Of a stretch of DNA of 64,000 nucleotides, positions 1-64,000 are shown one piece after another. How positions within the stretch are numbered: position 1 is the stretch's first letter; each line of letters opens with the position of its first letter. The stretch is from Escherichia phage FV3. Where the stretch lies: sequence record NC_019517.1; one strand, 5' to 3'. Under the pieces are notes generated by a model. That model made no database searches, had not been told where the DNA came from, and saw only the letters and a program-made list of their open reading frames with translations. Both the position numbers and the translations under genes were made by a program.

Positions 1-114
1 TGAAAGCTCTTGTCTGAGAACTGTTAAAACGTGCGCCCAAGAAAACGCTGCACTTGGAATCTACCACAAACGGAAAAGATCAACAAAAAGCTCTCCAAGG
101 AAGACTAAAAAGTC

Positions 115-144
115 TTGACAAAAGTGTTATTAATCTGATATTAT
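115..144 (+). promoter_or_regulatory. sigma70-like promoter (TTGACA, 18-nt spacer, TATTAT)
   Basis: TTGACA at 115-120 and TATTAT at 139-144, ~35 nt upstream of the first ORF start. Confidence 0.45.
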
Positions 145-177
145 CGTTCAGATATTTATAAACCAGGAGAACTAGAT

Positions 178-486
178 ATGCTTAAAATTTTTATTGTTGA
201 AGATAAAGATATTGTCCAGTTGTATGCAAACGAGAATCATAAAGGTATGATCCTGAAGAAGGCAAGCAACCTTCATGAAAACACAATTCAACCTGGTGAT
301 GTAATTAAGATCTCTGGTTATCTGATACCAGACTCCTTGATGAAAATAACTCATCATTGGGGTTCCAATCCGTTCCTTTTTGAAAAGTATTGGGATGTTG
401 AGTCACTTATTGCAGAAAGTGATGATGCATTCCATTACAGCATCCAACCATCTTGCAGAATAACTAACAGGAGGGTCTTTGAGTAG
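178..486 (+). CDS. hypothetical protein
   Basis: 102-aa ORF with ATG start and AGGAGA-like RBS upstream. Confidence 0.5.
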   Translation: MLKIFIVEDKDIVQLYANENHKGMILKKASNLHENTIQPGDVIKISGYLIPDSLMKITHHWGSNPFLFEKYWDVESLIAESDDAFHYSIQPSCRITNRRVFE

Positions 487-1618
487 AGAATATCCACTTA
501 TTGAGTCCATAGATTGTCTTGCCGATCTTCTTGAACCTGACGCTATAGTCTATTATGACTTCGATCAGGTTGCATATCAAGCTGCAGCAAGTTGTGAAAA
601 AAGGACAATTGAGGTAACACATAAAGCCTCCGGACGTAAGAAGGTGTTCAAAACACGAACAGAGTTTTGGGGGAGGCAGAAGAACGCAGTTGGCGGTTGG
701 TTAAAGGCCGAGAACACCAACCGTGAAGCTGCATGTAAAAAAGCTGGCAAGGAGTTTATTCCGTGGACACGTGAAGATTTCGATGTCTTGGATATCCAAA
801 CCCCTGATCCTGTAGAGAACTGCTTGCACACAATTAAGTGTAAAGCTAACGCAGTCCTTAACTATCTTGGTATTCCTGAAGATCGGTGCGTAGGAGTGCT
901 TGGAGGCACAGGTAATTTCAGACTAGATCTTCCCATGCCGGAACGATATAAAGCCAACCGTAACAATACTCTTCGACCACTGTTGCTTGAAGATGCAAGA
1001 CAGTATCTCCAAAAGCAGTATAACGCTCAGGTGATCAACGGTATTGAAGCTGACGACTGGTTAGCTATCCAGCAATTTGAAGGTTGGAACCACTACCAGA
1101 AAACAGGTAAGTTCAACAAGTTTATTATCTCTATAGATAAGGACCAGCGAACACTTCCTGGGCTTGTATTCGATCCGATGAGGAACGATAAAGGTGATTT
1201 TGTAAGAGAAACTCCTATGCTTATTGATAACGGTATGGGTAACATATTCATGAAACCAAACGGAGATGTTGGTGGGTATGGAATGTTGTTCTTCGGTTAT
1301 CAAATGCTATGTGGTGACTCAGCTGACAATATTAAGCCTTACCAAGGTCTTATTGGTAAAGGAAAGTTTGGAGATGCATCTGCATTCTCCTTGCTGTCTC
1401 AGTGCAGCACACCGAAGGAGATGTGGTTAGCAATCATTGATCAGTATAAAAAATGGTTTCCGAAAGGTGCCGTTAAGTATACTGATTTCAATGGTATTGA
1501 CCGTAGGATTTCCGTAGGTCAGTGGATGAGTATAATTTTCGACTGTTTGTATATGAAGCGATCATTCAATGACCAAACAAAACTTGTTAATGTTCTTAGA
1601 AATGTTGGAGCAATTTGA
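479..1618 (+). CDS. 5'-3' exonuclease / flap endonuclease (FEN family, T4 RNase H / T5 D15-like)
   Basis: 379-aa ORF with FEN-family motifs YKANR and GIEADDW; TTG start after AGGAGG RBS, exact start uncertain. Confidence 0.65.
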   Translation: MSREYPLIESIDCLADLLEPDAIVYYDFDQVAYQAAASCEKRTIEVTHKASGRKKVFKTRTEFWGRQKNAVGGWLKAENTNREAACKKAGKEFIPWTREDFDVLDIQTPDPVENCLHTIKCKANAVLNYLGIPEDRCVGVLGGTGNFRLDLPMPERYKANRNNTLRPLLLEDARQYLQKQYNAQVINGIEADDWLAIQQFEGWNHYQKTGKFNKFIISIDKDQRTLPGLVFDPMRNDKGDFVRETPMLIDNGMGNIFMKPNGDVGGYGMLFFGYQMLCGDSADNIKPYQGLIGKGKFGDASAFSLLSQCSTPKEMWLAIIDQYKKWFPKGAVKYTDFNGIDRRISVGQWMSIIFDCLYMKRSFNDQTKLVNVLRNVGAI

Positions 1619-1941
1619 TGACTAAAAACTCTGTAGATAATGCAATTATGGAAGCTGTTTTTGAGGATGACCATACAACAGGCACCATTAAAACAAAAAA
1701 TACATTTATTGTTGCCACAGGTATGTGGCGGTTGTATGAAGATGACACTATTGCATACATCTTGTATACTGATGATTACGCAGATGATCGTGTATGGTCT
1801 GCTGTTTTAAAAGAGGACTGTGAGCTGATCGAGGGTGAGCGGTTATGCATGTTTACCAGTGTGGAAACAGATGTTAAGCTTTGCTCTCTTGTGTTGTTCA
1901 AAGACAAAGCTTATGCCCCAGATGAAGAGGAAACAGTATGA
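1615..1941 (+). CDS. hypothetical protein
   Basis: 108-aa ORF, start overlaps upstream stop (ATGA). Confidence 0.5.
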   Translation: MMTKNSVDNAIMEAVFEDDHTTGTIKTKNTFIVATGMWRLYEDDTIAYILYTDDYADDRVWSAVLKEDCELIEGERLCMFTSVETDVKLCSLVLFKDKAYAPDEEETV

Positions 1942-2567
1942 GAGAAAGACTGCTGTCTATAGACCAGTCTCTTACCCACACGGCCTGCGTTGTATGGGAC
2001 GATGGTAGGCCTGTTCATAAGGTTGTGTTACGAACCCAAAGCTCGTCTGCAAAAGAGAAGAAACCAGGGACGGTTTCTTTTGCAACAGCTGCTGAGCGTA
2101 TTGACTGGATCTGCAAACAGGTTAGATATTATATCCACACGCACCACGTTGACACCGTGGTCATGGAAGGGCTCTCCTTTGGATCGCGAGGAGATGCCAC
2201 ACGTGAACTGGCTGGGTTGTTTTACGGTCTTGAAGTTATGCTCTGGGATGCTTTAGCAGATTGTGAAAATGACGGCCTGTTTAAGGTCCACACAGTGACA
2301 CCAACAACTGCCAAAAAGTTTGCTCGTAGTCATCTTCCTGAAGAACTTGCTTTTGAGGAGAAGAAAAAGCTTGACAAAAAGACGGGTAAAGAGCATACTG
2401 TGAAGAAGCCTGTTACGATGGATAAAAAGTTGATGGTTAAGGCCTGTGAAGTATCTGAACCTGGGTTCCTAGATGGGATCAATTTGGTACAAGGTAAGGC
2501 CGATCTCGCAGATGCTTATTGGATAGGCAGGGCGCATCTGGAGGGATTATCGCAAAGCGTAAAATAA
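1938..2567 (+). CDS. RuvC-like Holliday junction resolvase (RNase H fold)
   Basis: 209-aa ORF; N-terminal SIDQS...TG..VW, central VVMEGLSFGSRGD and C-terminal ADLADAYWIG acidic motifs typical of RuvC-type resolvases. Confidence 0.55.
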   Translation: MRERLLSIDQSLTHTACVVWDDGRPVHKVVLRTQSSSAKEKKPGTVSFATAAERIDWICKQVRYYIHTHHVDTVVMEGLSFGSRGDATRELAGLFYGLEVMLWDALADCENDGLFKVHTVTPTTAKKFARSHLPEELAFEEKKKLDKKTGKEHTVKKPVTMDKKLMVKACEVSEPGFLDGINLVQGKADLADAYWIGRAHLEGLSQSVK

Positions 2568-3094
2568 GAAAGAAAGCTGTCAAAGCCCCCGTTCATAACG
2601 GGTGGCTAAAAGATTCTAAGGATATAGCCAACTTTCGGAAAGAATTGTCAGAAGAGCAGGATGGTCTTGATCCGATCTTGTGCGAACCACTTCGTAAGCC
2701 TTGTTTAGATCATGATCATCTGACTGGTCGTTGCAGGGGTGTTTTGTCCCAATGCACTAATACCTTTGAGGGGTATGTGCTTAAATACTGGATGAAATAC
2801 TGTAACGAGTATACAGATTGCAGTTTATCAGAGGCGTTGCGCCGGATGGCTGACTATCTGGAGAAAGACTACAGCGACTTCCCGCTCCACAAAAACTACA
2901 GGGACGATATGACAAAGTTCTTGAGGAGATGCTCTAAAGCTACGATTATTGCACGGGCAGAATCGGATCTCGATCTTGTCATTAATTCAGAGTACACCAA
3001 GCATGAGGCTATTGAGGCCTACATGCAGGAGTTTATAAAGAAAACTGAGGAGAGAGATTTCTATGGAGACGAAAAAGGTATTCAATCCTTGTGA
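2519..3094 (+). CDS. recombination endonuclease VII-like (T4 gp49 family)
   Basis: CLDHDHLTGRCRGVLSQCTN matches the endonuclease VII zinc/His-Me motif; no in-frame ATG, TTG start at 2519 overlaps upstream gene by 49 nt. Confidence 0.6.
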   Translation: MDRQGASGGIIAKRKIRKKAVKAPVHNGWLKDSKDIANFRKELSEEQDGLDPILCEPLRKPCLDHDHLTGRCRGVLSQCTNTFEGYVLKYWMKYCNEYTDCSLSEALRRMADYLEKDYSDFPLHKNYRDDMTKFLRRCSKATIIARAESDLDLVINSEYTKHEAIEAYMQEFIKKTEERDFYGDEKGIQSL

Positions 3095-3284
3095 TTCAGT
3101 TCTGATCAGGATGAAATACCGTAACTGGAAAGGTGTTGTTGCAGATCGCTGCGTTACTGAGCCTAGTTTATGGTTTGGCTCTACAGATTATCATAAAGAA
3201 GATCAGTGGTTGATGCATGCATTTGATGTAGACAAGGGCGAATATCGTGACTTCGCTTTAAAAGACATTCTTCAGTTTTACTAA
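3063..3284 (+). CDS. hypothetical protein
   Basis: 73-aa ORF, ATG with GAGGAGAGAG RBS. Confidence 0.45.
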   Translation: METKKVFNPCDSVLIRMKYRNWKGVVADRCVTEPSLWFGSTDYHKEDQWLMHAFDVDKGEYRDFALKDILQFY

Positions 3285-3296
3285 GGAATCTTAACG

Positions 3297-4280
3297 ATGA
3301 TGACAAAGTTAACTCTTGAGCAAATTTTAACACTAAAGCAACAGGGATACACCAATAGACAAATTGCTCGTGAATTTCTAGGTCGTGAGTCACGTGAGAG
3401 CTGGATCCGGCTACAGCTTAAACGTGCACAAGAGAATATGTCAGAGATTGTAGGAGAGGCAACGGAGCGCTTCCTTGAAGAACACAAAGGTGCTAAAGTT
3501 TGGGTGTATGATACAGAGACATCCCCAACAAACGGCTGGTTCTTTGGGCATTATAAGACCAACATTCAAACCTGCGGTATTGAAATTATGCCCTATATGC
3601 TAACTTTCGCAGGTAAATGGTTAGACAGCCCCAGTGTGGTTGACTGTGCTCTTCCTGATTACAAAATGTGGGGCGAGGATATCCACAACGATCTTGAGCT
3701 GATTCAAGATTTGTGGTATTATCTGGATAAATGTGATGTAGCAGTAGCACACAACTCTGGTTTTGACTGTGGGTGGGCCAACCAACGATTTGCATTTCAC
3801 GGTTTGCCGCCAACAAGCCCATACAAAGAGGTTGACACCCTCAAGATGATTAAAAAGGCATTCCGTTTGAATGCAAACACGTTAGAGTATGCATGTAAAT
3901 ACTTCCAACTGGCCCGACAGAAACTAATTGACCACACATTTGAAATGTGGATCAAGTGTGTTCATGGTGATCTTGAGGCGTTTAAACAGATGCGGGAGTA
4001 TAATGTTGGGGACATCTTGTCTCTGGAAGGCCTATATTTGCTGGCGCGTCCGTTTGCTAAGCAGCACCCCAACATGTCGTTGTACTACCAAGATGAGGAG
4101 TCAAAAGTTCGTTGCCCACGTTGTGGTGGAGAACACCTTCACGAGGAAGAGGCTTTGGCGTATACTCAACTGAGTGCATTTAAAACCTACCGCTGCGAAG
4201 GTTGTGGATCTGTTGTTCGTGATCGTAACAACATCCGTACCCGAGAAGAGATGAAAAACACCCTGATTCAGATAATCTGA
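3297..4280 (+). CDS. DnaQ-like 3'-5' exonuclease with N-terminal HTH and C-terminal zinc ribbon
   Basis: 327-aa ORF; HTH-like LKQQGYTNRQIAREF, exo motifs VYDTETS, AHNSGFDCGW, YNVGDIL, C-terminal CPRC...CEGC. Confidence 0.5.
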   Translation: MMTKLTLEQILTLKQQGYTNRQIAREFLGRESRESWIRLQLKRAQENMSEIVGEATERFLEEHKGAKVWVYDTETSPTNGWFFGHYKTNIQTCGIEIMPYMLTFAGKWLDSPSVVDCALPDYKMWGEDIHNDLELIQDLWYYLDKCDVAVAHNSGFDCGWANQRFAFHGLPPTSPYKEVDTLKMIKKAFRLNANTLEYACKYFQLARQKLIDHTFEMWIKCVHGDLEAFKQMREYNVGDILSLEGLYLLARPFAKQHPNMSLYYQDEESKVRCPRCGGEHLHEEEALAYTQLSAFKTYRCEGCGSVVRDRNNIRTREEMKNTLIQII

Positions 4281-4287
4281 CAAGTAG

Positions 4288-4310
4288 AGGGAGGCTTGCG
4301 CCTCCCTTTT
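4288..4310 (+). terminator. intrinsic terminator
   Basis: AGGGAGGC-TTGC-GCCTCCCT hairpin followed by TTTT. Confidence 0.5.
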
Positions 4311-4325
4311 CATTTTGGAGGCACC

Positions 4326-5132
4326 TTGAGCAAGAAAGAGTCCAACGACAAATATTACACAGACCCTGAGTATGCAGAATATCTTGTTGGTAAAGTAAAA
4401 GTTAGGTATGGGAATTGTGCATACGTTGAGCCTTCTGCTGGAAAGGGTTCTTTTTCAAAACTATTTTCAGAGATACTGTCGTACGATTTGGTACCAGATC
4501 CTGAATTTGAAGGCCCAACACCGTGTATTAAGGCAAACTTCTTAGAGGTGTACCCTAAGGCTGATGTCTTCATAGGTAATCCTCCATTCGGCAAAAATTC
4601 GTCTTTAGCTTGCAAGTTCTTTAACCACTGTGCATCATTGCTAGAGCCTGGCGGGGCTATAGCCTTCATCTTGCCACGGACATTTGAAAAAATATTTTTT
4701 GCAAACAAGCTGGACATGTCAATGCACCTTATCTACAGCGAAAGGTGCCCCAAGAACTCGTTTTTACTTAACGACAAACCTTATGACGTGCCATGTGTTT
4801 TCCAAATTTGGGAGAAAAAGGTGTGCAATAGGGATCCTGTAGAGATTGGGGAGAATAAGTTATTTTCTTTTAGCACACCAGATGACTACGACTTCTGCAT
4901 AAGACGTGTTGGGTATAATGCTGGAAAAGTATTGGGGGAGGATGACCCAAAATCTGAAGAATCAACATATTTCATAAAATCTTTAGTTGATGGTGTTGAC
5001 AGAGTGTTTGCTGAATGCTATTCTTCTTTTCAAGAAGAAGCAGGTAAGACTGCTGGAATGAAGAGTATAGGCAAGAAAGAACTACAATACATTTTGGAGA
5101 CTAGGTATGATCAAAAGTATAGACTTGACTAA
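4326..5132 (+). CDS. N6-adenine DNA methyltransferase (motif I then NPPF)
   Basis: EPSAGKGSF (motif I) and IGNPPFGK (motif IV); no in-frame ATG before the motifs, proposed TTG start at 4326 after GGAGG RBS. Confidence 0.6.
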   Translation: MSKKESNDKYYTDPEYAEYLVGKVKVRYGNCAYVEPSAGKGSFSKLFSEILSYDLVPDPEFEGPTPCIKANFLEVYPKADVFIGNPPFGKNSSLACKFFNHCASLLEPGGAIAFILPRTFEKIFFANKLDMSMHLIYSERCPKNSFLLNDKPYDVPCVFQIWEKKVCNRDPVEIGENKLFSFSTPDDYDFCIRRVGYNAGKVLGEDDPKSEESTYFIKSLVDGVDRVFAECYSSFQEEAGKTAGMKSIGKKELQYILETRYDQKYRLD

Positions 5133-5565
5133 AGAGCTTACTGATGCAAAGGCTTTTGGTGAGACAGCCGTGCAAAGGGGACAGGCTATGGGGCTGGCAC
5201 TACCTTTTGTCTTAAAAGAGCATTTTACAGATTTTCAGCTTATCCGGGGCGAAAAGGGGATGCTTATTCTGGAACATAAGCTGAGTAAGAAACGTTATAA
5301 AGTTGTTTTTAATTCTAAAGCTCCAACAAAACTTGGATTCAGAACTTACAATCTCAACCCTTCCTATACTAAGGGTGTTGGAAGAGTTGAACAGCAGCAT
5401 CTCAGTGCTAGAGCTTCTTTAGCCCCTTTGATGCTAAATTTCTCAGGTGTGGCTTTGGGATACCTGGATAAGAAAAGAGTTCTTCATGTTCGTTTTACAG
5501 ACTTTGTAACGCTTTTAGCTAACAACGAAGTAGATGAAAAGGGACGTGTAAAAACAAACTTCTAA
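5107..5565 (+). CDS. hypothetical protein
   Basis: 152-aa ORF. Confidence 0.45.
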   Translation: MIKSIDLTKELTDAKAFGETAVQRGQAMGLALPFVLKEHFTDFQLIRGEKGMLILEHKLSKKRYKVVFNSKAPTKLGFRTYNLNPSYTKGVGRVEQQHLSARASLAPLMLNFSGVALGYLDKKRVLHVRFTDFVTLLANNEVDEKGRVKTNF

Positions 5566-5580
5566 TAACGTGCAGTATGA

Positions 5581-5784
5581 TTGGAGACCGCAATGACACC
5601 AGAGTTAACAATTCCAGACAGCTTTTCAGAAAACTTTATCCCAGAAATGATGAATAAGATGCGATCATTGCTTGATCAGATTGAGGAGGCTGTTTGGGAA
5701 GACGATGCCGTAGTAGCTAACGAACTGGTAGATAAGTGTAAAAGTATTATTGATGCAGTTGAAGAATACCACGGAGGTTTTTAA
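5581..5784 (+). CDS. hypothetical acidic protein
   Basis: 67-aa ORF, ATG, stop overlaps next start. Confidence 0.4.
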   Translation: METAMTPELTIPDSFSENFIPEMMNKMRSLLDQIEEAVWEDDAVVANELVDKCKSIIDAVEEYHGGF

Positions 5785-6386
5785 TGGATATTATTGTTCT
5801 TAATGCTCCACCAAGTTCTGGAAAAGACCATATCGCAGATCTTTTGTTGGAAGCCATTCCAAACTCGCATCACCGCGAGGTAAAGGAAATGCTATTCAGT
5901 GTGGCAATTAAGGCAGCTGGTATTTCACCACAGTTGTGGAATGCACTCTATGATCGCCGCTACAAAGAAGAACCGTGCCCGTTCTTAATGATAGACGGCA
6001 AGCATGTTTCTCCGCGAGAATGGATGATCCATTGTAGTGAAAATCTGATCAAACCTATCTTTGGTGAAGATGCTTTCGGTAAGGCCGCAGTCGCATCCTT
6101 GAAGAAAGATTTCCCTGAAGGTAAAGGGGTTGTTGTTTACTCCGATGGTGGCTTCAAAGAGGAGCTGGCATGCCTTGGCGAGTACGCATCCATCACAGGT
6201 GGCGATCTTCTACTGTTCCGTATCCACCGTGAAGGATATGATTGGGGAAATGATTCCAGAACTTACCTTAGCCTAGAGAAGAACGGGATAAAAGGTATTG
6301 AGTTTGATGTTGTTAACCCAGAGGGAGCTCCTTGGGAGTGCGCATCTGAGATTGTGTGCAAGTATATTGATGCTAAAGAGGGCTGA
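5784..6386 (+). CDS. deoxynucleoside monophosphate kinase (phage dNMP kinase-like)
   Basis: 200-aa ORF, N-terminal P-loop IIVLNAPPSSGKDHIADLL resembling T4 gp1-type kinases. Confidence 0.6.
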   Translation: MDIIVLNAPPSSGKDHIADLLLEAIPNSHHREVKEMLFSVAIKAAGISPQLWNALYDRRYKEEPCPFLMIDGKHVSPREWMIHCSENLIKPIFGEDAFGKAAVASLKKDFPEGKGVVVYSDGGFKEELACLGEYASITGGDLLLFRIHREGYDWGNDSRTYLSLEKNGIKGIEFDVVNPEGAPWECASEIVCKYIDAKEG

Positions 6387-6391
6387 GAACA

Positions 6392-6985
6392 ATGCTGATC
6401 GGAATTGATGTAGATTTAACACTGGTAGACTCAGGAACAGCATGGTGGGAGTGGCTAGAGCGTTTATATGGTCCAGCCAGCAAGACAGTCGCTAAACCTT
6501 CTAACGGACTGATGTATTACGATCTGTCAAAGTATTGGCCTGATCGCCCCAAAGAAAACATCATAGGGCCTTTTGATTTCTGGAGTGACCCGTTCCTCTA
6601 CGACTTTCTTAAGCCTGAAGAGGGGGCTATTGAGGTTATGAAAGATTTGGTGGCTCGTGGTCACAAGCTTGCATTTATCTCTGTATGCAAGAAAGGTCAC
6701 CTTGCATCTAAATCAAGGTTCTTAAAGCGTTGGACCAGCGATTTTATGGATCTTGACGATCACACCCAGGGTCACGGCTTCTACGCCACACATTTCAAAG
6801 GTAATGTGGCTGTAGATGTTATAATTGACGACAGGCATGAATACCTGAACCAATTCGCTTCACGCCCTGAAGTTATTAAAATCTTAAAAGACACTCCTTA
6901 TGAGCAATTCGAGGAGTTGAAGGTTAGTGTTGACTATACCGCTAACAGCTGGTATAAAATAGGGAAGTTTTTAGAAGGTATTTGA
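6392..6985 (+). CDS. HAD-superfamily 5'(3')-deoxyribonucleotidase-like
   Basis: 197-aa ORF, N-terminal HAD motif I GIDVDLT. Confidence 0.45.
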   Translation: MLIGIDVDLTLVDSGTAWWEWLERLYGPASKTVAKPSNGLMYYDLSKYWPDRPKENIIGPFDFWSDPFLYDFLKPEEGAIEVMKDLVARGHKLAFISVCKKGHLASKSRFLKRWTSDFMDLDDHTQGHGFYATHFKGNVAVDVIIDDRHEYLNQFASRPEVIKILKDTPYEQFEELKVSVDYTANSWYKIGKFLEGI

Positions 6986-6986
6986 A

Positions 6987-7187
6987 ATGGGCAGATGTTC
7001 TAAAGGTGGCGATCCTGTAGTCAGATACGGTGACTGGCTAGAGGTGTATGATCTGGGTGGTAAGCTGGTGTACGCCTCTAGGATCACCCAAGATATGTGC
7101 TCCGATATGTTTAACAGATACCTTGCATTTAAGGCCAACATAAACCCAGACGAAATTTCCAAAATTAAAACAAGGAGAGCTAAATAA
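6987..7187 (+). CDS. hypothetical protein
   Basis: 66-aa ORF. Confidence 0.4.
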   Translation: MGRCSKGGDPVVRYGDWLEVYDLGGKLVYASRITQDMCSDMFNRYLAFKANINPDEISKIKTRRAK

Positions 7188-8170
7188 TGCTAAAACTGTG
7201 CACTGCAAAGATTATTGCCGACAGCATTTCCGAGAAAGGTAAGCGTATCACTACTTTTGAGCTAGAATATCCTCGAATTATTCACTCAGAGCTTATGACA
7301 CATCGAATGTTCAGCCGAAACGCTATGTCTTCTCGTGCAGTACCTGTCAGCAAGATGCTGCAGCAAATTGTGGAGAATCCGGCAATGCCAGTTCGCTTCG
7401 GTGTAAATAAGCGAGGAATGGAAGATGGAGGGGAACACGATCAAAAGATCCGTGTAGAATACACTGACATGGAGATGACCCCTGAAGAGTTTTGGAAAGA
7501 AGCTGCAAAAAACGCCGCTTGGCATGCAGAGAAGTTCGCCCTTGCTGGTTACCATAAGCAAGTATGTAACCGCTTAGTAGAGCCGTTTCAGCGCATGAAA
7601 ACAGTTGTAACAAGCACCGAGTGGAATAATTTTTTCCACCTGCGTTGCTGGCACGATGCGGATCCTACGATTCAGATGTTGGCTAATTGCATGCAGGATG
7701 CTATTATGAATAGCACTCCTGAAATCCTTAAACCGGGTCAATGGCACACCCCATATGTAGAGCATGTTTATTTGGACGGAGAGTTTAACTACGCTGTACG
7801 TGACACAGAAGGAAAGCTCTGCATTCTCGATACTAAAGAAGCTCTGTCTATTAGTGCTAGTTGCTGTGCACAAGTATCTTATCGAAATATTGACAGCACG
7901 TTTGAAAAGGCAGACAGTGTTGCTAAAAAATTGATTGGTGGGGATCGTATTCATGCAAGCCCTTACGAGCATCAGGCAACACCTATGGATCACGATAACG
8001 CAATGGAACGTTTAAACTACTACCTGTCTTCATGTGAAATCACACAGGACAGCTGTGTTTGGCAGGAAGGTGTAACCCATCAAGACCGCGACGGTAAATT
8101 CTGGTCTGCCAACTTTTGTGGGTGGGTTCAGCACAGACAGCTGCTTAATAACCACTTCATGAAAGGTTAA
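7187..8170 (+). CDS. thyX: flavin-dependent thymidylate synthase ThyX
   Basis: 327-aa ORF with ThyX signature THRMFSRNAMSSR (RHR-x7-S-x-R type, first Arg replaced); RBS AGGAGAG. Confidence 0.7.
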   Translation: MLKLCTAKIIADSISEKGKRITTFELEYPRIIHSELMTHRMFSRNAMSSRAVPVSKMLQQIVENPAMPVRFGVNKRGMEDGGEHDQKIRVEYTDMEMTPEEFWKEAAKNAAWHAEKFALAGYHKQVCNRLVEPFQRMKTVVTSTEWNNFFHLRCWHDADPTIQMLANCMQDAIMNSTPEILKPGQWHTPYVEHVYLDGEFNYAVRDTEGKLCILDTKEALSISASCCAQVSYRNIDSTFEKADSVAKKLIGGDRIHASPYEHQATPMDHDNAMERLNYYLSSCEITQDSCVWQEGVTHQDRDGKFWSANFCGWVQHRQLLNNHFMKG

Positions 8171-8171
8171 T

Positions 8172-8196
8172 CCTATCGCAGCGATAGGTAACTTTT
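8172..8196 (+). terminator. hairpin terminator after thyX
   Basis: CCTATCGC-A-GCGATAGG followed by TAACTTTT. Confidence 0.4.
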
Positions 8197-8199
8197 GTG

Positions 8200-8228
8200 T
8201 TGACTAATAGTATTAGATAATCTATAAT
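8200..8228 (+). promoter_or_regulatory. sigma70-like promoter (TTGACT-17-TATAAT)
   Basis: TTGACT 8200-8205, TATAAT 8223-8228. Confidence 0.5.
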
Positions 8229-8229
8229 A

Positions 8230-8730
8230 ATGGCTCACTTTGTTGGTGAGCCAGAAATGGAGACAGATATGAGTAATGTTATGATTCCTAAAAAGACATT
8301 TATTTCAGTTACTTTAGATTTCCTATCTACTGTTCCCGGGTTTAACGTTCGCACACGAAACGGTCTCCGAGCTGCACTCTTTGCTGTAGGGTTTGATTTA
8401 AAAAATATTGATGTTCTTCGTGGAAAAAACGTTAGATGCAAAAATAAGCCAACCCATTATCGAAAGGCAGATGTATTTGCTGGTGTCATGCGTGCAGACT
8501 TTAGATACCCGCAGATGTATAACGGTGTAGATATTTTAGATGTAGATAAAGCACCCGGTGAGGCAATGCTTGTTCAAGATCTTCCGTATGATATCCCCGT
8601 AGAAGATCGTGTTAATGTGAGAAAGTATACAAAACAATCTGAAAAGGCTGAAGATATTCATATTGTTGATGAACCTTTCAATTTTGAAGATCTGCATCGC
8701 CTGGAAAAATTATTCGGTATTGAAAGCTAA
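8230..8730 (+). CDS. hypothetical protein
   Basis: 166-aa ORF. Confidence 0.5.
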   Translation: MAHFVGEPEMETDMSNVMIPKKTFISVTLDFLSTVPGFNVRTRNGLRAALFAVGFDLKNIDVLRGKNVRCKNKPTHYRKADVFAGVMRADFRYPQMYNGVDILDVDKAPGEAMLVQDLPYDIPVEDRVNVRKYTKQSEKAEDIHIVDEPFNFEDLHRLEKLFGIES

Positions 8731-8740
8731 GGTGGTGAAG

Positions 8741-8971
8741 ATGAGTCATAACTCCAAGTGGAAGGATCTTGGTTTTGCAAGTCGGGCAGAGTATGTTGGT
8801 TGGCTTTGGTTCAACGGTCTGACAAACGATATTAAAATGTATGATGATGTTTATTATGATGAATATACAGGTAAAATTATAAATATCTCTGTAGAAGAGG
8901 ATACTTTTATCCAACAAGACACTGATACCTGCCTTGATAAATACGTTGATGAAGTGGAGGAAGCAAATTGA
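8741..8971 (+). CDS. hypothetical protein
   Basis: ATG at 8741 after GGTGGTGAAG RBS; 76 aa, ends overlapping nrdA start. Confidence 0.4.
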   Translation: MSHNSKWKDLGFASRAEYVGWLWFNGLTNDIKMYDDVYYDEYTGKIINISVEEDTFIQQDTDTCLDKYVDEVEEAN

Positions 8972-11283
8972 TCACCAAGGTAATTAAAAGCAACGGATGT
9001 GAAGTGGCATTCGATCCAGAACGTTTAAATAAGGCAGCTATTTTCGGTGACGACGGTAACGGCAATTGGTCACATATTGCACTTGATGCATACAAACGGC
9101 TGTATGATGGGTGTACAACCAAAGAAGTTAACCAAGCTATCATAGACTCCTGTGTTAGCCGTAAAGACGAAGCTCATTCTCGTATGGCTGGTCGTGTTCT
9201 TATCGGTCAGATTTATAAAGAGGCTTTTGGAGGATTTACAAAGATCCCTTCCTTACCCTCATTTTACAATACCATGGTTGATAAAGGGTATTGGGAGGAT
9301 ATGGGTTATAGCTTTACCGAGTTAAACACTTTAGACGCTGTTATTGATCACAGTAAAGATCTCGGTTATGGCTATGCAGTCCTTAAACAGTTTCGCGACA
9401 AATATGGGATCAAGGATACTCTTAAAGACACCCTGTTTGAATCTCCCCAGATGATGTTTATGGGGATAGCAATGGCTGTCATGAAGAATATGCCGAAAGA
9501 ACGTCGTATCAACGATGTTGTAAAATTATACACTTATCTGTCGGACTTGAAGATTAATGCCCCGACACCGTACTTAAACGGTCTACGCACAGGTAAGACA
9601 GGGTATGCATCTTGTTGCGTAATAAAAGCTGACGATACAGCAAAATCTATTGGTGTGGCACGTGAAGTTGCGTACACAATGACGGTTAACCAAGCAGGTA
9701 TTGGCTACTATCTATCATCAAGATCTGCAGGTGATGGTGTTCGTGGTAACACTATTAAACATATGGGCAAGCTTCCATATTATCGAGGCATTGATGCTGG
9801 GGTTAAGGAGAATAGACAACAATCACGCGGAGGTTCGGCAACGGTATCATTCCTTGCGCTAGATCCCCAGATTGATGAACTGATCCGTTTGAGAAACCCT
9901 ATGACTGTTGCTTCAAAAAGAATCAACACTATGGACTACTCTATAGGTATTAATAGATCATTTATCAACCGTGTGGCTAAGAATTTAGATTGGATGCTTG
10001 TTTCTTATAAGCACGCACCTCAACTGCACGAGGGTATCTTCACCATGTCTATGGATGAGTTTGATGCAGAGGTTGATCGTATCGCTAAAGATGACAGCAT
10101 TCCTAAAACATGGATCCGTGCTAGAGACCTTGCTGTTGAACTGATCACGCAGCGTACCGAGGTAGGCAGGCTGTATGTGTACTGGACAGATGAGATGAAT
10201 AGGCATACACCTTTTAAAGATGTAATCTATTCAAGTAATCTGTGTGCAGAGATAGCCCTTCCGACAAAAGGCTATTCAGATATGCGTAATATCTTCAAGT
10301 ACGATGCTGATGATGGTGAGGTTGCATTGTGCTTCCTATCATCCCTTGTAGCTGGAAGGGTTACCCCAGAGGAGTATGAGGATGTTGCATACTACACTGT
10401 GCTTATGATTGACAATGTTATGGAAATCATGACATATCCGTATGAAAATATGGAGAGCACTGTTAAAAAACGCAGATCCATCGGGGTTGGCCTTACCAAT
10501 ATTGCACATTTTATTGCCAGCCACAAGGTTGCTTACGGGTCTCCTGAAAGTAAACAGCTTGTTCACGATCTTGCAGAGCTTCACAGCTACAGCTTGCATA
10601 AGGCAAGTTTACGATTGGCAAAAGAGCGTGGTGTCTGCGAGTGGATGCATAAAACAAAATACCCAGAGGGTTGGTTACCAATCGACACTTATAACAAAGA
10701 GGTCGATAGTGTGGTGAAAGATCCTTCTCTTAAGCAGGATTGGGAAGGGTTACGTAAAGAAATTATTGAAAACGGTGGACTACGTAATAGCGTTCTTGAA
10801 GCATATATGCCTAATGAAAGCTCCTCGTTGGCAACAAACACAACTAACGGGGTTTATCCTGTCCGTGAGCACATTATCTTTAAAAAGTCGCCACAAGGAC
10901 AGGTGCTGTTTATCGTTCCTGAATATGATGAACTGAAAGAGTATTATACCTCGGCTTGGGACGTTGATACTAACGACATGATTGATATGTATGCTGTGAT
11001 TCAAAAATTCACAGGACAGGCAATCAGTGCTGACCTATATATTGATTACACCAAGTTGAAAGATGGTAAAATTTCAATGAAGGAGCAGCTTGGGTATCTT
11101 ATCCGTGCTACTAAATTCGGGATGAAGACATGGTATTACTTAAACTCTCGGGTTGGTGCTGGTGACTCTTTGACAGAGGAGCTTCACGCGAAGAAACAGG
11201 CTGAAGATGAAACCAGAAAGAACTATCCTTTGATTGCAGATAGTTCAGTTGAAGATCCGTATTGCGAAAGTTGTGCACTGTAA
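8968..11283 (+). CDS. nrdA: ribonucleotide reductase class I large subunit
   Basis: 771-aa ORF; N-terminal ATP-cone (VIKSNGCEVAFDPERL), active-site NLCAEIALP, C-terminal Cys pair. Confidence 0.9.
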   Translation: MITKVIKSNGCEVAFDPERLNKAAIFGDDGNGNWSHIALDAYKRLYDGCTTKEVNQAIIDSCVSRKDEAHSRMAGRVLIGQIYKEAFGGFTKIPSLPSFYNTMVDKGYWEDMGYSFTELNTLDAVIDHSKDLGYGYAVLKQFRDKYGIKDTLKDTLFESPQMMFMGIAMAVMKNMPKERRINDVVKLYTYLSDLKINAPTPYLNGLRTGKTGYASCCVIKADDTAKSIGVAREVAYTMTVNQAGIGYYLSSRSAGDGVRGNTIKHMGKLPYYRGIDAGVKENRQQSRGGSATVSFLALDPQIDELIRLRNPMTVASKRINTMDYSIGINRSFINRVAKNLDWMLVSYKHAPQLHEGIFTMSMDEFDAEVDRIAKDDSIPKTWIRARDLAVELITQRTEVGRLYVYWTDEMNRHTPFKDVIYSSNLCAEIALPTKGYSDMRNIFKYDADDGEVALCFLSSLVAGRVTPEEYEDVAYYTVLMIDNVMEIMTYPYENMESTVKKRRSIGVGLTNIAHFIASHKVAYGSPESKQLVHDLAELHSYSLHKASLRLAKERGVCEWMHKTKYPEGWLPIDTYNKEVDSVVKDPSLKQDWEGLRKEIIENGGLRNSVLEAYMPNESSSLATNTTNGVYPVREHIIFKKSPQGQVLFIVPEYDELKEYYTSAWDVDTNDMIDMYAVIQKFTGQAISADLYIDYTKLKDGKISMKEQLGYLIRATKFGMKTWYYLNSRVGAGDSLTEELHAKKQAEDETRKNYPLIADSSVEDPYCESCAL

Positions 11284-11290
11284 TTTAAAA

Positions 11291-11310
11291 GGGGCTTCGG
11301 CCCCATTTTA
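11291..11310 (+). terminator. intrinsic terminator
   Basis: GGGGC-TTCG-GCCCC followed by ATTTTA. Confidence 0.5.
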
Positions 11311-11321
11311 GAGGTAGAATA

Positions 11322-12410
11322 ATGTCCGTATTTAATACTGAGAACACTGCTCATAAAACTGGTGATTATCCGCTGTTTCTAGGACAGCAGATGGGGATGT
11401 ACGACTCTATTAACAAAAAGTATCCACAGCTGTTTGAACTATACAAAAAACAAAAAGAACAAGATTGGGCAGAGGACGAAGTAGATTTGTCACAGTCTAT
11501 TTCTGATTTCGTAACATGCTCAAAGTCAACTTACGATGTGATGGTGCAGACACTGATGTGGCAATGGGAGGCAGACAGTGTTGCAGCAAGATCTATCATT
11601 TGTCTGTTTTCACCATTTATCACCAACAGTGAGCTTTTCACCTTGTTGATGAAGCAGTCTGAGATTGAGGTTCTTCATGCACTAACTTACTCAGAGATTG
11701 TTAGACAATGCCTTCCTAATGCTCGCGAGATTATAGAAGAGATTCAGGAAAACCAGAACGTGCTGAGCAGATCTGGAATTATTGTCAAATATATGCAAGA
11801 GCTTGAGGTTATTGGTGCAAAATACCGACTGGATCCTTCCAGTGTTGAAGAAGATGTTGTACGGAAATGTATCCTTAGAGCACTTTTTGCACTTTTAGCG
11901 CTAGAAAGTATTGAGTTTATTGCAAGTTTTGCATGTACGTTCGCAGTAGCTGAGCAAGGTATTTTTGTTCAAGTGGCACAACTTGTTCAAAAAATTATGC
12001 TTGATGAAATGCTGCATTCGAAAGGTGATTTTGCTATCATCGATATCCTGCTTGATGATCCTGCATGGGAGCAAAGCTTCCTTGAGATTAAGGGTGAGTT
12101 AAAAGAAATTCTTGACGAAGTGCGGACCAAGGAGTACGGTTGGAGTGACTATATTTTCAGCGAAGGAAGAGCAATTATAGGTCTTAACTCACCATTACTT
12201 AAAGAATGGGTTGACTATAACTGCTCACCGATTTATGATTACTACAACATCGACAAAGACTTTGTGCCGCCAACAAAAGACCCGCTACCGTTTATGCAGG
12301 TGTGGATGAAACCTTCACTGCAACAGACGGCTAACCAGGAAATGTCTAACACTGACTACCGCGTCAACACAACTGTTAACGACGCTGAAGAAGAAATTTG
12401 GGAGTTTTAA
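11322..12410 (+). CDS. nrdB: ribonucleotide reductase class I small subunit
   Basis: 362-aa ORF directly after nrdA; ferritin-like protein with conserved acidic/His ligands. Confidence 0.8.
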   Translation: MSVFNTENTAHKTGDYPLFLGQQMGMYDSINKKYPQLFELYKKQKEQDWAEDEVDLSQSISDFVTCSKSTYDVMVQTLMWQWEADSVAARSIICLFSPFITNSELFTLLMKQSEIEVLHALTYSEIVRQCLPNAREIIEEIQENQNVLSRSGIIVKYMQELEVIGAKYRLDPSSVEEDVVRKCILRALFALLALESIEFIASFACTFAVAEQGIFVQVAQLVQKIMLDEMLHSKGDFAIIDILLDDPAWEQSFLEIKGELKEILDEVRTKEYGWSDYIFSEGRAIIGLNSPLLKEWVDYNCSPIYDYYNIDKDFVPPTKDPLPFMQVWMKPSLQQTANQEMSNTDYRVNTTVNDAEEEIWEF

Positions 12411-12413
12411 TAT

Positions 12414-12692
12414 ATGAGCTGCGAAAAATCTTTTTTCATCATCATTTACGGTAAGGATAACTGCCCACATTGTGTAAGAGCAAAAGAATTTGCAGTCAGT
12501 AAAGGCATACCTTTCGTATACAAGACGCTAGGTGAAGGATACACAAAAGAAGAGCTTATCGAGAAGTGTAGCCCATTTGTTCCCAGAACGTTGCCTCAGA
12601 TCTTCTTGGAAAGCAACCTTGACAGTATCCACATAGGTGGTGCTGACGATTTCATCTCTTTTGTTAAGAATGGTTTTGGAGAGAAAAAGTGA
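12414..12692 (+). CDS. glutaredoxin-like protein (phage NrdC-type)
   Basis: 92-aa ORF with CPHC active site and C-terminal PQIF...IGGADDF typical of glutaredoxins. Confidence 0.7.
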   Translation: MSCEKSFFIIIYGKDNCPHCVRAKEFAVSKGIPFVYKTLGEGYTKEELIEKCSPFVPRTLPQIFLESNLDSIHIGGADDFISFVKNGFGEKK

Positions 12693-13549
12693 AAGTTGTA
12701 AAACGGGACGGTAGAGAAGAGTTTTATAACGGAATTAAGGTGATCAAGGCGGCAGAGTCCGCCTTACTTGAGTCTGGACATACTGAAGAAGAAGCTTACC
12801 GGATTGCCTGTGCGGTTAATGAAGTTGTTGCCAACAATCTGCCAACTGACCAGTGCACGATCTCTGTAAAAAATATCCATATCCTTGTTGAAGATGCTCT
12901 TATGGATATGGGTTTAAAATGTGCAGCCAGAGAATACATCCAGTATAGACAGACAAGAGATAATAACAGAGAGGCAGGTGGAAAACTGCTTGCCGATATT
13001 AGTGGCTTCTTGGATCGTACTTGTGATGAATTTACAAAAGAAAACGCAAATAAGCCTACTAATCATGTACACACTCATCGTGACCTGCTTGCAGGAATCC
13101 TTAGCAAACATCTTGCATCAACACAGATCCTGCCAGACCGTGTCTCAGAAGAGCACAACAAAGGCTTCATCCATGTGCATGATCTTGACTACCTGATCAG
13201 TCCGTTAACAAACTGTTGTTTGGTGAATTATCCGGATATGCTGGAAAACGGATTCAACATTGGCAACGCCCATGTCAGTAAGCCGAAGTCAATAGGGGTT
13301 GCAACAACAATCCTTAGCCAAATCTCTAGTGCAGTAGCTAGTGCTCAATATGGCGGTCAGACCATGAGTCATATTGATCATTATTTGGCACAGTATGCTG
13401 AAGCAACTTATGAGAAGAACCTTAAATTTTGTCAGGAACATTGGTTGCCAGATGCTGAGACTGTTGCAATGCAAATGACAGATAAAGACGTGTTTGATAG
13501 TATGCAAACTTTGCTCTACCAAATCAATACGTTAACTTCTGTCAACGGT
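12689..13549 (+). CDS. nrdD: anaerobic ribonucleoside-triphosphate reductase, exon 1
   Basis: N-terminal ATP-cone (VVKRDGREEFY); reading frame stops 1 codon past proposed 5' splice site; exon ends in T. Confidence 0.75.
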
Positions 13550-14347
13550 TAACAAACTGGCCGTTGTAAAACTCTCCTAACCTCATAAGAGGGGTCGGTA
13601 AATCCGGCTAACGGGGAACGCTAAGGCGAAAGCTATGCCAATCCCGTGACTAGTTCTTACAGGAGTTGGAACGGTTGTAACGACTAACGAAAGGCAGAGA
13701 TGCTTGACAAACATTTCTGAACCGAGTAGTGTAGGGGTTAGTTGAAATACTAACTTCGAAAGGGAGAGACTCTATGAAAAAGATCATTCTTAATGGTGAA
13801 GAATCGAACTACGTGATTGATGAGGTGGGAAACGTATACGGAAAACGTGGAATGCTGCACCCCATATTGTGGGGAGGTTATGGAAAAGGTAACAAGCATG
13901 TTAAACGCCGCTATATGTATTCTTTCAACCACAAAGGTAAGAAGATTCGAATCCAAACTTCAAGGGTTGTTGCCTTGTATTGTTTGCCAGATGTCCCAGA
14001 AGACCCTGAAAACTGGGAAGTGAATCATAAAGATGGCAATACATTGAATGATCATCCGTCTAACCTAGAGTGGGTTTTGCCGGAAGATAATAAGAGACAT
14101 GCTTTCCGAACAGGGCTTTGTCCAGGCAAGTGCTACAGGAAAGTGCAGGCATACCAAGGGAAAACCTTGGTGGGTGAATATCCTTCACTCTATGCCTGTG
14201 CAAAAGCCTTAAATTTGAACGTAGGGAACGTCCATAGGGCTATCGAAGGAAATGCCGAAGGTAAGCATCTCACAATAAAGGGTTATTATCTTATTGAAGT
14301 AGAGTAAGAGATAGTCTGGCCCTGTGGAAACACAGGGGTGGAGACAG
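13550..14347 (+). mobile_element. group I intron in nrdD with 5' catalytic core and 3' HNH homing-endonuclease ORF
   Basis: Intervening ~0.8 kb between two NrdD halves; 13550-13773 is non-coding with group I-like elements (AATCCGGCTAACGGGGAACG, TAACGACTAACG R-like); 3' boundary uncertain by ~10 nt. Confidence 0.6.
13774..14307 (+). CDS. HNH homing endonuclease (intron-encoded)
   Basis: 177-aa ORF with VNHKDGNTLNDHPSNLEW HNH motif; RBS AGGGAGAG. Confidence 0.8.
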   Translation: MKKIILNGEESNYVIDEVGNVYGKRGMLHPILWGGYGKGNKHVKRRYMYSFNHKGKKIRIQTSRVVALYCLPDVPEDPENWEVNHKDGNTLNDHPSNLEWVLPEDNKRHAFRTGLCPGKCYRKVQAYQGKTLVGEYPSLYACAKALNLNVGNVHRAIEGNAEGKHLTIKGYYLIEVE

Positions 14348-15607
14348 CAGACTCCATTCATCACATTAAGTTTAGGGCTGGATACTTCGGTCTTTGGTAG
14401 AATGATTACCAAAAACTACTTGAAAGTTCACAAAATGGGTCTTGGTGAAGAACGGATCACACCTGTGTTCCCTAAAGTGCTGTTCTTCTTAGAGGAGGGT
14501 GTCAACATGAACCCTGGGGATCCTAACTACAATTTGAAACGATTGGCCCTAGAATGCTCTGCAGAGCGGATTTATCCTGACTTTGTTTCTGTTCCGCTAA
14601 ATCGTAAAGTGACAGGTTCAACAGACGGCAAAGTAACAAGCATGGGATGTAGGTCGTTCCTTGGCAAATACGTTACCCCGGAGGGTGATGAAAAATACCT
14701 TGGCAGATTCAACTTGGGTGTTGTTAGCCTTAACCTACCAATGATTGCGGCAAAAGCTAAGACGGAAGGTATTGATTTCTTTGCAGTTCTTGACGAATAC
14801 TTGGATCTTGCATACGAGGCTCACCTTGTAAGGGTTAACCGTCTAAAAGGAACAAAGGCAGGGCAGAACCCTATCATGTGGTGTGAAGGAGCTCTTGCTC
14901 GCCTGGATCCTGAAGAGAGTATCGATAAACTCTTCTATGACGGGTACGCTTCCATCAGTATTGGGTATATTGGTGTGTATGAAACCTGTCAGATTTTGGG
15001 CAGAGAGGGTGACAAGGCTTTAGCTCTTGGAATCCTTCAGCACATGAAAGATGCTTGTGATCGATATAAGAAGGAAAGTGGACTAGCATTTAGCTTGTAC
15101 GGCACACCTTCTGAGAGTTTATGCTATAAAGCTGCAACCTGTCTGGATCGTGAATACCCAGAAGTGTTGAAGCACGAGCATGAATACCTCACCAACAGTT
15201 TCCATCAGCCGGTATGGATCAATAGCTCGCCTTTTGATAAGTGGAAGTATGAGGAAGGTTTTGCTATGATCTCCTCTGGTGGCAACATTGGGGACATAGA
15301 GACACCGAATCTGAAAAACAACTTAGATGCTTTAGAAGCTCTTGTTGATTTCGGATATAAACATATTATGTATTTTGGTATTAACCAGCCTGTGGATAAA
15401 TGTCTTAAGTGTGGATTCTCTGGCGAGTTCAGTGCAACAGCTAAAGGCTTTGTATGCCCAGAGTGTGGAAACCATGAAGAAGGAACGATCAGTGTGATCA
15501 GACGCGTATCCGGGTATCTGTCCAGTCCAAACTCCCGCCCTTACAATAAGGGTAAGCAAGCTGAGGTTATAGAACGGGTTAAGCACTACGGAAGTTGTGG
15601 TTGCTGA
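14348..15607 (+). CDS. nrdD: anaerobic ribonucleoside-triphosphate reductase, exon 2
   Basis: Frame open from 14315; C-terminal zinc ribbon CLKCG...CPECG and glycyl-radical motif RVSGYL. Confidence 0.8.
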   Translation, partial: QTPFITLSLGLDTSVFGRMITKNYLKVHKMGLGEERITPVFPKVLFFLEEGVNMNPGDPNYNLKRLALECSAERIYPDFVSVPLNRKVTGSTDGKVTSMGCRSFLGKYVTPEGDEKYLGRFNLGVVSLNLPMIAAKAKTEGIDFFAVLDEYLDLAYEAHLVRVNRLKGTKAGQNPIMWCEGALARLDPEESIDKLFYDGYASISIGYIGVYETCQILGREGDKALALGILQHMKDACDRYKKESGLAFSLYGTPSESLCYKAATCLDREYPEVLKHEHEYLTNSFHQPVWINSSPFDKWKYEEGFAMISSGGNIGDIETPNLKNNLDALEALVDFGYKHIMYFGINQPVDKCLKCGFSGEFSATAKGFVCPECGNHEEGTISVIRRVSGYLSSPNSRPYNKGKQAEVIERVKHYGSCGC

Positions 15608-15619
15608 TACTTGACAAAA

Positions 15620-15635
15620 GCCACAAGGATGTGGC
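15620..15635 (+). promoter_or_regulatory. intercistronic stem-loop (copy 1 of 2)
   Basis: GCCACA-AGGA-TGTGGC hairpin just after nrdD stop; paralogous hairpin with compensatory changes at 22578-22594. Confidence 0.4.
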
Positions 15636-15670
15636 ATATTGTTGTCACACAGTAAACTAGGAGGTGCAGT

Positions 15671-15787
15671 ATGTCTACAGGTATTTATAAAATTTGCAAG
15701 TGTGGTTGTCATTGCAATCTTCGTTGGTGTAAGGCACTGGACGATTTTATTTGGCATTGTCCTAAATGCGACGCGGAGTATGTATGA
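15671..15787 (+). CDS. small Cys-rich protein (38 aa), putative zinc-binding
   Basis: ATG after AGGAGG RBS; MSTGIYKICKCGCHCNLRWCKALDDFIWHCPKCDAEYV; stop overlaps nrdG ATG (ATGA). Confidence 0.4.
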   Translation: MSTGIYKICKCGCHCNLRWCKALDDFIWHCPKCDAEYV

Positions 15788-16257
15788 ATATTGCCGGGTA
15801 TACAGAGATATCTTACACCGAGGGACCAGGTATTAGGACAGCTTTGTGGGTATCTGGGTGCCCACACGCTTGTCCTGGTTGCTTTAATCAAGCATTTTGG
15901 TCAAAAGATAAAGGAAGAGTGTTCACCGAAGAAGATTTGCAGAAAATTTTGTCGGATTTAGACAATGAATCTGTATGCGGTATTTCTTTACTAGGTGGAG
16001 AGCCTTTGGCTACTTATAATGAGCCAGGTATTATTGACCTTATGAGGAGAATTAAGGAAAAGTTTGGTGACAAGAAAACTATTCTTGTGTATACTGGGTT
16101 CACATTTGAGCATATCTCTAGTGATGTTCTTAAACTGGCTGATATCGTCATTGATGGAAAGTATGTAAAAGATTTACCAACCAAGAAACCATTCCGAGGC
16201 AGCGATAACCAAAGAATGTTTAAAAAGGTAGCAGGAGGTTGGGTTCAGGTTGACTAA
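15784..16257 (+). CDS. nrdG: anaerobic RNR activating protein (radical SAM)
   Basis: CPHACPGC cluster near N-terminus; ATG at 15784 chosen (ORF track start 15766). Confidence 0.8.
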   Translation: MNIAGYTEISYTEGPGIRTALWVSGCPHACPGCFNQAFWSKDKGRVFTEEDLQKILSDLDNESVCGISLLGGEPLATYNEPGIIDLMRRIKEKFGDKKTILVYTGFTFEHISSDVLKLADIVIDGKYVKDLPTKKPFRGSDNQRMFKKVAGGWVQVD

Positions 16258-16260
16258 TTG

Positions 16261-16290
16261 TTGACAAAGTCTTGTTAAGTTGGTTATAAT
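16261..16290 (+). promoter_or_regulatory. sigma70-like promoter (TTGACA-18-TATAAT)
   Basis: TTGACA 16261-16266, TATAAT 16285-16290. Confidence 0.55.
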
Positions 16291-16319
16291 TAGCGTAATG
16301 AAAGCAGAGGAGGTGCCAA

Positions 16320-16433
16320 ATGGCTAAAAAGGCCTTGAAGAAGGCGTACAAAAAAGAGATTGCGCTTGAGCTTAAGAAAAAACACAAGCGTGAAAAGAAA
16401 CATCATGAGGATGAAGAGGGGGTGCAACAGTGA
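16320..16433 (+). CDS. small lysine-rich basic protein (37 aa)
   Basis: ATG after AGAGGAGG RBS; MAKKALKKAYKKEIALELKKKHKREKKHHEDEEGVQQ; stop overlaps GTG of next ORF. Confidence 0.35.
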   Translation: MAKKALKKAYKKEIALELKKKHKREKKHHEDEEGVQQ

Positions 16434-16780
16434 CACAAGAACGTATCGATTTGGCTAATAAGTTTGTAGATCTCATTTTGCCACGGTTAGTTACTCAACA
16501 TGCGGACGCTATTTCTACTAATCTTGATGGCTTACGCCTGATGCTAAATCGCACAGATGACCCTCGTATCCGGGCTGATTTAGAAGCCTCTGCCAACAAA
16601 CTGGAAAAGTTCTTGCAAGTAGACACGCAAGAAGCCTTACACAAGATTATGGTGGAAGGTTTCTCTAAAGAATTTACCATTAAAGAGCTTAAGGAGCTGA
16701 TCCACCAAGAAGAGATGAATATCCGAGTTCAGGCTGTTGCAAGCAGCATGGAAGCGGCTATTGAAAAACTATTGCAGTAA
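16430..16780 (+). CDS. hypothetical protein
   Basis: 116-aa ORF, GTG start coupled to upstream micro-ORF. Confidence 0.45.
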   Translation: MTQERIDLANKFVDLILPRLVTQHADAISTNLDGLRLMLNRTDDPRIRADLEASANKLEKFLQVDTQEALHKIMVEGFSKEFTIKELKELIHQEEMNIRVQAVASSMEAAIEKLLQ

Positions 16781-16818
16781 AAGTACTTGGCACATCTCAA
16801 TCTGAAAGGAGTCCCAAC

Positions 16819-17607
16819 ATGGGTCGAGCTAAAGAAACAAAACGCATGCGTGATGAAGCTAGAGAGGCTCGCAAATCTGATCGCCTGCGTAAGGCTGCTG
16901 AAAAATTTGCTGACGAACGAGAGCACACCGCTCCAGCTCTCCGACCAATGAATAAAAAGCAGCAAAAGTATCTTGATTATCTAGGGTCGCGTAAGATTAT
17001 CATTGTAAACGGTGTGTTTGGATCCGGTAAGACATTCATGGCATCTGCATATGCAGGTGATCTTCTGCGCAAGAACGAGATTGATAAGATCATTGTTGCA
17101 CGTCCTTACGTTCAGACAGGAAAGACTTCAGGATTTAAACCTGGAAATGCAATGCAGAAACTGTGGCCCTATCTTCGAAGCATGATGGACACTATTTGTC
17201 GTCGTGTTGGCAAAGGTGCTTTTGCAGCAATGCTTGGGGACGGTCAGAACAGCCGTATCGAGATTTGTGAGGTTGAAAGCATTCGTGGTCGTAGTTTTGA
17301 TGAACGATGCTTTGTCCTTATTGATGAAGCACAGCAAACTAACCCTGAAGAAATGTTGTCAATTATCACAAGGATCTCTGATCAGGCCACCCTTGTAATT
17401 ATGGGCGATAACAGCCAACGTGACATCCCTGGTAAATCTGGCCTTGCATGGGTGACAGATTTCTTTACTCGTCATCCAGATCCTGAGGTTGGAATGATTA
17501 GCTTTGATAGTCCAGACGATGTCGTTCGTTCCGGGCTGGGTCGTCAGATTGCACTCAATCTTATTGAGGATCGTGCAAATCATATTTGGACTCCTGTTTC
17601 CGAGTAA
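16819..17607 (+). CDS. phoH: PhoH-like ATPase
   Basis: 262-aa ORF; Walker A GVFGSGKTF with PhoH-like context; RBS AAAGGAG. Confidence 0.85.
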   Translation: MGRAKETKRMRDEAREARKSDRLRKAAEKFADEREHTAPALRPMNKKQQKYLDYLGSRKIIIVNGVFGSGKTFMASAYAGDLLRKNEIDKIIVARPYVQTGKTSGFKPGNAMQKLWPYLRSMMDTICRRVGKGAFAAMLGDGQNSRIEICEVESIRGRSFDERCFVLIDEAQQTNPEEMLSIITRISDQATLVIMGDNSQRDIPGKSGLAWVTDFFTRHPDPEVGMISFDSPDDVVRSGLGRQIALNLIEDRANHIWTPVSE

Positions 17608-17612
17608 TACAG

Positions 17613-17640
17613 AAGGGTGGTTATTCCACCCTTAAATATC
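17613..17640 (+). terminator. hairpin, weak terminator
   Basis: AAGGGTGG-TTATT-CCACCCTT after phoH; weak T-tract. Confidence 0.3.
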
Positions 17641-17651
17641 TAAAACAGTTG

Positions 17652-17680
17652 TTGACAAACAGGTGAGCTTTAGATATTAT
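17652..17680 (+). promoter_or_regulatory. sigma70-like promoter (TTGACA-17-TATTAT)
   Basis: TTGACA 17652-17657, TATTAT 17675-17680. Confidence 0.45.
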
Positions 17681-18022
17681 TATTGGACAAAACAAGGAGA
17701 AGGACACAGTATGGCTACAATACAAGAGAGACTGAATAAAATATACTGCCTGTTTGTCTATAACGGTGAGACAATTTTGGCAAATAAGGGATCCAAGAGT
17801 GTGTGGACCAAGGACAGTGGTGGTAACATAATCAACTTAGCGTTGCTACGTGAGCGCAGACACAGATTCTTTATCGAGTCTCGGATTATTGAAAGCAGCA
17901 CCTGCTACAGAACAGGCGATAAAGTAATTGTTGACAATGATACGTGGTATGTGGTAGACTGGCAATCATTGAGCTGTGATGCTTCTGACAATCGTAAGTA
18001 TTCTATAGTGATTGCTAAATAA
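17663..18022 (+). CDS. hypothetical protein
   Basis: 119-aa ORF; alternative ATG at 17711 after AAGGAGAAGG. Confidence 0.4.
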   Translation: MSFRYYYWTKQGEGHSMATIQERLNKIYCLFVYNGETILANKGSKSVWTKDSGGNIINLALLRERRHRFFIESRIIESSTCYRTGDKVIVDNDTWYVVDWQSLSCDASDNRKYSIVIAK

Positions 18023-18082
18023 AGGTAAATGTGAATCAGGTTTAAATAAATAGCTTTCAACTTCCAATATTAAGGATTTCTC

Positions 18083-19132
18083 ATGAATTTAACACCTCGC
18101 AGCACCATGGTACACGGCATGAAAGAAAAACAGAACGGTTTCGAACCTATGAGTAACAAAATGTTTGGTATGCCTGGTGGTATTATGGAAACATACAGCT
18201 ACCCAACACCTGTTGTTGACCACGTTCTTTATATCGACGATTTGGACGACCTACAAGATCATATGTCTCGTCTACAGACGATCCGTATGGCTCAGCCAGA
18301 AGAAAGTATCCGTGTAATCATTAACAGCCCTGGTGGTTGCGTTCACATTGCTATGGCGTATTTGCAGGCATTCCGCGAGTCTCAGGCAAGCGTTGTTGTA
18401 CACGCTGAAGGGATGTGCTGTTCAGCAGGAACAATCTTATGGCTAGGTTGCAAAGAACGAACTGTGGCTCCGGACACAGAATTTATGTTCCACTATTATC
18501 AAGGTGGCACTTATGGTAACGGCGTGAACATGAATACCCAGGTCAACTACTGGAAGAAACGTTTTGAACGCCTGATCGAAAAATACTACGGTGGGGTGTT
18601 AACAGAAGATGAGATCGCATCCATCACAGCTGGCGGTGAAGTGTGGTTAGATGGAGAAGAGCTGGCATCTAGAACTGGTGCTATCATTCTGGACGATGAA
18701 AACATTCAGCGCATTCAGAATGGACAGAAACCGAAAAAGCTTTTGGCAAAAAGTGATGAAGAAGGTGTGCTAGGCGAAGCAGGCCTGCCAGAGATTCACC
18801 AATGCACATCTTTGGACGAGCTGGTTCATGCTGTTGAGTCTGCAAAAGAAAATGGTATGAAAGGTGATGTTCACACTGTGTTCCTGAATCTGCAGATGGA
18901 GAGTGGTGAGACCGTTAAGATTGCACTGGGTGAGATTACCTCGGAAGATCTGCAGCGATTCTCTGTGGTAGAGCTTCAGGACATTTTGTCCCAATTGAAA
19001 ACTACCCTGAACGGAGGTGAAGAAGTTCAGGTGAAAGATAAGACTCGCAAGCGTCTGGTGGACAATATTATTAAAACAGCAAAAGAGCTCAATGAAAAAA
19101 TCCTGGGCGCAGGAATTGTCGAAGAAGCTTAA
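18083..19132 (+). CDS. ClpP-like serine peptidase (S14 family) with C-terminal extension
   Basis: INSPGG, GMCCSAGT (catalytic Ser) and MFHYYQ (His) motifs; ~150-aa acidic C-terminal extension. Confidence 0.65.
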   Translation: MNLTPRSTMVHGMKEKQNGFEPMSNKMFGMPGGIMETYSYPTPVVDHVLYIDDLDDLQDHMSRLQTIRMAQPEESIRVIINSPGGCVHIAMAYLQAFRESQASVVVHAEGMCCSAGTILWLGCKERTVAPDTEFMFHYYQGGTYGNGVNMNTQVNYWKKRFERLIEKYYGGVLTEDEIASITAGGEVWLDGEELASRTGAIILDDENIQRIQNGQKPKKLLAKSDEEGVLGEAGLPEIHQCTSLDELVHAVESAKENGMKGDVHTVFLNLQMESGETVKIALGEITSEDLQRFSVVELQDILSQLKTTLNGGEEVQVKDKTRKRLVDNIIKTAKELNEKILGAGIVEEA

Positions 19133-19145
19133 ACATTAATTCTAA

Positions 19146-19168
19146 AGCCCTCTTCGGAGGGCTTTTAT
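19146..19168 (+). terminator. intrinsic terminator
   Basis: AGCCCTC-TTCG-GAGGGCT followed by TTTAT. Confidence 0.5.
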
Positions 19169-19183
19169 GATCTGGAGATTTGC

Positions 19184-19717
19184 ATGACTTGTGCTAGAAA
19201 ACCTGATGAACAACGTAACGCTTACGACGAGTATGTGACACCGGAGTGGTGTGCAGAAGGGCTGTATGACCTTATTCCGTTCCCAGAAGACTGGACCTAC
19301 TTAGAGCCTTGCAGGAATAGCGCTTCAGGTGTGTTCTACTCCCGTATGCCGTTAGGATCTGCATGGGGAGAAATTCAAGAAGGTGTTGACTATCTGAATA
19401 CAGAATACAACCATGTTGACTGTATTATCACCAACCCGCCGTACAGCCTGGCTCGTGAGTTTGTGGACAAGGCGTTGAAAGATGCCGACGTAGTTATTAT
19501 GCTTTTGCGTCTTAATTTTCTGGAAAGCAAGACCAGATTTGAATGGTGGCTTGATAATGCACCTACCACTGTGATCACAATATCTAAGCGTCCGTCATTC
19601 CAATCCAATGGTAGAACGGATGGGCAGGCATATGCCTATTTTGTATGGGACAAGAAAAACCGTCTAGGCTTGCCGCCATTTATGTGGTTGGCACCACCAG
19701 AGGCAGACTTGAAATGA
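19184..19717 (+). CDS. DNA methyltransferase (NPPY motif), probable N6-adenine
   Basis: 177-aa ORF with DCIITNPPYSLAREF. Confidence 0.5.
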   Translation: MTCARKPDEQRNAYDEYVTPEWCAEGLYDLIPFPEDWTYLEPCRNSASGVFYSRMPLGSAWGEIQEGVDYLNTEYNHVDCIITNPPYSLAREFVDKALKDADVVIMLLRLNFLESKTRFEWWLDNAPTTVITISKRPSFQSNGRTDGQAYAYFVWDKKNRLGLPPFMWLAPPEADLK

Positions 19718-19998
19718 AAATAAGTGCTAAGGACAAGTTGCACCAGTTAGCGCTAAAACGTCCTGTAACGCTTCCTGACGAGCTTAACTCTATTTATGAT
19801 GCGATTGTAGGGGAGATACAAAATAAAGCGTTAGCAGGCTTTCTGGGATGCGGATTTTCGATAAATCTTCCATCGCACCTCTCAGACTACTTCCCACACA
19901 TCGTTGGGGATTTGAGGGCAGGAGGTCTGCAGGTGGATGTTGTTGGCATCTCTCCGGAGAAAAATAACACGGTTGCCTACTTGACAGTAACCTGGTAG
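19714..19998 (+). CDS. hypothetical protein
   Basis: ATG at 19714 overlapping upstream stop (ATGA); 94 aa. Confidence 0.4.
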   Translation: MKISAKDKLHQLALKRPVTLPDELNSIYDAIVGEIQNKALAGFLGCGFSINLPSHLSDYFPHIVGDLRAGGLQVDVVGISPEKNNTVAYLTVTW

Positions 19999-20026
19999 TG
20001 GTGTATTTTGTTTTCAACAAGAGGGG

Positions 20027-20275
20027 GTGTCATCTATGTACAAGTCATTTTCAATCTACTCAAGACAGGCAAAACACTACACGGAGATTCTGATCACTCA
20101 GAAAAAGTCTGTAGAAGGTGAGTGGGAATATCATCATAAAATGTTGCGTCCAGACTGGGTTTTTGATAGACTTATTGCTATGATTCCTCTTGGAGAAGTA
20201 TACCCTCTGACAGGTCATAGGGATGCTTGGGATTTAATTGATTACATAGATTCATTTAAGGAGCCTGGTGTATGA
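20027..20275 (+). CDS. hypothetical protein
   Basis: 82-aa ORF. Confidence 0.45.
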   Translation: MSSMYKSFSIYSRQAKHYTEILITQKKSVEGEWEYHHKMLRPDWVFDRLIAMIPLGEVYPLTGHRDAWDLIDYIDSFKEPGV

Positions 20276-20670
20276 AGATTGAGATCACTAAAGAAGGTAA
20301 GAAAGTGTCTGGCGATTATGCAACAGTAATTCGGGATGTAATGTTTGAAGTAACCCAGATTGGTACGTCTAAGGTTGGTCAAACGGTAAGTGTGCAAGGT
20401 AATATTGCCACAGGTGAAAAGATAATCATTGTGATCAAAGGACAAGACCCTGTGGAAGGAACAGTGGGCCGAGGAGGCTACCTGTGCATTTCTGAAGAAC
20501 CGCGTATGCTGGTTGCTGATGACTCCACAGGTAAAAAGCGGGTATGTAACACGGACGAGGTGATGATTATCTATCCAGTCAACCCAGATGATCCGGCAAC
20601 ATGGATTGTGGGAAATGAAATCTTCTCTTTAGAAGAGTTATCCTTCCCAGCTCCGCGCTCTGTTCAGTAA
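20272..20670 (+). CDS. hypothetical protein (possible small acidic family member)
   Basis: 132-aa ORF starting MKIEIT. Confidence 0.45.
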   Translation: MKIEITKEGKKVSGDYATVIRDVMFEVTQIGTSKVGQTVSVQGNIATGEKIIIVIKGQDPVEGTVGRGGYLCISEEPRMLVADDSTGKKRVCNTDEVMIIYPVNPDDPATWIVGNEIFSLEELSFPAPRSVQ

Positions 20671-20709
20671 TAATTTATCTTACCAGGGACGGTAGAAGTA
20701 GGAGGTAGC

Positions 20710-20943
20710 ATGAAAGTTAAATTTCTTACAGATTTAGGGTACCCTTCCTTGGTTGACTGCGTTGGTAAAATTGTGGAAGCAAAACGACTATCTGCAAACG
20801 ATAATGTTGTCATGGTTAAGGGAAAAGATTTACTATCTGCAGGTGCAGAGTCTGGCAGGATCTCTCCTGACTATACGTATTACCTGTCTTTAAGTAATCT
20901 ACCAGAACGAGGCGGCAAAGGCCTTGAAGTTGTGGAGGAGTGA
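20710..20943 (+). CDS. small acidic protein, MKVK family
   Basis: 77 aa; MKVKFL... ending LEVVEE; RBS GGAGG. Confidence 0.5.
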   Translation: MKVKFLTDLGYPSLVDCVGKIVEAKRLSANDNVVMVKGKDLLSAGAESGRISPDYTYYLSLSNLPERGGKGLEVVEE

Positions 20944-21467
20944 CAGGTATGCTGCTAGTTGATTGGAAAGATTTTTATGGCGATAAAGACCCGAAAGCCT
21001 TTATATATAAACCTTGGAGATACTCAGAGAGTCAAATTGCTGCAATAAACCTTACAGCAAAGCGCCGAAAAATTATCGAAAGTAAATACAGGTACGCTCA
21101 GCTAGTGGCTGGTGTTTCTCCACAGGTAGAGAGTTTTGTGCTTAAACTGTACGAAAAGTTTATGAGTTACGATCTGTCATTCGTGAAGGTGGGTGAGGAT
21201 TTATCCCCTGGTAACAACGTAACACGTTGGAAAGTTTCATGCGACAAAAAACTTCCGGTAAGTATTGAGGTGTGTCGATACTGGGGGTATCATGAGTGTG
21301 GCTTTTATGACTACCATGATGTAGAAATAAAGCCACGCAATCATCTAAGCGACCCAGAAAAAGATTACTTGAAGCATGTGATTCTTTCCATGTTTGGAGG
21401 GTATATCACAGAGAAAAATAGCGAAGACAGAATATCCTTTCTTAACAGTTTGAACCGGGAGATGTAG
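20940..21467 (+). CDS. hypothetical protein
   Basis: 175-aa ORF. Confidence 0.5.
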   Translation: MTGMLLVDWKDFYGDKDPKAFIYKPWRYSESQIAAINLTAKRRKIIESKYRYAQLVAGVSPQVESFVLKLYEKFMSYDLSFVKVGEDLSPGNNVTRWKVSCDKKLPVSIEVCRYWGYHECGFYDYHDVEIKPRNHLSDPEKDYLKHVILSMFGGYITEKNSEDRISFLNSLNREM

Positions 21468-21468
21468 T

Positions 21469-21705
21469 ATGACTATAGACACTGTGCTGGTTTGGTATTG
21501 CGCATTGACCTTTCTGACAATGGTTGTTTTAGCAACTCTTTGCATCATATCTTGTAGAAAAATTAAGTTTGACGACTTTATAACTATAATCACTGCCGCA
21601 CCTTTTTGGCCTGTTGTTCTCTTCATTGCGGTTATGTGCTTGGTGGATCACTGTAAAACCGTCAGGAAAATGAAGGAGGCAGATAAGAATGGTAACAGTG
21701 ACTGA
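21469..21705 (+). CDS. small membrane protein
   Basis: 78 aa with two hydrophobic segments. Confidence 0.45.
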   Translation: MTIDTVLVWYCALTFLTMVVLATLCIISCRKIKFDDFITIITAAPFWPVVLFIAVMCLVDHCKTVRKMKEADKNGNSD

Positions 21706-21907
21706 AACTGTTTATACTGTTCTTAGGGAGATTGCATTCTATACAGACCTTAGTTCAGTATCTTCATGGGAAAAGAGTGTGTATTTAAAATGGTGCGTGA
21801 AATTAGAGGGGACCTTCTAATGTTTCAAGCCATGTTTATTGAAATGCTCTCCGGAGTATTACTGCTGGTAGCCATTTTGGGTGGTGCGGCGCTAATGTAT
21901 AATTATC

Positions 21908-22111
21908 TTGAAAAAGGGGACAGTAATGACAAAAAATAAATCCTTAGAACAGGCTGAAAACCTTCTCCACGAGCTGGTAAAGGAGTGGAAAGTTGAATAC
22001 TCAGATTTTAATGCAAGAGAGGGGGAAGATTATTGGCCTACGGAGCGCTCAGAGGGAGAGTGGTATCAAGATTTCATAGAATGGTTATATCAGACGTGCG
22101 ATGAGGGGTGA
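21908..22111 (+). CDS. hypothetical acidic protein
   Basis: 67-aa ORF; likely ATG start at 21926. Confidence 0.4.
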   Translation: MKKGTVMTKNKSLEQAENLLHELVKEWKVEYSDFNAREGEDYWPTERSEGEWYQDFIEWLYQTCDEG

Positions 22112-22569
22112 CGATGTTTGTTAAATATGTAAAAACGTGCCTCAACAACCTTGGTAGAGAGCATTGGTACACCTTGCTTGAAAAAGGAGAAATTTTAACA
22201 AAATCTGGAAAGATAACTCTGATACCTTTGGATGATAAAGACCCGTCACTACTTGTCATAGATGATTACGTTACAGGTGTGTCGTACGAGGTCTCTGTGG
22301 AGAGGTTAATACGCAGATCTGGAGGGCCTTATGACCGAAGAGAGTATGTTTTCGATTCTGTTACAGAGAAGGAGGATCCGTCTCTAATGTTTAGGATGGT
22401 AATCAGGGATATGAAATCATCTATAAATAGGATTGTAAAGGACATTAAGGAGCCTTTTAGGGTAAAAGTTAAGAAGTTTTTTGATTCTAAGATTAACATA
22501 CTCGCCGTTGTGCTAGGCGTAATTCAACTTCTGTTAATTTTGCACTATCTTGAACTGTTGTTCAAGTAG
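22108..22569 (+). CDS. hypothetical protein with C-terminal TM segment
   Basis: 153-aa ORF. Confidence 0.5.
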   Translation: MTMFVKYVKTCLNNLGREHWYTLLEKGEILTKSGKITLIPLDDKDPSLLVIDDYVTGVSYEVSVERLIRRSGGPYDRREYVFDSVTEKEDPSLMFRMVIRDMKSSINRIVKDIKEPFRVKVKKFFDSKINILAVVLGVIQLLLILHYLELLFK

Positions 22570-22577
22570 TGTGCAAC

Positions 22578-22594
22578 AAGGCACAAAGGATGTG
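22578..22594 (+). promoter_or_regulatory. intercistronic stem-loop (copy 2 of 2)
   Basis: GGCACA-AAGGA-TGTGCC immediately after stop of 22108..22569; compensatory to 15620-15635. Confidence 0.4.
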
Positions 22595-22629
22595 CCATGA
22601 TTAAATAAACTAAGAAAGAGGTAGAGAGA

Positions 22630-22977
22630 ATGCCAAAGATTAAGTCGATATTAATGTGGGCAGCTGTTGTGGCTTTTGTAGGATACTGGACTTGGGAAAC
22701 TGAATTAAAAGATATCGGGTATACCAGTCTTGAGAGCAAGGCATGCATTGGCATAACCGATGCATTCAGGCAAAATGCTATGGATCACGAATGTGTCGAT
22801 GCAGATATAGATGAGAAACTGTCTAAGGACAAGGATTTTTACCATGGTCATGCCTTGCTTGATAGTGGTGACACTGTAGAATTCTGGTCGTGGTTCCGTG
22901 AAGATGGAACAATAAAGACAGCAGTAAAGATTTCCAACAAAGAGTTAATGCTGTTGCAGCAGAAGGAGGTGCAATGA
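22630..22977 (+). CDS. hypothetical protein with N-terminal TM/signal segment
   Basis: 115-aa ORF; RBS AAGAGGTAGAGAG. Confidence 0.5.
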   Translation: MPKIKSILMWAAVVAFVGYWTWETELKDIGYTSLESKACIGITDAFRQNAMDHECVDADIDEKLSKDKDFYHGHALLDSGDTVEFWSWFREDGTIKTAVKISNKELMLLQQKEVQ

Positions 22978-23261
22978 TCTGGATATCCTACACTGATGGC
23001 ACCATGCTGTATACTGCAGGTACTAGGTATGAAGTTCAGGAGGACGATAAAAAATTTATCGTAAAAACATTTGACAAGGACGAAAACCTTTTGTTAGAAT
23101 TGACTTACAAGGTTGGGGAGGTATCTAGCATCCAATTGGATTGCGGTCATAAAGATAACCCACTCAAGAAACCTGGGGTAGGTAAAGCTTCAGAAGAACG
23201 CCTGTCTCGTATTGCAGAAAGCGTTTCTGCACAAAAATCTAAGAAGGGGACTAGAAAATGA
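22974..23261 (+). CDS. hypothetical protein
   Basis: 95-aa ORF. Confidence 0.45.
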   Translation: MIWISYTDGTMLYTAGTRYEVQEDDKKFIVKTFDKDENLLLELTYKVGEVSSIQLDCGHKDNPLKKPGVGKASEERLSRIAESVSAQKSKKGTRK

Positions 23262-23452
23262 AAAACTTACGTTTTAACACTTATTACTACAACACTTTGA
23301 ATGATTTGTATTATATTATTCGAAGTAAAAGTCCTGAAACAGTCCTATTCTGCCGCGAACCTTTCAAAGGGGAGGAAGTAGAGTCTGAGATGAATGTTAG
23401 CCATATTACCTCTTTGTTGCTCTCAGGTGCAATGGAAGAAGCAATATTCTAA
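23258..23452 (+). CDS. hypothetical protein
   Basis: 64-aa ORF. Confidence 0.4.
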   Translation: MKNLRFNTYYYNTLNDLYYIIRSKSPETVLFCREPFKGEEVESEMNVSHITSLLLSGAMEEAIF

Positions 23453-23470
23453 ACCAGGCGGGAGGGTTTT

Positions 23471-23656
23471 ATGAAGCACTATTGCCTGTTTGGTAGGATG
23501 GGTGTAGAGTGTGATTGGGTTTTCTTAAAACTTGTCAGCATCCGAGAGTCAATCCCAGAGGAAGAGCAAGAAAGTGAGCTGATGTCATGGATCAGCTATT
23601 ACGGCAACACTTTCCGGTATGTCAAAATGGAAGGGCTGCCAAGCGAGGATGATTGA
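23471..23656 (+). CDS. hypothetical protein
   Basis: 61-aa ORF. Confidence 0.4.
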   Translation: MKHYCLFGRMGVECDWVFLKLVSIRESIPEEEQESELMSWISYYGNTFRYVKMEGLPSEDD

Positions 23657-23751
23657 TTATGATTGCATCAATATTAACGTTTATGGGTGGCGTGGCGGTC
23701 GGATTCATTATTTGCCTGTTTATAGTGATTATGTCTATGCGAGGCTGACTT

Positions 23752-24036
23752 ATGAAACTGTTCGAGTGGTTTAAAAAGTTTAAATACCGGGCCGTTGCTG
23801 TATCGAAATGGACTGTCCGCTGGGTGGACAATGATGGAACACAAATTCCAGGTGATCAGGATACCGGATACTGGGTTATGATGGAGAACGGATTTGGGAA
23901 AAGGAAGTTTAAATGTGTTGGTGCTCCTACCCTTTTAAATGTTAGAAGTGTGCCAGGGTACAGCACTCTGGTTGTTTGGGAGCTATCCGGTGTTCCTCCT
24001 GCCAATGTGCAATACTTGCCAAATTCAGAAAAATAA
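23752..24036 (+). CDS. hypothetical protein
   Basis: 94-aa ORF. Confidence 0.45.
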   Translation: MKLFEWFKKFKYRAVAVSKWTVRWVDNDGTQIPGDQDTGYWVMMENGFGKRKFKCVGAPTLLNVRSVPGYSTLVVWELSGVPPANVQYLPNSEK

Positions 24037-24048
24037 AAGGAGAAAATA

Positions 24049-24333
24049 ATGAGCAATGGTATTAGCAACAATGCTGCAGAGTTTAAAGTGATCTGTAAAG
24101 GCACTTATTGGATAGTGAAACAGAAGGTGTACCTATTCGGTTTCATACCGTTTTGGCAGAGATTTTGCTGGGGAGCTAACGAGCTTAAGAGATACGCCAC
24201 CAAGGCTATGGCACTTATTGGTATAGCTGAATACATTGCTGCCAGGGACAGAGAGGGGAAAACTTGTTACTACACTGCTGACGAGATTCGTAACAGTGTT
24301 TACGTTCCACAACCGCCCGATGGAGACCGCTGA
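24049..24333 (+). CDS. hypothetical protein
   Basis: 94-aa ORF; RBS AAGGAG. Confidence 0.45.
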   Translation: MSNGISNNAAEFKVICKGTYWIVKQKVYLFGFIPFWQRFCWGANELKRYATKAMALIGIAEYIAARDREGKTCYYTADEIRNSVYVPQPPDGDR

Positions 24334-24557
24334 TGAAAGTGAAAGTTTTAGATTCAAACTTCTATATTGGTCAAGAGCCTTTAGTTGGAAAAGTGTTTAC
24401 CGCTATCCCTAACGAAGATTATCCTGACCTTTTAAAAATAAAAGGGGAAGATCTTATTGCCGCTGGCGCGTCTCAGGAATGCTTTGACAGTCAGTGGGCC
24501 TACAACTTTGCCCTAGGGGAGGATGTGGAGATAGTGGAGGACGATTATGAAGGTTAA
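24333..24557 (+). CDS. small acidic protein, MKVK family
   Basis: 74 aa, MKVKVLDSNFYIGQ...; tandem paralog of next gene. Confidence 0.5.
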   Translation: MKVKVLDSNFYIGQEPLVGKVFTAIPNEDYPDLLKIKGEDLIAAGASQECFDSQWAYNFALGEDVEIVEDDYEG

Positions 24558-24801
24558 AATTCTTGACTCTAACGTCTACTTGGGACAATCATTCCTGAAG
24601 GGAAAGGTAGTACCTGCTGTATACTTCGAAGGGTTGCCGTGGGATGATCCTGTGCGGCAAAATCACAGCTATGTAGGCCACAATGTGGTGTTCATTTTGG
24701 GATCAGACCTGATCGCGGCTGGTGCTCCGGAATATTATTTCGGAGAGGACTCGTATTATGCCTTTGGGGTAGGGTCAGATGCAGATATTTTAGAGCCGTG
24801 A
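24547..24801 (+). CDS. small acidic protein, MKVK family
   Basis: 84 aa, MKVKILDSNVYLGQ... Confidence 0.5.
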   Translation: MKVKILDSNVYLGQSFLKGKVVPAVYFEGLPWDDPVRQNHSYVGHNVVFILGSDLIAAGAPEYYFGEDSYYAFGVGSDADILEP

Positions 24802-25212
24802 TTGGGGACTGTTGTGAAAAATAAACTGTTCAAAGTTACAATGAAAATTCGCGGAGCTTGGAGCGTAAAGCAAGGGCGTATCCCGGAATTTGAGAAAGAC
24901 TTCTACGTAGTCTCCACCTCTGAAGAGGCTGCATGCTGGCAGGCTGGCTATGCCTATGCAAGAACTTGGTACGAAGGGTACCAAACTGGGGGCTATGACG
25001 GAGAAATTGTCAGTAAGGGTGTGGAAGAAATTAATGTGTTGACAAGTGAAAAAGTTTTTGTTATAGTGCATCCTGATTCCAGAGTGAAGCATTACTGGAA
25101 TGCCAGAACAAAAACCTGGACACCATTTGCAGATTCTGCTACACCACTTTTAAACCAGAAAGCTCTTGACTCTGCCCCGAGCTACGGGGTTGTTGAAGAA
25201 AAAATAAGCTGA
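24802..25212 (+). CDS. hypothetical protein (paralog of 27016..27411)
   Basis: Shares HP.S...YW....WTP motif with 27016..27411; start uncertain (ATG at 24841). Confidence 0.45.
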   Translation: MGTVVKNKLFKVTMKIRGAWSVKQGRIPEFEKDFYVVSTSEEAACWQAGYAYARTWYEGYQTGGYDGEIVSKGVEEINVLTSEKVFVIVHPDSRVKHYWNARTKTWTPFADSATPLLNQKALDSAPSYGVVEEKIS

Positions 25213-25229
25213 AATAGTGGGGTACTTAC

Positions 25230-25520
25230 ATGATGGATTTAGTTTTGGATACTGATAACACCGAATCGTTTAAAAAAGATGGTGTAATAAGCATGGACCA
25301 ATCCTGCCATGCCAAGATTGACTCAAAATGGACCTACAAGTTTGACGGTGAGATCTTCGCAAATGATGAGAAGGTTGTGGATGCTGTAGCCATTTTAAAC
25401 GCTTTAGGGTATGACCCTGTGAACTCATTGATCAAGGATCCTGTTGAGTTTGCAGAGTATGTTCGTAAAATGGCAGATCTTGCAGTAGATATTTTAAAAA
25501 CTATCGACGACAAGCTGTAA
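25230..25520 (+). CDS. hypothetical acidic protein
   Basis: 96-aa ORF. Confidence 0.45.
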   Translation: MMDLVLDTDNTESFKKDGVISMDQSCHAKIDSKWTYKFDGEIFANDEKVVDAVAILNALGYDPVNSLIKDPVEFAEYVRKMADLAVDILKTIDDKL

Positions 25521-25526
25521 AAACTG

Positions 25527-25555
25527 TTGACACAACATTTGATCTTTAGTATCAT
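25527..25555 (+). promoter_or_regulatory. sigma70-like promoter (TTGACA-17-TATCAT) upstream of hpf-like gene
   Basis: TTGACA 25527-25532, TATCAT 25550-25555; followed by hairpin 25564-25584 and RBS AAGGAG. Confidence 0.5.
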
Positions 25556-25602
25556 TATTTCCAAAGAGGGTTTGGTTCCCTCTTCTTTAAAAGGAGCACG
25601 TT

Positions 25603-25920
25603 ATGCAGATTGAAATTACTGGCAACGTAGAGATCACTGAAGGTATGGTGTCTTTCATTTCCCACAAAATGTCCAAACTGGAGCGTTTGCACCCATCTGC
25701 CAACTATGCACGTGTGAGTGTAAAAGTTGAAAATGATCACCAGGAAGTTATGGCTTTTATTTTTGACAATTCTGGGAAAGAAGTTATCGCCAAAGCTAAA
25801 GGTAGCGATGCTTACGAGGCAACTGACCGTATGGTGGATGTTGCAGCACGCCAGTTGGCTAAATGCGGTGGAAAGAAAGGTAAGGGAAAAGGTAAAGTAA
25901 AGATTGACTTTTGGGATTGA
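25603..25920 (+). CDS. hpf: ribosome hibernation promoting factor homolog (HPF/RaiA/YfiA family)
   Basis: 105 aa; MQIEITGNVEITE...KLERL...VSVKVE...AKAKGSDAYEATDRMVDVAARQLAK aligns along its length with bacterial HPF as recalled; Lys/Gly-rich tail. Confidence 0.75.
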   Translation: MQIEITGNVEITEGMVSFISHKMSKLERLHPSANYARVSVKVENDHQEVMAFIFDNSGKEVIAKAKGSDAYEATDRMVDVAARQLAKCGGKKGKGKGKVKIDFWD

Positions 25921-26057
25921 GGTGCTACAATGAGTATGATTAAGAAATTAGTCCCAAATGTAGAGATTGCATGCTTTGAAATTATGTTTGCAATCGCAGT
26001 TGTAGTTAATGTGTTAGGTTACGACTATTAATATCAAATAATTGAGGAGACCTCTAA

Positions 26058-26327
26058 ATGAAAATTAAATTATTCAAAACTGAGCTGGCAGACAAAAACT
26101 GCGGACTGGTTGAAGGCATGATCGTTGAAGCACAACCAGTGGACTACATGAAGGTGGTTCGTGATGCTCTGGGTGAAGGTTTTGATCTGATGGAGCCAGC
26201 TCTGCGAGAAGATGTCATCGAGATGGCTAAAAAGCACACACCTGAAGGCTTGGTAGTGTTTGTTGCTCCAGGTAACGGAGAAGAGTTGATTGTAACTCCG
26301 GATGTGTATGAGGTTGTAGAGGAGTAA
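26058..26327 (+). CDS. small acidic protein, MKVK family
   Basis: 89 aa, MKIKLF... ending YEVVEE; RBS GAGGAGA. Confidence 0.5.
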   Translation: MKIKLFKTELADKNCGLVEGMIVEAQPVDYMKVVRDALGEGFDLMEPALREDVIEMAKKHTPEGLVVFVAPGNGEELIVTPDVYEVVEE

Positions 26328-26415
26328 TCTTGGGTTAGCCATACTTCCTCGACAAGAAAGGTTTGTAATTATTTGTGGGAAAGGAATCCCCATCTCTTAC
26401 CAGAGGTGATACTGT

Positions 26416-26679
26416 ATGATTGTTTATTTTAAAACTTCAGGTGGATACCCTGATTCTCAAAGCTTGATTGGAAAAACGTGCACAGCATACTCGCCTCTTG
26501 ATGATGAGGTAAGTGATACCCTACGAAATATGTATCGGATTGATCCACAAGAAGCTTTTGATCAGAACCTTGTATTTGTCAAGGGCTCAGACATGAAGTC
26601 TTTGGGGGCATTTCCTGAAGCAGATGATAATGCTGTTTATTCGTTTATGACCCCTTTTGAAGCTATGGTTGTTGGGTGA
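26416..26679 (+). CDS. small acidic protein (probable family member)
   Basis: 87-aa ORF. Confidence 0.45.
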   Translation: MIVYFKTSGGYPDSQSLIGKTCTAYSPLDDEVSDTLRNMYRIDPQEAFDQNLVFVKGSDMKSLGAFPEADDNAVYSFMTPFEAMVVG

Positions 26680-26683
26680 GAAT

Positions 26684-27016
26684 ATGAAAGTACGCTTTAT
26701 TGGTGAAACAATTCCTGTGCATCTCCGGTCGCCTGAGGATTCTGCAGATCTTGCATCTCAAAAGGCCAGAGGGTATGATAAGAAAGTAATCTCAACCGAT
26801 GTAGAGCTTGAGGCTACCAGTCTGCCTGACCCTGCTGCATTCTTTAATCATTATGGATACTATTTCAGCAATCTGATGAATATCGGTGAGCTTGTGTTTA
26901 TTAGTGGTGGAGAAATAGTTAGCAAGCTTGGCGGCGATCCGGATGTCTTTCATGAAACCTGCCCTTTTGCATTTGTGGTAGGTTCAGATGTGGAAGTTAT
27001 TGAGGAGGTGCGGTAA
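26684..27016 (+). CDS. small acidic protein (probable family member)
   Basis: ATG at 26684 (MKVRFIGE...), ends VEVIEEVR. Confidence 0.45.
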   Translation: MKVRFIGETIPVHLRSPEDSADLASQKARGYDKKVISTDVELEATSLPDPAAFFNHYGYYFSNLMNIGELVFISGGEIVSKLGGDPDVFHETCPFAFVVGSDVEVIEEVR

Positions 27017-27411
27017 TGGTAAGTCTATACCGTGTTGAGTATAGCTCAGATACTGTATACAACGTAAGAAGCAAAGATCGTAGCGACAGAGTGCAAGAAA
27101 TGTATGTTCTTGCCGACAGTCCGTTATCTGCAGCGTTTAAGGCAGGAGCTCTTGCATCTCGTTGGAAATTCGAGGGTGGATCTTTCTATGAAGAAACTCT
27201 TGAAGATTCTGTTGTTATTTCTTCTGTAGAGGTTTCAACTGACTACGAAGGGAAAAAGTTCGTAATGCGGCACCCACACAGCAACATTGCGTACTACTGG
27301 GATGTTCTGAACAACGAGTGGACTCCAGATCTTCAGAAGGCCACTGTTCTGACTCCGTTCTTGGCAGATAAGTTCCCACCAGAAGGTAATTTATCTGCAC
27401 TGTTTCAGTAA
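27016..27411 (+). CDS. hypothetical protein (paralog of 24802..25212)
   Basis: 131 aa; shared HPHSNIAYYW...WTP motif. Confidence 0.5.
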   Translation: MVSLYRVEYSSDTVYNVRSKDRSDRVQEMYVLADSPLSAAFKAGALASRWKFEGGSFYEETLEDSVVISSVEVSTDYEGKKFVMRHPHSNIAYYWDVLNNEWTPDLQKATVLTPFLADKFPPEGNLSALFQ

Positions 27412-27429
27412 TTTTATTCTACACAGGTG

Positions 27430-27458
27430 TTGACAACACCAACCCTGTGTGCAATAAT
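27430..27458 (+). promoter_or_regulatory. sigma70-like promoter (TTGACA-17-AATAAT)
   Basis: TTGACA 27430-27435; TGTGCAATAAT resembles an extended -10. Confidence 0.4.
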
Positions 27459-27487
27459 ACCTTCATCTTAACAAGACAGGAGACTGA

Positions 27488-27748
27488 TTGATGAAGATTA
27501 AATTGAAAAACCTTGAAATGGCAGAGGTTCAGGAAGGTGTTGATTTCCGCTCTAAAGATGGCGACATCTTAGAGGCGAATATCCCGACCTATAAGTTGAT
27601 TAAAGGTTTTGGCAACGTTCCTGAAGAGGATATTACAGACATTCTTATGATGTTGATCCTTGACGGGACCGTGTTTGTAGGTGAAGGTGAGAACGCTATT
27701 GCAATCCCAGGCCATTTTTATGAAGTAGTTGACGAAGAGGTGCTGTAA
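27488..27748 (+). CDS. small acidic protein, MKVK family
   Basis: 86 aa, MMKIKLKNLE... ending YEVVDEEVL. Confidence 0.5.
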   Translation: MMKIKLKNLEMAEVQEGVDFRSKDGDILEANIPTYKLIKGFGNVPEEDITDILMMLILDGTVFVGEGENAIAIPGHFYEVVDEEVL

Positions 27749-28099
27749 ATGAAAGTAGAGATCACAGGTTTTGATATGAATGTGGTTCCGGAAGATATTT
27801 TAGCTAAACTTCCGGAAGGTTTTGGTAACGGTGTTGTGGTGGATGCTGTCCCTCCTACCAAAGACATTCTGCTGCAGTATGGTGTAGCAGAGGAAGATGT
27901 CGATAAAGTTCTTACAATGATGGCAATAGACCGTGTTGTCGTTGTTAAAGGTCTTGAAGGTTTTGATGACGATCCTCTGATTATTCGTGGTGATGACTAT
28001 CGCATCATCGACAACGAAGGCCAAGAGTTCTACGAACCTTCTGCTGAAGATGTTCTTAACTTACTACTGGAAGCAGGCACCGAAGAGGAGGAAGAATAA
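27749..28099 (+). CDS. small acidic protein, MKVK family
   Basis: 116 aa, MKVEITGFDM..., poly-Glu C-terminus. Confidence 0.5.
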   Translation: MKVEITGFDMNVVPEDILAKLPEGFGNGVVVDAVPPTKDILLQYGVAEEDVDKVLTMMAIDRVVVVKGLEGFDDDPLIIRGDDYRIIDNEGQEFYEPSAEDVLNLLLEAGTEEEEE

Positions 28100-28428
28100 T
28101 GAAAATTGATCCGTTACTAAAGGCTCGTGCAGAAAAAGCATACACTATCAAGCTGACCTCTCTGGTCCCTACTTGTCATCCGGATGTAGGTTGGCCTGAA
28201 GGCCTGGTAGAGGGGACTGTAACAGCTGCATACCTTCCTAACATCAAATACCTCATGGAGATCTTGGAGATGGATGAGGAAACGGCAGAACAGTTCCAGT
28301 TAGACATGAAGCAAAGTGGGACTCTGGTTATTCACGGGTGGTATAATACTAAAGATGCAGAAGATCCCCTGGTAACTTCTAATCTGGCATATGAAATCTT
28401 AGGACCTTTGAACTTGGGGGAAGACTAA
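28099..28428 (+). CDS. hypothetical acidic protein
   Basis: 109-aa ORF, ATGA-coupled to neighbours. Confidence 0.45.
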   Translation: MKIDPLLKARAEKAYTIKLTSLVPTCHPDVGWPEGLVEGTVTAAYLPNIKYLMEILEMDEETAEQFQLDMKQSGTLVIHGWYNTKDAEDPLVTSNLAYEILGPLNLGED

Positions 28429-28715
28429 TGAAAGGTTTGGTTAAGATCAAGATTAAAGACACCAAGGGAGAACTCAGCCATTTTGGAATTAACGATGGTG
28501 ACGAGCTGATCGCCCACCTGCCTACCAAGGAAGTTGTAAGCAAAGCTGTTGCCGGAGAAGAAGATGCAATGCAGGCTGCAGGTGTGGATGAAAACTATGT
28601 AGCAATGTGTATGTGCCGAGATCAGGTTGTTCTGTATAAAGCGTATCGACCAAATGGAGCACCTGAGTGGCTTGTTTTCCGACCCGAAGGGTATGAAATT
28701 TTAGAGACGCTATGA
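28428..28715 (+). CDS. hypothetical protein
   Basis: 95-aa ORF. Confidence 0.45.
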   Translation: MKGLVKIKIKDTKGELSHFGINDGDELIAHLPTKEVVSKAVAGEEDAMQAAGVDENYVAMCMCRDQVVLYKAYRPNGAPEWLVFRPEGYEILETL

Positions 28716-28804
28716 TAAATCTTGCCAAGGTTGCAACGGCACTGTTAATTATTTGCTGGATAGTGACCTTGGCACTATGTCTTGTATTTCATTAAGGGGG
28801 CTGT

Positions 28805-29068
28805 ATGAACATCCTGATGTGGGTTGTGGCAGTGGCGTTTGTTGCGTGCCTCTCTTGTTGGGTTGCTGTGAGGATTTCTATAGCCACTCTTCGGAAATTA
28901 GGGTTCTCAGAGTGGGATATTAATATCCTCTCTTTTCGCAATGAGACGATCTCAGCTGCCTTACTGTGCAAGAAGTTCAAGTGGAAACCTTGGGAGGTCA
29001 TGAGCTATCTAAGAACAGGGGATATTCCTGAGAGATTTAAAAAAGTTCTTGACGGCGAAGATAAATGA
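28805..29068 (+). CDS. small membrane protein
   Basis: 87 aa with N-terminal TM segment. Confidence 0.45.
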   Translation: MNILMWVVAVAFVACLSCWVAVRISIATLRKLGFSEWDINILSFRNETISAALLCKKFKWKPWEVMSYLRTGDIPERFKKVLDGEDK

Positions 29069-29096
29069 TAGTATAGTTACTAACAAGAGGTGAGGA

Positions 29097-29237
29097 ATGA
29101 CTGATTTTACTGAAGCTTTAATGATGGCCTTATCCGTTTTAGCGCTATCTGTGTGTTTTGGGGCGTTATTCACATCTCTGGTTAAAGTTTTACATACCAT
29201 ATTATCACCCAAGGAGCACAGTAATGACGAAGATTGA
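29097..29237 (+). CDS. micro-ORF encoding 46-aa hydrophobic peptide
   Basis: ATG after GAGGTGAGGA RBS; single TM-like segment; not in ORF track (<60 aa). Confidence 0.35.
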   Translation: MTDFTEALMMALSVLALSVCFGALFTSLVKVLHTILSPKEHSNDED

Positions 29238-29475
29238 CTTAAATGCTGGAGACCATGTTGTTGTCAAATGCATCGGAGATTATCTTGGATTCACAATCGG
29301 CAATACTTACGAGGCGGTAGTGGCGAAGGTTTACCATGATAAAGTCCTCAGCCTTGTATTTGACTGTGATGATGACGGAGATGACCGCTACGTCTGTGAG
29401 GTGCTGGCTCGTGACGATAGTGAAGACCAGAAATTCCTGGTTACCGAACTGAACGGTATTTTTGTAGAACGTTAA
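29224..29475 (+). CDS. hypothetical acidic protein
   Basis: ATG at 29224 after AAGGAG RBS (ORF track start 29158). Confidence 0.45.
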   Translation: MTKIDLNAGDHVVVKCIGDYLGFTIGNTYEAVVAKVYHDKVLSLVFDCDDDGDDRYVCEVLARDDSEDQKFLVTELNGIFVER

Positions 29476-29503
29476 TTTAAAACAATATAAGGAGACTCTT
29501 ACT

Positions 29504-29809
29504 ATGGCTAAATCTAAAGTTGAACTGTTCACCTCTCTTCCTTCTGACACTGCAGAGCGTGATCGCCTCCGTAAAACAATTGAAGAGCTGGTAGAACTTC
29601 AGCTTCAGATTAAAGATCTGAAAGACGCTATCAAGGATATTATTCTTGTCGAGAAACAGGATCACCTGTATTCTCCTAAGTTTATCAAGTCCTTGGTGGC
29701 TACCGAATTCGATATCCGCTACGAGGCTGAAAAACGTCGAGCTAAAATCGAAGAAGAGGTTGAGCACATGTCTGAAGCAGACATTCTGTTCAAACGCTCT
29801 GCAGAATAA
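29504..29809 (+). CDS. hypothetical coiled-coil protein
   Basis: 101-aa ORF; RBS AAGGAGA. Confidence 0.5.
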   Translation: MAKSKVELFTSLPSDTAERDRLRKTIEELVELQLQIKDLKDAIKDIILVEKQDHLYSPKFIKSLVATEFDIRYEAEKRRAKIEEEVEHMSEADILFKRSAE

Positions 29810-29814
29810 CGACA

Positions 29815-29840
29815 AAGAGGGGTCTTGGCCCCTCTTTTTA
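29815..29840 (+). terminator. intrinsic terminator
   Basis: AGAGGGG-TCTTG-GCCCCTCT followed by TTTTTAC. Confidence 0.55.
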
Positions 29841-29862
29841 CTATCTATGAAGGAGATCAGAA

Positions 29863-30189
29863 ATGCTAATGCCGATTACTGTAAAAGAGCTAAATGAACG
29901 TGATGCAGGGGGCCTATGGCCTGCGCGGAAAATACGCTGCGTTTATATGAAAGAGAATCTTGAGCACCTTGATCAACAGATTGCGGTGGGGGATATTTTC
30001 GAAGTTTTCTATTCTAATCGCCGCAACTGGGAAACCATTCAACCTTCAGGTTTTGTTCTTGCCAAACTTGATACCGGAGAAGTGATTATCCCTGGGCTGG
30101 ATATTGTCTTCGAAATTATCCAGGAGTGGGATCCTGATAAGATTAAATATGAAGAGTTATTCGGTGAAGGTATTATCAAGCCTGTGTGA
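29863..30189 (+). CDS. hypothetical protein
   Basis: 108-aa ORF; RBS GAAGGAGA. Confidence 0.5.
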   Translation: MLMPITVKELNERDAGGLWPARKIRCVYMKENLEHLDQQIAVGDIFEVFYSNRRNWETIQPSGFVLAKLDTGEVIIPGLDIVFEIIQEWDPDKIKYEELFGEGIIKPV

Positions 30190-30497
30190 GGTGGATTATG
30201 TCTACAACGACAGCTAAATACTCCTATATGCCAGCAACCTCCGCAGAAATAGACTTCAGTTTCGATGTGTTTCCATTGTTTGAGATAGTCCTGGCATACC
30301 CAACAACTATATCTACTCCTGAATCACTTGTGCCTATTAAGTTGCAGAACGCTATGCATTCCATGCACTACAACAATAAATGCAGGCACAGATGGTGTCA
30401 GGACGAGGAAAAAGATCTAGATAGTTTGAAAGATTTTGACAATCACCTTTTGACCCCTTTCAGCTACTCTAACCTGGACAAGCCCTCATGGGTATAG
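30186..30497 (+). CDS. hypothetical protein
   Basis: 103-aa ORF. Confidence 0.45.
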   Translation: MRWIMSTTTAKYSYMPATSAEIDFSFDVFPLFEIVLAYPTTISTPESLVPIKLQNAMHSMHYNNKCRHRWCQDEEKDLDSLKDFDNHLLTPFSYSNLDKPSWV

Positions 30498-30522
30498 CAA
30501 AATATCAAATTTAAGGCACCTA

Positions 30523-30548
30523 GGACGCTCTGTGGCGTCCTTTTCTTT
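30523..30548 (+). terminator. intrinsic terminator
   Basis: GGACGC-TCTGTG-GCGTCC followed by TTTTCTTT. Confidence 0.55.
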
Positions 30549-30710
30549 ATCTGGTGCACGATTGCATACCTTGGGTAGTTAATCTCATTACAGAGCGTTT
30601 AATAGCGGCCTGTAAACAGATCTCTATTTCGAGCGTAGCGAGAACGCACGTCCGTTTTGACCCAAATCACCATACGCTCGGATTTTAACCAAACCCTCGC
30701 GGCGTTTCTG

Positions 30711-30739
30711 TTGACACATTACCGCTCCTGTGATAGTAT
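30711..30739 (+). promoter_or_regulatory. sigma70-like promoter (TTGACA-17-TAGTAT)
   Basis: TTGACA 30711-30716, TAGTAT 30734-30739. Confidence 0.4.
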
Positions 30740-30857
30740 CCTCACATAGTTTGTAGAATATGAAATACGCAATGAAAACATTATCTGAGGTTTTAGTGGT
30801 GATCCTGATGATCATTACGTCCATAGCAGTTGTTGCCGGAATACTCACGGGTGGAAC

Positions 30858-31046
30858 ATGACCAACACACATGCACCTAAAGAGACATCTGAAGAAGCGA
30901 CTATAGAGAAAAACTTCAATTCTGAGGATTCTTTATCTCCGTCTCAGGTAGATCCTGAGGCTGATGACCTGACGTGGGAAGACATCGTAGACATCTGGTT
31001 CTCTATCATGCCTGAGCACGAAGAGTTCAGAGGTGGGAGACTATGA
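30858..31046 (+). CDS. hypothetical acidic protein
   Basis: 62-aa ORF. Confidence 0.4.
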   Translation: MTNTHAPKETSEEATIEKNFNSEDSLSPSQVDPEADDLTWEDIVDIWFSIMPEHEEFRGGRL

Positions 31047-31165
31047 AGCACCGAGCCCACATAAGTTTATCATGCTAAAGCATGGCCTGAAGAGGCAAAC
31101 GTGCATAATTCCAGTGCATTGGAACGTATAACCCTGTTCACACTCTCATTTCCAGAGGAGATTTT

Positions 31166-31381
31166 ATGAAGATAGAAATATTTGGTGGAGCTGACAACAC
31201 TCGTGGCCTGATTTACCTTGAATTCGATGAATCATACCTGCCAGAGGTGTTAAATATAGACTCTGTTGCTGAGGCTTTGGGAGTAAACCCTAAAGAACTC
31301 CACTCTTGTGCTGAGATCGATGGTTGGGAAGAGACCATGAACATTGATTTCAGTGAAGTAGAGGATGAACCGCTGGACTGA
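31166..31381 (+). CDS. small acidic protein, MKVK family
   Basis: 71 aa, MKIEIFGGADNT...; last rightward gene before strand switch. Confidence 0.5.
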   Translation: MKIEIFGGADNTRGLIYLEFDESYLPEVLNIDSVAEALGVNPKELHSCAEIDGWEETMNIDFSEVEDEPLD

Positions 31382-31593
31382 CACACAATTAGCTGCCCGG
31401 CTAAAGTGCTGGAAGCACCTATAACACATCTTTCAACTAAATTTCCTACCACCACAATCACTTACCTCCCACACATGACTGTTTGCTTGTTTAGTGAGCA
31501 GTCATTCCTTGACATTCTTGCCTATCCTGATAAAATTAAGTTCTTCTCTTTTCTTTTACCGAGTAATTCGGGTTTTCTGTTCTCTTCGGTTTG

Positions 31594-31810
31594 AAGGGGT
31601 ATGGAGATACACCTGAGTGAACAGGGTGAACAACCGAACCTTTAGCTATGGCATTAGCATGGCGAAGCGGACGGGTGACGAAAGAGGGGCCGGAGGACAC
31701 CAGTCACTGCCATATGGTATATGGGTGATAACCTGAAGAGTCTGAATAAGTGTTTAAGTACCAGTCAGAGGAAAAGGTGAATGGTAGCCGAAGGGGGAGG
31801 GGGGTTTCTT
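31594..31810. other. G/purine-rich non-coding segment, candidate structured RNA
   Basis: No ORF >=60 aa on either strand; composition unlike flanking AT-rich DNA; ends in G-run GGGGGAGGGGGG; strand undetermined. Confidence 0.3.
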
Positions 31811-32589
31811 GTATCTTTAATTTGTATACTTTATATACACTTGTAAACCAATTCAATTAGAATATGGATACCACACAAAGTGGATAGAGGCAAATATTCC
31901 CTATTAAACTTGAATTATTTATAGAAAATACCACAACACTGCTTAAGTCTTTGATTTTACACACAAATATTACAAATATCCTGCCTCTATATTTAACATA
32001 CCTGTAACATATTCCATACTCTCCCTGATTGATCAATTCCCCAACTACATCCCCATATTTTCCCTTCCTGTACTACCCCTGCCCCGCCGGGAGTCCCGTC
32101 ATATCTGGCTTTCCAGCAAATATCACACCCACAAATATCATTGCCTGAAGAGGGTTTCATCCCATAATACCTGCCTTACCCGAAGAGCGCTTCATACACC
32201 ACGTAAATTTTTTAATTGACCTGCAATTTTCCTGCAGACCCACCCCCTGCCCAGCCGGAGAGGTTGGCTTTTCCCACACAGGCCTGAAGAGTCAGCCAGA
32301 AATATCTGAAGGGGGTCCAGTTCTACCACGATTTTGACCTGACCTACAGGAGCGCTGCCAGGCGGACGAAATGGGAATACTTCTCATTCTTATAACAATT
32401 CTCAAATATCGGGGCAGTGAGGCAAATTAATAGGCGAGGCCGTTCACACAGTGGCACAACATTTGCAAGCTATTTTGCGGGGGTGAATGAGAATACCTAT
32501 CATTGTGAGAATAGTTATCATTACGGGCAATTTAACATAATACCCATTATGCGCACCACTGGCGATACATACAGGGATTGATAACATGG

Positions 32590-33230
32590 GTTACTGTTTA
32601 CGCATATAACAATTGTATTTCTTATTATTTGTGGGGGATATAGTTAGCAACCAATAGATTAGTTATTAACCTGCGGACTTCTGACCGTCTAGACGTCCAA
32701 ACGCCCACACCACAAGGATTATACATACACTCCTGCATGTAAACAGGGCCGCAAAAATGCTACCATACCAGTTTGTAAATTTTCCATGCAGCACTTGACA
32801 AAGAGGAGAAAAACTTGTCTGACACACTGGACACCTTATACACCTTATACACTTTCGATACAATAACGATTGTTATTATTTCATGTTTCACTGTTCACGT
32901 ATAGATTGTTCCTGCATAGACTGTTTACGCCTGGATAGTTTACACCTTGACAGTTTACGCAGATATGATAAGCCATGACATTCGTTTGCATAGTTGCCTT
33001 ATTGTTACAGGTAAAACAATTACATTGTTAACTATTTCTTATCTTTCTCTTAGTCATCTAATGATTCCAGTCAGTATAGTTATGTACAGTAAACATTAGA
33101 CGACTAAATATTTCTCTGATTATAGTAACCTATCGTGACAATTTCTAACTGTTTACGAAAAATGTTGACACCTGGGCAGGTTTATGTTATGCAGTTTGTA
33201 CGAATAATTATTTTGTACAGGTATTGACTA
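32590..33230. repeat. iteron-like degenerate direct repeats (TGTTTACGC family) in non-coding strand-switch region
   Basis: CTGTTTACGC / TGTTCACG / GTTTACAC / AGTTTACGC / TGTTTACG / GTTTGTACG copies, densest 32889-32960; AT-rich; no convincing ORFs. Confidence 0.4.
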
Positions 33231-33605
33231 TTCCGTTATTCTGTGGTTGGAATAAATACTTTGCAGGCTATAGAATGGTGATCGTACGTGGATTCTGAGA
33301 TCTGTCGGCTATAGTTACACCCGATTTTTCACGTAGGACACGCTTTTTGGTTTGTGTAAGTGTATGACTTATAAGGGTTTTTAATTGTTGACAGTATACT
33401 GAAGATGTGCATCAGGTTAAATTTTGTGCAATAGCTGCATTACGTGCAATTTTGGGAGAGAAAACGGGTAAAAATAGCACCGCTACCACACAATGAAAGG
33501 TTATGCAATAGCTATTTTACATGTATATTTGTACAGTGTGCGGGATTGATGGCTCGTCAATTATTCCACTTGTCAGGTAGGGCCGTTTATGGTAGGAAAA
33601 GAGCA

Positions 33606-33633
33606 GACAAAAAGAAAGGGGCCTAAGCCCCCT
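33606..33633 (-). terminator. intrinsic terminator (leftward transcripts)
   Basis: GGGGGC-TTA-GGCCCC hairpin followed by U-run on minus strand, just after stop of 33647..33910. Confidence 0.45.
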
Positions 33634-33646
33634 TGATAATGTTGTA

Positions 33647-33910
33647 TTATTTGTTGCTCATCCAGTTTTCCCAAGCTGCCTGATAATCTGCCTCACTGCG
33701 GCGGATCTCTTCTTGTTCTTCAAGCCGGATCTCTTCTTCCAGGTACCCAAGGATATCGGATTTTTTGGTCTGGCGTAACATCCAATCATCTTTTTTACGA
33801 GTAAAGATCTTGTACGCTTTCTCGCAAACCTCTTTTTTACTACCTTTTTGGACTTCAAGAACTTTGTAGGCCATGTACTGAACTAGTTTGAGCTGATCAA
33901 GACGTTTCAT
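33647..33910 (-). CDS. hypothetical protein
   Basis: 87-aa ORF. Confidence 0.5.
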   Translation of the reverse strand: MKRLDQLKLVQYMAYKVLEVQKGSKKEVCEKAYKIFTRKKDDWMLRQTKKSDILGYLEEEIRLEEQEEIRRSEADYQAAWENWMSNK

Positions 33911-33973
33911 GATGTTTACCTCTTTATGGGGTTCTGGTTTGGTGTGGGCCTTTTGGCCCGTGTCATTATCTTA

Positions 33974-34246
33974 TTACTTGCGGCGGCAAAATTCAAGCGT
34001 TTTTAATTGATAATCTTCCTCAGCCTGGAGTACAACCGCCTCGATCATTTCGTTGGCATTGGTGAAGCCATACCCTTTAGCGAACTCATCCGCGCCACCT
34101 TCGTGATCATGTTCTGCGTTCATCGCTTCCACAAAATGGAATTCCAGGTTATTGAGATAAGGGCTTGATGTTCCGTCCTCTTTTTCGATGAGATCCCAAA
34201 TAGCATTAAAACGTGATTCGACTTCTTGGTTAATCCAGCTTGACAC
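33974..34246 (-). CDS. hypothetical acidic protein
   Basis: 90-aa ORF. Confidence 0.5.
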   Translation of the reverse strand: MSSWINQEVESRFNAIWDLIEKEDGTSSPYLNNLEFHFVEAMNAEHDHEGGADEFAKGYGFTNANEMIEAVVLQAEEDYQLKTLEFCRRK

Positions 34247-34586
34247 GGCGTTTTCCTCTCTTCTGGTTGTTGTGTGGGCACTTTTGCCCCTTCAAGGTAA
34301 ATGCTACCCCACCACCCGGCAGATGTCAACGGTTTTTATAGTTTTTTATATAACGGGCACCCCTGGTGATTGTCTCCCCCCGTCGCCAGGTGCCGCCCGT
34401 GAAACAAGTATAACAAAAAACAGGACCATTGCAAGCCCTGTTTATTATCTTAAAACCAGGTGCCAACCGTTTCCAATAGATCACTGACTATCAGGACAAT
34501 ACTGATCAGCACATACCTAACCATAAAGGGAAAGATCGCCAACATTGCCGCCACGATCCCCATGGTGATAATTATCTTTCTCATGA

Positions 34587-34871
34587 TTAACGGGTCACGT
34601 AAGTTTTCCCGTTTACTGTTATCGGCAGATCCTCCAGGTCTGGATCTTCTTTAAGGTCGCGAGCAAGCTCACCGCACCGGATGCCCTCGAATCCGTAGTA
34701 CTCTGTTGTGCCGTCCTGGAAAGTTTTTGCGGCAAGGCATAACCGATAAGTAACACCGATTTGATTGACGGCATGGATATCAGTTAGATCTACCTCTTTT
34801 GCCAGCTCTTTAGCCATTACAGGCGCATTAAGTCCAATAACCAGGGCAACCACTGCGATCATCTTTTTCAT
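34587..34871 (-). CDS. small secreted protein with signal peptide
   Basis: 94 aa; N-terminal MKKMIAVVALVIGLNAPVMA. Confidence 0.5.
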   Translation of the reverse strand: MKKMIAVVALVIGLNAPVMAKELAKEVDLTDIHAVNQIGVTYRLCLAAKTFQDGTTEYYGFEGIRCGELARDLKEDPDLEDLPITVNGKTYVTR

Positions 34872-34960
34872 GTTGTCTATCCTCTTTCTGCTGCGTTTAA
34901 GGCGGTTACCGCCGCCTGTTTATGCTTTGTTAGTTAATGGGGCGTACGGTATAGATTAAA

Positions 34961-35185
34961 CTATGCTGTACGCTCAACTATAACAACGGCTTGAGGGATC
35001 TCACCTTCCACCACTATCAAGGCTTTTTTCTGCGTGATAGATATCTTTACCCGCTTCAGCGTGGCGGTAAAATCTTTCATTTCGTCACGTGGTGTTTTAG
35101 TGCAATACCAGATCTCAGGCTTACCTATTTGCAAGCCGCGTAAAAATTCCGTTTTGCCTGTTTTGTTCGTGATCATTTGTTTCAC
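34961..35185 (-). CDS. hypothetical protein
   Basis: 74-aa ORF. Confidence 0.45.
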   Translation of the reverse strand: MKQMITNKTGKTEFLRGLQIGKPEIWYCTKTPRDEMKDFTATLKRVKISITQKKALIVVEGEIPQAVVIVERTA

Positions 35186-35363
35186 CTTACCCGATACCGT
35201 GGGAAGATAGGATCATGTTAGCCATAGTTGCAACCACTCCAACCGATAATGCCATGCCAACTACTACAACCGTGAAAATTTTTTCTAACATGATTCCACC
35301 CTCATTAATGGGCGTTGCCTTATTGCCCCGCCCTATGTCGTACACTTTTCTTCTGATCCTCTG

Positions 35364-35627
35364 TTAGCATACGATAGCGATCACGCCGCCACAAATAAAA
35401 GGTAAATCAAAACTGTCTAACTTGCAAGCTATTTTTAAACGAAAGGCAACATAAAAGAAAAGTTGCAAACAATCGATCATTGTGTTAGCTGTTGAAACGC
35501 TGCCAGCATTAAACACCACCCCGCCCACGGCGTTAAACGTTGCGTTACTCACGAAAGTGAAAAGGCAAGCGATCACGGTGGCGATCATAATGTTGCGTTT
35601 TGTCAATCTGTAAATGATGTTTTTCAT
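35364..35627 (-). CDS. small membrane protein
   Basis: 87 aa, two hydrophobic segments. Confidence 0.45.
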   Translation of the reverse strand: MKNIIYRLTKRNIMIATVIACLFTFVSNATFNAVGGVVFNAGSVSTANTMIDCLQLFFYVAFRLKIACKLDSFDLPFICGGVIAIVC

Positions 35628-35696
35628 TCTGTCATGTTGGCGGCATCATTGCCGCCCTACGAAATACATTCTACCCGATTTGTAATTGTTGTCAAA

Positions 35697-35921
35697 CTAA
35701 TTTTTACAAGGGATCAGTAAACTTCTTGCTACTGCTTCGCGTAGTCCTTGACTTTTTATCAGATCTATTGTTGCAGGATGGCAAGTAAAAGCCTTTGACC
35801 ATTTTTGATCCCCTGGTTTACGGGCAAAAATGTAAACTTCCCCGTCGATTTCATCCCAACGAGTATTGCTTGTTAGTTTTTTAAGCGCCATGATGATTTC
35901 CCTTTTAGTTGTGAGCGGCAC
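35697..35921 (-). CDS. hypothetical protein
   Basis: 74-aa ORF. Confidence 0.45.
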   Translation of the reverse strand: MPLTTKREIIMALKKLTSNTRWDEIDGEVYIFARKPGDQKWSKAFTCHPATIDLIKSQGLREAVARSLLIPCKN

Positions 35922-35966
35922 TATTGCCGCCCTATGTGATACATCTTAAACTAATTTAAAACGTTG

Positions 35967-36200
35967 TCAACACTTTTCAAAAAATTTTTCTGCCGTGATA
36001 TTCTTCCCGGTAGGGTTCGCTACTTTCAAAATTTTATCATGCACTGGACGCCCAAAAGAATAAGCGCCGTACACAGTGCACCAATAATCGCCGTCAGGCT
36101 GTACTATTACCGCCGCATAGGGTACGCCTTTTTCGTTTTTGCTGACAAAATAGATCACATTGCCATTAATAGCCTCAGCGCGTTTAATTTGTTCCATCAT
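35967..36200 (-). CDS. hypothetical protein
   Basis: 77-aa ORF. Confidence 0.45.
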   Translation of the reverse strand: MMEQIKRAEAINGNVIYFVSKNEKGVPYAAVIVQPDGDYWCTVYGAYSFGRPVHDKILKVANPTGKNITAEKFFEKC

Positions 36201-36266
36201 GATGATTCACCTATCTTTATTTTTTTTTCATAGTTTCAGGAGGGGCCTTTTTCGGCCCCGCCAGGC

Positions 36267-36566
36267 TTATTTATTGATGGCGTGCAGCGGGAAAGGTACG
36301 CCAGGTTGATAGATAACTTTTACAACCTCATCGGGGCAAAAGAAATTACAAAATTCACCCCGATAAGCTTCATCTTCTTTTAATTCTTCATCAACATACT
36401 TAAAAAAGTAGTCGATGCTTGGATAATCCTGGCCGGGATTATAGTCGACCATTGTCAGGACTAGTTCAAGATCGTTGCGCAGGATATGCATACCCGCTTT
36501 TAAGTATTTTGCTTCCATTTCTACTACATCGCCAACGGTAACAATAGCCATGATTTTAACTCCCAT
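36267..36566 (-). CDS. hypothetical protein
   Basis: 99-aa ORF. Confidence 0.5.
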   Translation of the reverse strand: MGVKIMAIVTVGDVVEMEAKYLKAGMHILRNDLELVLTMVDYNPGQDYPSIDYFFKYVDEELKEDEAYRGEFCNFFCPDEVVKVIYQPGVPFPLHAINK

Positions 36567-36777
36567 CTATCCGGTTAATGATTGGGGGGCCGCCCCCCCT
36601 GGCACGTCCTATTATCCATATTGTAGGGCTTGATGCAAGTACTTCTTTAAAAATTTTTAAGCGCCTTGGGGGCCGCTGTAGCGCTAAAATAACAAAGGCC
36701 ATGCAACCGCATAGACTTTATGTGATTATGTCGCTGCAGGCCCCGCCACGGGCCTTATTTTGCATCATTTGCCGGAA

Positions 36778-37083
36778 TTATCTGGAGAAAACATCGTTCA
36801 CAATAGCGATCACAATGCCGCCCACCTTGTCACGGTCAACAATGCACAAATCACCATAGATCATGTGGTAGTCTGGATGATCTTTCACGGAATAGTCAAT
36901 GAGTGTCTTCTTATCGTCCAGCTTTTTGACTTCCATGGTCATTGTAATGAATTGATCGTTAAAGGCACTATTGCGGAAGACCATTACCTGGCCGCCTTGA
37001 CATCCAGTGATCTCAACTTCCACGCCGTCTACGATCTGACCATCAAAGAAATAAAGATTATTGGCGGGTATAAACATGATCAT
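36778..37083 (-). CDS. hypothetical protein
   Basis: ATG at 37083 (MIMFIP...) after AAGGAG RBS. Confidence 0.5.
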   Translation of the reverse strand: MIMFIPANNLYFFDGQIVDGVEVEITGCQGGQVMVFRNSAFNDQFITMTMEVKKLDDKKTLIDYSVKDHPDYHMIYGDLCIVDRDKVGGIVIAIVNDVFSR

Positions 37084-37121
37084 TGCTCCTTTTTGCACTG
37101 ATTATTTTAACAGGGTTTAAA

Positions 37122-37170
37122 TTTACTTTATTGATGGCCCTGGAGTCAAGGCCATCTAAAAATAAACTTT
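37122..37170 (-). promoter_or_regulatory. repeat copy 1 of 3: promoter-like element with -35 inside a palindrome
   Basis: On minus strand GATGGCC-TTGACTCCAG-GGCCATC then 17 nt then TAAA(C/T)T; ~47-bp core near-identical at 40841-40888 and 41463-41510. Confidence 0.5.
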
Positions 37171-37369
37171 ACAGGCCTACAATATCTTTAATTCGTTTTA
37201 CTGCTGCCTCAGCGCCTTGAGGGTAAAAATTATGGTAACCAATCACGCGGGTAATACTGATCGCCGCCTGATGATCTTCATAATACCCCTTGAATATTTC
37301 TTGACCATCAACCAGCACAGCAATTTTTTCTTCTTTTTTGAAGTTAATAACGCGGATATTGTTGCTCAT
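37169..37369 (-). CDS. hypothetical protein
   Basis: 66-aa ORF. Confidence 0.4.
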   Translation of the reverse strand: MSNNIRVINFKKEEKIAVLVDGQEIFKGYYEDHQAAISITRVIGYHNFYPQGAEAAVKRIKDIVGL

Positions 37370-37516
37370 TTTGTTTCTCCTTTTGGAACTTTGTCTGTGT
37401 GGTGGGGAGTGTCTCCCCGTTGATTGTTATTATCCATATTTTTGACCGGGTTGCAACACCCCGGAAGAAAAATTTTTTGAAAAAAGTTAGGCCCCCAGGG
37501 ATCGGGGGCCGTTATC

Positions 37517-37636
37517 AGTTACTTACAGCGATAAAATACATCCCTACGCCTAACAATATTTCAAGGGCGATGATCTCAAGCCATACCATAACACGGCGCG
37601 CCTTATCGGTGCGGGGCTTATCCTTGGGTGTCATCG
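37517..37636 (-). CDS. micro-ORF encoding 39-aa hydrophobic peptide
   Basis: ATG after AGGGGGAG RBS; MTPKDKPRTDKARRVMVWLEIIALEILLGVGMYFIAVSN. Confidence 0.3.
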
Positions 37637-37654
37637 TCTCCCCCTTTCCTCCTG

Positions 37655-37876
37655 TTAGTAGTGACGTGGTTTACAATGGTCCCCAGGAGTACTATCGCCA
37701 CGCACATTACGAGAAAAATTATTTCTTCCGTTGTTCGGTCCATTATTATAAAAGTCCTCAAGATCAGGCCTAAAAGTAAATCCTTCGTTATTGAATCCAT
37801 CCCGCCAGGCGGCTGGCCTCAAATCTTCACTAAATGGATTAATTAACGTGGCATTATTTAAACGGCTGGCCCACAT
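37655..37876 (-). CDS. hypothetical Asn-rich protein
   Basis: ATG at 37876 after GAGAGG RBS; overlaps end of next gene, low confidence. Confidence 0.3.
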   Translation of the reverse strand: MWASRLNNATLINPFSEDLRPAAWRDGFNNEGFTFRPDLEDFYNNGPNNGRNNFSRNVRGDSTPGDHCKPRHY

Positions 37877-38225
37877 ATTTTCTATTCCTCTCAAATAGGC
37901 GATCCGCCTCAGTTAAACAAATCTCATGGGCGTGATCTCTGGTTTTAGCTTCATCGAAAACCTGTTGTGCAAGGCTGCAACGTAGGGAGACTGGAAGATC
38001 GCTATAATAGGCGTTAACAAACGTTTGAGCGTCGTACAGGTCTGAAAATACTTTACCCTTTCTATTATTCCCCTTGTCAACAATTGCAAGGATAACCAAT
38101 ACAATAGTTGCAACCACCCCCAGGAAAATAGATATAATAAACCATAAAAAGGCGGATCTCCCCATCTTGCCAGCGATCCAGGCGTTAAACAAGGCAACCA
38201 ATATAGCCAAAATAATAAATTCCAT
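37854..38225 (-). CDS. membrane protein
   Basis: ATG at 38225 (MEFIILAILV...) after AGAGG RBS; two TM segments. Confidence 0.5.
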   Translation of the reverse strand: MEFIILAILVALFNAWIAGKMGRSAFLWFIISIFLGVVATIVLVILAIVDKGNNRKGKVFSDLYDAQTFVNAYYSDLPVSLRCSLAQQVFDEAKTRDHAHEICLTEADRLFERNRKYVGQPFK

Positions 38226-38289
38226 TCTATGTACCTCTTTTACAGTTCTGATCAACAATAAGGCGGCAAATATGCCGCCTGTTACCTGA

Positions 38290-38670
38290 TTAAAAATTAT
38301 CGCCGTAAATCTTTCCGCTTTCTACCCATACCACCACGCGAGGCATACTATCCCACACGTCTTGTTTTAGATTGAGCGCGTGCAATTCTTCGGTGGTGCT
38401 CATACCGGGCACGGGCTGATTGTATACTGCAAAACGACCACCCGCATAATCATAGGCCAGGGTTAAATCACACTGGATCATCTTTTTGATCATGGCATTA
38501 AGCATGGCGTTAGCCGCATACTGATCACGTTTTAAAGGCAACTCTTTGATTAGTTTGCGATAGTTTTCGATATGGTCGCACACTGTTTCACGCGGAAGAT
38601 CTTTCATATCTTCACGGAATGTAACCAGGTTAAACATAACGGTGTCAATAGCCTTGGTAGTGTTTTTCAT
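38290..38670 (-). CDS. hypothetical protein
   Basis: 126-aa ORF. Confidence 0.5.
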   Translation of the reverse strand: MKNTTKAIDTVMFNLVTFREDMKDLPRETVCDHIENYRKLIKELPLKRDQYAANAMLNAMIKKMIQCDLTLAYDYAGGRFAVYNQPVPGMSTTEELHALNLKQDVWDSMPRVVVWVESGKIYGDNF

Positions 38671-38758
38671 GATTTTATCCTCTTTGTTTTGTGTGGGGCA
38701 AGACGTTTGCCCCTTGAGTTTTAATATAGCAGGTTTTTAGATTATTGCAACACTTTAT

Positions 38759-39382
38759 TTATGAAAAACTCATCTCCCCATATTCATCCACATCAAACCT
38801 CCAATCATTGGCCTCAATAAGGCCGATCAGGTTTTCGGTAGTGAACTGTTCTAGATAGGCCTCCTCCAGGTCTACGTAAACCTTGCGGGATAGCTCCCGT
38901 ACCGTCTCGGTGATCAGCTCTTCCAGGTCTTCCACTTTGTTTTCTTGTTTAGCGGTCAGATCTAGCCATGTGGTATCAATGTACCCGCTTACAGTGTTTT
39001 CATGGCTGTAATGGCTGTACTTGTCGCGTTCAATACTGGCGGATAGTTCGCCATCGTGCATTGTGCCGAACAAGTGACGAATTGATCTGAACTTGGTCAG
39101 GGCCTTGACTTTACGCAAGAATTTTTCTAAGTCTACATTTTCAGCACTGATCGATGCGCCATCGCCTTGACACCAAAAGCCGGACCAATGTACTTCGGTA
39201 TCTTCAAGGCCGTACTCTGGAAAAACTTGTTCTTTATAGTATTCAATTACATTTTCTGCGAAAAAATCATCCCCGCTGCGTTCTTCTCTTTCGCGGACCA
39301 TTTCAATGGCTTTTTCTTTTTGTTCGTCGGTCAGCACGTCGAAAGATAAATTGTAACCTGTGGTAATGTTAACGGTGGTCAT
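38759..39382 (-). CDS. hypothetical acidic protein
   Basis: 207-aa ORF with HWSGFWCQGDGASI motif; family not recognised. Confidence 0.5.
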   Translation of the reverse strand: MTTVNITTGYNLSFDVLTDEQKEKAIEMVREREERSGDDFFAENVIEYYKEQVFPEYGLEDTEVHWSGFWCQGDGASISAENVDLEKFLRKVKALTKFRSIRHLFGTMHDGELSASIERDKYSHYSHENTVSGYIDTTWLDLTAKQENKVEDLEELITETVRELSRKVYVDLEEAYLEQFTTENLIGLIEANDWRFDVDEYGEMSFS

Positions 39383-39410
39383 GATATTTTCTCCTGTTTT
39401 CTTTGTTAGT

Positions 39411-39468
39411 GGCGGGAAGTTTTCCCGCCTATGTTTTTAATTATACTTATTGAGATCTACTTGTCAAC
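39411..39468 (-). promoter_or_regulatory. sigma70-like promoter (TTGACA-17-TATAAT) followed by GGCGGGAA/TTCCCGCC palindrome
   Basis: Minus-strand TTGACA (plus 39463-39468) and TATAAT (plus 39440-39445); perfect palindrome 39411-39429 between promoter and RBS. Confidence 0.5.
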
Positions 39469-39717
39469 ACTATTTTTTAAATTATTGTGGCGCAAAATGT
39501 TTAAAATCTCCTCAACGTCATCAACACGGCGGCAATTTTTAAACGCTACCAATTGCCCCATGATTTTAATCACTGGGCGGCCTTGCCAGTGCCCCTGAAG
39601 AAAGCGCGCCTTGACTTTATCGGTGGAACTATCACGCCACCAAATAGCCTTGTTGTTGCAGTAGTAAAAATTATTCAGGATAACATCAACTTTATCAAAA
39701 TTTTTTAATTTACGCAT
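39457..39717 (-). CDS. hypothetical protein
   Basis: 86-aa ORF. Confidence 0.45.
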   Translation of the reverse strand: MRKLKNFDKVDVILNNFYYCNNKAIWWRDSSTDKVKARFLQGHWQGRPVIKIMGQLVAFKNCRRVDDVEEILNILRHNNLKNSVDK

Positions 39718-39936
39718 GGCGTTTACTCCTTTCTCTCTTTGATGTGGTTAGTATAGCTAACCTGTTGACGATGTCAATGATATTTTTAACGCCATAAAAC
39801 GGCCCTAGGCGATGCTTTCAGGTTAAAGGGGGGCGATTGCATAGGTGGGGGCCTTTTTGGCGCTTACAGGGCCAACCAGGGGCGCTATTCGTAGGATAGA
39901 AATAAAAAGCCCCGCACAATGGCGGGGCGTTGGTTG

Positions 39937-40158
39937 TTATTTGTCTTTATGGCGGTATCGTTCTGCCTGTCGTTCACGTTCCAAAAGTAGGCCGGGCAAT
40001 TTACGATCATAATGATTCCGCCAGATCTTCCCAAACCTTTTTGGCTTATTCAGTTTATTGTTGCGCTGTCGGCGTTCTGGCAGCTCTTCGGAATCATGAG
40101 GGCGCTTTACAATTTTCTCGAAATTAATTTTCATATATTCCCCCCTTGCTAACTTCAA
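39937..40158 (-). CDS. small basic protein
   Basis: 73 aa, Arg/Lys-rich. Confidence 0.4.
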   Translation of the reverse strand: MKLARGEYMKINFEKIVKRPHDSEELPERRQRNNKLNKPKRFGKIWRNHYDRKLPGLLLERERQAERYRHKDK

Positions 40159-40477
40159 TATTGGCCTGAATAGCCCGGATACGGCGCTTTATAACTTCCT
40201 GATCTGTGTGGTCGTATCCCCAAAAGTCTACAATTTTTGCGCCCCCCGCCTCCAGGCGGTATAGTGTTTCCTGCATTTTGTAAGCCGGGATCGGTCGCGG
40301 TGTTACTTGGTCGCCTTCTTTATTTTTATACTTTATAATATAATCTTCGTTATCGTTGAATGTCCAAAATGGATATTCTGCAAGGGCGGTACTTCCTCTT
40401 TCCTTTTTATCCTGGATCTTGTTTACAATTAAAGCCGTAGCAATAGCGCCAATAATAAAACTAGCCCCGCTGATCAT
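40124..40477 (-). CDS. membrane-anchored protein
   Basis: 117 aa with N-terminal TM segment. Confidence 0.45.
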   Translation of the reverse strand: MISGASFIIGAIATALIVNKIQDKKERGSTALAEYPFWTFNDNEDYIIKYKNKEGDQVTPRPIPAYKMQETLYRLEAGGAKIVDFWGYDHTDQEVIKRRIRAIQANIEVSKGGIYEN

Positions 40478-40553
40478 GTGTACTTTCTCCTTTCATGGTG
40501 TTAATAAATTATCTTTATAGATGGCCCTGCAACCAGGACCACCGAAAAAATAA

Positions 40554-40799
40554 CTATTTCACAATGCCTACAAAACAGATCCCGCCTTCACCTATGTAAG
40601 CAATATCGGTAACTTTATAATTTGTCAAGATCTGCTTATTTAGTTCATTAATAAAATCGGTCATTGCGTTGGTGTAGTTGTCTTCCATGTCTAGGGAATA
40701 ATCCCAGGCGTAGACCTTTTTACGCCCGAAGCCTTTTACCATGATACGGGCGCTTTTGGTGTTGGTGGGCGCATAATATTTTGTGATTAGTGCTGCCAT
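40554..40799 (-). CDS. hypothetical protein
   Basis: 81-aa ORF; RBS GAGGAG. Confidence 0.5.
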   Translation of the reverse strand: MAALITKYYAPTNTKSARIMVKGFGRKKVYAWDYSLDMEDNYTNAMTDFINELNKQILTNYKVTDIAYIGEGGICFVGIVK

Positions 40800-40840
40800 G
40801 GGTTTTAACTCCTCATTAGTTCAGTGTTAACAGTGTAAAG

Positions 40841-40888
40841 TTTACTTTATTGATGGCCCTGGAGTCAAGGCCATCTAAAAATAAATTT
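40841..40888 (-). promoter_or_regulatory. repeat copy 2 of 3: promoter-like element with palindrome
   Basis: Near-identical to 37122-37170; immediately upstream of 40554..40799. Confidence 0.5.
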
Positions 40889-41229
40889 TACTCGTTTTCT
40901 TCCAGCTCTGAAAGCTCTTCTTTCACTTCTTCCAGCTCTGTCTGCAATTCCTGGTATTCTTCATCGTCCTCAATATCCAGGCTGTCGATGTAGTCGCTAA
41001 ATCCGCAGCGGTAAGCGATAGGATCTAACTCCTTGAGGATACGCGACGGAAGAAAAGAAATGTTTCCGATCATAATTTCGCCGTAGATCTCGTCTAGCCA
41101 TTCATCATAGTTTTCGTCGTACTTGTCCTCGTCGATTTCAAAGTTATCGATCTTGTTCTCAAGGTCTGCGATCTGTTTTTTCAGCGCGGCGATCTGCATA
41201 GCTTTTTCTGCGGCGGTCATAGTAGTCAT
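40888..41229 (-). CDS. hypothetical acidic coiled-coil protein
   Basis: 113-aa ORF; RBS AAAAGGAGAAAA. Confidence 0.5.
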   Translation of the reverse strand: MTTMTAAEKAMQIAALKKQIADLENKIDNFEIDEDKYDENYDEWLDEIYGEIMIGNISFLPSRILKELDPIAYRCGFSDYIDSLDIEDDEEYQELQTELEEVKEELSELEENE

Positions 41230-41253
41230 GGTGTTTTCTCCTTTTTTGTGTTT

Positions 41254-41308
41254 TGGGAAGTTTTCCCGTTTACGTGTTTAAGTATACCGATTTAGGTTAG
41301 CTTGTCAA
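41254..41308 (-). promoter_or_regulatory. sigma70-like promoter (TTGACA-16-TATACT) followed by GGGAA/TTCCC palindrome
   Basis: Minus-strand TTGACA (plus 41303-41308), TATACT (plus 41281-41286); palindrome GGGAAGTTTTCCC 41254-41266. Confidence 0.45.
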
Positions 41309-41428
41309 TTAAAAATTTAAGAAAAATTTTGCAAAACTGTTGGCGCTACTCATTAACATTTGCGCCAGGATGTAACCGACAACGCAAACGATAATAGTTA
41401 CCTTTGTGTATTGGCGTGTAGTGCTCAT
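41309..41428 (-). CDS. micro-ORF encoding 39-aa hydrophobic peptide
   Basis: ATG at 41428 after AAGGGGG RBS; downstream of repeat copy 3. Confidence 0.35.
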   Translation of the reverse strand: MSTTRQYTKVTIIVCVVGYILAQMLMSSANSFAKFFLNF

Positions 41429-41462
41429 CTTAAAGCCCCCTTTTTCGCTTAGTTGAGACTAG

Positions 41463-41510
41463 TTTACTTTATTGATGGCCCTGGAGTCAAGGCCATCTAA
41501 AAATAAACTT
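41463..41510 (-). promoter_or_regulatory. repeat copy 3 of 3: promoter-like element with palindrome
   Basis: Near-identical to 37122-37170. Confidence 0.5.
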
Positions 41511-41913
41511 AATAAGTTTTCAGTACTTTCCCGTCCAACCTGTCAAGCTGGATCTCGATAGCTGCAGAAAATCTATTGTACACCACGTCGCCCATAGAAT
41601 CCAACCAATCTATGACGTTATATACCTGCTCTTTATTCTTACAGGTCCGGATCCGTTTCATGATGTAAGCCGGATCAATATTGGTACTCTCGTTGGTGTT
41701 CCCCTGTACCTGGTTTGCCGTATTAGTTACATCTTTAATGGCCTTTACCACCACCTGGAATGGCTTTAAGGTGCCTTTTGCGTTCATCTCACGCGCTTTT
41801 GCGGCGCGGTTGTTGTATGTTACACAACGGCGGCAAATGTTGATCAAATGCATGTCAATAATTTTTTCATCGTTTGCCAGCTCGTTCATGATGCGGCGTA
41901 CGTTCTTATTCAT
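41509..41913 (-). CDS. hypothetical protein
   Basis: 134-aa ORF. Confidence 0.5.
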   Translation of the reverse strand: MNKNVRRIMNELANDEKIIDMHLINICRRCVTYNNRAAKAREMNAKGTLKPFQVVVKAIKDVTNTANQVQGNTNESTNIDPAYIMKRIRTCKNKEQVYNVIDWLDSMGDVVYNRFSAAIEIQLDRLDGKVLKTY

Positions 41914-41933
41914 GATCTTTTTCCTTTATGTTG

Positions 41934-41989
41934 GCGGGAAACATTCCCGCCTTTTGTGCCCAGTTTACTTGAATTTTGCAGCGTGTCAA
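41934..41989 (-). promoter_or_regulatory. promoter-like element (TTGACA-..-TAAACT) followed by GGCGGGAA/TTCCCGCC palindrome
   Basis: Palindrome GGCGGGAAACATTCCCGCC 41934-41952; minus-strand TTGACA at plus 41984-41989. Confidence 0.4.
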
Positions 41990-41995
41990 CAATTT

Positions 41996-42394
41996 TTATT
42001 CGTGGGCGCATGTTACAATGTGCTTTTTATAGCCCAGGCGGTCAGCAAGTGCCGCCAAAAACTCTTCTTCGTAGATCCAGCCGTCGGCAGTGATCCCCAT
42101 AGCATTTAATGCGCTCTCAAGTGCTGCGTTGGCTTTATCATAACCGTGACCGCTCGCCTTGCCGCCAGTATAGCCGTACTTATTGTTCTTGTTGTCGTGT
42201 ATCCAAAAAACGCAGTAGTAAGTGTTCCCGCTGGCGGCGGCATAATACCGGATCTCAGCTACTTCGTGCAAATTATTGTCATCGTCCAGGCCCACCAGAT
42301 TATAGGCCTTGTAAAATCCACGATCACGGCGGCAGTTCTTGACATCAGAAAAAGAAAAGTCCGCATTATCAAAATTAAAGGTGGTGGTTTTCAT
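41996..42394 (-). CDS. hypothetical protein
   Basis: 132-aa ORF. Confidence 0.5.
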   Translation of the reverse strand: MKTTTFNFDNADFSFSDVKNCRRDRGFYKAYNLVGLDDDNNLHEVAEIRYYAAASGNTYYCVFWIHDNKNNKYGYTGGKASGHGYDKANAALESALNAMGITADGWIYEEEFLAALADRLGYKKHIVTCAHE

Positions 42395-42458
42395 GATTTT
42401 ATCCTCTCAGTGTCTTTTGTGCTTTTAGTGTATTTGGTGTCGGCCTATATGTCAATAC

Positions 42459-42656
42459 TTATTTTTTATTAAACCAGTGGTTGATCTGGCCTTTTGTCAG
42501 GGCGCAACGATTAAGCTGTTGCCGGGTATAGCTCTGACCGCGACGGAATTTATAAAGGCCTTGCCCGTTGTTGATGGTCACATCCACCTGGCAAATCATT
42601 TGATCGGTGACCACCTGGCGAGTGCTGCGACGTACTTTAATTCCGTAGGCGTTCAT
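42459..42656 (-). CDS. hypothetical basic protein
   Basis: 65 aa; RBS GAGAGG. Confidence 0.45.
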   Translation of the reverse strand: MNAYGIKVRRSTRQVVTDQMICQVDVTINNGQGLYKFRRGQSYTRQQLNRCALTKGQINHWFNKK

Positions 42657-42741
42657 GATTTTTTATCCTCTCTGTTAATTAGTGTGGTGTTGTTCACCTT
42701 GCGAGGATAAGAATAACAAAAACTGTCCGAGCTGTCAACCA

Positions 42742-42920
42742 CTAGTTAAAATTATTTTTTGGGTAGAATTCTCCAGCCGCCGCCCCTGCCAGGTTGACCA
42801 TCATTTTTTCGTACTCTTCTTTATGTTCCAACGCTTCCGCCATAGCCTTTTCAACCAGGGCGATAGCCTCAGCGTTATTAATAGCTACATTTTCCAGGGG
42901 GATCCTATTACCTTTCATTT
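42742..42920 (-). CDS. small protein (~58 aa)
   Basis: ATG at 42920 after GAGGAGG RBS; not in ORF track. Confidence 0.4.
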
Positions 42921-43083
42921 TTGTACCTCCTCTTCAATTGTTACCTATCCTATAACATAGGCCCACCAGGCTGGCCCCGCCAGGTTGCAGCGGTTAGCGC
43001 ATCAGGTTAGAATTTTTTTTTTTTTGAAAAGTGTTGACAGCGGCCCCGCCAGGTGGCACAATATACATATCGAAAGGACGGCA

Positions 43084-43290
43084 GGCACCGGTGACGGGGG
43101 AGACAACCACCGGGGATGGGCGCTGCATGAAATGAGAACGATTATCATTATCGTCTAAAAATTTATGCAAAAACTTCTTGCTTTCTTTGTCCTGTGTGAT
43201 ACTATAATAACAAGCCGGGGCAGTAGGGGCCGGGAGACAATCACCGGGGGTGCCCGTTATTCTGCAAACGAGAATGATTATCATTCAAAA
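43084..43290. repeat. imperfect ~70-bp direct repeat pair
   Basis: Both copies share GGGAGACAA(C/T)CACCGGGG and GAGAA(C/T)GATTATCATT. Confidence 0.4.
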
Positions 43291-43399
43291 TTCTAAATGA
43301 GAACTTTTCGCATTTCATAAATTTAGTTAGCATGCTAATTACCTACCGTGACAATTCTATATAAAATAATACCTCATAAAATATTCCCATATAGAAATT

Positions 43400-43600
43400 T
43401 TAAAAATCCATTTCTGAAAACGAAAAATCGCTTTCGTTCCCAAAAATTTTAGATCTGGTGCTGGACCAATTTCAAGAAAATCCGATTCAGAAAACGAAAA
43501 ACAGATCGAGTACCGAAAAATTTATCGAGAAAAATTTTCAGAAAATCCAATCTTTGAAATGAAAAACAGATCGAGTACTGAGAGAGATGTATCAAAACTT
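43400..43600. repeat. tandem imperfect direct repeats (~65-75 bp period, three copies)
   Basis: Units begin AAAATCC(A/G)(T/A)T..GAAA(A/T)(C/G)GAAAAA; two units also share CAGATCGAGTAC; further AAATCCATTTT motifs at 43750-43860. Confidence 0.45.
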
Positions 43601-43891
43601 ACTGATAATAATTAACTTATTGTCATAAAAGGCCGAAAGTAAGTTGGGAAAGTTCTGGTAGAAGGGTGAGAGTGTGTGCGGAAAATCTGGAACGGTGATT
43701 TGAAGTACGGTGCGAACGATAGGATGATCAGCACAGCTTATCGTGCCTGTCTTGAAAAAATCCATTTTAGTTTTCGATCCATTTTCTGATTTTCTAAGAA
43801 TTTTAAAATATCCGGCCAGGTAAAATATCAAAAGGAGGAAATCCATTTTAGAAATCCTCCTTATGTTTGATGTGCCAGGGATTTTCAAGTA

Positions 43892-44221
43892 TCAACTATC
43901 TTTGTTTTTAGGCTTGTACATGCGTAGAGGTATAGTTTTTATAACATTCCATCTCCCCAACCCTTCCCAGTTCCAGTTGTGGGCGTGATACCCAGTTATG
44001 CATGCACTGCTGGAGTGATCATAGGCATAGGAGAACGCTATGCGTAACAGATGAGGCCAGTCTTTCCACGGCTGTGGTCCGTAAGCCTTTCTCCAACACC
44101 GACACAAACTAAATGTCTCAAGAATAGGCAGGATAACAAATCCATACACCACCACCAAGATGATCAGCGCAATGATTGTCAGGAATACATACCCTGCAGT
44201 TGAAATGATGATCTCTGTCAT
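43892..44221 (-). CDS. membrane protein
   Basis: 109 aa, N-terminal TM segment. Confidence 0.5.
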   Translation of the reverse strand: MTEIIISTAGYVFLTIIALIILVVVYGFVILPILETFSLCRCWRKAYGPQPWKDWPHLLRIAFSYAYDHSSSACITGYHAHNWNWEGLGRWNVIKTIPLRMYKPKNKDS

Positions 44222-44421
44222 TTGTCATCCCCTTTACGAATATAGATGTGTGAGCCTGCCTGTATATAAATTTCTCGACCATCTTCTGCAAAAATATGGA
44301 ATACACGGTCACCTTCGTATTCAATACGGGATATCTTCATAACGGTCTTCCCACCCGGAATGCGGATCTCATCGCCTACAGCAATGTTCCATGCAGATTT
44401 AAGCTTAAACATCAGCACCAT
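44218..44421 (-). CDS. hypothetical protein
   Basis: 67-aa ORF. Confidence 0.45.
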   Translation of the reverse strand: MVLMFKLKSAWNIAVGDEIRIPGGKTVMKISRIEYEGDRVFHIFAEDGREIYIQAGSHIYIRKGDDK

Positions 44422-44650
44422 CCTTTGGTAGCTTGAACTCTGGCATAGCCATATACGCTACAACAGGGTTGTGATCAAAGTAGAACTGACCATTAATTAC
44501 CCCAGTTTTGTGCACATAGCCACCAGATCCTGCAAGAACAATCTCGCAAGCTCCGAAATCTACATTGCCATTCTTGTCAGCCATGGCTACGATATACTTT
44601 CCGAGAGGCATGTTTTCAACGCCGTCTACGAATGTCCACCCTTTGTTCAT
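44405..44650 (-). CDS. hypothetical protein
   Basis: 81-aa ORF. Confidence 0.45.
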   Translation of the reverse strand: MNKGWTFVDGVENMPLGKYIVAMADKNGNVDFGACEIVLAGSGGYVHKTGVINGQFYFDHNPVVAYMAMPEFKLPKDGADV

Positions 44651-44670
44651 ACTTTATCTCCTGCACTTTC

Positions 44671-45003
44671 TTAAGGTAACCAGTAAACAATCTCGCCTTT
44701 CAGCTTCATGTCGTTTCCAACATAAATTTCCCAGCCATCCATCTTAGCAACTGCAGGCCCAAAGTCATCAGCACCCCTTACTTCTTTCCAGGTACCGTAG
44801 TCAGGCTGCCAGATATAAAAACCGCCTTCCTTATCCCATGCACCTGCAACTACGCCCAGTAGACTGCCCATTGCAACAATGGTGGGCCGTGGGAATAATA
44901 CATCTACAGATGCGCCGCAATATCGGGTATCTTTTAAATTACAATCCCAAAAGATGTCTGCCAGTGTAGCGGCAATAGCTTTACGTCTTTCTAATGTTAC
45001 CAT
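44671..45003 (-). CDS. hypothetical protein
   Basis: 110-aa ORF. Confidence 0.5.
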   Translation of the reverse strand: MVTLERRKAIAATLADIFWDCNLKDTRYCGASVDVLFPRPTIVAMGSLLGVVAGAWDKEGGFYIWQPDYGTWKEVRGADDFGPAVAKMDGWEIYVGNDMKLKGEIVYWLP

Positions 45004-45010
45004 ATCATAC

Positions 45011-45202
45011 TCACTTGTTGTTAATAAGTTCTAAAACTTTCTGTCTTACTTTGTCAAGGTCTGTTGATTCAAAAACTGTGCGATATCCCCAACTTTGCCC
45101 ATAGGAGTGACTGCAATCCCCGTAGCACCATTGCTCAATTTGATAGTATTCAAGGAACGGGTGCTGTCTAACTATGATACCATCCCGGTTAAAAATTACC
45201 AT
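45011..45202 (-). CDS. hypothetical protein
   Basis: 63-aa ORF. Confidence 0.4.
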   Translation of the reverse strand: MVIFNRDGIIVRQHPFLEYYQIEQWCYGDCSHSYGQSWGYRTVFESTDLDKVRQKVLELINNK

Positions 45203-45265
45203 AATACATCGCTCTCTGTTAGTTTATGAGTATATTATACACTGCAGTTTTCAGATGTCAACCTC

Positions 45266-45517
45266 TTACAGATTGCTCCAGTACAATCGGCATTTACATT
45301 TTGGGCAATGAGGTTCTTTTATGTAATAACCGTCAGTCTTTGGAACACTTTTTGGTGCAGTTTTAATATTGTACCTGGTAAAACATCGGAAGCAGGTTAC
45401 CTCTCCGATCTGCTGATCGTTGATCCACTCGCCAGAGTAAAGCTCTTTCTTGTTTCTCATAATTCTCTCCCAAATCCTCTGCAATCTTATACCAAAATCT
45501 CCAGCCAGAAAGCACAC
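45266..45517 (-). CDS. small zinc-ribbon protein
   Basis: 83 aa; CFRC...CPKCKC. Confidence 0.45.
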   Translation of the reverse strand: MCFLAGDFGIRLQRIWERIMRNKKELYSGEWINDQQIGEVTCFRCFTRYNIKTAPKSVPKTDGYYIKEPHCPKCKCRLYWSNL

Positions 45518-45711
45518 GGGAACACTTTGAGGATTGAATCTTTACTTGGCTCGGAAGTTCTTTTTCCGTATGGTAGGTAGAAATACCCTCCTGCAGATTC
45601 GAATATAGCTCCTTCGGTTGTATCTACCACAGCAAGAATTAAGATTTTAGTCTCCACAGTGCTCTCCTCTCTTAGTTGTTGTGGAAACTATATCACCTCA
45701 GAAGATGGTCG

Positions 45712-46269
45712 TCAACACTTTTTGTACTCCACCACAATCACATCAATGTCTGTGGTGGCAAGATTAATGACGTCTTCCACGTGTTCCCACTTTAGACCAC
45801 CAATACCGCATCCGATTTTAGGAATGTAGAACGGTAATGACATACCTTTGAATACCTCGTTGACTCGCTCAAAGCCTTTCATGATTGAGAAGTATTCAGC
45901 ATTGGGCCCTGGGTAGAACTGGGTATACAGGTTGATTCCATATACGACCCTGTTCTTGGCAAAATGCTCCCAACAAGAAAACATGCCCAGCTTGTCTAGA
46001 TTACCATAAGCAGTCTCTTTGTCGGCTGCCAGTGCTTGAGGGAACTCACGGGCAATATCTTTCGCTATACCTGCACCCATTGTGTGAAAGCAGTTACAAC
46101 CGTGGATCATGTGGCCTGACCCTTTCTTGAAAATGGAGATTAGATCTCCACCTATAGTATCAATAATCACGGTATGCCAGCTCCTCTTCCGCAATTTCAA
46201 AAAACTCAGTCCAGCACTGTGGCATATTGGAGTTACCGAAGTGGCTTTCATAGTAAAGGTTCTCACCAC
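45712..46269 (-). CDS. macro-domain protein (ADP-ribose binding/processing)
   Basis: IIDTIGGDL...MIHGCNCFHTMGAGIAKDI and IPKIGCGIGGL match macro-domain Gly-rich motifs; N-terminus overlaps upstream ORF, start uncertain. Confidence 0.6.
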   Translation of the reverse strand: MVRTFTMKATSVTPICHSAGLSFLKLRKRSWHTVIIDTIGGDLISIFKKGSGHMIHGCNCFHTMGAGIAKDIAREFPQALAADKETAYGNLDKLGMFSCWEHFAKNRVVYGINLYTQFYPGPNAEYFSIMKGFERVNEVFKGMSLPFYIPKIGCGIGGLKWEHVEDVINLATTDIDVIVVEYKKC

Positions 46270-46585
46270 TCGGAAGATAGAAATCTGTTACCTCGTAGAA
46301 TCCACAATCGTCGCACTCACCTTCTTCAAACTTGGCCTCAACCTTGATACCGAGGAAGGTGAAAAGTTTATGGATATCTTCAGTTTCGAACTCCCAGTGA
46401 ATGTTGTTTTCCGCATCGGTGTAGAACTGGATCAGCAGACCATTGTCCAGTTTACCAAAATACTCTGTGAAGTAACTTCCTTCCCAGAAATCTTTATGAC
46501 AAATAATATCCATGCGTTTGCCCATAATAATGGTGTGAGCGTTTTGGGCATCGTCACGAATCAGTTTTGGCATTTCATAGGTCAT
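46160..46585 (-). CDS. hypothetical acidic protein
   Basis: 141-aa ORF. Confidence 0.45.
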   Translation of the reverse strand: MTYEMPKLIRDDAQNAHTIIMGKRMDIICHKDFWEGSYFTEYFGKLDNGLLIQFYTDAENNIHWEFETEDIHKLFTFLGIKVEAKFEEGECDDCGFYEVTDFYLPSGENLYYESHFGNSNMPQCWTEFFEIAEEELAYRDY

Positions 46586-46653
46586 CTTAGTTCTCCGGGT
46601 TCAACAGGTGGTGGCGCTATAGGAAGATCATAAAACATGGCTATCACATCCTC

Positions 46654-46851
46654 TTACACAGGAATTGCTTCAAATAGACCGTTATCTATACCGTCCTTCA
46701 GATAGAGATTATATTCTATGTCGGTATCTGTATAAAGGGCAGCATCCAGCATTCTATCTGTGAGTCCATCCATCGGGTGGAGAAACCACCACCCACGCCA
46801 GTCAAAGTAACAGCCTGGTGCATCTTCTCTTACACGTATTCGATAAATCAT
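46654..46851 (-). CDS. hypothetical protein
   Basis: 65-aa ORF. Confidence 0.4.
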   Translation of the reverse strand: MIYRIRVREDAPGCYFDWRGWWFLHPMDGLTDRMLDAALYTDTDIEYNLYLKDGIDNGLFEAIPV

Positions 46852-46947
46852 GGGCAGTGGCCTCCTGTTAGTTATACATCCCAGTTTTCTTCGTTCATCA
46901 CGTCCTCCCGTTCTATGAAGTTATAATTGCACACCTTTCAATCTGTG

Positions 46948-47364
46948 TCAACAGAAAACTTCAACAAATTCTTCCACAGTTTTAATGTCGTGGGAAAAAG
47001 GTTTACGGCTATAACGGGCAATAGCACTATCAACCATCGCCCGGTACTCCAAATCTTCAGAATATTTCATGAAGCATTGTAGCGTCTCTGGACAGATAGC
47101 TAAATAGCTCCACCACCCCTCTTCAGATTGGTAGTCGAATCCCATACTCTCCAACCATGAAGCATATACGCCTGCACCCTCAAGCCAGTGAGTATTTTCA
47201 TCCAGAAACTTGTTAATAGACATGTGAGCTTCTAAGCATTTATCCAGCTCTTTCCCGTTAACCAGCCACGCACTGACAGTGGCGCATCCAAGGTCCACAG
47301 ATTGAGTTGATAGATTGTATTGGTCATAGTTCTCAGGTTTAACAATGATATCTTCTAATGTCAT
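46948..47364 (-). CDS. hypothetical protein
   Basis: 138 aa; RBS AAGGAGA. Confidence 0.5.
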   Translation of the reverse strand: MTLEDIIVKPENYDQYNLSTQSVDLGCATVSAWLVNGKELDKCLEAHMSINKFLDENTHWLEGAGVYASWLESMGFDYQSEEGWWSYLAICPETLQCFMKYSEDLEYRAMVDSAIARYSRKPFSHDIKTVEEFVEVFC

Positions 47365-47382
47365 TTTTCAGATCTCCTTATA

Positions 47383-47411
47383 CAAAAATGCCCCACCCTT
47401 TCGGGCAGGGC
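47383..47411 (-). terminator. intrinsic terminator after SSB-like gene (repeat of 58383-58410)
   Basis: Minus-strand GCCCTGCCC-GAAA-GGGTGGGGC hairpin followed by U-run. Confidence 0.5.
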
Positions 47412-47426
47412 TATGTTAACTAGATG

Positions 47427-48653
47427 TTAAAAAGGAATGTCATCATCAAAGGCGTATTGTGCCGGATTCTGATCCATCGGGTCATCTCCGTCATCATCTA
47501 CAGGAGGGGCGTCTACAGTGTTTTGCTGTGGAGTGGCTTCCTGTTTGGCAGCTTGAGGTTCTTGATGCTCAGTAGTCCCCGCACCATTCTTGATCCAATC
47601 GTACAACGGTTCAGCAAGATTAGTCAAGACATCTTTTGCCTCTGCAGTAATTGCTGCTGCAAAATCATCAACTTTCGTTTTCTTGTCAATACGGCGACAA
47701 GCGTTCAATACCGCGTTACCAACACTGGCACCTACTTCATCTTCAGTCCGGTTGGTGGCTTGAGCGTACTCTTTCTTAAGCTCGATGGTGACCACGTGCA
47801 ATGTTTTAGCCACATCTAAAGGGCTGTCAATCTTAAACCCGCGATCCAGAATGATCTGCAACGCATTGATACTGTGCCCTGTCTCTACACCAATGGGGTC
47901 GTAAGAGGATTTACGCTTACCACCAGAACCTTGTGTACCGTTCTCTGCTTTAGGCGGGTAGGCCTTGAAGCCGCTGATAATATTCCCGGTGTCTTTGTCA
48001 ACAATAGCTGCAACACGACCGCCAACCACCAGGTCTTTAAGCTGCTCATCGGAGACAACCATAGCACCTTCGCCAATCTTGTGGTCATTGACAGTAACCA
48101 CGTTACCAACAATCTGAGTCACATCACCATAGATGCGTAAAACGTCCTGATTGGCATTCTGCTGAGGTTTCTGCTTTTGGCCTTGTGATTGTGTGCCTTG
48201 TTGCTGTTTTTGTTGCTGTGGAGCTGCTGGAGCCTCTCCTGCCCCCAGCTTAACCATTTTAGCCAATGAGCCTTTGTAGTAGGTCTTACCGTTATGCTCA
48301 TTTGCCTTTAAAGGGATATTTACGATCCATCCTGGCGTTACTGTTTCCCACTTGTCATCAATTTTAACAGAGACGGAATCTTGATGACCAGGTTTGAGCA
48401 ATTTATCACCCATGCTGATCCAAACTTCTTCACCACCTTGAAGTAGGTTATCAGAAGAATCCAGTTCAGAAATCAGTAAAGAGATGGTGTGACTGGACTC
48501 GATTTTCTTACCTTGCCACACAGTGGTTTTAATACCTGTTGTAGGATCAGCACCTTTGATAGGTTTGATGCTGACACGTTTAATCATGCCGTGAGCCAGT
48601 AAAACAGTTTCACGCGGATTCATCGGGTTGGCAAATTGTTGAATAACGCTCAT
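47427..48653 (-). CDS. single-stranded DNA-binding protein-like, C-terminal DDDIPF tail
   Basis: ATG at 48653 (MSVIQQ...) after AGGAGA RBS; Gln-rich linker; last six residues DDDIPF as in bacterial SSB. Confidence 0.6.
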   Translation of the reverse strand: MSVIQQFANPMNPRETVLLAHGMIKRVSIKPIKGADPTTGIKTTVWQGKKIESSHTISLLISELDSSDNLLQGGEEVWISMGDKLLKPGHQDSVSVKIDDKWETVTPGWIVNIPLKANEHNGKTYYKGSLAKMVKLGAGEAPAAPQQQKQQQGTQSQGQKQKPQQNANQDVLRIYGDVTQIVGNVVTVNDHKIGEGAMVVSDEQLKDLVVGGRVAAIVDKDTGNIISGFKAYPPKAENGTQGSGGKRKSSYDPIGVETGHSINALQIILDRGFKIDSPLDVAKTLHVVTIELKKEYAQATNRTEDEVGASVGNAVLNACRRIDKKTKVDDFAAAITAEAKDVLTNLAEPLYDWIKNGAGTTEHQEPQAAKQEATPQQNTVDAPPVDDDGDDPMDQNPAQYAFDDDIPF

Positions 48654-49018
48654 TATTTGTCTCCTTGTTCTTCGTTGGTGTTTGCTGTGTGTGCAAACCC
48701 TGCTTGAATTAATTTGTCCTGCACTTGAGCCAACAGGCCCATTGCAAAACTTGTCGTCCCAGAAAGGGCCATTAGCATATCTCGTTGCTGAGCTACCCAA
48801 CCTAAGGCATAATCCAAACGACGATATTTTTCTTCTTCGCGCAGAGCCTGAAATAATTGTTCAGCCTCTGGTTGTTGTGTGAGCTCCTGAAGTCTCCCCA
48901 TGAAAGAAGAGAGCACTAGCAGGAGAGACACCTGATCTTTGCTTAACCCTAAGAAAAATTCTTGAGGTTGTTCTTGCTCGTTCATCGCAACCGACGCTTG
49001 ATCGTTCATTTGTTCCAT
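48653..49018 (-). CDS. hypothetical acidic protein
   Basis: Probable start MEQMNDQ; stop overlaps SSB start (TAATG). Confidence 0.45.
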   Translation of the reverse strand: MEQMNDQASVAMNEQEQPQEFFLGLSKDQVSLLLVLSSFMGRLQELTQQPEAEQLFQALREEEKYRRLDYALGWVAQQRDMLMALSGTTSFAMGLLAQVQDKLIQAGFAHTANTNEEQGDK

Positions 49019-49100
49019 TATGGAATCTCCGATTTTATTTGAACAACATAAAGGAGACACCATTTTAGCATCTCCTTCTGTAAATTACAACAGATATTTG

Positions 49101-49346
49101 TTAGCCAATTACTTCGAAAGTACCCCAACTCCCGTTCAGCAGGCAGGTGATCGGATCACCATCATCATCAATTATTTCAAAGTTTTCAACATCCAGAATA
49201 TGGTCATCGAACACAATACTTTCGTCACCACCGCCAGAAACAACAGTGTATTCCTTACCTTGAGTCAAGTTTTGACACCCTTTGCCACCAAAACCCACTT
49301 CAACACAACGCACTTTCTGTCCTGCACGAGCAACTACTTCAGCCAT
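49101..49346 (-). CDS. hypothetical protein
   Basis: 81-aa ORF. Confidence 0.45.
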   Translation of the reverse strand: MAEVVARAGQKVRCVEVGFGGKGCQNLTQGKEYTVVSGGGDESIVFDDHILDVENFEIIDDDGDPITCLLNGSWGTFEVIG

Positions 49347-49363
49347 CTTAAGGTCTCCTGATA

Positions 49364-49666
49364 TTAATCGTCAAGTTCAAAATAGATTTTAACAGCTTCA
49401 TCAAAGATTGGAATCCCGATGTTGTTGATAAGCTGCCAAACTACCATATCTTTACCGGGATCTGGGAGAATGTCAACCTTTCTCCATGCACTGTAGACCC
49501 AGTTTGGACCACCTTCTGCGCTAATTGGAAGATTTTCACCAGCTTCCTGCAGATACTTATACAGCAAAAGATATTCTGGGTACTCTAGAACACTATCCTC
49601 TGTGGTATACAATAGTTCACGGTATACTTTCAGGAATCCTTCTGGTGTAATGTTTTCAGTCTTCAT
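49364..49666 (-). CDS. hypothetical protein
   Basis: ATG at 49666 (MKTENI...) after AGGAGA RBS. Confidence 0.45.
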   Translation of the reverse strand: MKTENITPEGFLKVYRELLYTTEDSVLEYPEYLLLYKYLQEAGENLPISAEGGPNWVYSAWRKVDILPDPGKDMVVWQLINNIGIPIFDEAVKIYFELDD

Positions 49667-50060
49667 TTGCTGCTTCTCCTGCATTCATCAGATCTGCCAT
49701 AGCGTCACCCACGAATAGGACAACCACGTCGTTGACAGCGTCAGCATCATCTTTATTAATGTTGCTGAATTTGGGGCACACTGCAATGACCATATATACC
49801 CCGTTGCCCAACTGAACAGTGCGTGTAGTGCACATCAGTGTGGTGTTTGTGCCTTCTTTAAAGGCAAATCCTTGCAGACGTTCTTCCAGAGAGTCGCCTG
49901 TTGATTTCAACAAGGCAAGATCGCCCAATGCGTAGGTAGTGTCCTCATAGGTCAGTCCAGAGGTCAGTGTTGCCTTTCCATCAGAAACTATAATAACCCC
50001 ATCGGCACCGTCAAGCTCAGAGGCTTCAAAGATATTGATATCCCAAATGTTTTTCATCAC
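49656..50060 (-). CDS. hypothetical protein
   Basis: 134-aa ORF. Confidence 0.5.
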   Translation of the reverse strand: MMKNIWDINIFEASELDGADGVIIVSDGKATLTSGLTYEDTTYALGDLALLKSTGDSLEERLQGFAFKEGTNTTLMCTTRTVQLGNGVYMVIAVCPKFSNINKDDADAVNDVVVLFVGDAMADLMNAGEAANED

Positions 50061-50389
50061 TCTGCCTCATCATCTAAGTAATCATCAAGAGAGGTGAAGA
50101 TTTCACCGAAGTATTCTAAGATTTCTAGCTCGCGTGTGGTGCAGCAAACATAATCTCCCTGGTCGTCCTTGATAGTAGCCTCTTTACCCAGCACATCCAC
50201 TTCAAATTCGTCGTTCAACAGGACGGCCCCTGTGTAAACTTTGTCAGCTGTGCAGTCCCGAAAAGCAGAGTCCTTTTCCAGATAGTCTGGCTTAACCTTG
50301 GCTTTAATTCGTTGATATTGTTTGGTCATTGCTGTGGTCCCCTTTCGTTTTGATAGGGCCATTATATTAGGCCCCATCACTGTTGTCAA
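50057..50389 (-). CDS. hypothetical protein (paralog of 50393..50647)
   Basis: Shares KxKP..L..D.AF(R/K)DCT motif with neighbour. Confidence 0.5.
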   Translation of the reverse strand: MTTVMGPNIMALSKRKGTTAMTKQYQRIKAKVKPDYLEKDSAFRDCTADKVYTGAVLLNDEFEVDVLGKEATIKDDQGDYVCCTTRELEILEYFGEIFTSLDDYLDDEAE

Positions 50390-50392
50390 GTA

Positions 50393-50647
50393 TTAATGTT
50401 CAGGTTTTACAAAAACTACTTCATTAACAGTGCACCAGACAGAGTCTCCTTCATCATCTTTAAAGGTAAGGCACTGGGCTGAGTTTTCCAGCTCATCAAT
50501 CTCTTCTTGTGATAAAGGGGCCCCTTCTTCCAGAAGGGCTTTTACCAGAGGGTTCTCACAAAACTCTGCTTCATAAATTGCACCGACTGTGCAATCCTTA
50601 AAAGCTCGGTCATTTGCAACGCATTCTGGCTTCAAAGTAATTTTCAT
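50393..50647 (-). CDS. hypothetical protein (paralog of 50057..50389)
   Basis: 84-aa ORF. Confidence 0.5.
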   Translation of the reverse strand: MKITLKPECVANDRAFKDCTVGAIYEAEFCENPLVKALLEEGAPLSQEEIDELENSAQCLTFKDDEGDSVWCTVNEVVFVKPEH

Positions 50648-50723
50648 CTTGGCAGTCTCCTTAGTTATTTAAAAATCAACGCTCTGTTTGTGTGAAGCAT
50701 CTTATATCCAATCTTACTTCTTG

Positions 50724-51122
50724 TCAATGGCTATTTTCAATCATCCACACAGGGTCGAGGTAAATTTGTTGGCGTTTTGCCCAATGACAAACTTCATTGT
50801 ACATCTGAATCTCTTTATCTGTCAATTCACGAATAGGCTCATCTATGCCCTCATTTTTGTGGTAATCCCAGTCGGCATCGATTTCCCACAACCATGACTT
50901 ATGATCTTCACGCTTACGCACACAGAAGTCCCCAGGACGGCCTGCCAGTGCATTTAAGAACTCGTTCTCCGCTCGCTCCTGGAGAATACTGAGGAGCAAA
51001 ACGTTGGAGCACGACCGTAAGATATGCTTCAGCTCACAATCATCAATCTCAACTTCAATACGTTGCTTGACTGTGTGGGTACCTTTTACTAACATTCTGC
51101 CTCCTCTAGACAAACTCTGCAA
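50724..51122 (-). CDS. hypothetical protein
   Basis: 132-aa ORF. Confidence 0.5.
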   Translation of the reverse strand: MQSLSRGGRMLVKGTHTVKQRIEVEIDDCELKHILRSCSNVLLLSILQERAENEFLNALAGRPGDFCVRKREDHKSWLWEIDADWDYHKNEGIDEPIRELTDKEIQMYNEVCHWAKRQQIYLDPVWMIENSH

Positions 51123-51300
51123 GGGTTGTGTTGTTCACTGCACCGCAGTAGATGGAATACCCCAACCCATTATGGTGCAGAAACCACGGCACACCTTGGT
51201 CATCCTTCACGTATACATCTCCATTTTCCGTAAAGGGCCAATACTCCTCTCCGATGGTAAAATACCTACTCATACCTTCAGCCAGATACTTTACTTTCAT
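51106..51300 (-). CDS. small protein, member of three-gene tandem paralog set
   Basis: 64 aa; shared VKDDQG.PWFL-type motif. Confidence 0.45.
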   Translation of the reverse strand: MKVKYLAEGMSRYFTIGEEYWPFTENGDVYVKDDQGVPWFLHHNGLGYSIYCGAVNNTTLAEFV

Positions 51301-51524
51301 AGATCCTCTTCAACAGCTACAAACTTGGCAAGTAGGGTGGTTCCATAGATATGATACTCACCATTTGCCAGATGGGAGATAAACCAGGCAACACCTTCCT
51401 CGTCTTCGATCATATTGTTCCTGCGATCCTTATCGTAGTAAACCTTGTAGACCTTACCTTCTTCAAAGAATGACAGGTCTGTCATCTTTTCTTCTACAAA
51501 CGTCGCTTTAACCAAAGTTGTCAT
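51297..51524 (-). CDS. small protein, member of three-gene tandem paralog set
   Basis: 75 aa; shared IEDEEGVAWFI motif. Confidence 0.45.
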   Translation of the reverse strand: MTTLVKATFVEEKMTDLSFFEEGKVYKVYYDKDRRNNMIEDEEGVAWFISHLANGEYHIYGTTLLAKFVAVEEDL

Positions 51525-51805
51525 TGATCTGCCTCCTTCTTGTTGAGCCGGAACACTGCAATAATAGCATTTCCAAGATGCAGTGTCAAATCATTTCCCA
51601 GATACCATAACATTCCACGGTCATCTTTAATGAAAGGGTAACAATCCGGTGCCTTCCAGACATTATACACTTTGCCGACCTGAAAGAAATCAGGCCCTGT
51701 TGGAATTTTAGTACCTGGCCACACTTGAGACACCTGAACGCACTCTACCTGCATAATAACAGGAATAGTCATGGAGGTAAATGTTTTTGTCGGTTCTACT
51801 ACCAT
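51521..51805 (-). CDS. small protein, member of three-gene tandem paralog set
   Basis: ATG at 51805 after GAGAGGAG RBS; IKDDRGMLWYL motif. Confidence 0.45.
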   Translation of the reverse strand: MVVEPTKTFTSMTIPVIMQVECVQVSQVWPGTKIPTGPDFFQVGKVYNVWKAPDCYPFIKDDRGMLWYLGNDLTLHLGNAIIAVFRLNKKEADQ

Positions 51806-51854
51806 AAAAGTCTCCTCTCTATCTAACAACACTTCCGTGTGTTGATAGTTTACA

Positions 51855-52208
51855 TTAGTGACAATCGCCCCAGTTACGACCACACAAGTATTCACCTGTG
51901 ATCTGGAACGGAACGCCCATCATTTTAGAAGCTTGCCAGAAGCAATGCACCACCATTTCGCCCACAGGGCTCCAGATAAGTTCAAGCTTTCCGTCCTCGT
52001 TCAAGATAGGATCGTATACCGTATTTCCATCCTTGTCAACCACTTCGTTTCCGTCCTCATCCTTGCGTGCCTTTTTGTACTTATGACCGTCGAACACATG
52101 AAGTTTGGCCTCCTGCTCTGCCTTAAATGCTTCCAGTTCTTCGATTGTGTCGAAGGTGTACACAGTCTTATACTTCGGTGTGTCAGGTACTTGAAGTTGG
52201 TACTCATC
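51855..52208 (-). CDS. DNA polymerase (family A), exon 2
   Basis: Begins DEYQLQV (motif C continuation) and ends GRNWGDCH, matching the T7 gp5 C-terminus (DEIQVG...GPNWAICH) as recalled. Confidence 0.75.
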   Translation of the reverse strand, partial: DEYQLQVPDTPKYKTVYTFDTIEELEAFKAEQEAKLHVFDGHKYKKARKDEDGNEVVDKDGNTVYDPILNEDGKLELIWSPVGEMVVHCFWQASKMMGVPFQITGEYLCGRNWGDCH

Positions 52209-53050
52209 CAACAGTTCAGGTAGGTCGTTAAGCTACCCCGCACCATTACGTGCATAGCCATACAGTTTCCCGTATGGATCGGACTATCTCACTGCCTTGT
52301 TACCAAGGCACCTCTCATTTCGACCGCACTTGCTGGCCTACTCTACTCGCTTCTTCACACCAAACTATGTTGGAGCTATGCTTTCGATAGTCTCTGAACG
52401 TTACTACCAGGTGTAGTTTTTAGAGATATGTTTCCACTGTCTTCTTTGCTTTATGGCCCTGACCGTTTCATAAGGATACCCAAGATCCCTAATCTCACAT
52501 TGTCGTAGACCGCTCTGTAACAGTTCGCAAATCTCAATTACCTCATCCTCGGTCAGCACAGCATTGGCATTATACTCGCCGACTGGCCTTACTCTGAGGT
52601 CATTATCGTAGGCGTGTTTGATATTTCCACCAGGGGTGGTCCACTCCAGGTTCCAGTATGCATTGTTGTACTTATTTCCATCCTTATGGTTCACCCATGT
52701 GAGCCTTTCAGGATCAGGGTTTGATACAAAGCATTCGGCAACTAAGTGGTGGACACCTTTTGTGTACTGCTTCCCCTCTATGAACATGGTCACGCAAAGG
52801 TAACCTCGACCATTATCAAAACAAAACATTGTTGTATGATCACGTTTCGATAAAGGTATTGTTCCATCATCAAACACGGTATACCCGTGATAATCAGCTG
52901 ATCTAGCCATTTTAACTACACCCCTTTAGTCTTCGCTGCGGATTAGCATATTGAGCTTTTACCATGTTTAGGTGTAAAAGTCAACTTAGCCTTCCCGTCA
53001 ATTAAAGAGGTTTTCGACGTGCATCACTGCACGAAGCCACAATGTTATTT
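52209..53050 (-). mobile_element. group I intron with HNH homing-endonuclease ORF, inserted in DNA polymerase motif C
   Basis: Exon 1 ends ...YYH with T before the intron and an immediate stop; intron ends in G before GAT GAG; 5' part has AATTGACGGGAAGGC (Tetrahymena AAUUGCGGGAAAGG-like), 3' part has GTTCAGAGACTATCG and GAGATAGTCCGATCC (R/S-like P7 elements). Confidence 0.8.
52404..52910 (-). CDS. HNH homing endonuclease (intron-encoded)
   Basis: 168 aa; WVNHKDGNKYNNAYWNLEW; paralogous to the nrdD intron endonuclease. Confidence 0.8.
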   Translation of the reverse strand: MARSADYHGYTVFDDGTIPLSKRDHTTMFCFDNGRGYLCVTMFIEGKQYTKGVHHLVAECFVSNPDPERLTWVNHKDGNKYNNAYWNLEWTTPGGNIKHAYDNDLRVRPVGEYNANAVLTEDEVIEICELLQSGLRQCEIRDLGYPYETVRAIKQRRQWKHISKNYTW

Positions 53051-55474
53051 ATGGTAATAAATAATACGACGAACACCTTCATCGTACCACCCACGCTTCA
53101 CCATTTGGTGGTGCATGAGTATCCCAACTAAATCACACAACGATGCACCGCCATTTTGTTGGTATGCATTAAGTAAAGAGTGTTTAGATCGGGTCCAGAT
53201 GGCATGACCATCAAAAGAGTAGATAAACTTCTTACCAGTTGCTTCCCAGAATTTCTCCAGATCCTCTTTACGCCCCTTAAGACCGGGGTTGGCATCCCAA
53301 AGCGCATCGATTACCCTTTGCCCCAACTCTGGAGAGATATCCAGCATGTCTGCAACTTTATCTTTTTGTGCCCCGTACATAACCCCATACGTGATAGGTT
53401 TACCGTCGTTACGAGACACCTCTCTGCCTGCTACTTTTGTATATGCCTCAGCATTGTTTTGGTGTGCGTCCCCGTTACTTACAACATCATAATACAGGCC
53501 GTTGTCAAACTCAAAGGCACCCCAAGCCCCGATAAGCTGCTCTAAGTTAGACCCGTCAATACCGATCTCAAAGTATCCTGGAGGAACACCCCACAGACTA
53601 CGCATCTCTTTACCCATAACCACTTTAGGAGATGGTTTAGGCATGTTTGCACAAATACTGTGTTTCTGTCTGGAAGTGTTTGTTAATCCAGAACTTTTAG
53701 CAGGAAGCTTATGGTCAATCTTCAAACGTGGGTGATTAAGAAGACCAGTATCAACCTTATCCTCCTTGATTGGATCAAGTACCGATCTACGGTTTCGCAA
53801 TGATAACCACAAAACGATATCTTTAGCCATCTCTCCGTTCAATTTTTCAAGATTAGGGCATAGGTGCCCAAACGTGTCTTTCAGTTGTGGAGAGGTAATA
53901 AGTGCTCTGGCCTTTCTACGTATCTTCCCAAACACTTCCTTTTTAACCCTTTCTGAGTTAGGGAAGCTTCGGAACTTATGCACAGTTGTCTGAAACTTGG
54001 CATCAGTTTTGTTCCAGAAGTTGATAATTAGGTCACAATACTCTGACTCCAAAAGCTCGTCCATATATGCATATACTCGTGCATCAACATCTGCATCAGG
54101 TAAAGCTTTCTTCTTGCTGTCTTTAGTTACATCCTTAGTTCTCCACATTGTTGGGAGCCAACCAGCACTGATCAGGTATCTCTTAATATCGTCCTGGTTG
54201 CTGATCTTCATAGGTATCTTGCAGTCAGGCATCCGCTTCTGCTGTAGATCACTTATTGCCTGGTCCATTAGCTCTTTAGGTAAAGGATGTGGTGTAGAGG
54301 TCCCTTTAATATACCCCCTTAAGAAATCAGCCATCTTATCGGGATCTTTGCAGCCCATCTCTTCACACCATTTTATCCCCATTTTGCTGACATCCCCTGT
54401 GGAGGTAAATGCTCGCTTAGGAGGAGCTTTGAACTCTAAAGCGCTCATGTCCACAGGATAGCCAAGCTTGTCTTTTAACCATTTCCAACCATTATTGGAG
54501 ATTGTCCCATCCTGGTTAAACGGCTTTTCAGGGAACTTAGGCCGCTGAGACATTGATAACTCTTTTAAAGGAAGTTGTGGTTCAACACGATCAGCGATCT
54601 CTTTCATCCACGCATCGCAGCGGTCACGTAAAGCAATAGCCCCATCTATGTCGAAATACACACCCTGTCGAGCCTGCAGCTCCATCAGGAAATGCTGCAG
54701 CATGCCTCGGCGTAATGCATTCTTCCAGGTAATCTTCTTGAATCCTTTAGGCTTCTCTTTGGCAGGGTCATACATAAAGTTCTGCATGTCAGATTTGCCG
54801 TAGAATACACCTTTTGATTCCGCTACCAACTCTTTCCAGAGCAACTCCTGGATGATAACGTCCTCGAACACACGATCCACATATTTCCACAGCGGAAGCT
54901 CACGCCAGTCATCGATTTGAACTTTCTGGTTACCAAGGGCGTAGCCCCATGCCATAAGGCCATGAGGCCCAACAGGCTGCATTTTCTTGGTAACTGGATT
55001 AAATACTGCGTCCGGACAACCTTTTGGCAAAGGTCGGTCAGGCCACAAGATTCGACTCATAGCCAACGTATCAAACAGATTAACCTGGTGGTCGTTGATA
55101 GTTCCCATACATTTAGGGTCACGGAACATATCAAAATGAACACCGGATAATCTTTCCATCAGCATAAAGTCATAGCTGTAGCAGTTATGGCAGTTCAAAG
55201 CTGTAGGTGACCAGTCTGAGTTACCTGTAAGCCAACCTTCCAACTCTGAAAAATCTGCTATGCGAACATCAAAATCTGTATAAAGGGTCTTCTTTGCCAG
55301 GATGAAGTTCTTAGCCTTCTCTACATCCTCTTCAGAGTAGTGTGTGCGGTCATTTAGAGGAAGGAACAGCATAAAACGGTTCTTATTCAACTCTTTAAAC
55401 AAACCGCAGTGATAATAAAGATCTGGGTCTTCCAGCAAGCCAGAGGCCTCAAAATCGAACGACCACATGCTCAT
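53051..55474 (-). CDS. DNA polymerase (family A), exon 1 (3'-5' exonuclease and polymerase motifs A/B)
   Basis: Exo I FDFEASG; motif A GIDGSNLEQL; motif B RNDGKPITYGVMYG; FDGHAIWTRSKHSLLNAYQQNGGASLCDL parallels T7 gp5; frame stops one codon after H of the HDE motif. Confidence 0.85.
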
Positions 55475-55532
55475 ATACAGTTCTCCTTAAAGGGGAGGCG
55501 GTTGTACTACCCCTCCCACTCTTGGTTAAACA

Positions 55533-57596
55533 TTAAAAAGGTGTTTCGTCGTCTTCAAAACCGGGGACGTGGTTAGAGGACGGATCATCATACTGAGGAT
55601 CTTCCTGCGTGTCAACTGGGGTAACAGTAGGAGTTACAACCTTATCAGCCACAACCTTACCCATGGGGGTTTCCACAACTGCATGATCCTGATCCTCAAA
55701 CATAGCCTGAGGTCTCCAAACAACCTCCCCACCTTCTCCGTCTGTAAACATCTGCATTTCTTTATCCCAATACCAATTGCTGGCATCGTGGAACTTGCCT
55801 GTGTGAGGATCCATAACCAAAGTGTCCGCAATACCTAACGTTTTTGCTGGGCGGTTTTTAAGACCTACTAGACGGACACGTCCACGGGAACGATCCACCA
55901 TCTCTTCTGCCTCTACCCCAACAACTACCCAGCTAAGTTGCTCCAATCCGGCGCTACCACGAAGGTTCTCTTTTCGTACAGGATACCAGAAAGGCAACGG
56001 ATTCCCATCCTTATCCTTAGGAGGTATAATCTCTGTGCGCTTCAGGTGAGCAATAACCAAGATAAACACATTAAACTGCTTACAGAACGCAGCTAGTTGA
56101 GTCATAGCCATGTCAAGTTCTTTGCGCTCATCCTTAACATTAAGCCCTGAAATCACCATGGACAGGTGATCCAGCACAATGTAACGGCAGTGATACAGGC
56201 ACACCATTTGTTTAAGCTTAGTGATCAGCTCATCCACAGGGATGGAGCCGAAATGCTTGAACACTTTGATTTTTCCGGCCTTGGCCCAAGATTGATGAAT
56301 CTCAGCGTGCTCCTGGTCGGTCAGGAACTGACTGGGGTCTTCAACAAACTCTTTAACATCAAACCCCAACTGGTTAGCGTATAGAGAGTTGATTGCTTCC
56401 TCCGGATCCTCTTCAAGGTGAATCAGGCACAGGCGATCATCCTCTTCATAATCATCAGCTTTAGGGCATGTTGGATCCATCAAGTATCTTGCAATGCAGT
56501 GCTCCAGCTTCTTGGCTACAGTTGTTTTACCACCGCCAGATGGGCCTGTCAGCATCATCAAGGTGCCTTTGTGGAGTCCTTTCAGCATCTTCTGCAGTTT
56601 AGGGAACTCTGCGCTGATATCTACGCCATTGGAAGTCTTCTTACGAAGGGATTCAATAGAGAAGTCTTCTAAATCAGATACAGCATCAGGCACATATTTG
56701 ACTGGGTGACGGAACATGTTGACAATATCTTCCAGCTTTTTAGCCTTCAGCATGTCACGGATATCTTTTACACCATCAGGGTCGTTTACCTCACCTGGGT
56801 ATTCCACGTGGTAAACGTTATCAGCCATCAAAAATGCTGCGATATTATGTGTGGCTTCAACACCTTTGATAACGTGTTTTTGCTTCTCTATCTCGTTAGC
56901 TGCATCGTTGTCCATTGCAAGGACTACTGTTCCATAGCTACGGATAAATTTCTCATTGTTCGCAAAAGTGTCTACGGCGTTTGCACACCCGCAGTTAATT
57001 CCAACAAAAGGTAGGCAGGGTTTTCCTGCCAGATCGCCGCCGTTGATAACTGCATCGATCCCATCCTGAACTTCTTTAGCCCACTGCTTCACCTTTGCGG
57101 GGGCTTTAGCATTGGTGAGAATACTTTTTACTTGTATCTGATATGCAGCCTGCCATGCTGCAATAACATCTCCTTCCCCCTCACAAACGTTAATCTGCTT
57201 GCGGTTGTTGGAAGATGCACACAGCTTTTGACCAAACATCTGGGAGTTGGCCTTTACTATGCCAACAACCGAGAAATGGCCCCTTTGCTCTTTAGGGATT
57301 GTCCAGTCACGCTTTTTAAAGCCAGATAGATTACCGTAGCGGTCATAATACGGGAAGTAGGTGGCAGTAACAGTTACACCATCCTCTTGAGATAGCGATG
57401 ATCGTACACCAAAATATTGTGCAGCCATCAGTCCAATATTTTGTTGTGGAACAGGGACAATTTTAGTATTTTCTAAAACAGTCTCTACAGTTTCAACTTC
57501 TTTTTCATCACGATAGTCTCGTTTCACACTTCCCCCACTTTTATATTTGGTTGCTTTCGGGTTTGGCTCACCGAAACGGTTGTATGCAGATGCCAT
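55533..57596 (-). CDS. primase-helicase (T7 gp4-like)
   Basis: TOPRIM-like CEGEGDVIAAW; Walker A MMLTGPSGGGKTT; DnaB-family helicase region; acidic C-terminus ending DDETPF; ATG at 57596. Confidence 0.8.
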   Translation of the reverse strand: MASAYNRFGEPNPKATKYKSGGSVKRDYRDEKEVETVETVLENTKIVPVPQQNIGLMAAQYFGVRSSLSQEDGVTVTATYFPYYDRYGNLSGFKKRDWTIPKEQRGHFSVVGIVKANSQMFGQKLCASSNNRKQINVCEGEGDVIAAWQAAYQIQVKSILTNAKAPAKVKQWAKEVQDGIDAVINGGDLAGKPCLPFVGINCGCANAVDTFANNEKFIRSYGTVVLAMDNDAANEIEKQKHVIKGVEATHNIAAFLMADNVYHVEYPGEVNDPDGVKDIRDMLKAKKLEDIVNMFRHPVKYVPDAVSDLEDFSIESLRKKTSNGVDISAEFPKLQKMLKGLHKGTLMMLTGPSGGGKTTVAKKLEHCIARYLMDPTCPKADDYEEDDRLCLIHLEEDPEEAINSLYANQLGFDVKEFVEDPSQFLTDQEHAEIHQSWAKAGKIKVFKHFGSIPVDELITKLKQMVCLYHCRYIVLDHLSMVISGLNVKDERKELDMAMTQLAAFCKQFNVFILVIAHLKRTEIIPPKDKDGNPLPFWYPVRKENLRGSAGLEQLSWVVVGVEAEEMVDRSRGRVRLVGLKNRPAKTLGIADTLVMDPHTGKFHDASNWYWDKEMQMFTDGEGGEVVWRPQAMFEDQDHAVVETPMGKVVADKVVTPTVTPVDTQEDPQYDDPSSNHVPGFEDDETPF

Positions 57597-57600
57597 GAAT

Positions 57601-58362
57601 TTACTGCCCATTAATTCTGCTCCTTACTGCAGGCTCGTTTGCTAAGAATACAGCTTTAGCCCAGCCACGTGGTGTAAGGCTTCGAATCATCTTCGTCCTT
57701 GCACTCTTTCCACCTAGCTTAGCGTGTTGCATAGAATAACCACTGACCGCATCCACTATTTGCGGGACAGGTTTTGTGGCTGGGATTATAAAGCCATTGC
57801 CTATCCAACCGCAAGTTATTTTTGGGTAGGCATCACGTGGAGCTATAAATTCAGGAAACCACGGGTTTACATCATCTTCTGGTAAATAACCGCCATAATC
57901 CGAAGGATGAAAACGATAATCAGGTTTACGCCACAGCGTTGACATAACCCCTACAGGGTTCTCTACATGCCACGGGCAATCATAAATCTCTCCCAACTCT
58001 TCTGCAACCCGAGCATCTTTTACAGCATTAATTTGGATCAGAGGGTCTTTAGCCAGCTTTTTCTTAAAATGTGCAGCACCTGATACCGCCAAATGCGTGC
58101 ACGGAGGAAACGCAAGAATAAAGTCTGGAGCAGGATACATGCAAAAAGTTTCCTGAGGGAACCACGGATCAATCCAATAATCCACATAGTGAATATTGGG
58201 GTGATCGGTTATCACCTCCGCATAACTGCCGTGGTCAGCACCTTCTGCATTAAAGCACAGGCACAGATACCCAGCTTTTGCCCAGTCAATGACTGCACCA
58301 CCAGACCCATCAAATAGACTCCACACAACACCTTTGTGGTGGTGTTCTTTGTAGATAAATTT
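57601..58362 (-). CDS. minimal C5-cytosine methyltransferase-like protein (no obvious target-recognition domain)
   Basis: Motif I-like LFDGSGG, motif IV-like FPPCTHLAVSGA (PC), motif VI-like WHVENPVG; ~254 aa; TTG start at 58362 after AGGAGA RBS. Confidence 0.45.
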   Translation of the reverse strand, partial: KFIYKEHHHKGVVWSLFDGSGGAVIDWAKAGYLCLCFNAEGADHGSYAEVITDHPNIHYVDYWIDPWFPQETFCMYPAPDFILAFPPCTHLAVSGAAHFKKKLAKDPLIQINAVKDARVAEELGEIYDCPWHVENPVGVMSTLWRKPDYRFHPSDYGGYLPEDDVNPWFPEFIAPRDAYPKITCGWIGNGFIIPATKPVPQIVDAVSGYSMQHAKLGGKSARTKMIRSLTPRGWAKAVFLANEPAVRSRINGQ

Positions 58363-58382
58363 CAATTTGCTGTCTCCTAATG

Positions 58383-58410
58383 CAAAAAGCCCCACCCTTT
58401 CGGGCAGGGC
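58383..58410 (-). terminator. intrinsic terminator (repeat of 47383-47411)
   Basis: Same GCCCTGCCC-GAAA-GGGTGGGGC hairpin plus U-run, after stop of 58417..58899. Confidence 0.5.
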
Positions 58411-58416
58411 CTAGTG

Positions 58417-58899
58417 TTAAACCCGGATACCTATTGTATACTCAGTAGATACCAATGTCAAATCTAAATTTAAAATTTCTTGCATCTCATAGTATGCGTC
58501 CAGGGTGAGATACATTTCCCCATCCTTTTCCACATACTTGTCAAGGTGTTTGAGGCACTTTGGATAACTATCAAGAGCCGCCTTTAAGCACTCAAACTCT
58601 GTGCTGTTGATAAATCCTTCCATCTTGGCTACCCGTTCTGGGGTAACGATAGCACTGTAGTGAGATTTAGCTTCCTGAATGCAATGGGTCCAAGCATCGA
58701 CTTTCTCTTCGAAAAGTCCGAAGAACTTCTTCTTGGTGAGCTTCAGATTCTTTAAGTGCTTAAGCACTCGGTTGCCGATCACAGACACATCACGAAACTT
58801 AAGGATCACTTTGTCAATATCCTCGCGGCCTATTTTCACAAAGCAAGCCTCACACATTTCAGGAGAGGCATAGCCTACCTTCCACATAAAATCTGACAT
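58417..58899 (-). CDS. hypothetical protein
   Basis: 160-aa ORF. Confidence 0.5.
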   Translation of the reverse strand: MSDFMWKVGYASPEMCEACFVKIGREDIDKVILKFRDVSVIGNRVLKHLKNLKLTKKKFFGLFEEKVDAWTHCIQEAKSHYSAIVTPERVAKMEGFINSTEFECLKAALDSYPKCLKHLDKYVEKDGEMYLTLDAYYEMQEILNLDLTLVSTEYTIGIRV

Positions 58900-58911
58900 A
58901 ACACTCTCCCC

Positions 58912-59310
58912 TTATTCCTGAAAAGCAACGATATCATATGAACTTGCAGACGAGCCTGGTGAAGAGTGACTCCAGTCTAGGTCATCAGAGTAGTCGGCAT
59001 ACTGTGCACCACTCCTCAGTTTGTATTTTACCCACTTACCTGGCGCAGGGTTTTCACCACCTTCCCATGCTTCCCAGCCTTCTGGCAAACCGTTGTCTTG
59101 AGAGTAGTCGTCCACCTCACTAATAATCTTAGGGTTTGGCACCAAGATTCCTGCTGGTTCTTCCTTCTTAGCAAGTGTCCACACAATGTATGTGTCTGAA
59201 CAGGAACATGTCAGTAAAGTATACCCACTGTTCAGAACTTCTGCAAGCTCTTTTTCAGCATCTTCCAATTTGGTTAAGTGGTATTGGATAATCTTCACAT
59301 CTGTAATCAT
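58912..59310 (-). CDS. hypothetical protein
   Basis: 132-aa ORF. Confidence 0.5.
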   Translation of the reverse strand: MITDVKIIQYHLTKLEDAEKELAEVLNSGYTLLTCSCSDTYIVWTLAKKEEPAGILVPNPKIISEVDDYSQDNGLPEGWEAWEGGENPAPGKWVKYKLRSGAQYADYSDDLDWSHSSPGSSASSYDIVAFQE

Positions 59311-59612
59311 TAGAAGCCCCCTACTTCTTCAGCAAATGCTGCTGCTGTTGTCGCTGCATCCAGATATGATTCTAATTCACGGGCTGCACGTTTGTAAATC
59401 GAGTGTCGCAGATTGTTTGGTAGTTGATGAAAGTCCACCTCTTCTCCGTTGTGGTAGACATGTAAATCGGTAATTTGTCTAAATCCATAATAATCAACAT
59501 CAGAATCACGGCACTCCGGATCTGGCAACTGGACAACTGCCTGAGCCTCTACAGTGAGCATATCGTCAAGTTCGAAATCGATTTCAAAAGTGTATGGTTT
59601 ATAACGCTTCAT
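59310..59612 (-). CDS. hypothetical protein
   Basis: 100-aa ORF. Confidence 0.5.
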   Translation of the reverse strand: MKRYKPYTFEIDFELDDMLTVEAQAVVQLPDPECRDSDVDYYGFRQITDLHVYHNGEEVDFHQLPNNLRHSIYKRAARELESYLDAATTAAAFAEEVGGF

Positions 59613-59671
59613 TATTCGGTGTTCTCCTTATCTTGTGTGGAGAGTAGACCTCCCCTTCAATGTTTTAAATA

Positions 59672-61015
59672 TTACTCTAAATCTTCTTCTGAGTCAAACT
59701 TATCTTTCACAACCAAGTTCGGGGCAAGTTTATAATAGCGAAAGCCCCCGCCACCGTGCCAGTTTACAGATTTAGAAATACCACTTTGATCTTCGCCATC
59801 GATCACTTTTTGCAAGCGCGGGATGATATGGGTATGACAATGATCACCTAGCTCGACCGAAATCCAACGTCTTTTCATCTTGTGAGCTACAGCAGCAGTA
59901 GTTCCTGAACCGCCGAACGAATCCAAGACTAAATCCCCTTCTCGCGTACACATTTCGAAAATCCGCTTTAAAAGCGCTTCGGGTTTTTTCCCATTTTTGA
60001 AACTAACGCCTCCTTCATTTGCTATTCCATTCCAACTAATGTCAGTCCAAACATCAGTTATTAGTTCAGCAGGCTGCATCTCACCGTCAATTTCCAAAAG
60101 CCTATTAGAGTAAAATACCATTTGCCTGCCATTTACAATATAAAAGCCTTCGACATCCTCATTTGGATGTACATAAACCTTATCCCTATCTTTCTTTGAC
60201 TTCTCGATAGTTTCTTTTCTCTTTATCTTAGCACCACCGCCAATTGCAACGGATTGAAATACACGTTCTGCATTATCAATTGCAAATTGTGCTAATTCAT
60301 CATCAAATGTATCAGGCAGTTTTTTCTTGGCCTCTTTTGTATCTTTATAGCCATTGGCCTTTGCAAACGCATCGGCAATACCGCACCACGTCCAACTTTT
60401 ATAATGGTCATCCGGGTTTAATAGATATTTGTTATATCCCGTATCATATCCTTTAGGTATATAGATTTTGTTAAGCGGCTTCTTGGTACGATCTTTTGCA
60501 TATACAAGCAAAAAGTTTGCTGTGGAGAAAACTGTAGTTCCTGTTGCCTTAAAGCCCGAAGGACAGTTTGTGGTCATCGATATGGTATTTAACTGATTTG
60601 CACGACCAAAAATCTCGTCCATCAAAACTTTTAAATAAGCCATTTCGCAGTCATCTAAGTGAACAAATATTACTCCATCATCGCTTAGCAGATTACGAAT
60701 TATTTCTAACCTGTCCCGCATTAAGCCCAGCCAAATGGAGTGCTCCAGGCTATCATCGTAGTGCTCAAAATCCCTTCCGGTATTGAATGGCGGGTCTATG
60801 TAAACACACTTCACTTTGCCTGCATACTCTTGCTCTAGTGCCTTCAATGCCAGTAAGTTATCGCCAAAAATCAGTTTATTATCAAAAATATCGTTTTCGG
60901 TCACCTTTTTACTGGCGTGATAAGACTTGCTCGTGTCTTCTAACAAAATGCACGGATCTAACTTTTTTCGCTCGTTTTTGCCTGTCCAGGTAAGCTCTAA
61001 TTTGGTTTTGCTCAT
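59672..61015 (-). CDS. DNA methyltransferase, N6-adenine/N4-cytosine beta class (Type III Mod-like)
   Basis: LIFGDNLLALKAL, VKCVYIDPPFNTG (DPPF), C-terminal VLDSFGGSGTT (motif I); ATG at 61015 after GGGGAGAG RBS. Confidence 0.7.
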   Translation of the reverse strand: MSKTKLELTWTGKNERKKLDPCILLEDTSKSYHASKKVTENDIFDNKLIFGDNLLALKALEQEYAGKVKCVYIDPPFNTGRDFEHYDDSLEHSIWLGLMRDRLEIIRNLLSDDGVIFVHLDDCEMAYLKVLMDEIFGRANQLNTISMTTNCPSGFKATGTTVFSTANFLLVYAKDRTKKPLNKIYIPKGYDTGYNKYLLNPDDHYKSWTWCGIADAFAKANGYKDTKEAKKKLPDTFDDELAQFAIDNAERVFQSVAIGGGAKIKRKETIEKSKKDRDKVYVHPNEDVEGFYIVNGRQMVFYSNRLLEIDGEMQPAELITDVWTDISWNGIANEGGVSFKNGKKPEALLKRIFEMCTREGDLVLDSFGGSGTTAAVAHKMKRRWISVELGDHCHTHIIPRLQKVIDGEDQSGISKSVNWHGGGGFRYYKLAPNLVVKDKFDSEEDLE

Positions 61016-61079
61016 CGTTTGGTGCTCTCCCCAGTTTTGTGGGGAGGAGTTCCTCCCCTTTATACTCACGTCTTACTAA

Positions 61080-61418
61080 CTACTGAAGATCTTCAGAGTC
61101 AAGCTCAAAAAGAATCAAACTGTGCATGTTTGCAGAGAGCTCAACACACTCCGCAACGATAAGGGTCTGATAGTAAGGTTCAGCACCCTCGATGTCTTCG
61201 TTAAAATCCACAACAAGGTAGTCACCTTTGTTAAAGGTGTATTTGTCAGATGTAAACGCAAACCCTGCCCAGTCCCCTACAGGGTCTTTATCGATCACCT
61301 TTGTTAGCAGGAGGTCTTTTTCACGAGATCTTTTAGTAAAATCGTGAATCACAACAGCCTTCTCTTCAGGATTTGGATTGCCACACACGTAGTTAACTAT
61401 ATTTCTCCACAAACTCAT
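61080..61418 (-). CDS. hypothetical protein
   Basis: 112-aa ORF. Confidence 0.5.
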   Translation of the reverse strand: MSLWRNIVNYVCGNPNPEEKAVVIHDFTKRSREKDLLLTKVIDKDPVGDWAGFAFTSDKYTFNKGDYLVVDFNEDIEGAEPYYQTLIVAECVELSANMHSLILFELDSEDLQ

Positions 61419-62785
61419 ACGTCCCCCTTTTCCACTCTAGTTTCAAAATCTTTCCTGACTTTCTCGTCTAAGCCAGGGAAAGTTGTATTATAAAACTCTA
61501 CGACTCGCGGGTCAACAATAATATCCACCTCTCTTAATGGACGCAACAAGTTTATTCCTTGTATCGTCTTAACCCGACTCAAGGCAACATACGTCATTCC
61601 GGGAGAGAAAGCTCCGTTCTTTCCGAGGTCCAGGTTGTAACAATCTAGCGTAAGTCCTTGACTTTTATGCGATGTTACTGCGTACCCCGATTTCAAAGGG
61701 AGTTGCTCATAAGACCCGATCACAACCCTCTCTATGAACTTCTCCATCTTCCTTTCGGCAATATTGTACCTCTGGGAAGGTTTGTACTCGTTATTCTCCC
61801 ACAATCTCGGCTCAATTTCGACCTGTGTCCCGTCTTCTAGCTCAACTACCACGGATTTGGTCTTGAATTTTACCACTGTGGCACGTGTCCCGTTGACATA
61901 ATACGGAACTTTGTGAGTAGGGTCAACATCGTTTGAGGTTATCATAACCTTCATCCCTATCTTCAGCCTCATTTCCTGCTCCACAGGCAGTGTGGAAGGG
62001 AACTTGCCCTTCATTTTACCAATGTAGGTCTTCTCTGGGGCCTTGATGGCATCATAGAAACGTCTGTTCACCTCCTCTGCTTGCTTATTGGTGGCACAGA
62101 TGGTCAAGGCATCTGTTGGAACACCGCCATGATAGCAACGAGTGTTAAGCTCTGCTACAACCTCTTTTATGCGACGACCTTCACGAACACAGTTCAACAT
62201 TGTGGCGAAGCGAACAGATTCCTGACGGAACTGGTCTACTAAGGCTATATTGTGAAGATTAAGATCCTCCCAAGATTCTGTATAGCAACACAGATCTGTG
62301 TGGTAGAAGTTGAAGTAGGCTTCTTTCTCCATGGAAGAGACAACTGGAGGTGCTTGGTAGAAATCTCCAAACAATAATACCTGAATGCCTCCGAAAGGTT
62401 TGTCATTTTTCCGAAGAAAGCGGAGTTTTCTGTCCATCTCTATGAACTTGTCAGCACGGATCATGGAGATTTCATCGATAATTAGGATGGTAAATGCCTT
62501 GCTTTTCAGAGGCTTTGCTGTTTTTGCCCTTATTGCTGTCCAGTCTGACTCCATGCTCACACCTGCGGCAAGATCGAAAGTTCGGTGCGCTGTTGCTCCA
62601 TTAACGTTTAAAGCGGCTACCCCTGTCGGGGCAACCGTTATGCAAGAGTCTCCATACATGGACTGGATCATGTTGATAAGATATGTCTTCCCGGTTCCAC
62701 CCGGTCCACTTACGAAGACATTCTCACCACTCATAATTGCAACAAGGGCAGCATCTGTGCCTACATCGTACTGCCCTTTTTCCAT
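61415..62785 (-). CDS. Dda/RecD-like SF1 DNA helicase
   Basis: Walker A VSGPGGTGKT, Walker B IIDEISM, motif YAVTSHKSQGLTLD, C-terminal SH3-like region. Confidence 0.75.
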   Translation of the reverse strand: MEKGQYDVGTDAALVAIMSGENVFVSGPGGTGKTYLINMIQSMYGDSCITVAPTGVAALNVNGATAHRTFDLAAGVSMESDWTAIRAKTAKPLKSKAFTILIIDEISMIRADKFIEMDRKLRFLRKNDKPFGGIQVLLFGDFYQAPPVVSSMEKEAYFNFYHTDLCCYTESWEDLNLHNIALVDQFRQESVRFATMLNCVREGRRIKEVVAELNTRCYHGGVPTDALTICATNKQAEEVNRRFYDAIKAPEKTYIGKMKGKFPSTLPVEQEMRLKIGMKVMITSNDVDPTHKVPYYVNGTRATVVKFKTKSVVVELEDGTQVEIEPRLWENNEYKPSQRYNIAERKMEKFIERVVIGSYEQLPLKSGYAVTSHKSQGLTLDCYNLDLGKNGAFSPGMTYVALSRVKTIQGINLLRPLREVDIIVDPRVVEFYNTTFPGLDEKVRKDFETRVEKGDV

Positions 62786-63990
62786 TACGCCTCCTCGTAG
62801 ATAATGTCGATAGTGTTGCCGTCGCGGTCAACCACGTACTCGATTGGGTCTCCATCTTTGCGCGATTCTGGAGCTACTACGATTTCGTAGCGGCATGCAC
62901 GGCACTTAGCGCTGTTGTGTTGGTAAGGTACACTGACTACATCGGCAGGGTCAACCATAACCGTCATCACAGTGCCGTAGCTCTTTGCATACTCTTTGCT
63001 GGCACAGTGCAGGCCATAAGAGCATGCAGCTTCCGGATCATCCTCTACAAAGTTACGAGGCATGGATACAAAAGCTCCCTGGTATTGTGGGACTTTACCA
63101 CTGTGCCAATCCACCCACTTGTCGCCGTTAAACTGAACCCCTTTGTAGCAAATGATTCGACCATCTTCTGCAACCTGAATGTCGTTTGCCTGCATAAAAT
63201 CGTAGAGCATGTTTACAGATTTTGCAGACGGATTGCGTAACAGGCGAACTAGGAATTTCACATAGCGGTCATCCAGTGTTCCATCTGCATAATCTTTCTC
63301 AATTTTCTTTGCAATGGTAGATCGCATCTCTACACCGTAGTAGTAGAGCTTACCATCTTTCATGATCAGGTTGTCTGCCAGTGTAGTGAACTCATTCTTG
63401 CGTTCCAGCCAGATAAGGATTTCACCAATTGCCTCGTCATATTCCTGAACAGAGATATGGTCGAAGACTTTCTGGTAAACTTCCTCACTTTCGCTACGGC
63501 GAATTTCAAAAATACCTTCGTTGCAGGTGATCTGGAGGAGTTCTCCGCAAATAACTACCAAAGGCTCGATGCTTCGAGTCTGCTGCTGAGACACACTGCT
63601 CACCACCTCCAGCACCGGGTCTTTGACTTCTACCGAAGGTTCTTCTGACTTAACTGCTACCCCAGTGAACCCCACACCGTGAACAACACACAGTGGGTAT
63701 ACCACGCCCCAACGTTTAACGGAACCTTCGCCTAAGTCTAAGATCATGGCGTACTTACCGTTATCTTCCAGCCCATATCGAAATAAACGGGCCTCTTCAC
63801 GGGTTTCAAAATCCTCACGGGTGTAGCAGACGCTGTCACGGTCAGGATCGAACAACTCTGGAGCACCCACTGCCAGTGTCCAGGTTGTGTCACCTTTCTC
63901 AATGGCGCATGTGAAACCTTTCTTCTCAAGTTCTGCACGGCGGTCTCGTGCTTCTTTACGGGTTTTGAAATGTTCGTAGATGAAAATCAT
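62785..63990 (-). CDS. hypothetical protein with N-terminal tandem ~35-aa repeats
   Basis: 401-aa ORF; two N-terminal repeats (FKTRKEARDRRAELEKKGF... / FETREEARLFRYGLEDNGK...). Confidence 0.5.
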   Translation of the reverse strand: MIFIYEHFKTRKEARDRRAELEKKGFTCAIEKGDTTWTLAVGAPELFDPDRDSVCYTREDFETREEARLFRYGLEDNGKYAMILDLGEGSVKRWGVVYPLCVVHGVGFTGVAVKSEEPSVEVKDPVLEVVSSVSQQQTRSIEPLVVICGELLQITCNEGIFEIRRSESEEVYQKVFDHISVQEYDEAIGEILIWLERKNEFTTLADNLIMKDGKLYYYGVEMRSTIAKKIEKDYADGTLDDRYVKFLVRLLRNPSAKSVNMLYDFMQANDIQVAEDGRIICYKGVQFNGDKWVDWHSGKVPQYQGAFVSMPRNFVEDDPEAACSYGLHCASKEYAKSYGTVMTVMVDPADVVSVPYQHNSAKCRACRYEIVVAPESRKDGDPIEYVVDRDGNTIDIIYEEA

Positions 63991-64000
63991 CTTGGTCTCC

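Follow-up and report, generated by a model that had tools for sequence, protein, structure and literature searches.

Two divergent X-X-Z gene series in the accessory region of an rV5-like coliphage and their probable duplication history

In a stretch of 64,000 nucleotides of Escherichia phage FV3 (NC_019517.1), referred to in its full length as the window, two series of three small genes lie between positions 24333 and 27411. These series raise the question whether one is an echo of the other, produced by segmental duplication followed by divergence as the original prediction held, and whether the three genes were copied together.

Gene content and setting of the two series

The window comes from an rV5-like coliphage (Vequintavirus) with 98% identity to phage HMD-6 and, over the compared span 24000–28000, ~92.5% identity to rV5-type records. 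All six ORFs, designated set or cassette A (A1–A3) and B (B1–B3), were found on the + strand where predicted. Their counterparts are annotated in HMD-6 and rV5 (gp135–137 and gp142–144), and they are direct orthologs of rV5 hypothetical proteins. Purifying selection acts on all six (dN/dS 0.00–0.18 vs rV5), indicating that they are real genes. The features of the region, including members of the families designated X, Y and Z, are as follows.

20710..20943, +: X5, fifth X-family member, unlinked, 77 aa, small and acidic; X-family HMM E 3.5e-9, phrog_5009 E 8.5e-36
24333..24557, +: A1 (rV5 gp135), short X-family form of 74 aa, pI 4.05; phrog_5009 E 6.6e-38; dN/dS 0.18 vs rV5
24547..24801, +: A2 (rV5 gp136), X family, 84 aa; 11-nt overlap with the 3' end of A1; phrog_5009 E 3.6e-32
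24802..25212, +: A3 (rV5 gp137), Z family, 132–136 aa; phrog_7379 E 2.4e-73; dN/dS 0.09; model pLDDT 77.5
25230..25520, +: unrelated gene, 96 aa, phrog_12029; last gene of the upstream run
25527..25555, +: promoter-like site, sigma-70-type, TTGACA-17-TATCAT, 11/12 consensus; corresponds to annotated rV5 promoter P144
25603..25920, +: HPF/RaiA homolog (rV5 gp139); PF02482 E 1.8e-12; TIGR00741 45.9 bits (cutoff 40.9)
26058..26327, +: Y1 (rV5 gp141), first of the Y genes, which make up another small acidic family; Y HMM E 5e-24
26416..26679, +: B1 (rV5 gp142), 87 aa, divergent member of the X family; phrog_13920 and weak phrog_5009 E 1.4e-4; dN/dS 0.09
26684..27016, +: B2 (rV5 gp143), 110 aa, a divergent X-family protein carrying insertions; phrog_13661; zero nonsynonymous changes vs rV5
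27016..27411, +: B3 (rV5 gp144), Z family, 131 aa; start overlaps the B2 stop; phrog_7379 E 4.2e-66; dN/dS 0.03
27430..27458, +: promoter-like site, sigma-70-type, TTGACA-17-AATAAT; corresponds to annotated rV5 promoter P150; opens the next gene run
27488–27748, 27749–28099, 28099–28428 and 28428–28715, +: Y2–Y5, four tandem Y-family genes; Y HMM E 1e-27 to 1e-30; pairwise z 3–9

Relatives are annotated with A3 beginning at the GTG at 24814 instead of the TTG at 24802. X5 is followed by an unrelated gene of 175 aa and not by a Z gene. The placement of an hpf-like gene between the two series proved correct, the HPF homolog matching PF02482 (Ribosomal_S30AE) at 48.3 bits, above the curated cutoff of 23.7. 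The promoter-like sites before HPF and after B3 are strong, and none comparable was detected upstream of B1 in the promoter scan; cassette B apparently shares one transcription unit with the phage HPF gene. Judged from the promoter matches alone, the X and Z genes would be transcribed early, and the region would form part of a sigma-70-driven early accessory region of the rV5-like Vequintavirus. The paired sets are one piece of a broader expansion of small accessory genes, which is ordinary for large lytic phages.

Relationships within and between the sets

The third genes of the sets had been called clear paralogs, and A3 and B3 are indeed a clear paralog pair: they share 27% identity across 111 aa (BLASTP E 3e-11), with a Smith-Waterman score of 112 where shuffled sequences gave 28 ± 4.5 (z = 18.5). 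The motifs quoted for them, RVKHYWNARTKTWTP and HSNIAYYWDVLNNEWTP, are present, and both proteins match phrog_7379, a family annotated 'unknown function', end to end (A3 residues 6–135 on profile positions 1–130 of 131, B3 on 1–131 of 131). The Z proteins are alpha/beta proteins of ~130 aa. A search of the whole library with an A3/B3 profile gave five genuine relatives, every one within this phage group, and a word-indexed protein search with A3 returned nothing beyond near-identical orthologs and fragments. Three long repeat proteins (P0033–P0035) were discarded as spurious Z relatives, having only short repeats in common (RYYWTV; FYLLNNPDVAAAV.AG..GW.HY).

The first two genes of each set belong to one small acidic family, X, with an SH3-like predicted fold. 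The strongest X pair by far is A1 and A2 (41% identity, E 1e-15, z 26). Between the sets, A1 vs B1 is weak taken alone (E 0.06, z 3.6), and A2 vs B2 scores modestly (E 1e-4, z 7.9) and is about equalled by A1 vs B2 (z 7.3); the cross-set pairs reach 27–41% identity, but only in short local segments of 28–40 aa. As a non-circular test of family membership, an HMM built from A1/A2 orthologs only was run on the 923 ORFs of the window. It recovered B2 (E 4.2e-6), X5 (E 4e-5) and B1 (E 2.2e-4), the next ORF following at E 5, more than four orders of magnitude away, and A1, A2, B1 and B2 are therefore truly one family, yet without one-to-one correspondence. The motif layout common to the X family is MKVK..G.V.A..[insert]..LVFV.G.DL...G.....Y.F..G.D.EIVE, and the shared motifs are kept in orthologs. 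Full-length matches to phrog_5009 were obtained for A1, A2 and X5, with only a partial match for B1, and B2 is absent from the matches at E ≤ 0.01; PHROGs files B1 and B2 apart from this family, and the link is made here by profile searches only. X5 is the sole X member retained in the most divergent relatives, and phages of the mEp010/mEp021 type carry X5 homologs that are 42–49% identical.

With five X, five Y and two Z genes, at least twelve rV5-like orphan genes fall into three families. The X and Y proteins have pI values of 4.0–4.6, and Y1 resembles Y2 (27488–27748) with z 6.2. The architectures of X and Y look alike. Their union in one superfamily is unsupported, the hhalign probability being 2–18% in four settings and also with larger alignments.

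Aligning the two sets as nucleotides and comparing 22–30.5 kb with itself revealed nothing besides a single 26-nt match of 85%, located in the 3'-terminal parts of A2 and B2 (24756–24781 vs 26965–26990). The pairwise alignments proposed to check the duplication thus gave significant protein similarity for A3/B3 and modest similarity for A2/B2, but not for A1/B1, and next to nothing at the nucleotide level, which is not decisive because such a loss is expected for a very old event. The X-X-Z order is present twice in the same + orientation (permutation p ~1e-3, both X pairs taken as given), and since a repeated order of this kind is improbable by chance, a segmental origin is plausible. A resemblance due to chance or composition with no true duplication would agree with the lack of significant nucleotide similarity and with the A1 vs B1 comparison taken alone, but it is already refuted by the alignments: the A3/B3 score, the independent PHROG assignment of both proteins to one family, the gap in the HMM search and the motifs kept in orthologs leave it practically no probability.

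Distribution in relatives and probable duplication history

Synteny in related genomes, suggested as a means of timing the duplication, places the event before every available relative. One divergent lineage retains the B3 type only and another the A3 type only; A1–A2 occur without A3 in one divergent lineage, and A3 occurs without a neighbouring X gene in another. The L003/L008–L011 clade lacks B1, B2, B3 and HPF together and keeps X5, an A3-type Z gene and Y genes; its A3 orthologs are 39% identical to A3, B3 being further off (27%). In some phages a single in-frame A1/A2 chimera (P0019) is followed by A3; the resulting X-Z cassette was seen in two independent assemblies and is a sign of ongoing recombination. 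In Bas59 (EduardKellenberger) window positions ~20992–25127 are missing and set A is gone entirely, which indicates that the phage can do without cassette A, and possibly without both cassettes, under laboratory conditions.

We consider it probable that the region holds two ancient paralogous cassettes, each consisting of X-family genes and then Z, which arose by X-Z duplication and tandem X duplication with later loss and fusion and which encode non-enzymatic binders. An ancestral X-Z unit would have been duplicated before the divergence of the known relatives, X would then have been duplicated in tandem inside each copy, and copies would later have been lost, fused or replaced depending on the lineage. 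Duplication of an X-Z unit combined with local tandem X duplication is the simpler history, and saturation of the deep branches prevents proof.

The original prediction amounts to duplication of the X-X-Z block as a unit, in which B1, B2 and B3 are the counterparts of A1, A2 and A3 and later divergence accounts for every difference. Repeated gene order, similar gene sizes and the permutation result are in its favor, and duplication with strong divergence of an order present twice is upheld; a single three-gene block, however, predicts that A1–B1 and A2–B2 are sisters, a pairing that the data do not show. When 11 X-family members were placed in a bootstrapped NJ tree, (A1,B1) and (A2,B2) occurred in 6% and 8% of bootstraps, compared with 61–68% for (A1,A2) and 30–47% for (B1,B2). 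The positional counterpart is the closest relative for A3/B3 only, and the gene-by-gene echo of the first two genes is no more than partly right. The tree favors X duplication within each cassette, with deep branches that are poorly supported and saturated. High divergence, weak tree signal and the limited support for the competing (A1,A2) clade temper this argument, and the A1/A2 chimera makes past homogenization of A1 and A2 conceivable. Nevertheless, A1 and A2 have no detectable nucleotide similarity, so there was no recent conversion; their identity exceeds in extent the short segments shared by cross-set pairs; and no indels are common to A1/B1 or A2/B2. A fixed three-gene unit is also at odds with the unlinked X5 without Z, the chimera with A3, A1–A2 without A3, and A3 without an adjoining X gene, and a block duplication is on balance unlikely.

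Internal segmental duplication would be dispensed with altogether if cassette B and HPF had been acquired laterally from a phage with diverged X and Z genes, or if X and Z had expanded independently with selection for X-then-Z adjacency. The joint absence of B1–B3 and HPF in the L003/L008–L011 clade would be accommodated by acquisition, as would the fact that B3 is more distant from A3 than the A3 orthologs of this remote clade are, and X-family genes do move among unrelated phages, as in mEp010/mEp021. Mizuno et al. placed the HPF sequences of coliphages among those of Gammaproteobacteria and inferred a fairly recent gene transfer (PMC6375957). However, no donor lineage was found, the whole-library Z profile search having yielded this phage group only, and the same pattern would result if the L003 clade had lost the B cassette. 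Such an origin seems distinctly improbable, and two ancient cassettes derived from an X-Z unit remain the preferred history.

Possible functions and known counterparts

Searches of Pfam, NCBIfam and PDB sequences with X, Y and Z gave no matches, the PHROG families of these genes are all annotated 'unknown function', and a BFVD search returned only uncharacterised phage proteins, with marginal matches in phages 4MG and GAP31. No paper on these genes was found in the literature, and the main text of the BASEL paper contains nothing on them and does not mention Bas59 or EduardKellenberger. No sequence relationship to characterised takeover or anti-defence proteins was found. A toxin-antitoxin or defence-system reading was dropped, no supporting domain or architecture being present. 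The X and Z proteins carry no catalytic signatures, and their most likely role is to bind host macromolecules in early infection without acting as enzymes. The confident X structure model (pLDDT 92.6) has matches limited to SH3, Spt5-KOW, PsaE and OapB barrels, and its predicted fold may be that of the small beta-barrels of the SH3-like/KOW type. The N-terminal half of the Z model bears a weak resemblance to the eL20/L18a/LX ribosomal protein fold; no corresponding sequence-profile match was found in Pfam at E ≤ 1 or among PDB ribosomal-protein sequences at E ≤ 10.

The host translation apparatus may be the target of the X and Z proteins, a suggestion made with low confidence. A more specific and very doubtful reading is that the unit from P144 to B3 (HPF, a 33-aa ORF, Y1, B1, B2 and B3) is a host-ribosome-directed phage operon, in which the eL20-like Z and KOW/SH3-like X proteins would be ribosome- or rRNA-binding partners needed by the phage HPF and cassette A would serve another ribosome state or host as a diverged second set. 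When rV5 HPF was expressed by itself, it showed no binding to purified ribosomes (PMC6375957); a need for X and Z partners would explain this result, which at the same time leaves the link between HPF and the ribosome unproven in the rV5-like phage itself. In relatives the linkage of X and Z is not strict, which weakens the idea that they act jointly. If the weak ribosomal-fold resemblance and the HPF linkage reflected a phage system manipulating host ribosomes, the region would gain in importance; cassette B with HPF is one testable unit.

The region is an example of accessory early-region evolution in a common, therapy-relevant coliphage group, combining in one place old cassette duplication, tandem duplication, in-frame paralog fusion, lineage loss and kilobase deletions under purifying selection, and the grouping into three families reduces the number of independent unknowns in rV5-like phages. 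Small early 'host-takeover' or accessory gene clusters are present in large lytic phages, as in the SPO1 host-takeover module and the early regions of T4 and T5. The FV3 genes appear similar to these clusters in their dense same-strand arrangement of genes of 60–130 codons, sigma-70-type promoters and acidic products, and likewise in local expansion of orphan families, strain deletions and laboratory dispensability.

Gene sets A and B and their surroundings

All six ORFs that the original prediction placed in a duplicated three-gene module are present, and both sets sit within a long series of small co-oriented genes upstream of a strand switch at ∼30 kb. Window 24000–28000 matches 119 phage records, nearly all from Vequintavirus; identity over this interval is 98.4% for Escherichia phage HMD-6 and ∼92.5% for the rV5-type records listed. 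Eighteen GenBank records named ‘Campylobacter phage’ (MG0656xx, host C. jejuni) are ∼90–95% identical over the full region length, and their host label looks doubtful. The gene for the RaiA/HPF homolog lies between the two sets as predicted, and likewise in rV5.

Genes of the two sets, with rV5 counterparts
24333–24557, + strand: A1 (gp135), family X
24547–24801, + strand: A2 (gp136), family X
24802/24814–25212, + strand: A3 (gp137), family Z
25603–25920: RaiA/HPF homolog (gp139), between the sets
26416–26679, + strand: B1 (gp142), family X
26684–27016, + strand: B2 (gp143), family X
27016–27411, + strand: B3 (gp144), family Z
20710–20943: X5, 77 aa, phrog_5009, family X, distant from both sets

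Relative to rV5 (dS 0.15–0.38), dN/dS is 0.18, 0.08, and 0.09 for A1, A2, and A3, and 0.09, 0.00, and 0.03 for B1, B2, and B3, respectively, a pattern of purifying selection that supports all six as real genes.

Families X and Z and the origin of the repeated order

The proposed paralogy of the third genes is borne out: A3 and B3 are 27% identical over 111 aa (E 3e-11), they align locally with a score of 112, compared with 28 ± 4.5 in 300 shuffles, and both match phrog_7379 over full length. Judged by sequence they are unambiguous paralogs, constituting a second family, Z, with a near-neutral pI for A3 (7.8) and an acidic one for B3 (4.85). The gene-by-gene echo holds only in part for the first and second genes, among which the strongest pair, A1–A2, lies within set A (41% identity, E 1e-15, z 26); B2 is about equally similar to A1 and A2 (z 7.3 and 7.9), and B1 is weakly similar to them (z 3.6–4.9). 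Meaningful nucleotide similarity between the sets is absent. An HMM made from A1/A2 orthologs alone, to avoid circularity, was run against all 923 window ORFs and matches B2 (E 4e-6), ORF 20710–20943 (E 4e-5), and B1 (E 2e-4), with nothing further better than E 5; A1, A2, B1, B2, and X5 therefore form one family, X. X5, followed by an unrelated 175-aa gene, is the best conserved member across divergent relatives and has homologs, 42–49% identical, in mEp010 and mEp021, unrelated coliphages of 54 kb.

The order X-X-Z occurs twice. With the X pairs kept fixed, only 192 of 200,000 random gene orders place a Z gene immediately after each pair, so that either common segmental descent or selection for adjacency is likely. 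A one-step duplication of three genes would make A1+B1 and A2+B2 sister pairs. In a neighbor-joining tree computed from 67 columns and 11 X proteins, where each of five orthologous groups has 94–100% support, these pairings receive 6% and 8%, respectively, against 61–68% for (A1,A2) and 30–47% for (B1,B2). The simplest reading is that an ancestral X-Z unit would have been duplicated, followed by local duplication of X in each copy, a history that is tentative given the weak deep nodes. Joint acquisition of the B cassette and HPF by lateral transfer is possible, but the Z profile found no family member beyond this phage group among 1.84 billion representative proteins. Three long bacterial repeat proteins that match this profile through short recurring motifs (RYYWTV within Fn3-like repeats; FYLLNNPDVAAAV.AG..GW.HY repeats) are probably chance matches raised by repetition.

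Gene content and turnover in relatives

Ordinary rV5-like contigs (L007, L012, L013) carry the full gene set. In L002, a divergent metagenomic phage of 128 kb, A1 and A2 precede an unrelated 96-aa gene at the A3 place, and HPF, Y1 (a gene of the Y family described below), and B1-B2-B3 come next; its sole Z protein is closer to B3 (40% identity) than to A3 (27%). A still more divergent clade (L003, L008–L011) lacks A1, A2, B1, B2, B3, and HPF and has X5, Y genes, and a single Z protein, closer to A3 (39% identity) than to B3 (26%). Because L002 has a B3-type Z alone and this clade an A3-type alone, the A3/B3 split is at least as deep as the divergence of all available relatives. Each of the two types is missing from some lineage, through loss or because it was never gained there, and linkage of X and Z is not obligatory.

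Other differences in gene content were observed in these genomes. A 91–96-aa gene common to the divergent lineages and without rV5-like counterpart occupies the A3 position in L002 (6692–6982) and lies upstream of the A3-type gene in L003 (7367–7642). The L003 early region contains an IS605 OrfB/TnpB-type gene (11532–12644), and an inserted P22_Y8K6-like gene (9092–9388) separates B3 from the Y genes in L002.

In two independent assemblies (L014, L015; 3501–3713) a 70-aa in-frame chimera, 91% identical to A1 in its 5′ part and 89% to A2 in its 3′ part, replaces the A1-A2 pair; the junction lies within GCTGGTGC of the DLIAAGA motif, an 8-nt stretch common to both genes, and A3 follows directly, giving an X-Z cassette. 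The BASEL phage Bas59 (EduardKellenberger; L005, MZ501061.1), isolated on E. coli K-12, has no counterpart of window ∼20992–25127. Some 4 kb has been naturally deleted or replaced there, taking out A1 and A2, the greater part of A3, and roughly a dozen further small genes, so under laboratory conditions the phage can do without set A. A fusion ORF at this site (4635–5102), annotated ‘putative glycosidase’, ends with the final 33 residues of A3. In P0004 (107 aa, from a 120-kb contig) the middle of A3 is joined to the C-terminus of the next gene (window 25230–25520), which implies another deletion variant.

Probable transcription units and candidate function

Elements around HPF and B3
25527–25555: promoter-like site before HPF, 11/12 consensus positions, coincides with annotated rV5 P144
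25565–25590: GC-rich hairpin (AAAGAGGG...CCCTCTT) between that site and the HPF start codon
25930–26031: 33-codon ORF (rV5 gp140) between HPF and Y1, encodes a hydrophobic peptide, annotated in relatives
26058–26327: Y1, family Y
27430–27458: promoter-like site after B3, 11/12 consensus positions, coincides with annotated rV5 P150
27488–28715: four tandem genes, family Y

The scan found no comparable site upstream of B1. From the placement of the promoter-like sites, HPF, the 33-aa ORF, Y1, B1, B2, and B3 look like a single transcription unit, and the preceding unit would end with set A. The hairpin could be a 5′-UTR regulatory or stabilizing element. The five Y proteins are small, very acidic paralogs that resemble X in architecture (MK[VI]K start, Y.[IV]VEE end), although profile-profile comparison does not support X–Y homology (probability 2–18%).

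X, Y, and Z have no match in Pfam or NCBIfam, and all their PHROG families are of ‘unknown function’. These proteins are small, acidic (pI 4.0–4.6 for X and Y), without catalytic motifs, dispensable, and quick in turnover. Their most probable role would be to bind host components stoichiometrically at an early stage of infection. Linkage to HPF and hints of predicted-fold resemblance (eL20-like for Z, KOW-like for X) tentatively suggest the translation apparatus as the preferred target; sequence support for the eL20 similarity was not found. When rV5 HPF was expressed by itself, Mizuno et al. (PMC6375957) did not recover it with purified 70S or 100S ribosomes and saw no change in 100S formation, a result that leaves a requirement for phage partners neither supported nor excluded.

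PHROGs already implied that A3 and B3 are paralogs, as are A1, A2, and X5; the modest additions here are the tie of B1 and B2 to family X, the fifth X copy, the synteny-based dating of the duplication, and the record of fusion and deletion variants. Small orphan gene families that expand and decay, as here, are a familiar phenomenon in the early regions of large lytic phages.

Follow-up and report, generated by a model that had tools for sequence, protein, structure and literature searches.

A homolog of the ribosome hibernation promoting factor in Escherichia phage FV3: family membership, purifying selection and a proposed action on host ribosomes

Introduction

Why does a phage carry a gene that resembles a bacterial ribosome hibernation factor, and what would its product do to host ribosomes? 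The window analysed here, 64,000 nucleotides of Escherichia phage FV3 (NC_019517.1), contains a 105-codon open reading frame at 25603..25920 (+), which starts with ATG and whose translation is identical to the 105 amino acids that a preliminary description had read as a phage homolog of HPF/RaiA. The gene, called hpf below, is already known: it has been annotated since 2006 and was published in 2019 as a virus-encoded HPF. The rV5 GenBank record of 2006 (DQ832317) annotates its counterpart, ORF144, as "sigma 54 modulation factor", Mizuno et al. 2019 (Nat Commun) list the rV5 protein, ABI79209, among virus-encoded ribosomal proteins (PMC6375957), and Mathieu et al. 2020 report that their rV5 isolates carry hpf, "as already described" (PMC6969025). 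The novelty implied by the preliminary description therefore does not hold, the protein being 98% identical to rV5 ORF144, and the locus carries little weight as a discovery because it is annotated in more than 100 genomes and was published in 2019.

A literature search for later functional work on phage HPF yielded only Mizuno 2019 and Mathieu 2020, and it turned up no structure, no knockout phenotype and no data on expression during infection for any phage HPF. The gene is among the most strongly constrained small genes of the rV5 cluster, yet the lone functional test of its product was negative, under conditions that possibly stripped the protein from ribosomes. The use that phages make of the hibernation-factor fold, which could be to protect, to silence or to wake ribosomes, bears on the infection of non-growing hosts and on therapy with rV5-like phages. 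Beyond prior work, the present analysis adds the purifying selection on the gene, its isolated clade, the loss of K80 with R83, K87 and K91 kept, and the disordered, longer tail of the protein.

An HPF/YfiA-family protein

The phage open reading frame encodes a genuine homolog of the HPF/YfiA family, and this assignment is fully supported. PF02482 (Ribosomal_S30AE) is its sole Pfam match, covering residues 3-88 with 48.3 bits against a cutoff of 23.7 (E=1.8e-12), and TIGR00741, the HPF/YfiA family model, gives 45.9, above its curated cutoff of 40.9. When solved structures are searched with phmmer, E. coli HPF chains are the best matches (2rql, E=5.5e-12, aligned over residues 1-89), and BLASTP aligns the protein with E. 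coli HPF at 43% identity over 88 aa (E=5e-18), with indels of one residue each only. The near-invariant family columns T12, K22, G58, A63, D69, Y71 and D75 are all retained.

The AlphaFold2 (AF2) model, built on a 24-sequence alignment, has a mean pLDDT of 83.5, and its 10-residue block means lie at 87-95 over residues 1-80. Its strands (residues 2-7, 33-42, 47-55 and 60-67) and helices (13-29 and 70-89) follow the HPF topology, and residues 90-105 are disordered. All 36 of the 36 best Foldseek matches in the PDB are HPF, YfiA or pY proteins, and the model superposes on V. cholerae HPF (4hei_A) with a TM score of 0.93 and an rmsd of 1.1 A, and on ribosome-bound E. coli HPF (6h4n_x) with an rmsd of 1.1 A. 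Profiles, AF2, Foldseek and dN/dS together support a core domain of beta-alpha-beta-beta-beta-alpha order, residues 1-89, at 25603..25869 (+). The preliminary description had claimed an HPF/RaiA-family homolog that aligns with E. coli HPF along its length, and had proposed a profile search and a structural superposition as checks; the claims are upheld by the profile HMMs, the alignments, the predicted fold and its superposition. A missing profile match or an unrelated fold, which it had named as evidence against itself, was not found, since the PF02482 and TIGR00741 scores are significant and the fold is of HPF type.

The models of the two host proteins are far from reached: the HPF equivalog NF007780 has a cutoff of 125 and yields 55.8 bits, and the RaiA/YfiA equivalog NF007654 has a cutoff of 158 and yields 17.6 bits; the phage protein is therefore a divergent member of short-HPF descent and an equivalog of neither. 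RaiA orthology, suggested by the PGAP name on many records, is rejected on the latter score and on the 25% identity that BLASTP gives with E. coli YfiA/RaiA. The long HPF class does not apply to a protein of 105 aa that has no C-terminal dimerisation domain and whose residues 90-105 are predicted to be disordered.

The gene and its upstream sequences

A sigma-70-type promoter, TTGACA-17 nt-TATCAT, lies at 25527..25555 (+) and matches the consensus at 11 of 12 positions. It is the P144 of rV5, annotated in DQ832317 at the equivalent relative position as "Sigma70-type promoter; P144", and its -35 box with the AAACTG flank is invariant in 10 of 10 aligned orthologous loci, including the lineage with 64% protein identity. 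The Shine-Dalgarno sequence AAGGAG, read from the sequence at 25591..25596 (+), stands 6 nt 5' of the ATG, and a ribosome-binding site (RBS) is annotated at the corresponding place in phage Murica. The gene thus has a sigma70-like promoter of its own and a strong RBS, as had been described before.

The leader hairpin of the preliminary description exists, but its stability is not statistically unusual. Its 7-bp stem is present at 25564..25584 (+) (AAGAGGG-tttggtt-CCCTCTT, MFE -11.3 kcal/mol), but it is a weak feature, with an energy that is like that of dinucleotide shuffles (z = -0.8; 39 of 200 shuffles are equally or more stable). The stem is partly disrupted in the close relatives A141, A6-1 and L006, is not present in the distant ortholog of the P0004 lineage and has no covariation support. 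A regulatory role of the hairpin is rejected on its likeness to shuffled sequence, its imperfect conservation and its absence from the distant ortholog.

The reading frame ends with a TGA stop codon at 25918..25920 (+), read from the sequence. Two overlapping open reading frames, 25555..25740 (-) and 25727..25900 (+), are spurious, because nucleotide differences between phages do not alter the HPF translation: against its rV5 counterpart, hpf has 18 synonymous and 0 nonsynonymous changes. Another promoter-like sequence, TTGACT-16-TACAAT with a TG extension, is found at 25904..25931 (+), matches 10 of 12 positions and overlaps the final hpf codons. The I-D-F codons of hpf contain its aTTGACTtt, and its -10 element overlaps the ATG of a 33-aa open reading frame at 25930, so the conserved "IDF" near the tail end may reflect constraint at the DNA level rather than at the protein level.

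Distribution and record names

The 4 kb around hpf match 119 phage records, nearly all of rV5-like Escherichia phages of the genus Vequintavirus, to which the window also belongs, and the closest record over this length is that of HMD-6, with 98.4% nucleotide identity. The protein is found by tblastn in 117 records with 94-100% identity in all except one, a Salmonella genome record with the host gene (42% identity), and it is identical in phages EPFV3-03/2025, VB-EcoM-WM and HMD-6. A search of IMG/VR gave 2 further close loci only, and a word-indexed protein search added close relatives only.

Orthologs in other records are labelled hpf, ribosome hibernation factor or RaiA; the last of these names, frequent among phage records, denotes the family in general and is no proof of RaiA orthology. 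In OR062525, OR062530, MT884009, MT884011 and others the ortholog is labelled "ATP-dependent protease La Type I", a name that is clearly wrong for a 105-aa protein with an S30AE domain. The label "sigma 54 modulation factor" is found in HMD-6, A6-1 and APCEc02 on the open reading frame 26058..26327 (+), two genes downstream of hpf; ECP26/ECP32-type records carry the name twice, the second time on this frame, and the genuine hpf of A6-1 and APCEc02 bears the name "hypothetical protein". A second HPF paralog, as the label on this 89-aa frame would have it, is rejected, as the frame has no Pfam match at all, and the name looks like a propagated, misplaced annotation. Another irregularity concerns 18 MG0656xx records named "Campylobacter phage" (D1, A141, C12 and others; UNVERIFIED, host C. 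jejuni), which are Vequintavirus genomes with 80-95% nucleotide identity to the window region (93.6% for D1), and whose assignment to C. jejuni looks doubtful.

Selection and origin

Over core residues 1-88, the Vequintavirus orthologs give dN/dS values of 0.01-0.04 at dS values of 0.33-0.70, and in the comparison with rV5, where the dN/dS values of 20 neighbouring genes extend from about 0 to 0.4, hpf ranks with the most constrained. Purifying selection on hpf is very strong, and the gene clearly has a function in the phage.

When 1.84 billion representatives were scanned exhaustively with HMMER, only 22 matches reached E <= 1e-3. A single one of them, P0004, is close, with about 64-65% identity, and it occupies the syntenic place in the genome of an uncultured phage of ~126-137 kb. 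The closest full-length relative after P0004 has 45% identity, and no cellular protein among the 1.84 billion representatives exceeds this value. Synonymous sites are saturated between hpf and the syntenic ortholog of the P0004 lineage, and the GC content of the gene is 42.5%, against 43.1% for the window. The phage genes form an isolated phage clade that has long been resident in phages. A "relatively recent" transfer from host to phage, suggested in PMC6375957, is not supported here, and it is disfavoured by the cellular identity of at most 45%, the GC content at phage background and the saturated synonymous sites. An ancestral phage would have captured a short HPF long ago from a gammaproteobacterial host, and the captured gene would have become the tightly conserved phage gene seen now.

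Genomic neighbourhood

The neighbours of hpf are small + strand open reading frames, in agreement with the earlier account of the gene context, and a Pfam search of eight of them gave nothing significant (sole match E=0.08, under the gathering score). No open reading frame of at least 250 aa is found from about 19.1 kb to 47.4 kb of the window, the sampled part from 22 to 30 kb is densely packed with small + strand frames, and the stretch ~20000..47000 has larger + strand genes to its left and - strand genes to its right. No tRNA genes were found in the entire 64-kb window.

Several neighbours are related to each other. The tandem pair 24333..24557 and 24547..24801 has 41% identity (E = 7e-15), the pair 24802..25212 and 27016..27411 (136 and 131 aa) has 26% identity (E = 6e-8), and a C-terminal motif is common to 24547..24801 and 26657..27016; none of the paralog-pair frames that flank hpf has a Pfam match. 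The frames 23258..23452, 23752..24036 and 24049..24333 (+) are 62-77% identical to their rV5 counterparts, with dS saturated or very high, and the genes flanking them are 95-100% identical to those of rV5. The region 23258..24333 (+) thus forms a local hypervariable or recombinant patch in the cluster.

Ribosome-contact residues

Fourteen ribosome-contact positions of enterobacterial HPF (bioRxiv 10.1101/2025.10.07.680626) were mapped onto the phage protein and are given here in E. coli HPF numbering. Five are identical (K26, E60, R83, K87 and K91), four carry substitutions that are common in the family (Q29R, H55F, H62I and T86A), and five deviate, N8 being deleted and the others being T53F, K80V, K89G and H95G. 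The deletion of N8, a single residue in the beta1-alpha1 loop, is polymorphic among phages, and V18, A6-1 and Murica keep GNNVEIT. Three of the four basic contacts that are identical in HPF and YfiA are retained, R83, K87 and K91 being kept among the alpha-2 basic residues and K80 being lost; position 80 is V80 in the phage protein and T80 in its sister lineage, and K in 17 of 24 aligned family members. T53 of HPF contacts m2G966, and its equivalent is F52 in the phage protein and R52 in the sister lineage. The replacements of K80 and T53 in both lineages count against ribosome binding.

Ribosome binding has been addressed with the rV5 protein, which differs from the present one in its last two residues. 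When it was produced in E. coli from pBAD24, mass spectrometry revealed it in the crude extract, but its peptides were not detected in 70S and 100S ribosomes from sucrose gradients at high-stringency salt (PMC6375957). The levels of 100S ribosomes were unchanged upon expression, in cells that had few of them initially, and the authors consider growth phase, a genuine loss of binding and stripping by salt as possible causes of the negative result (PMC6375957). A genuine loss is possible because the protein was in the crude extract yet undetected in 70S and 100S. The preliminary description had held that a lack of ribosome binding would speak against it, and on this point the experiment cuts both ways, the absence from high-salt ribosomes being set against the explanations by growth phase and salt. 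Maki, Yoshida and Wada in 2000 reportedly found YfiA and YhbH in crude ribosomes and not in high-salt-washed ribosomes. On that account the negative result of Mizuno et al. would be expected of a true binder as well.

The experiment could also mean that the fold has taken up another function, so that the protein does not bind ribosomes and its dsRBD-like HPF fold, together with the basic tail, binds another RNA or a protein. The failure of rV5 HPF to co-purify with ribosomes (PMC6375957) fits this explanation, as do the replacement of several contact residues, the isolated clade far under both equivalog cutoffs and the dsRNA-binding domains that Foldseek places, at E ~1e-2, beneath the HPF-family matches. 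It is nevertheless improbable, given that the most strictly kept residues, R83, K87, K91 and K26, are 16S rRNA contacts in HPF and YfiA, that the alignment with HPF is full-length and has only one-residue indels, and that stripping by high salt suffices to explain the negative experiment, as its authors note (PMC6375957).

Proposed action on host ribosomes

The reading favoured here, with a probability of about one half, is that the phage protein docks in the HPF/YfiA site on vacant 30S and 70S ribosomes in a salt-labile way, does not promote 100S formation and is made early from a host-type promoter. It is built on what was observed of family membership, fold, selection, promoter and contact residues kept or lost. 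Host RNA polymerase would transcribe hpf from the near-consensus sigma-70 promoter, and expression is probably early, judging by the promoter type. The protein would then occupy the decoding-centre cleft of vacant host 30S and 70S, in the A/P-site position of HPF and YfiA, by contacts of R83, K87 and K91 in alpha-2 and of K25 and R28 in alpha-1. It should bind more weakly than the host protein, or be released more easily by salt, because K80 is V80 and because T53, K89 and H95 are also replaced. It would idle or protect ribosomes in a 70S-type, YfiA-like manner and would not be an RMF-dependent promoter of 100S, a role that is argued against by the unchanged 100S levels with rV5 HPF (PMC6375957) and by the score of 55.8 against 125 on the HPF equivalog model.

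The preliminary description had gone further and suggested that the phage protein silences ribosomes and manipulates their dormancy, which is conjecture, as rV5 HPF was undetected in high-salt 70S and 100S and left 100S unchanged (PMC6375957). In this interpretation, early phage HPF on free 30S and 70S would lower initiation on host mRNAs and would be out-competed by phage mRNAs with strong Shine-Dalgarno sequences. HPF-family proteins do block the A and P sites (bioRxiv 10.1101/2025.10.07.680626), S. aureus HPF represses translation differentially according to PMC4889938, and hpf itself has the strong AAGGAG RBS and an early-type promoter. Such a shut-off of the host is quite unlikely all the same, as moderate expression left ribosome profiles unchanged with HPF not on the ribosomes (PMC6375957), and discrimination between host and phage mRNAs by the phage protein is without support.

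The C-terminal tail, GKKGKGKGKVKIDFWD (residues 90-105, 25870..25917 (+)), is rich in Lys and Gly, is predicted to be disordered (pLDDT < 50) and extends ~10 residues beyond the length of E. coli HPF. It has no counterpart in E. coli HPF in the alignments, in line with the earlier remark that it differs from the host protein, and the pI, 5.9 in the core alone, rises to 8.7 with the tail included. The tail ends in WD here, where most relatives have GE, and the lineage with 64% identity has a different tail, likewise basic, which ends in KWDY. A run of G differs in length by single bases in Murica and APCEc02, where the resulting frameshifts, whether genuine or introduced by sequencing, shorten the tail or change its sequence. 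If the favoured docking on vacant ribosomes holds, the extra basic tail may reach toward the mRNA channel and the RMF site, like the tail of YfiA, which runs toward the RMF site in a protein that disallows 100S formation (bioRxiv 10.1101/2025.10.07.680626).

The same tail enters an explanation of the opposite sense, in which the phage protein is a decoy against hibernation. As a weak competitor of HPF, YfiA and RMF at the ribosome, with a tail that blocks RMF, it would prevent or dissolve 100S ribosomes and keep the ribosomes of slow-growing or stationary cells available for phage mRNAs. The idea comes from Mizuno et al., with viral HPF competing with cellular homologs and so preventing ribosome dimers (PMC6375957); the greater tail length and the parallel with the YfiA tail agree with it, and the loss of K80 and K89 fits a weaker, reversible binding. 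Set against these points are the expression of rV5 HPF without discernible effect on 100S, though few were present initially (PMC6375957), the acidic end of the YfiA tail where the phage tail is basic, and the frameshifts that the extreme tail tolerates in two deposited genomes. A better infection of stationary cells by rV5-like phages than by other phages also lacks support, and the decoy is rather unlikely.

A wider formulation, which may be advanced only tentatively, is that of a retooled hibernation factor, whose core is weakened by K80V and supplemented by a basic tail, and which parks and protects ribosomes or pre-empts hibernation by RMF, HPF and YfiA. If this were true, the parking and protection would fall in the early phase in which host mRNA collapses, rV5-like phages could draw on the ribosomes present in slow-growing or stationary E. 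coli, and the protein would be the first demonstrated viral hibernation or anti-hibernation factor. K80V, T53F and the tail are concrete residue-level differences from which mutants can be made.

Comparison with known systems

The nearest known system is rV5 gp144 (ABI79209), which is 98% identical over 105 aa and differs only in its last two residues, GE in place of WD. Genomic position, promoter P144 and neighbours of rV5 gene 144 are all the same as in the window, and the two are one gene from different isolates.

E. coli short HPF (YhbH; 2RQL, 6H4N) resembles the phage protein in sequence (43% over 88 aa), in structure (rmsd 1.1 A), in the common residues K26, E60, R83, K87 and K91, and in the absence of a C-terminal dimerisation domain from both. 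The phage protein differs from it by K80V, T53F, K89G and H95G, by the one-residue deletion in the beta1-alpha1 loop, and by a Lys/Gly-rich tail that is 10 residues longer, with a pI of 8.7 against 6.5 for the host protein. Gammaproteobacterial short HPF converts RMF-induced 90S particles into 100S dimers, whereas producing the rV5 ortholog left 100S without discernible change (PMC6375957). E. coli YfiA/RaiA shares the family and fold with the phage protein, has a C-terminal extension past the HPF length and has, like it, a proposed 70S-type rather than 100S-type action; the identity with it is 25%, and its tail ends acidic (EEVEEE), whereas the phage tail is basic.

Among other phages, Cronobacter phage GAP32 (AFC21633) and Xanthomonas phage XaC1 also encode PF02482-domain proteins in large myovirus genomes. 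The GAP32 protein is described as more divergent and was placed with Firmicutes sequences (PMC6375957), and the match in XaC1 has 34% identity with E. coli HPF. Both belong to phrog_8990, whereas the rV5 clade is phrog_12469, and they represent independent acquisitions of the family by phages.

Follow-up and report, generated by a model that had tools for sequence, protein, structure and literature searches.

A strongly constrained, promoter-bearing non-coding unit in the convergent gap of Vequintavirus genomes: a candidate phage RNA gene

What do the Vequintaviruses keep in the two-kilobase stretch of their genomes that carries no credible gene? The window that we analyzed, a stretch of 64,000 nucleotides (64 kb) from Escherichia phage FV3, belongs to a Vequintavirus (rV5-like) E. 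coli myophage and contains such a gap. In the rV5 genome paper, the corresponding gap is drawn as a grey box labeled "non-coding" (PMC3606486). That box of 2-2.5 kb has stayed blank ever since: we found no annotation of the gap in relatives and no publication describing the unit reported here, and annotation pipelines leave the locus empty or give it spurious small ORFs. A sequence-only reading of the window had flagged 31594-31810 within the gap as a G/purine-rich, non-coding segment at a strand switch and a candidate structured RNA. A 3-kb query spanning this segment matches 121 phage records at 90-95% identity, and the strand switch is, more precisely, a convergent junction at which the + strand genes stop at 31381 and the − strand genes stop at 33647.

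The description of the segment itself was largely accurate. Its 217 nt comprise 65 A, 34 C, 76 G, and 42 T (65% purine, 35% G; GC skew +0.34, AT skew +0.26), and only 0.07% of the 217-nt windows on both strands of the 64-kb window are equally purine-rich. Landmarks are GAAGGGG at 31594, GAGGGGCC at 31685, and GAAGGGGGAGGGGGG at 31790-31804, and the G5AG5 motif has its single occurrence in the 64-kb window here. As claimed, the segment contains no credible ORF (the longest are 39-54 aa, with GTG starts) and is not a tRNA, as ARAGORN finds 0 tRNA or tmRNA genes in the 64-kb window. The AT-rich surroundings that had been described are present on the right (28.5% GC, 31800-31999) and absent on the left, where GC content is 40-46%. 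The segment does lie past the end of the last rightward gene (31381), but a strong promoter intervenes, and the segment is therefore not merely the tail of the upstream gene's transcript. The features of the locus, in window coordinates, are listed below.

31382-33646: gene-free gap of ~2.25 kb with no credible ORF, holding the flagged segment 31594-31810
31474-31506, strand not assigned: inverted repeat CATGACTG-N17-CAGTCAT(T/G), read from the sequence, abutting the -35 hexamer
31509-31536, + strand: sigma-70 promoter with extended -10 (TTGACA, 16-nt spacer, TG-n-TAAAAT; 11/12 matches in the promoter scan)
31543-31806, + strand: conserved non-coding unit, candidate RNA, ~264 nt, of which the flagged segment forms the purine-rich body and 3' end
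31543-31557, + strand: 5' polypyrimidine tract CUUCUCUUUUCUUUU, invariant in all copies
31559-31581, + strand: small hairpin CCGAGUAAUUCGG then GUUUUCUGUU, weakly terminator- or attenuator-like in the terminator scan
31624, 31673, and 31723 (31624-31728), + strand: three GGGTGA motifs with a spacing of 49-50 nt; AGGTGA follows at ~31777
31703-31729, + strand: 11-bp hairpin with a 2-nt bulge, in the RNAalifold and MFE structures
31790-31806, + strand: G-tract GAAGGGGGAGGGGGG plus TT, the 3' boundary of the unit, with a T-rich stretch after it
31807-31892, strand not assigned: variable AT-rich spacer, swapped for ~78 nt of unrelated sequence in four genomes
32361-32819: direct terminal repeat of 459 bp marking the physical genome ends (context, outside the candidate RNA)
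33634-33615, − strand: terminator of the leftward gene block

Comparison among relatives shows that the flagged bounds need adjusting: the conserved unit begins at 31543, 51 nt to the left of the flagged start, and runs to 31806. Over this unit, identity is at least 96.8% for each of the 116 full-length copies from the phage collection, compared with 87-95% for the whole gap. Against the most divergent relative (L016), the unit ranks 1st of 872 sliding 264-nt windows, with 98.5% identity versus a median of 86%. Invariant columns make up 94-98% of the unit versus 55-85% of the flanking protein genes. Among 21 distinct copies, substitutions occur in only 15 columns of the unit and indels are confined to the G-runs, while 31543-31595 shows zero substitutions. 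Ten extra divergent copies contributed just six substitution columns, together with G-run length variants.

The 3' limit of this conservation is sharp. Homology stops right after GGGGGGTT in LL12, A112b, A135, and the metagenome contig CYGL01, and past ...GAAGGGGGAGGGGGGTT (31806), four genomes carry unrelated DNA before rejoining near 31893. We set the bounds of the unit at 31543-31806 because invariance starts at the predicted transcription start and homology breaks after the G-tract and its TT. The 64-kb window holds no paralogue of the unit, and a search for host mimicry or antisense pairing, blastn at E<=1 against 5,426 E. coli genomes, gave no match. Neither blastn nor nhmmer --max detected a homologue of the body in Septuagintavirus loci. 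Viral, metagenome, and genome contigs were scanned as well and yielded nothing beyond Vequintavirus copies and chance matches (L009-L011, L030, and 43 of the 45 loci L034-L078), with no body outside the genus. Judged by these searches, the body of the unit is genus-specific.

The 5' limit coincides with the transcription start predicted near 31543. Twenty sites in the 64-kb window have at least 11 of 12 promoter matches, every one of them oriented with local transcription. Across the 21 distinct copies, the -35, TG, and -10 elements of the promoter at 31509-31536 are invariant and its spacer is variable at 7 positions, with a length of 16 nt, or 18 nt in L008 and L016. The IMG/VR genome L008, which is 85% identical over the gap, illustrates this pattern: its -35, TG, and -10 are intact, its spacer sequence and discriminator are changed, and near-invariance prevails from 31543 on. 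Retention of the hexamers with a drifting spacer is what we would look for in a conserved promoter. The promoter is absent from the rV5 promoter table.

Immediately upstream, position 31506 is G in 18 of the 21 distinct copies, which gives the inverted repeat at 31474-31506 perfect 8-bp arms, and the bin 31480-31499 is 100% invariant in 10 genomes. The repeat includes ACTGTTTGC, which resembles the gap iteron ACTGTTTACGC. From its sequence and position, it could be an operator or the terminator hairpin of the upstream operon.

We next consider the elements inside the unit. The 5' tract CUUCUCUUUUCUUUU can form a 15-bp duplex with the GAAGGGGGAGGGGGG end (31790-31806) at -14.5 kcal/mol, with 8 G.U pairs, and this duplex is the closing helix in both the MFE and the RNAalifold structures. 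Such a helix exists only in RNA, because its complementarity depends on G.U pairs; the pairing itself counts for little, because a polypyrimidine tract pairs with nearly any polypurine tract. The small hairpin at 31559-31581 lies 17-39 nt past the start site and is invariant in all copies. In the hairpin at 31703-31729, variation is limited to the 3-nt loop (31716-31718), where the unit is at its most variable (GGT, GAT, AGT, ..C). GGGTGA occurs 26 times in 128 kb (both strands), with three of these copies inside 105 nt of the unit. No tandem or direct repeat family is found inside 31543-31806.

Folding analysis does not add to this picture. RNAfold z-scores against dinucleotide shuffles are +0.09 for the flagged segment on the + strand, -0.45 on the − strand, and -0.83 for 31543-31830. 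In none of these three sequences is the folding energy significantly below that of the shuffles, and the comparison with shuffled controls that the sequence-only reading had suggested thus gives no signal on either strand or in the extended unit. The consensus structure has 84 pairs, of which 80 are invariant. It shows 0 compensatory changes, two one-sided compatible substitutions (both U.G <-> U.A switches), and two pair-breaking substitutions (each in a single genome), counts to be read with the near-identity of the copies in mind, because of which covariation has no power here. The single-sequence MFE leaves nine of the 15 variable columns unpaired (hypergeometric P = 0.026; pair probability P = 0.035), so that, in this model, substitutions weakly favor unpaired positions. 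Overall, the evidence that the unit is a structured RNA is weak. What survives of the original proposal is the RNA gene, through its promoter and its conservation; the word "structured" is not supported, with z-scores of ~0.

A covariance-model scan, likewise suggested by the sequence-only reading, matched no Rfam family. Rfam 15 (4227 models including 6S, CsrB, GOLLD, ROOL, pRNA, ribozymes, and riboswitches) yielded 0 matches at the gathering threshold in the 64-kb window, and at E<=10 over the gap, it yielded three chance snoRNA/sRNA matches, none within 31543-31806. The terminator scan finds no canonical intrinsic terminator at the 3' end of the unit, with no hairpin plus U-tract in 31780-31830. 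The only terminator-like option there is the long-range 5'/3' helix followed by UUUCUU. Two further candidates were rejected. A hammerhead, considered for the recurring CUGAAGAG, fails by inspection, as stems I and III are absent, and has no Rfam match. For the purine-rich unit, a specific duplex with the C-rich segment further downstream has an energy of -131, no better than the -133 ± 8 of shuffled sequences.

We rank a stand-alone non-coding RNA gene first because of the promoter signature, the sharp boundaries, and the nucleotide-level invariance, and we give an even chance to the claim that the unit is a new phage non-coding RNA gene. The promoter signature and two sharp boundaries argue that selection sees a transcript, and nucleotide-level invariance over ~250 nt, without indels, speaks for a particular RNA and not just for a base composition. 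In this proposal, host RNA polymerase with sigma-70 would transcribe 31543-31806 on the + strand as a stand-alone unit, producing a non-coding RNA of ~264 nt that would itself be the product under selection. Such an RNA would begin with the 15-nt pyrimidine tract, continue through a purine-rich body with hairpins and three GGGUGA motifs, and end in G5AG6 followed by a U-rich sequence. Its 5' pyrimidine tract would pair with the 3' G-tract through G.U-rich pairs, closing the RNA and, together with the U-rich tail, halting transcription. The RNA, which would probably bind a protein, may then act in trans as a scaffold or decoy and, given its host-type promoter, would do so from the early stage of infection onward. 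We infer the transcription of the unit, the position of its 3' end, its fold, and its action in trans from these features, and our literature search found no published transcriptome for Vequintavirus. Several results weigh against an RNA gene: the missing thermodynamic signal and compensatory changes, the two pair-breaking substitutions, the missing canonical terminator and Rfam family, the failure of our searches to find the body outside the genus, and a gap full of likely cis-acting DNA motifs with the terminal repeat adjoining.

The distribution of the G-tract bears on the same question. We located the equivalent gap in Septuagintavirus (LTH01, A5-4) via a flanking 87-aa protein that is 67-68% identical and in Certrevirus (CR3, PBES 02) via a short conserved block. 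The 264-nt body is absent from both. A G-tract followed by a T-rich stretch is present once in each, matching the Vequintavirus tract in position and orientation, as G5AG5AG5 in Septuagintavirus (CCGTGGGGGAGGGGGAGGGGGTC(G/C)GATGTTTTC) and as G5TG4AG4 in Certrevirus (ATC(A/C)GGGGGTGGGGAGGGGCCTCGTTATTTTCC). The neighborhood of the G-tract is the best-conserved part of the Septuagintavirus gap, with 96% identity in W70 and the remainder unalignable. Further upstream, both genera also carry a pyrimidine block, ACCCTCCCGCC, with complementarity to the G-tract and 89% conservation between the two. We saw no strong conserved promoter upstream of the G-tract in either genus. On this distribution, the G-tract is older than the rest of the unit. 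Its conservation in other genera opens a cis-acting alternative, at the level of DNA or of an R-loop, and since only the G-tract is common to the other genera, a locus-bound cis function fits at least as well.

The surroundings of the unit are relevant here. The annotated repeat_region of Gotham maps to 32361-32819 with 94.6% identity over 459/459 nt, and these coordinates are the exact start or end points of several other records. Vequintavirus terminal repeats of 458-459 bp have already been published (PMC6563267, PMC7471380). The repeat lies downstream of the G-tract at a distance of 555 bp. The gap is also rich in conserved short repeats, comprising iteron-like repeats that are restricted to it and CCCACAAATATC-like motifs that also occur in other genera. 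The earlier reader had overlooked the promoter as well as the terminal repeat close by and the persistence of the G-tract across genera.

The main rival, plausible and more novel than an RNA gene but only about half as likely, is that the unit is a cis-acting, transcription-coupled element at the genome end, like mitochondrial CSB II. The purine-rich non-template strand would favor a stable RNA:DNA hybrid, and at G5AG6 and the T-rich stretch, an RNA:DNA hybrid G-quadruplex would halt RNA polymerase. The retained RNA would then prime a T7-like replisome or open the DNA for concatemer processing and terminal-repeat duplication. CSB II is a length-variable GnAGm tract that requires a downstream T-rich sequence (PMC5027508), and the phage unit has G5AG6 followed by TTTCTTGTATCTTT, 250 nt downstream of the predicted start. 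In both, the GnAGm tract is on the non-template strand a few hundred nucleotides past a promoter, with T-rich sequence after it, and the G-runs vary naturally in length (G4-7 A G5-8 in Vequintavirus), as described for CSB II (PMC5027508). The DNA after the phage tract is AT-rich (28.5% GC), and the G-tract with its T-rich stretch is the only part shared, in position and orientation, with Septuagintavirus and Certrevirus. Further points in favor of a cis-acting element are the terminal repeat downstream, the confinement of the iteron-like repeats to the gap, and the replication machinery: rV5 codes for a family-A DNA polymerase and a gp4-like primase-helicase (PMC3606486), and a T7-like replisome is also what mitochondria use. 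The rV5 authors, in searching for an origin, noted a skew change at this gap (PMC3606486).

Several observations are difficult to accommodate in such a mechanism. An R-loop needs composition, not ~250 nt of nucleotide-level invariance, and CSB II functions without the need for an invariant upstream sequence, whereas the 250 nt upstream of the phage tract are invariant. The G content of the unit is 32-35%, and its sole G4+N1-10G4+ cluster, found at the 3' end, gives way to AT-rich DNA, so that the usual R-loop pattern is not seen. G-tract termination has been reported for POLRMT and T7 RNA polymerase (PMC5027508), whereas transcription at the phage site would fall to E. coli sigma-70 RNA polymerase, and we found no such report for that enzyme. 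The phage tract is also shorter: POLRMT shows almost no termination at 8-11 total G (PMC5027508), and G5AG6 has 11. In the other two genera, moreover, no conserved counterpart of the strong promoter was seen upstream of the G-tract. The likeness to CSB II lies in these sequence features, and an R-loop or RNA-to-DNA transition at the phage site is a proposal.

A specific form of this idea, which we consider unlikely, would have rV5-like phages use host RNA polymerase as mitochondria use POLRMT. By this analogy, purine-rich RNA from a dedicated promoter would stall at G5AG6 and the T-rich stretch, an element conserved in three or more Vequintavirinae genera, would be kept as an R-loop or hybrid G-quadruplex, and would prime the replisome or license duplication of the terminal repeat. 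If true, bacterial viruses would have their own version of the mitochondrial LSP-CSB II origin, and both the origin and the site of end processing would be defined for a group of phages used in therapy.

The locus might instead function purely as DNA, as a protein-binding region such as a pac-type site for the terminase small subunit or a site for some other protein of end processing or partition. Binding would take place at the GGGTGA motifs, one every ~50 bp, and the promoter would be incidental or an aid to DNA opening. We judge this quite unlikely. The regular 49-50-bp spacing of the three motifs and the closeness of the terminal repeat (555 bp) are circumstantial points in its favor, and the gap abounds in conserved repeats, some of them (CCCACAAATATC-like) common to other genera, which also fits. 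However, the DNA between the motifs is also invariant, whereas binding arrays usually tolerate change there. The conservation boundary, moreover, is the transcription start, and the promoter keeps its hexamers while its spacer drifts, which points to selection on transcription. The end-to-end pairing also requires G.U pairs, i.e., RNA.

It is very unlikely, in our view, that the unit has no function of its own and owes its uniformity to a recent recombinational sweep or to hitch-hiking with packaging or terminal sequences. The region is indeed mosaic, and recombination is evidently active at the locus because the downstream spacer has been replaced in four genomes. A sweep would not, however, stop exactly at the transcription start and the G-tract. 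In a genome with flanks at 60-90% identity, the block still reaches 98.5%; it is kept in 116 of 116 full-length copies, and its promoter shows the element-specific pattern expected from selection.

Coding potential was assessed from the natural variants. G31603A removes the ATG at 31602-04 in 4 of the 21 distinct copies, A31644G turns the TAG at 31643-45 into TGG and thereby abolishes the stop of a 14-aa ORF in 16 copies, and A31659T removes the internal ATG (31658-60) of a 39-aa frame in one copy. The unit shows neither the conserved start and stop nor the predominance of synonymous change typical of a protein-coding gene. One or more very small proteins, such as a 14-aa ORF from ATG 31602 or a 25-39-aa frame in 31617-31736, can be practically dismissed even though SD-like sequences are abundant (top 0.1% of windows), GAAGGGG immediately precedes ATG 31602, and a few GenBank records call "hypothetical proteins" here, because natural variants destroy the starts and the stop, invariance is equal at all three codon positions, and changes in the longer, 39-aa frame are mostly non-synonymous.

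To place the candidate RNA gene among known systems, we compared it with non-coding RNAs and genome-end elements of other phages and bacteria. Like the proposed transcript, phi29 pRNA (RF00044) is a promoter-driven non-coding RNA at a physical genome end: at 120-174 nt, it is encoded in non-coding DNA beside the end of the genome and transcribed from an early promoter of host type. Its sequence diverges fast among related phages, and phi29 packages protein-primed DNA. In contrast, Vequintavirus has direct terminal repeats, the unit does not match the pRNA model even at E<=10, and nothing ties its candidate RNA to a portal or terminase.

The right end of T7 (phiOR and the concatemer junction) resembles the locus in having a promoter a few hundred base pairs inside the right end that faces the terminal repeat, and in having short repeat arrays that flank this repeat, as in the gap. 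Concatemer processing in T7 depends on transcription and on pausing of the polymerase close to the junction. The RNA polymerase there is the phage's own, the pause comes from a class II signal instead of a G-tract, and T7 is not known to have an ultra-conserved 264-nt transcript.

The only non-coding RNA described for an rV5-like phage is the pseudo-ToxI of PhiTE, which has an anti-defence role (PMC3475682). It is a non-coding RNA in the same subfamily as the unit, but it consists of tandem repeats modeled on the 36-nt ToxI unit, whereas 31543-31806 has no tandem repeats, and it lies among co-directional tRNA and structural genes, whereas the unit lies in a convergent gap. We rejected a type III antitoxin or pseudo-ToxI-like RNA, as there are no ~34-40-nt tandem repeats and the PhiTE locus is not homologous in position.

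CsrB/RsmZ and 6S RNA share with the unit a similar size, paired ends, and repeated short purine motifs for possible binding of a multimeric protein. Neither 6S nor CsrB is matched in Rfam, however, and the rod-like 6S fold is not predicted for the unit. A CsrA-type GGA sponge was rejected because GGA is neither enriched nor conserved: by eye, the flagged 217 nt contain 5 GGA versus ~7 expected from composition, and 4 copies lack the GGA that sits in a hairpin loop (31603).

By sequence comparison, then, the "non-coding" box holds a discrete, promoter-bearing unit that is more constrained than the surrounding genes and lies near a mapped terminal repeat. This real, strongly constrained, and previously unannotated unit is best filed as a new phage non-coding RNA candidate. 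Vequintaviruses (rV5, FFH2, Murica, and BASEL Bas48-59) are widely isolated and are used for typing sets as well as for candidate preparations in therapy and biocontrol, and the unit offers a precise, testable target of 264 nt with one promoter and one G-tract. If a trans-acting RNA is indeed made, virulent coliphages, for which very few non-coding RNAs are listed, would gain a new family. If the G-tract instead acts in cis, it would show where the subfamily controls replication or packaging and would provide a bacterial model of G-tract-mediated termination and priming.

Finally, we examined CYGAAGRG as a possible gap-specific signal and rejected it. The motif is enriched window-wide and follows the sense strand in genes, GAA-GAG being codons for Glu-Glu, and its only notable feature in the gap is its local density.

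The virion DNA has a 459-bp direct terminal repeat that falls inside the gene-free gap, which puts the concatemer junction within the window. Both edges of the repeat fall in conserved islands, at 32360-32400 and 32740-32800.

Sequence features of the gap and of its counterparts in related phages (window positions unless a locus is named)
31733, 31788, 32145, 32180, 32284 and 32306 (+): CYGAAGRG motif, six copies within 600 nt of the gap
31822-31836: small AT-only hairpin, GTATA-N5-TATAC, directly past the conserved non-coding RNA candidate
31955-32300: C-rich segment, GC skew as low as -0.56
32361-32819: direct terminal repeat of virion DNA, 94.6% identity to the annotated repeat of phage Gotham
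32414-32435 and 33678-33699: 22-nt inverted repeat, 86% complementary
32593, 32890, 32920, 32950 and 33148 (+): iteron-like repeats, ACTGTTTACGC
Site equivalent to 33640: extra 420-nt gene (139 aa) in many relatives (L002 5409-5828, L003 5435-5854, L007 3055-3474)
L012 7895-7911 and L013 8159-8175 (-): Septuagintavirus G-tract, G5AG5AG5, then T-rich sequence
L031 2933-2956 and L032 about 615-640 (-): Certrevirus G-tract, G5TG4AG4, then T-rich sequence

Immediately to the right of the terminal repeat, three copies of ACTGTTTACGC follow one another at 30 bp spacing. With up to one mismatch allowed, every copy in the 64 kb falls in the gap, on a single strand, and a related sequence, ACTGTTTGC, is part of the inverted repeat that precedes the promoter of the RNA candidate. 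The blocks that align on both sides of the iteron array are separated by approximately 250-320 bp more in relatives. These repeats may be origin or terminase-binding sites. One arm of the 22-nt inverted repeat lies within the terminal repeat and the other, 1.2 kb away, within the 87-aa gene that flanks the gap.

The G-tracts of Septuagintavirus and Certrevirus match the G5AG6 of the window in both position and orientation. A complementary block, ACCCTCCCGCC, lies 80-265 nt upstream of these sister-genus tracts and is conserved between the two genera. The stem of the AT-only hairpin past the RNA candidate is conserved, with three loop positions varying by phage group (CTTTA versus TTATG); the hairpin is missing in the four genomes with a replaced spacer.

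The C-rich segment is internally duplicated at a spacing of 168 nt (ACACACAAATAT/ACCCACAAATAT and CCCCTGCCCCGCCGG/CCCCTGCCCAGCCGG), and similar motifs, CCCGCCGGG and CCCA(C)AAATATC, are found again in the corresponding gaps of LTH01 (L012) and CR3 (L031). On a + strand transcript, this segment would look like a Rho-utilisation site. CYGAAGRG variants GCCTAAAGAGGC and GCCTGAAGAGGC are likewise present in sister-clade gaps. Only the density of this motif in the gap is odd, because window-wide it follows whichever strand is the sense strand of a gene, with GAA-GAG coding for Glu-Glu.

The extra gene of relatives, annotated in Murica as "contains Rel homology domain", sits between the gap and the 87-aa gene; the window and SYGMH1 are without it. 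Separately, 19 GenBank MG0656xx records titled "Campylobacter phage" (UNVERIFIED, host C. jejuni; e.g., L021, L022, and L029) are Vequintavirus genomes. They share approximately 92% identity with the E. coli phage of the window; a wrong host assignment is probable, or else contamination of the preparations.

Follow-up and report, generated by a model that had tools for sequence, protein, structure and literature searches.

A tandem array of TGTTTAC-type sites lies at 32890-32964 of the window (the whole 64,000-nt stretch of the Escherichia phage FV3 record NC_019517.1 that was analysed), in unique DNA beside what we predict to be the left-end copy of a 459-bp direct terminal repeat (DTR). The array is best explained as a counterpart of the SRL region of phage T7, that is, as a set of sites that would serve maturation, packaging or protein binding of the chromosome end. 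We hold this assignment tentatively, at a probability of about 0.45, and base it on likeness of layout to known systems. The repeats themselves are probably protein-binding sites, judging from the way in which their sequence is conserved. The features on which the argument draws are as follows (coordinates are those of the window; TRF, Tandem Repeats Finder).

31382-33646 (no strand): gene-free gap between convergent gene arms, holding the genome terminus (ORF list, terminator scan, relatives)
31420-31810 (+): ultra-conserved block downstream of promoter P1, ending in the G-run GGGGGAGGGGGG at 31793-31804 (alignments)
31509-31536 (+): P1, a sigma-70-type promoter, TTGACA / 16-bp spacer / TGaTAAAAT, directed toward the DTR (promoter scan)
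32020-32360 (+): C-rich block with CCTGAAGAG-type repeats (32144, 32179, 32283 and 32305; also 31732), on the right-end side of the DTR (motif scan)
32361-32819 (no strand): DTR equivalent, 459 bp (alignment to the Gotham ends and the bov10K2 start; published relatives)
32530-32556 (no strand): cross-genus island in the DTR, ATTTAACATAATACCCATTATGCGCAC, 100% identical in Vequintavirus
32593-32603 (+): single TGTTTAC unit in the DTR, ACTGTTTACGC; its core is present in 15/16 aligned genomes, ECML-10 having GTTTAT
32738-32746 (-): inverted TGTTTAC copy in the DTR (motif scan)
32820-32870 (+): array of GACAC / ATACAC units, 9-10 bp period, copy number variable among relatives (TRF, 32831-32852, period 9)
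32890-32964 (+): the 'iteron-like' array, five 15-bp units, each a core AYWGTTYACRY with 4-5 bp of free spacer (TRF, register, information content)
32972-32991 (no strand): last copy of the direct repeat GCCATGACATTCGTTTGCAT, marking the junction of an alignment gap (16-genome alignment)
33148-33203 (+): two more TGTTTAC units (33148-33158 and 33192-33203) around an orphan inward TGTTGACA element (motif scan, alignment)
33615-33634 (-): intrinsic terminator that closes the leftward gene arm (terminator scan)

A gene-free gap between convergent gene arms

In blastn searches the region 31300-33700 matched about 120 phage records at 90-95% identity. Most of these records were deposited as Escherichia phages, and those that we opened belong to the genus Vequintavirus (rV5, FV3, Murica and others); the window is from a Vequintavirus, an rV5/FV3-like E. 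coli myovirus. The blastn matches of the gap DNA are confined to this genus. The same gap was found in about 120 Vequintavirus records, and also in Septuagintavirus, Mydovirus and Seunavirus. Host origin of the gap was considered and rejected, there being no match in E. coli genomes.

Genes of the + strand stop at 31381 and genes of the - strand stop at 33647; thus the two arms converge on the gap. The sequence-only reading, which was made from the letters of this DNA and a list of its open reading frames, had correctly noticed that transcription switches here from rightward to leftward, but its title called the place a divergence region, which is contradicted by the positions of the gene ends and by the - strand terminator (33634-33615).

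The description of the stretch as gene-free proved right. Each of the six ORFs overlapping 32590-33230 is intact in at most 2 of 15 relatives, most of which annotate nothing there; window ORFs starting at or after 31704 are each intact in at most 11 of 15, and no conserved ORF was found from 31700 on. Hidden genes past the ultra-conserved block were rejected on the same ground, no ORF surviving in the relatives. No tRNA or tmRNA gene was detected in the gap, and an Rfam scan of this gap and the gaps of four relatives gave no match at E<=1.

The gap holds the predicted chromosome terminus

The record of phage Gotham annotates a repeat_region at 1-459 and at 136567-137025, which aligns to window positions 32361-32819. 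The bov10K2 record begins at the same base as the Gotham left end (window 32361), and the matches to EdH4, ECP2303, Gotham and Pr121LW stop at a record end whose position corresponds to window 32819. Because the repeat present at both Gotham record ends aligns to 32361-32819, and because further records have their first or last base at these positions, we infer that this segment is the DTR of FV3, the relatives used being 90-95% identical to it. With Gotham aligned to the window, the mature left end would start with GGCGGACG (32361) and the mature right end would stop with AAAACTTGTC (32819). A terminal repeat of 459 bp has been published for Gotham and EdH4 (PMC7471380, PMC6563267) and corresponds base by base to window 32361-32819, and terminal redundancies of 458 bp were reported for EdH4 and HdK5 (PMC6563267). 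With the predicted DTR inside it, the gap is, on alignment evidence, the physical terminus (concatemer junction) of a chromosome with short direct terminal repeats of the T7-like kind.

We aligned the window with the gaps of 15 other Vequintavirus genomes (16 genomes in total). Across the relatives the DTR is 86-100% identical to the window, while both its flanks are hypervariable, with frequent indels.

The terminus can be followed outside the genus as well. Klebsiella phage KPP-1 (Mydovirus) has a 514-bp DTR of the T7 type, which was recognized from twofold coverage and with PhageTerm (PMC9862379). This DTR sits in the equivalent convergent gap, and an annotation of the same 514 bp closes the record of phage DP. 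Gaps of about 2.2 kb are also present in Salmonella phage PVP-SE1 (Seunavirus), together with the edge motifs, and in E. coli phage A73 (taken here to be a Septuagintavirus; its record states Vequintavirinae only); the end of the UPEC06 record coincides exactly with the homologous left DTR edge. The left edge (marked ^) reads GCTGCCA^GGCGGAC in the window, GCTGCCA^GGCACGG in A73 and GGTGCTA^GACGGAC in KPP-1 and PVP-SE1; the right edge has the form CTTGACAARGAG...TTGT(C/GTT)^T across the genera. By this sequence comparison the DTR edges are homologous across related genera. In A73 and UPEC06 a G-run (GGGGGAGGGGGAGGGGG in A73) was seen just inside the predicted left DTR edge (L012, reverse complement, 2955-2985; L013, record end); a G-run of the window similar to that of A73 is located about 560 bp upstream of the left DTR edge.

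The island at 32530-32556 (ATTTAACATAAWAC...TTATRCGCAC) occurs also in A73, UPEC06, KPP-1 and PVP-SE1, and with Vequintavirus these cover Septuagintavirus, Mydovirus and Seunavirus (coordinates L014:3230-3258; L024:1562-1590; L012, reverse complement, 3146-3180). Serratia and Erwinia phages still match the gap at this piece, and a blastn search of the gap with word size 7 against A73 and UPEC06 found nothing but this 30-bp island. As a universal cis site, e.g. for terminase recognition, the island is the leading candidate, ahead of the TGTTTAC array.

In the rV5 genome paper this stretch was drawn as a 'non-coding' box (PMC3606486), left unexplained since; the present map places in it a predicted terminal repeat with flanking arrays. 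The DTR has already been published for relatives; for the flanking arrays we found no description in the literature searched. Vequintaviruses are in wide use as therapy and biocontrol phages, and many of their database records are opened at arbitrary points. The map tells annotators where the true chromosome start is expected and which of the small ORFs called here are spurious, and it points to cis elements that should be retained when Vequintaviruses are engineered or rebooted. It also offers a second system, one driven by host RNA polymerase, in which to ask what arrays beside short terminal repeats do.

Structure of the TGTTTAC array

The clustering of TGTTTAC repeats is statistically real. 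Sequence CTGTTTACG with at most one mismatch occurs 19 times in the 64-kb window (11.2 +/- 3.1 times in shuffled sequences); 6 of the 19 matches fall within 564 bp (32594-33157), all three exact copies being among them and on the + strand. For the longer 11-mer A[CT][TA]GTT[TC]AC[GA][CT], with an expectation of about 1.1 +/- 1.0 per 64 kb, six matches were found in the window, five of them in 32593-32950. All repeat copies listed in the sequence-only reading were recovered exactly where it had put them.

TRF detected a 15-bp array at 32919-32960, and the 15-bp register reaches 32890-32964; the unit at 32905 is degenerate. The spacing of 13-18 bp proposed earlier is a loose description: core-to-core distances are 30, 15 and 15 bp, with the degenerate unit inside the 30-bp gap. 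Similarly, the 'AT-rich' setting fits the stretches at 31800-32000 (26-31% GC) and 33000-33100 (27% GC) rather than the array itself, where the 100-bp windows have 35% and 40% GC vs a mean of 43% over the whole window. Isolated units, kept in nearly all relatives, are found at 32593 (+), 32738 (-), 33089 (-), 33148 (+) and 33192 (+).

To determine information content per position we used 76 units (53 distinct), collected by a regular expression with seven core positions fixed. Positions -2 to +8 carry 0.6-2.0 bits and the spacer 0.1-0.2 bits; positions -2, -1, +7 and +8 were left free by the expression and are conserved all the same. Spacers differ among units of one genome, so the units are not recent identical duplicates. 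A constrained core combined with a free spacer argues for protein-binding sites rather than neutral duplications, and in this respect the repeats do look like what they had been proposed to be. The array would offer one site every 15-16 bp, made up of the conserved 11-bp core plus a spacer, to a sequence-specific DNA-binding protein. A reading of the array units as sigma-70 promoters was rejected: TTGACA is present in TTGACAGTTTACGC without an acceptable -10 hexamer at 16-18 bp.

Comparison with T7 and with terminase recognition sites

The concatemer junction of T7, reportedly described by Dunn and Studier in 1983, is made up of phiOR, SRR, a 160-bp terminal repeat, SRL and phiOL. When the T7 genome was run through the same tools as the window, we recovered the terminal repeat at 1-160, the CCTAAAG SRL array with a 13-bp period at 174-340 and the gene-less promoter phiOL at 405; at the right end we found phiOR (39229), directed into the junction, and CCTAAAG copies just before and within the terminal repeat.

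Both T7 and the FV3 gap have a short direct terminal repeat and, just inside its left-end copy, a tandem array of short repeats in which a conserved core is combined with a variable spacer (CCTAAAG at 13 bp in T7, AYWGTTYACRY at 15 bp in FV3). Both have a dispersed second motif on the other flank, the FV3 motif CCTGAAGAG resembling T7 CCTAAAG, as well as a promoter upstream of the right end directed into the junction (phiOR in T7, P1 at 31509 in FV3) and a promoter-like element inside the left end. The TGTTGACA element at 33163, whose -10 is weak, is a possible counterpart of phiOL. Going from left to right, the elements of the gap follow the T7 order, with P1 first, then the CCTGAAGAG-type copies, the DTR, the tandem arrays and finally this element. 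There are also differences. The FV3-type phage is a myovirus of 137 kb and depends on host RNA polymerase; the core of its array is unrelated in sequence to the T7 SRL heptamer; its DTR is 459 bp long vs 160 bp; and both its gene arms run toward the ends. Moreover, the FV3 flanks carry different motifs, i.e. no single repeat family is present on both sides of the DTR, the left flank having dispersed CCTGAAGAG-type repeats and not a tandem array.

Arrays of terminase recognition sites near the cut are known as lambda cosB (R3-R2-R1), P1 pac hexamers, SPP1 pacL/pacR and T3/T7 pacB. Such recognition sites usually co-evolve with the terminase. The FV3 array is like cosB and pac arrays in having several short sites of the same orientation at about 50-200 bp from the position of the mature end: its units are situated in unique DNA beside the left-end DTR copy, 71-145 bp from the inner DTR edge (32819), a distance from the predicted cut that stays below about 200 bp. 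It is unlike them in that it is not kept among genera with homologous DTR edges and shows a fivefold variation in copy number.

As a counterpart of the T7 SRL, which is its closest analogue, the TGTTTAC array would place or load the machinery for packaging and end maturation close to where the inner edge of the repeat is cut, in the manner of cosB or pacB; alternatively, it might bind an end-associated protein.

Variation of the array among relatives

The number of units per array ranges from 2 (LL12, ECML-10) to 10 (rV5) in the 16 genomes, always with 15-16 bp spacing, and the array always terminates at a conserved anchor, ATGATAAGCCATGMCATTCGTTTGCAT; a genome with fewer than two units was not found in this sample (n=16). 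Nowhere in the gap is conservation lower than in the array zone (32830-32950), which shows 47-62% identity and many indels. A tandem array was not found in A73, KPP-1 and PVP-SE1, where single units only were detected. These sister genera retain the gap, the DTR edges and one TGACAGTTTACAC unit; a longer unit occurs once in KPP-1 (TTGACAGTTTACAC) and once in PVP-SE1 (GTGACAGTTTACAC). Given a copy number of 2-10 and an identity of 47-62%, the exact array is not critical. Since the tandem array is lacking in sister genera whose DTR edges are homologous, it cannot be a universal terminase recognition site.

Next to the array, at 32972-32991, the alignment has a 393-column gap that is filled in 15/15 relatives with roughly 240-350 bp each. 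In the relatives this segment is bounded by two copies of GCCATGMCATTCGTTTGCAT (20-bp direct repeats), so the window probably lost it by recombination between such repeats. The segment is evidently dispensable. In the relatives it contains an array of AACAA-type short repeats and several hairpins.

Variation of this kind would be expected if the array were a functionless variable-number tandem repeat, produced by slippage or unequal recombination near a recombinogenic end that is repeatedly nicked and re-synthesised. Hypervariable copy number, frequent indels on both flanks of a DTR that is itself conserved, and the loss of the array-adjacent segment through 20-bp repeats are in line with this explanation. 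However, cores are kept while spacers drift, both within and between genomes; nearly all relatives retain the isolated units at fixed positions, the extended unit is common to other genera, and every sampled genome has at least two units. We consider a functionless repeat unlikely.

Promoter-like elements near the array

Sequence TGTTGACA appears to be the extended -35 promoter class of this phage. It was found 19 times in the window, with 3.6 occurrences expected, and is mostly oriented along the local gene arm (+ on the left, - on the right, with three exceptions); a good -10 usually follows 16-19 bp later. Examples are located at 4994, 16259, 17650, 25037 and 30709 (+) and at 35972, 38082, 39469, 41991 and 46953 (-). 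A similar promoter was described for Certrevirus (PMC7344957). In the gap, TGTTGACA elements at 33163 and 33386 are candidate promoters with weak -10 sequences (TATGCA at 33188 and ATCAGG downstream of 33386, both poor hexamers). The first of them occupies 33163-33170 and is followed by TGT-TATGCA at 33185-33193; the -35 and the -10 zone are invariant among relatives, and the spacer is variable.

Single TGTTTAC units are located just upstream of the -35 and around the +1 of this inward element at 33163, whose conservation is promoter-like, and several units of the array overlap TTGAC-like -35 hexamers. With TGTTGACA being a hallmark of the phage promoters, the array could be seen as a set of operators for a phage regulator of the orphan promoters in the gap, which may be replication or entry promoters like phiOL and phiOR. 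Several observations make this interpretation improbable: the -10 hexamers are poor, there is no gene downstream in that orientation, and the TGTTTAC motif was not found at other promoters of the window.

The array as a possible replication origin

The sequence-only reading had put the region forward as a candidate replication origin or regulatory hub. Iterons of plasmid and lambdoid origins have a period of about 21-22 bp, and T7 replication uses origins of the promoter type. At an iteron-type origin an initiator would bind the direct repeats and melt adjacent AT-rich DNA. The FV3 array does consist of direct repeats with a conserved core in non-coding DNA; AT-rich DNA (27% GC at 33000-33100) follows in its vicinity, and cumulative GC skew reverses at the gap. 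Nevertheless, an origin of this type is quite unlikely: the period of 15-16 bp in 16 genomes would place neighbouring sites on nearly opposite faces of the helix; the copy number is unstable (2-10), in the least conserved part of the gap and at a chromosome end; in 15/15 relatives the AT-rich stretch is some 240-350 bp away from the array; no DnaA box was found in or beside the array; and no Rep/O/DnaA-like gene is nearby, the eight flanking proteins being without a significant Pfam domain and all belonging to PHROGs of unknown function. Furthermore, sister genera in which replication and packaging are of a shared style lack the tandem array. The rV5 authors attributed the local skew change to transcription orientation, and by their account the replisome is T7-like, its polymerase being of the PolA type and its primase-helicase of the gp4 type (PMC3606486).

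The SRL-like array thus probably does not fire replication as an iteron origin. What stands of the earlier proposal is a special cis-acting non-coding region; the tests of an iteron origin mostly fail, namely those of phasing, initiator gene and copy-number stability. Other parts of the gap are candidates for a replication role, e.g. the orphan promoters by AT-rich DNA as transcription-activated origins in the T7 style. The only strict DnaA box and the only IHF consensus in the gap overlap at 31955, about 930 bp from the array, and the gap has no Chi site. A literature search returned no transcriptome, origin-mapping or binding study of the gap region.

Other elements of the gap

Promoter P1 is strong and near-consensus, with a score of 11/12 and an extended -10; its -35 and -10 are invariant, and its spacer diverges in one relative. 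The block at 31420-31810 (about 390 bp) is 97-100% identical in the 15 aligned relatives and 97-99.2% identical in 117 records, so that this non-coding DNA is more conserved than the adjacent gene (88-90%); it stops just before the stretch of 26-31% GC. The block was matched neither in Rfam nor in E. coli and has no homologue in other genera; it may represent a new non-coding RNA or else an element of replication or packaging. A structured RNA at 31543-31815 was rejected, the fold z-score of -1.2 being not significant. The idea of a hammerhead, suggested by CUGAAGA, which fits the CUGANGA core, was dropped since there was no Rfam match and no convincing stems were seen by eye.

In the C-rich block, for which three exact and two approximate repeats within 32020-32400 had been claimed, CCTGAAGAG occurs exactly twice (32144, 32283); the third exact copy (31732) is outside, and the approximate copies are at 32179 and 32305. 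Copies of CCT[AG]AAG occur on the + strand of the same flank in A73, KPP-1 and PVP-SE1, and the longer CCT[AG]AAG[AT]G(TC) is present left of the terminal repeat, on the + strand, in all four genera (L024:795-1183; L014:2700; L012, reverse complement, 2496 and 2840). In A73 the flank left of the terminal repeat also has five TTGYC-CACAGAG repeats. On the opposite side of the DTR, the GACAC array begins at 32820, one base past the DTR edge, and the TGTTTAC array comes next.

A more far-reaching reading, which we offer as speculative and rather unlikely to hold as a whole, would make the entire gap a concatemer-junction machine in the style of T7, adapted in a 137-kb myovirus to the host RNA polymerase. 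P1 (31509) would then drive an ultra-conserved non-coding transcript of about 270 nt, ending in the G-run by AT-rich DNA; this transcript might prime replication or license end processing; and the CCTGAAGAG-type and TGTTTAC-type families would be landing sites marking the right-end and the left-end cut, respectively. If this is true, the TGTTTAC array would give myoviruses with a short DTR their first defined site of left-end maturation.

Some minor observations concern the gap and its neighbourhood. GATC is scarce in 31382-33646, with 3 sites vs about 12.7 expected from the window density of one per 178 bp. About 19 records labelled 'Campylobacter phage' (MG0656xx) are 88-94% identical to the gap; these host labels are doubtful, and the one record opened (A147) is unannotated and marked UNVERIFIED. 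Many relatives have an extra 420-bp gene (140 aa) between the gap and an 87-aa gene (at about 33640 of the window; L002:5605-6024, L007:4055-4474), the product of which is labelled 'Rel homology domain' in the Murica record; the gene is missing from the window, SYGMH1, pangalan, ECML-10 and APECc02. Finally, the terminal repeat contains tandem 18-bp units, TGAGAATAnnTATCATTG, at 32488-32522, and near-perfect palindromes, ATGATAAnnnTTATCAT, were seen in KPP-1 and PVP-SE1 (L014:3999-4015, 4143-4159). Both sequences resemble what we take to be the 7-1-7 consensus of the Fur box, TGATAATnATTATCA, with 11-13 of 14 positions matching.
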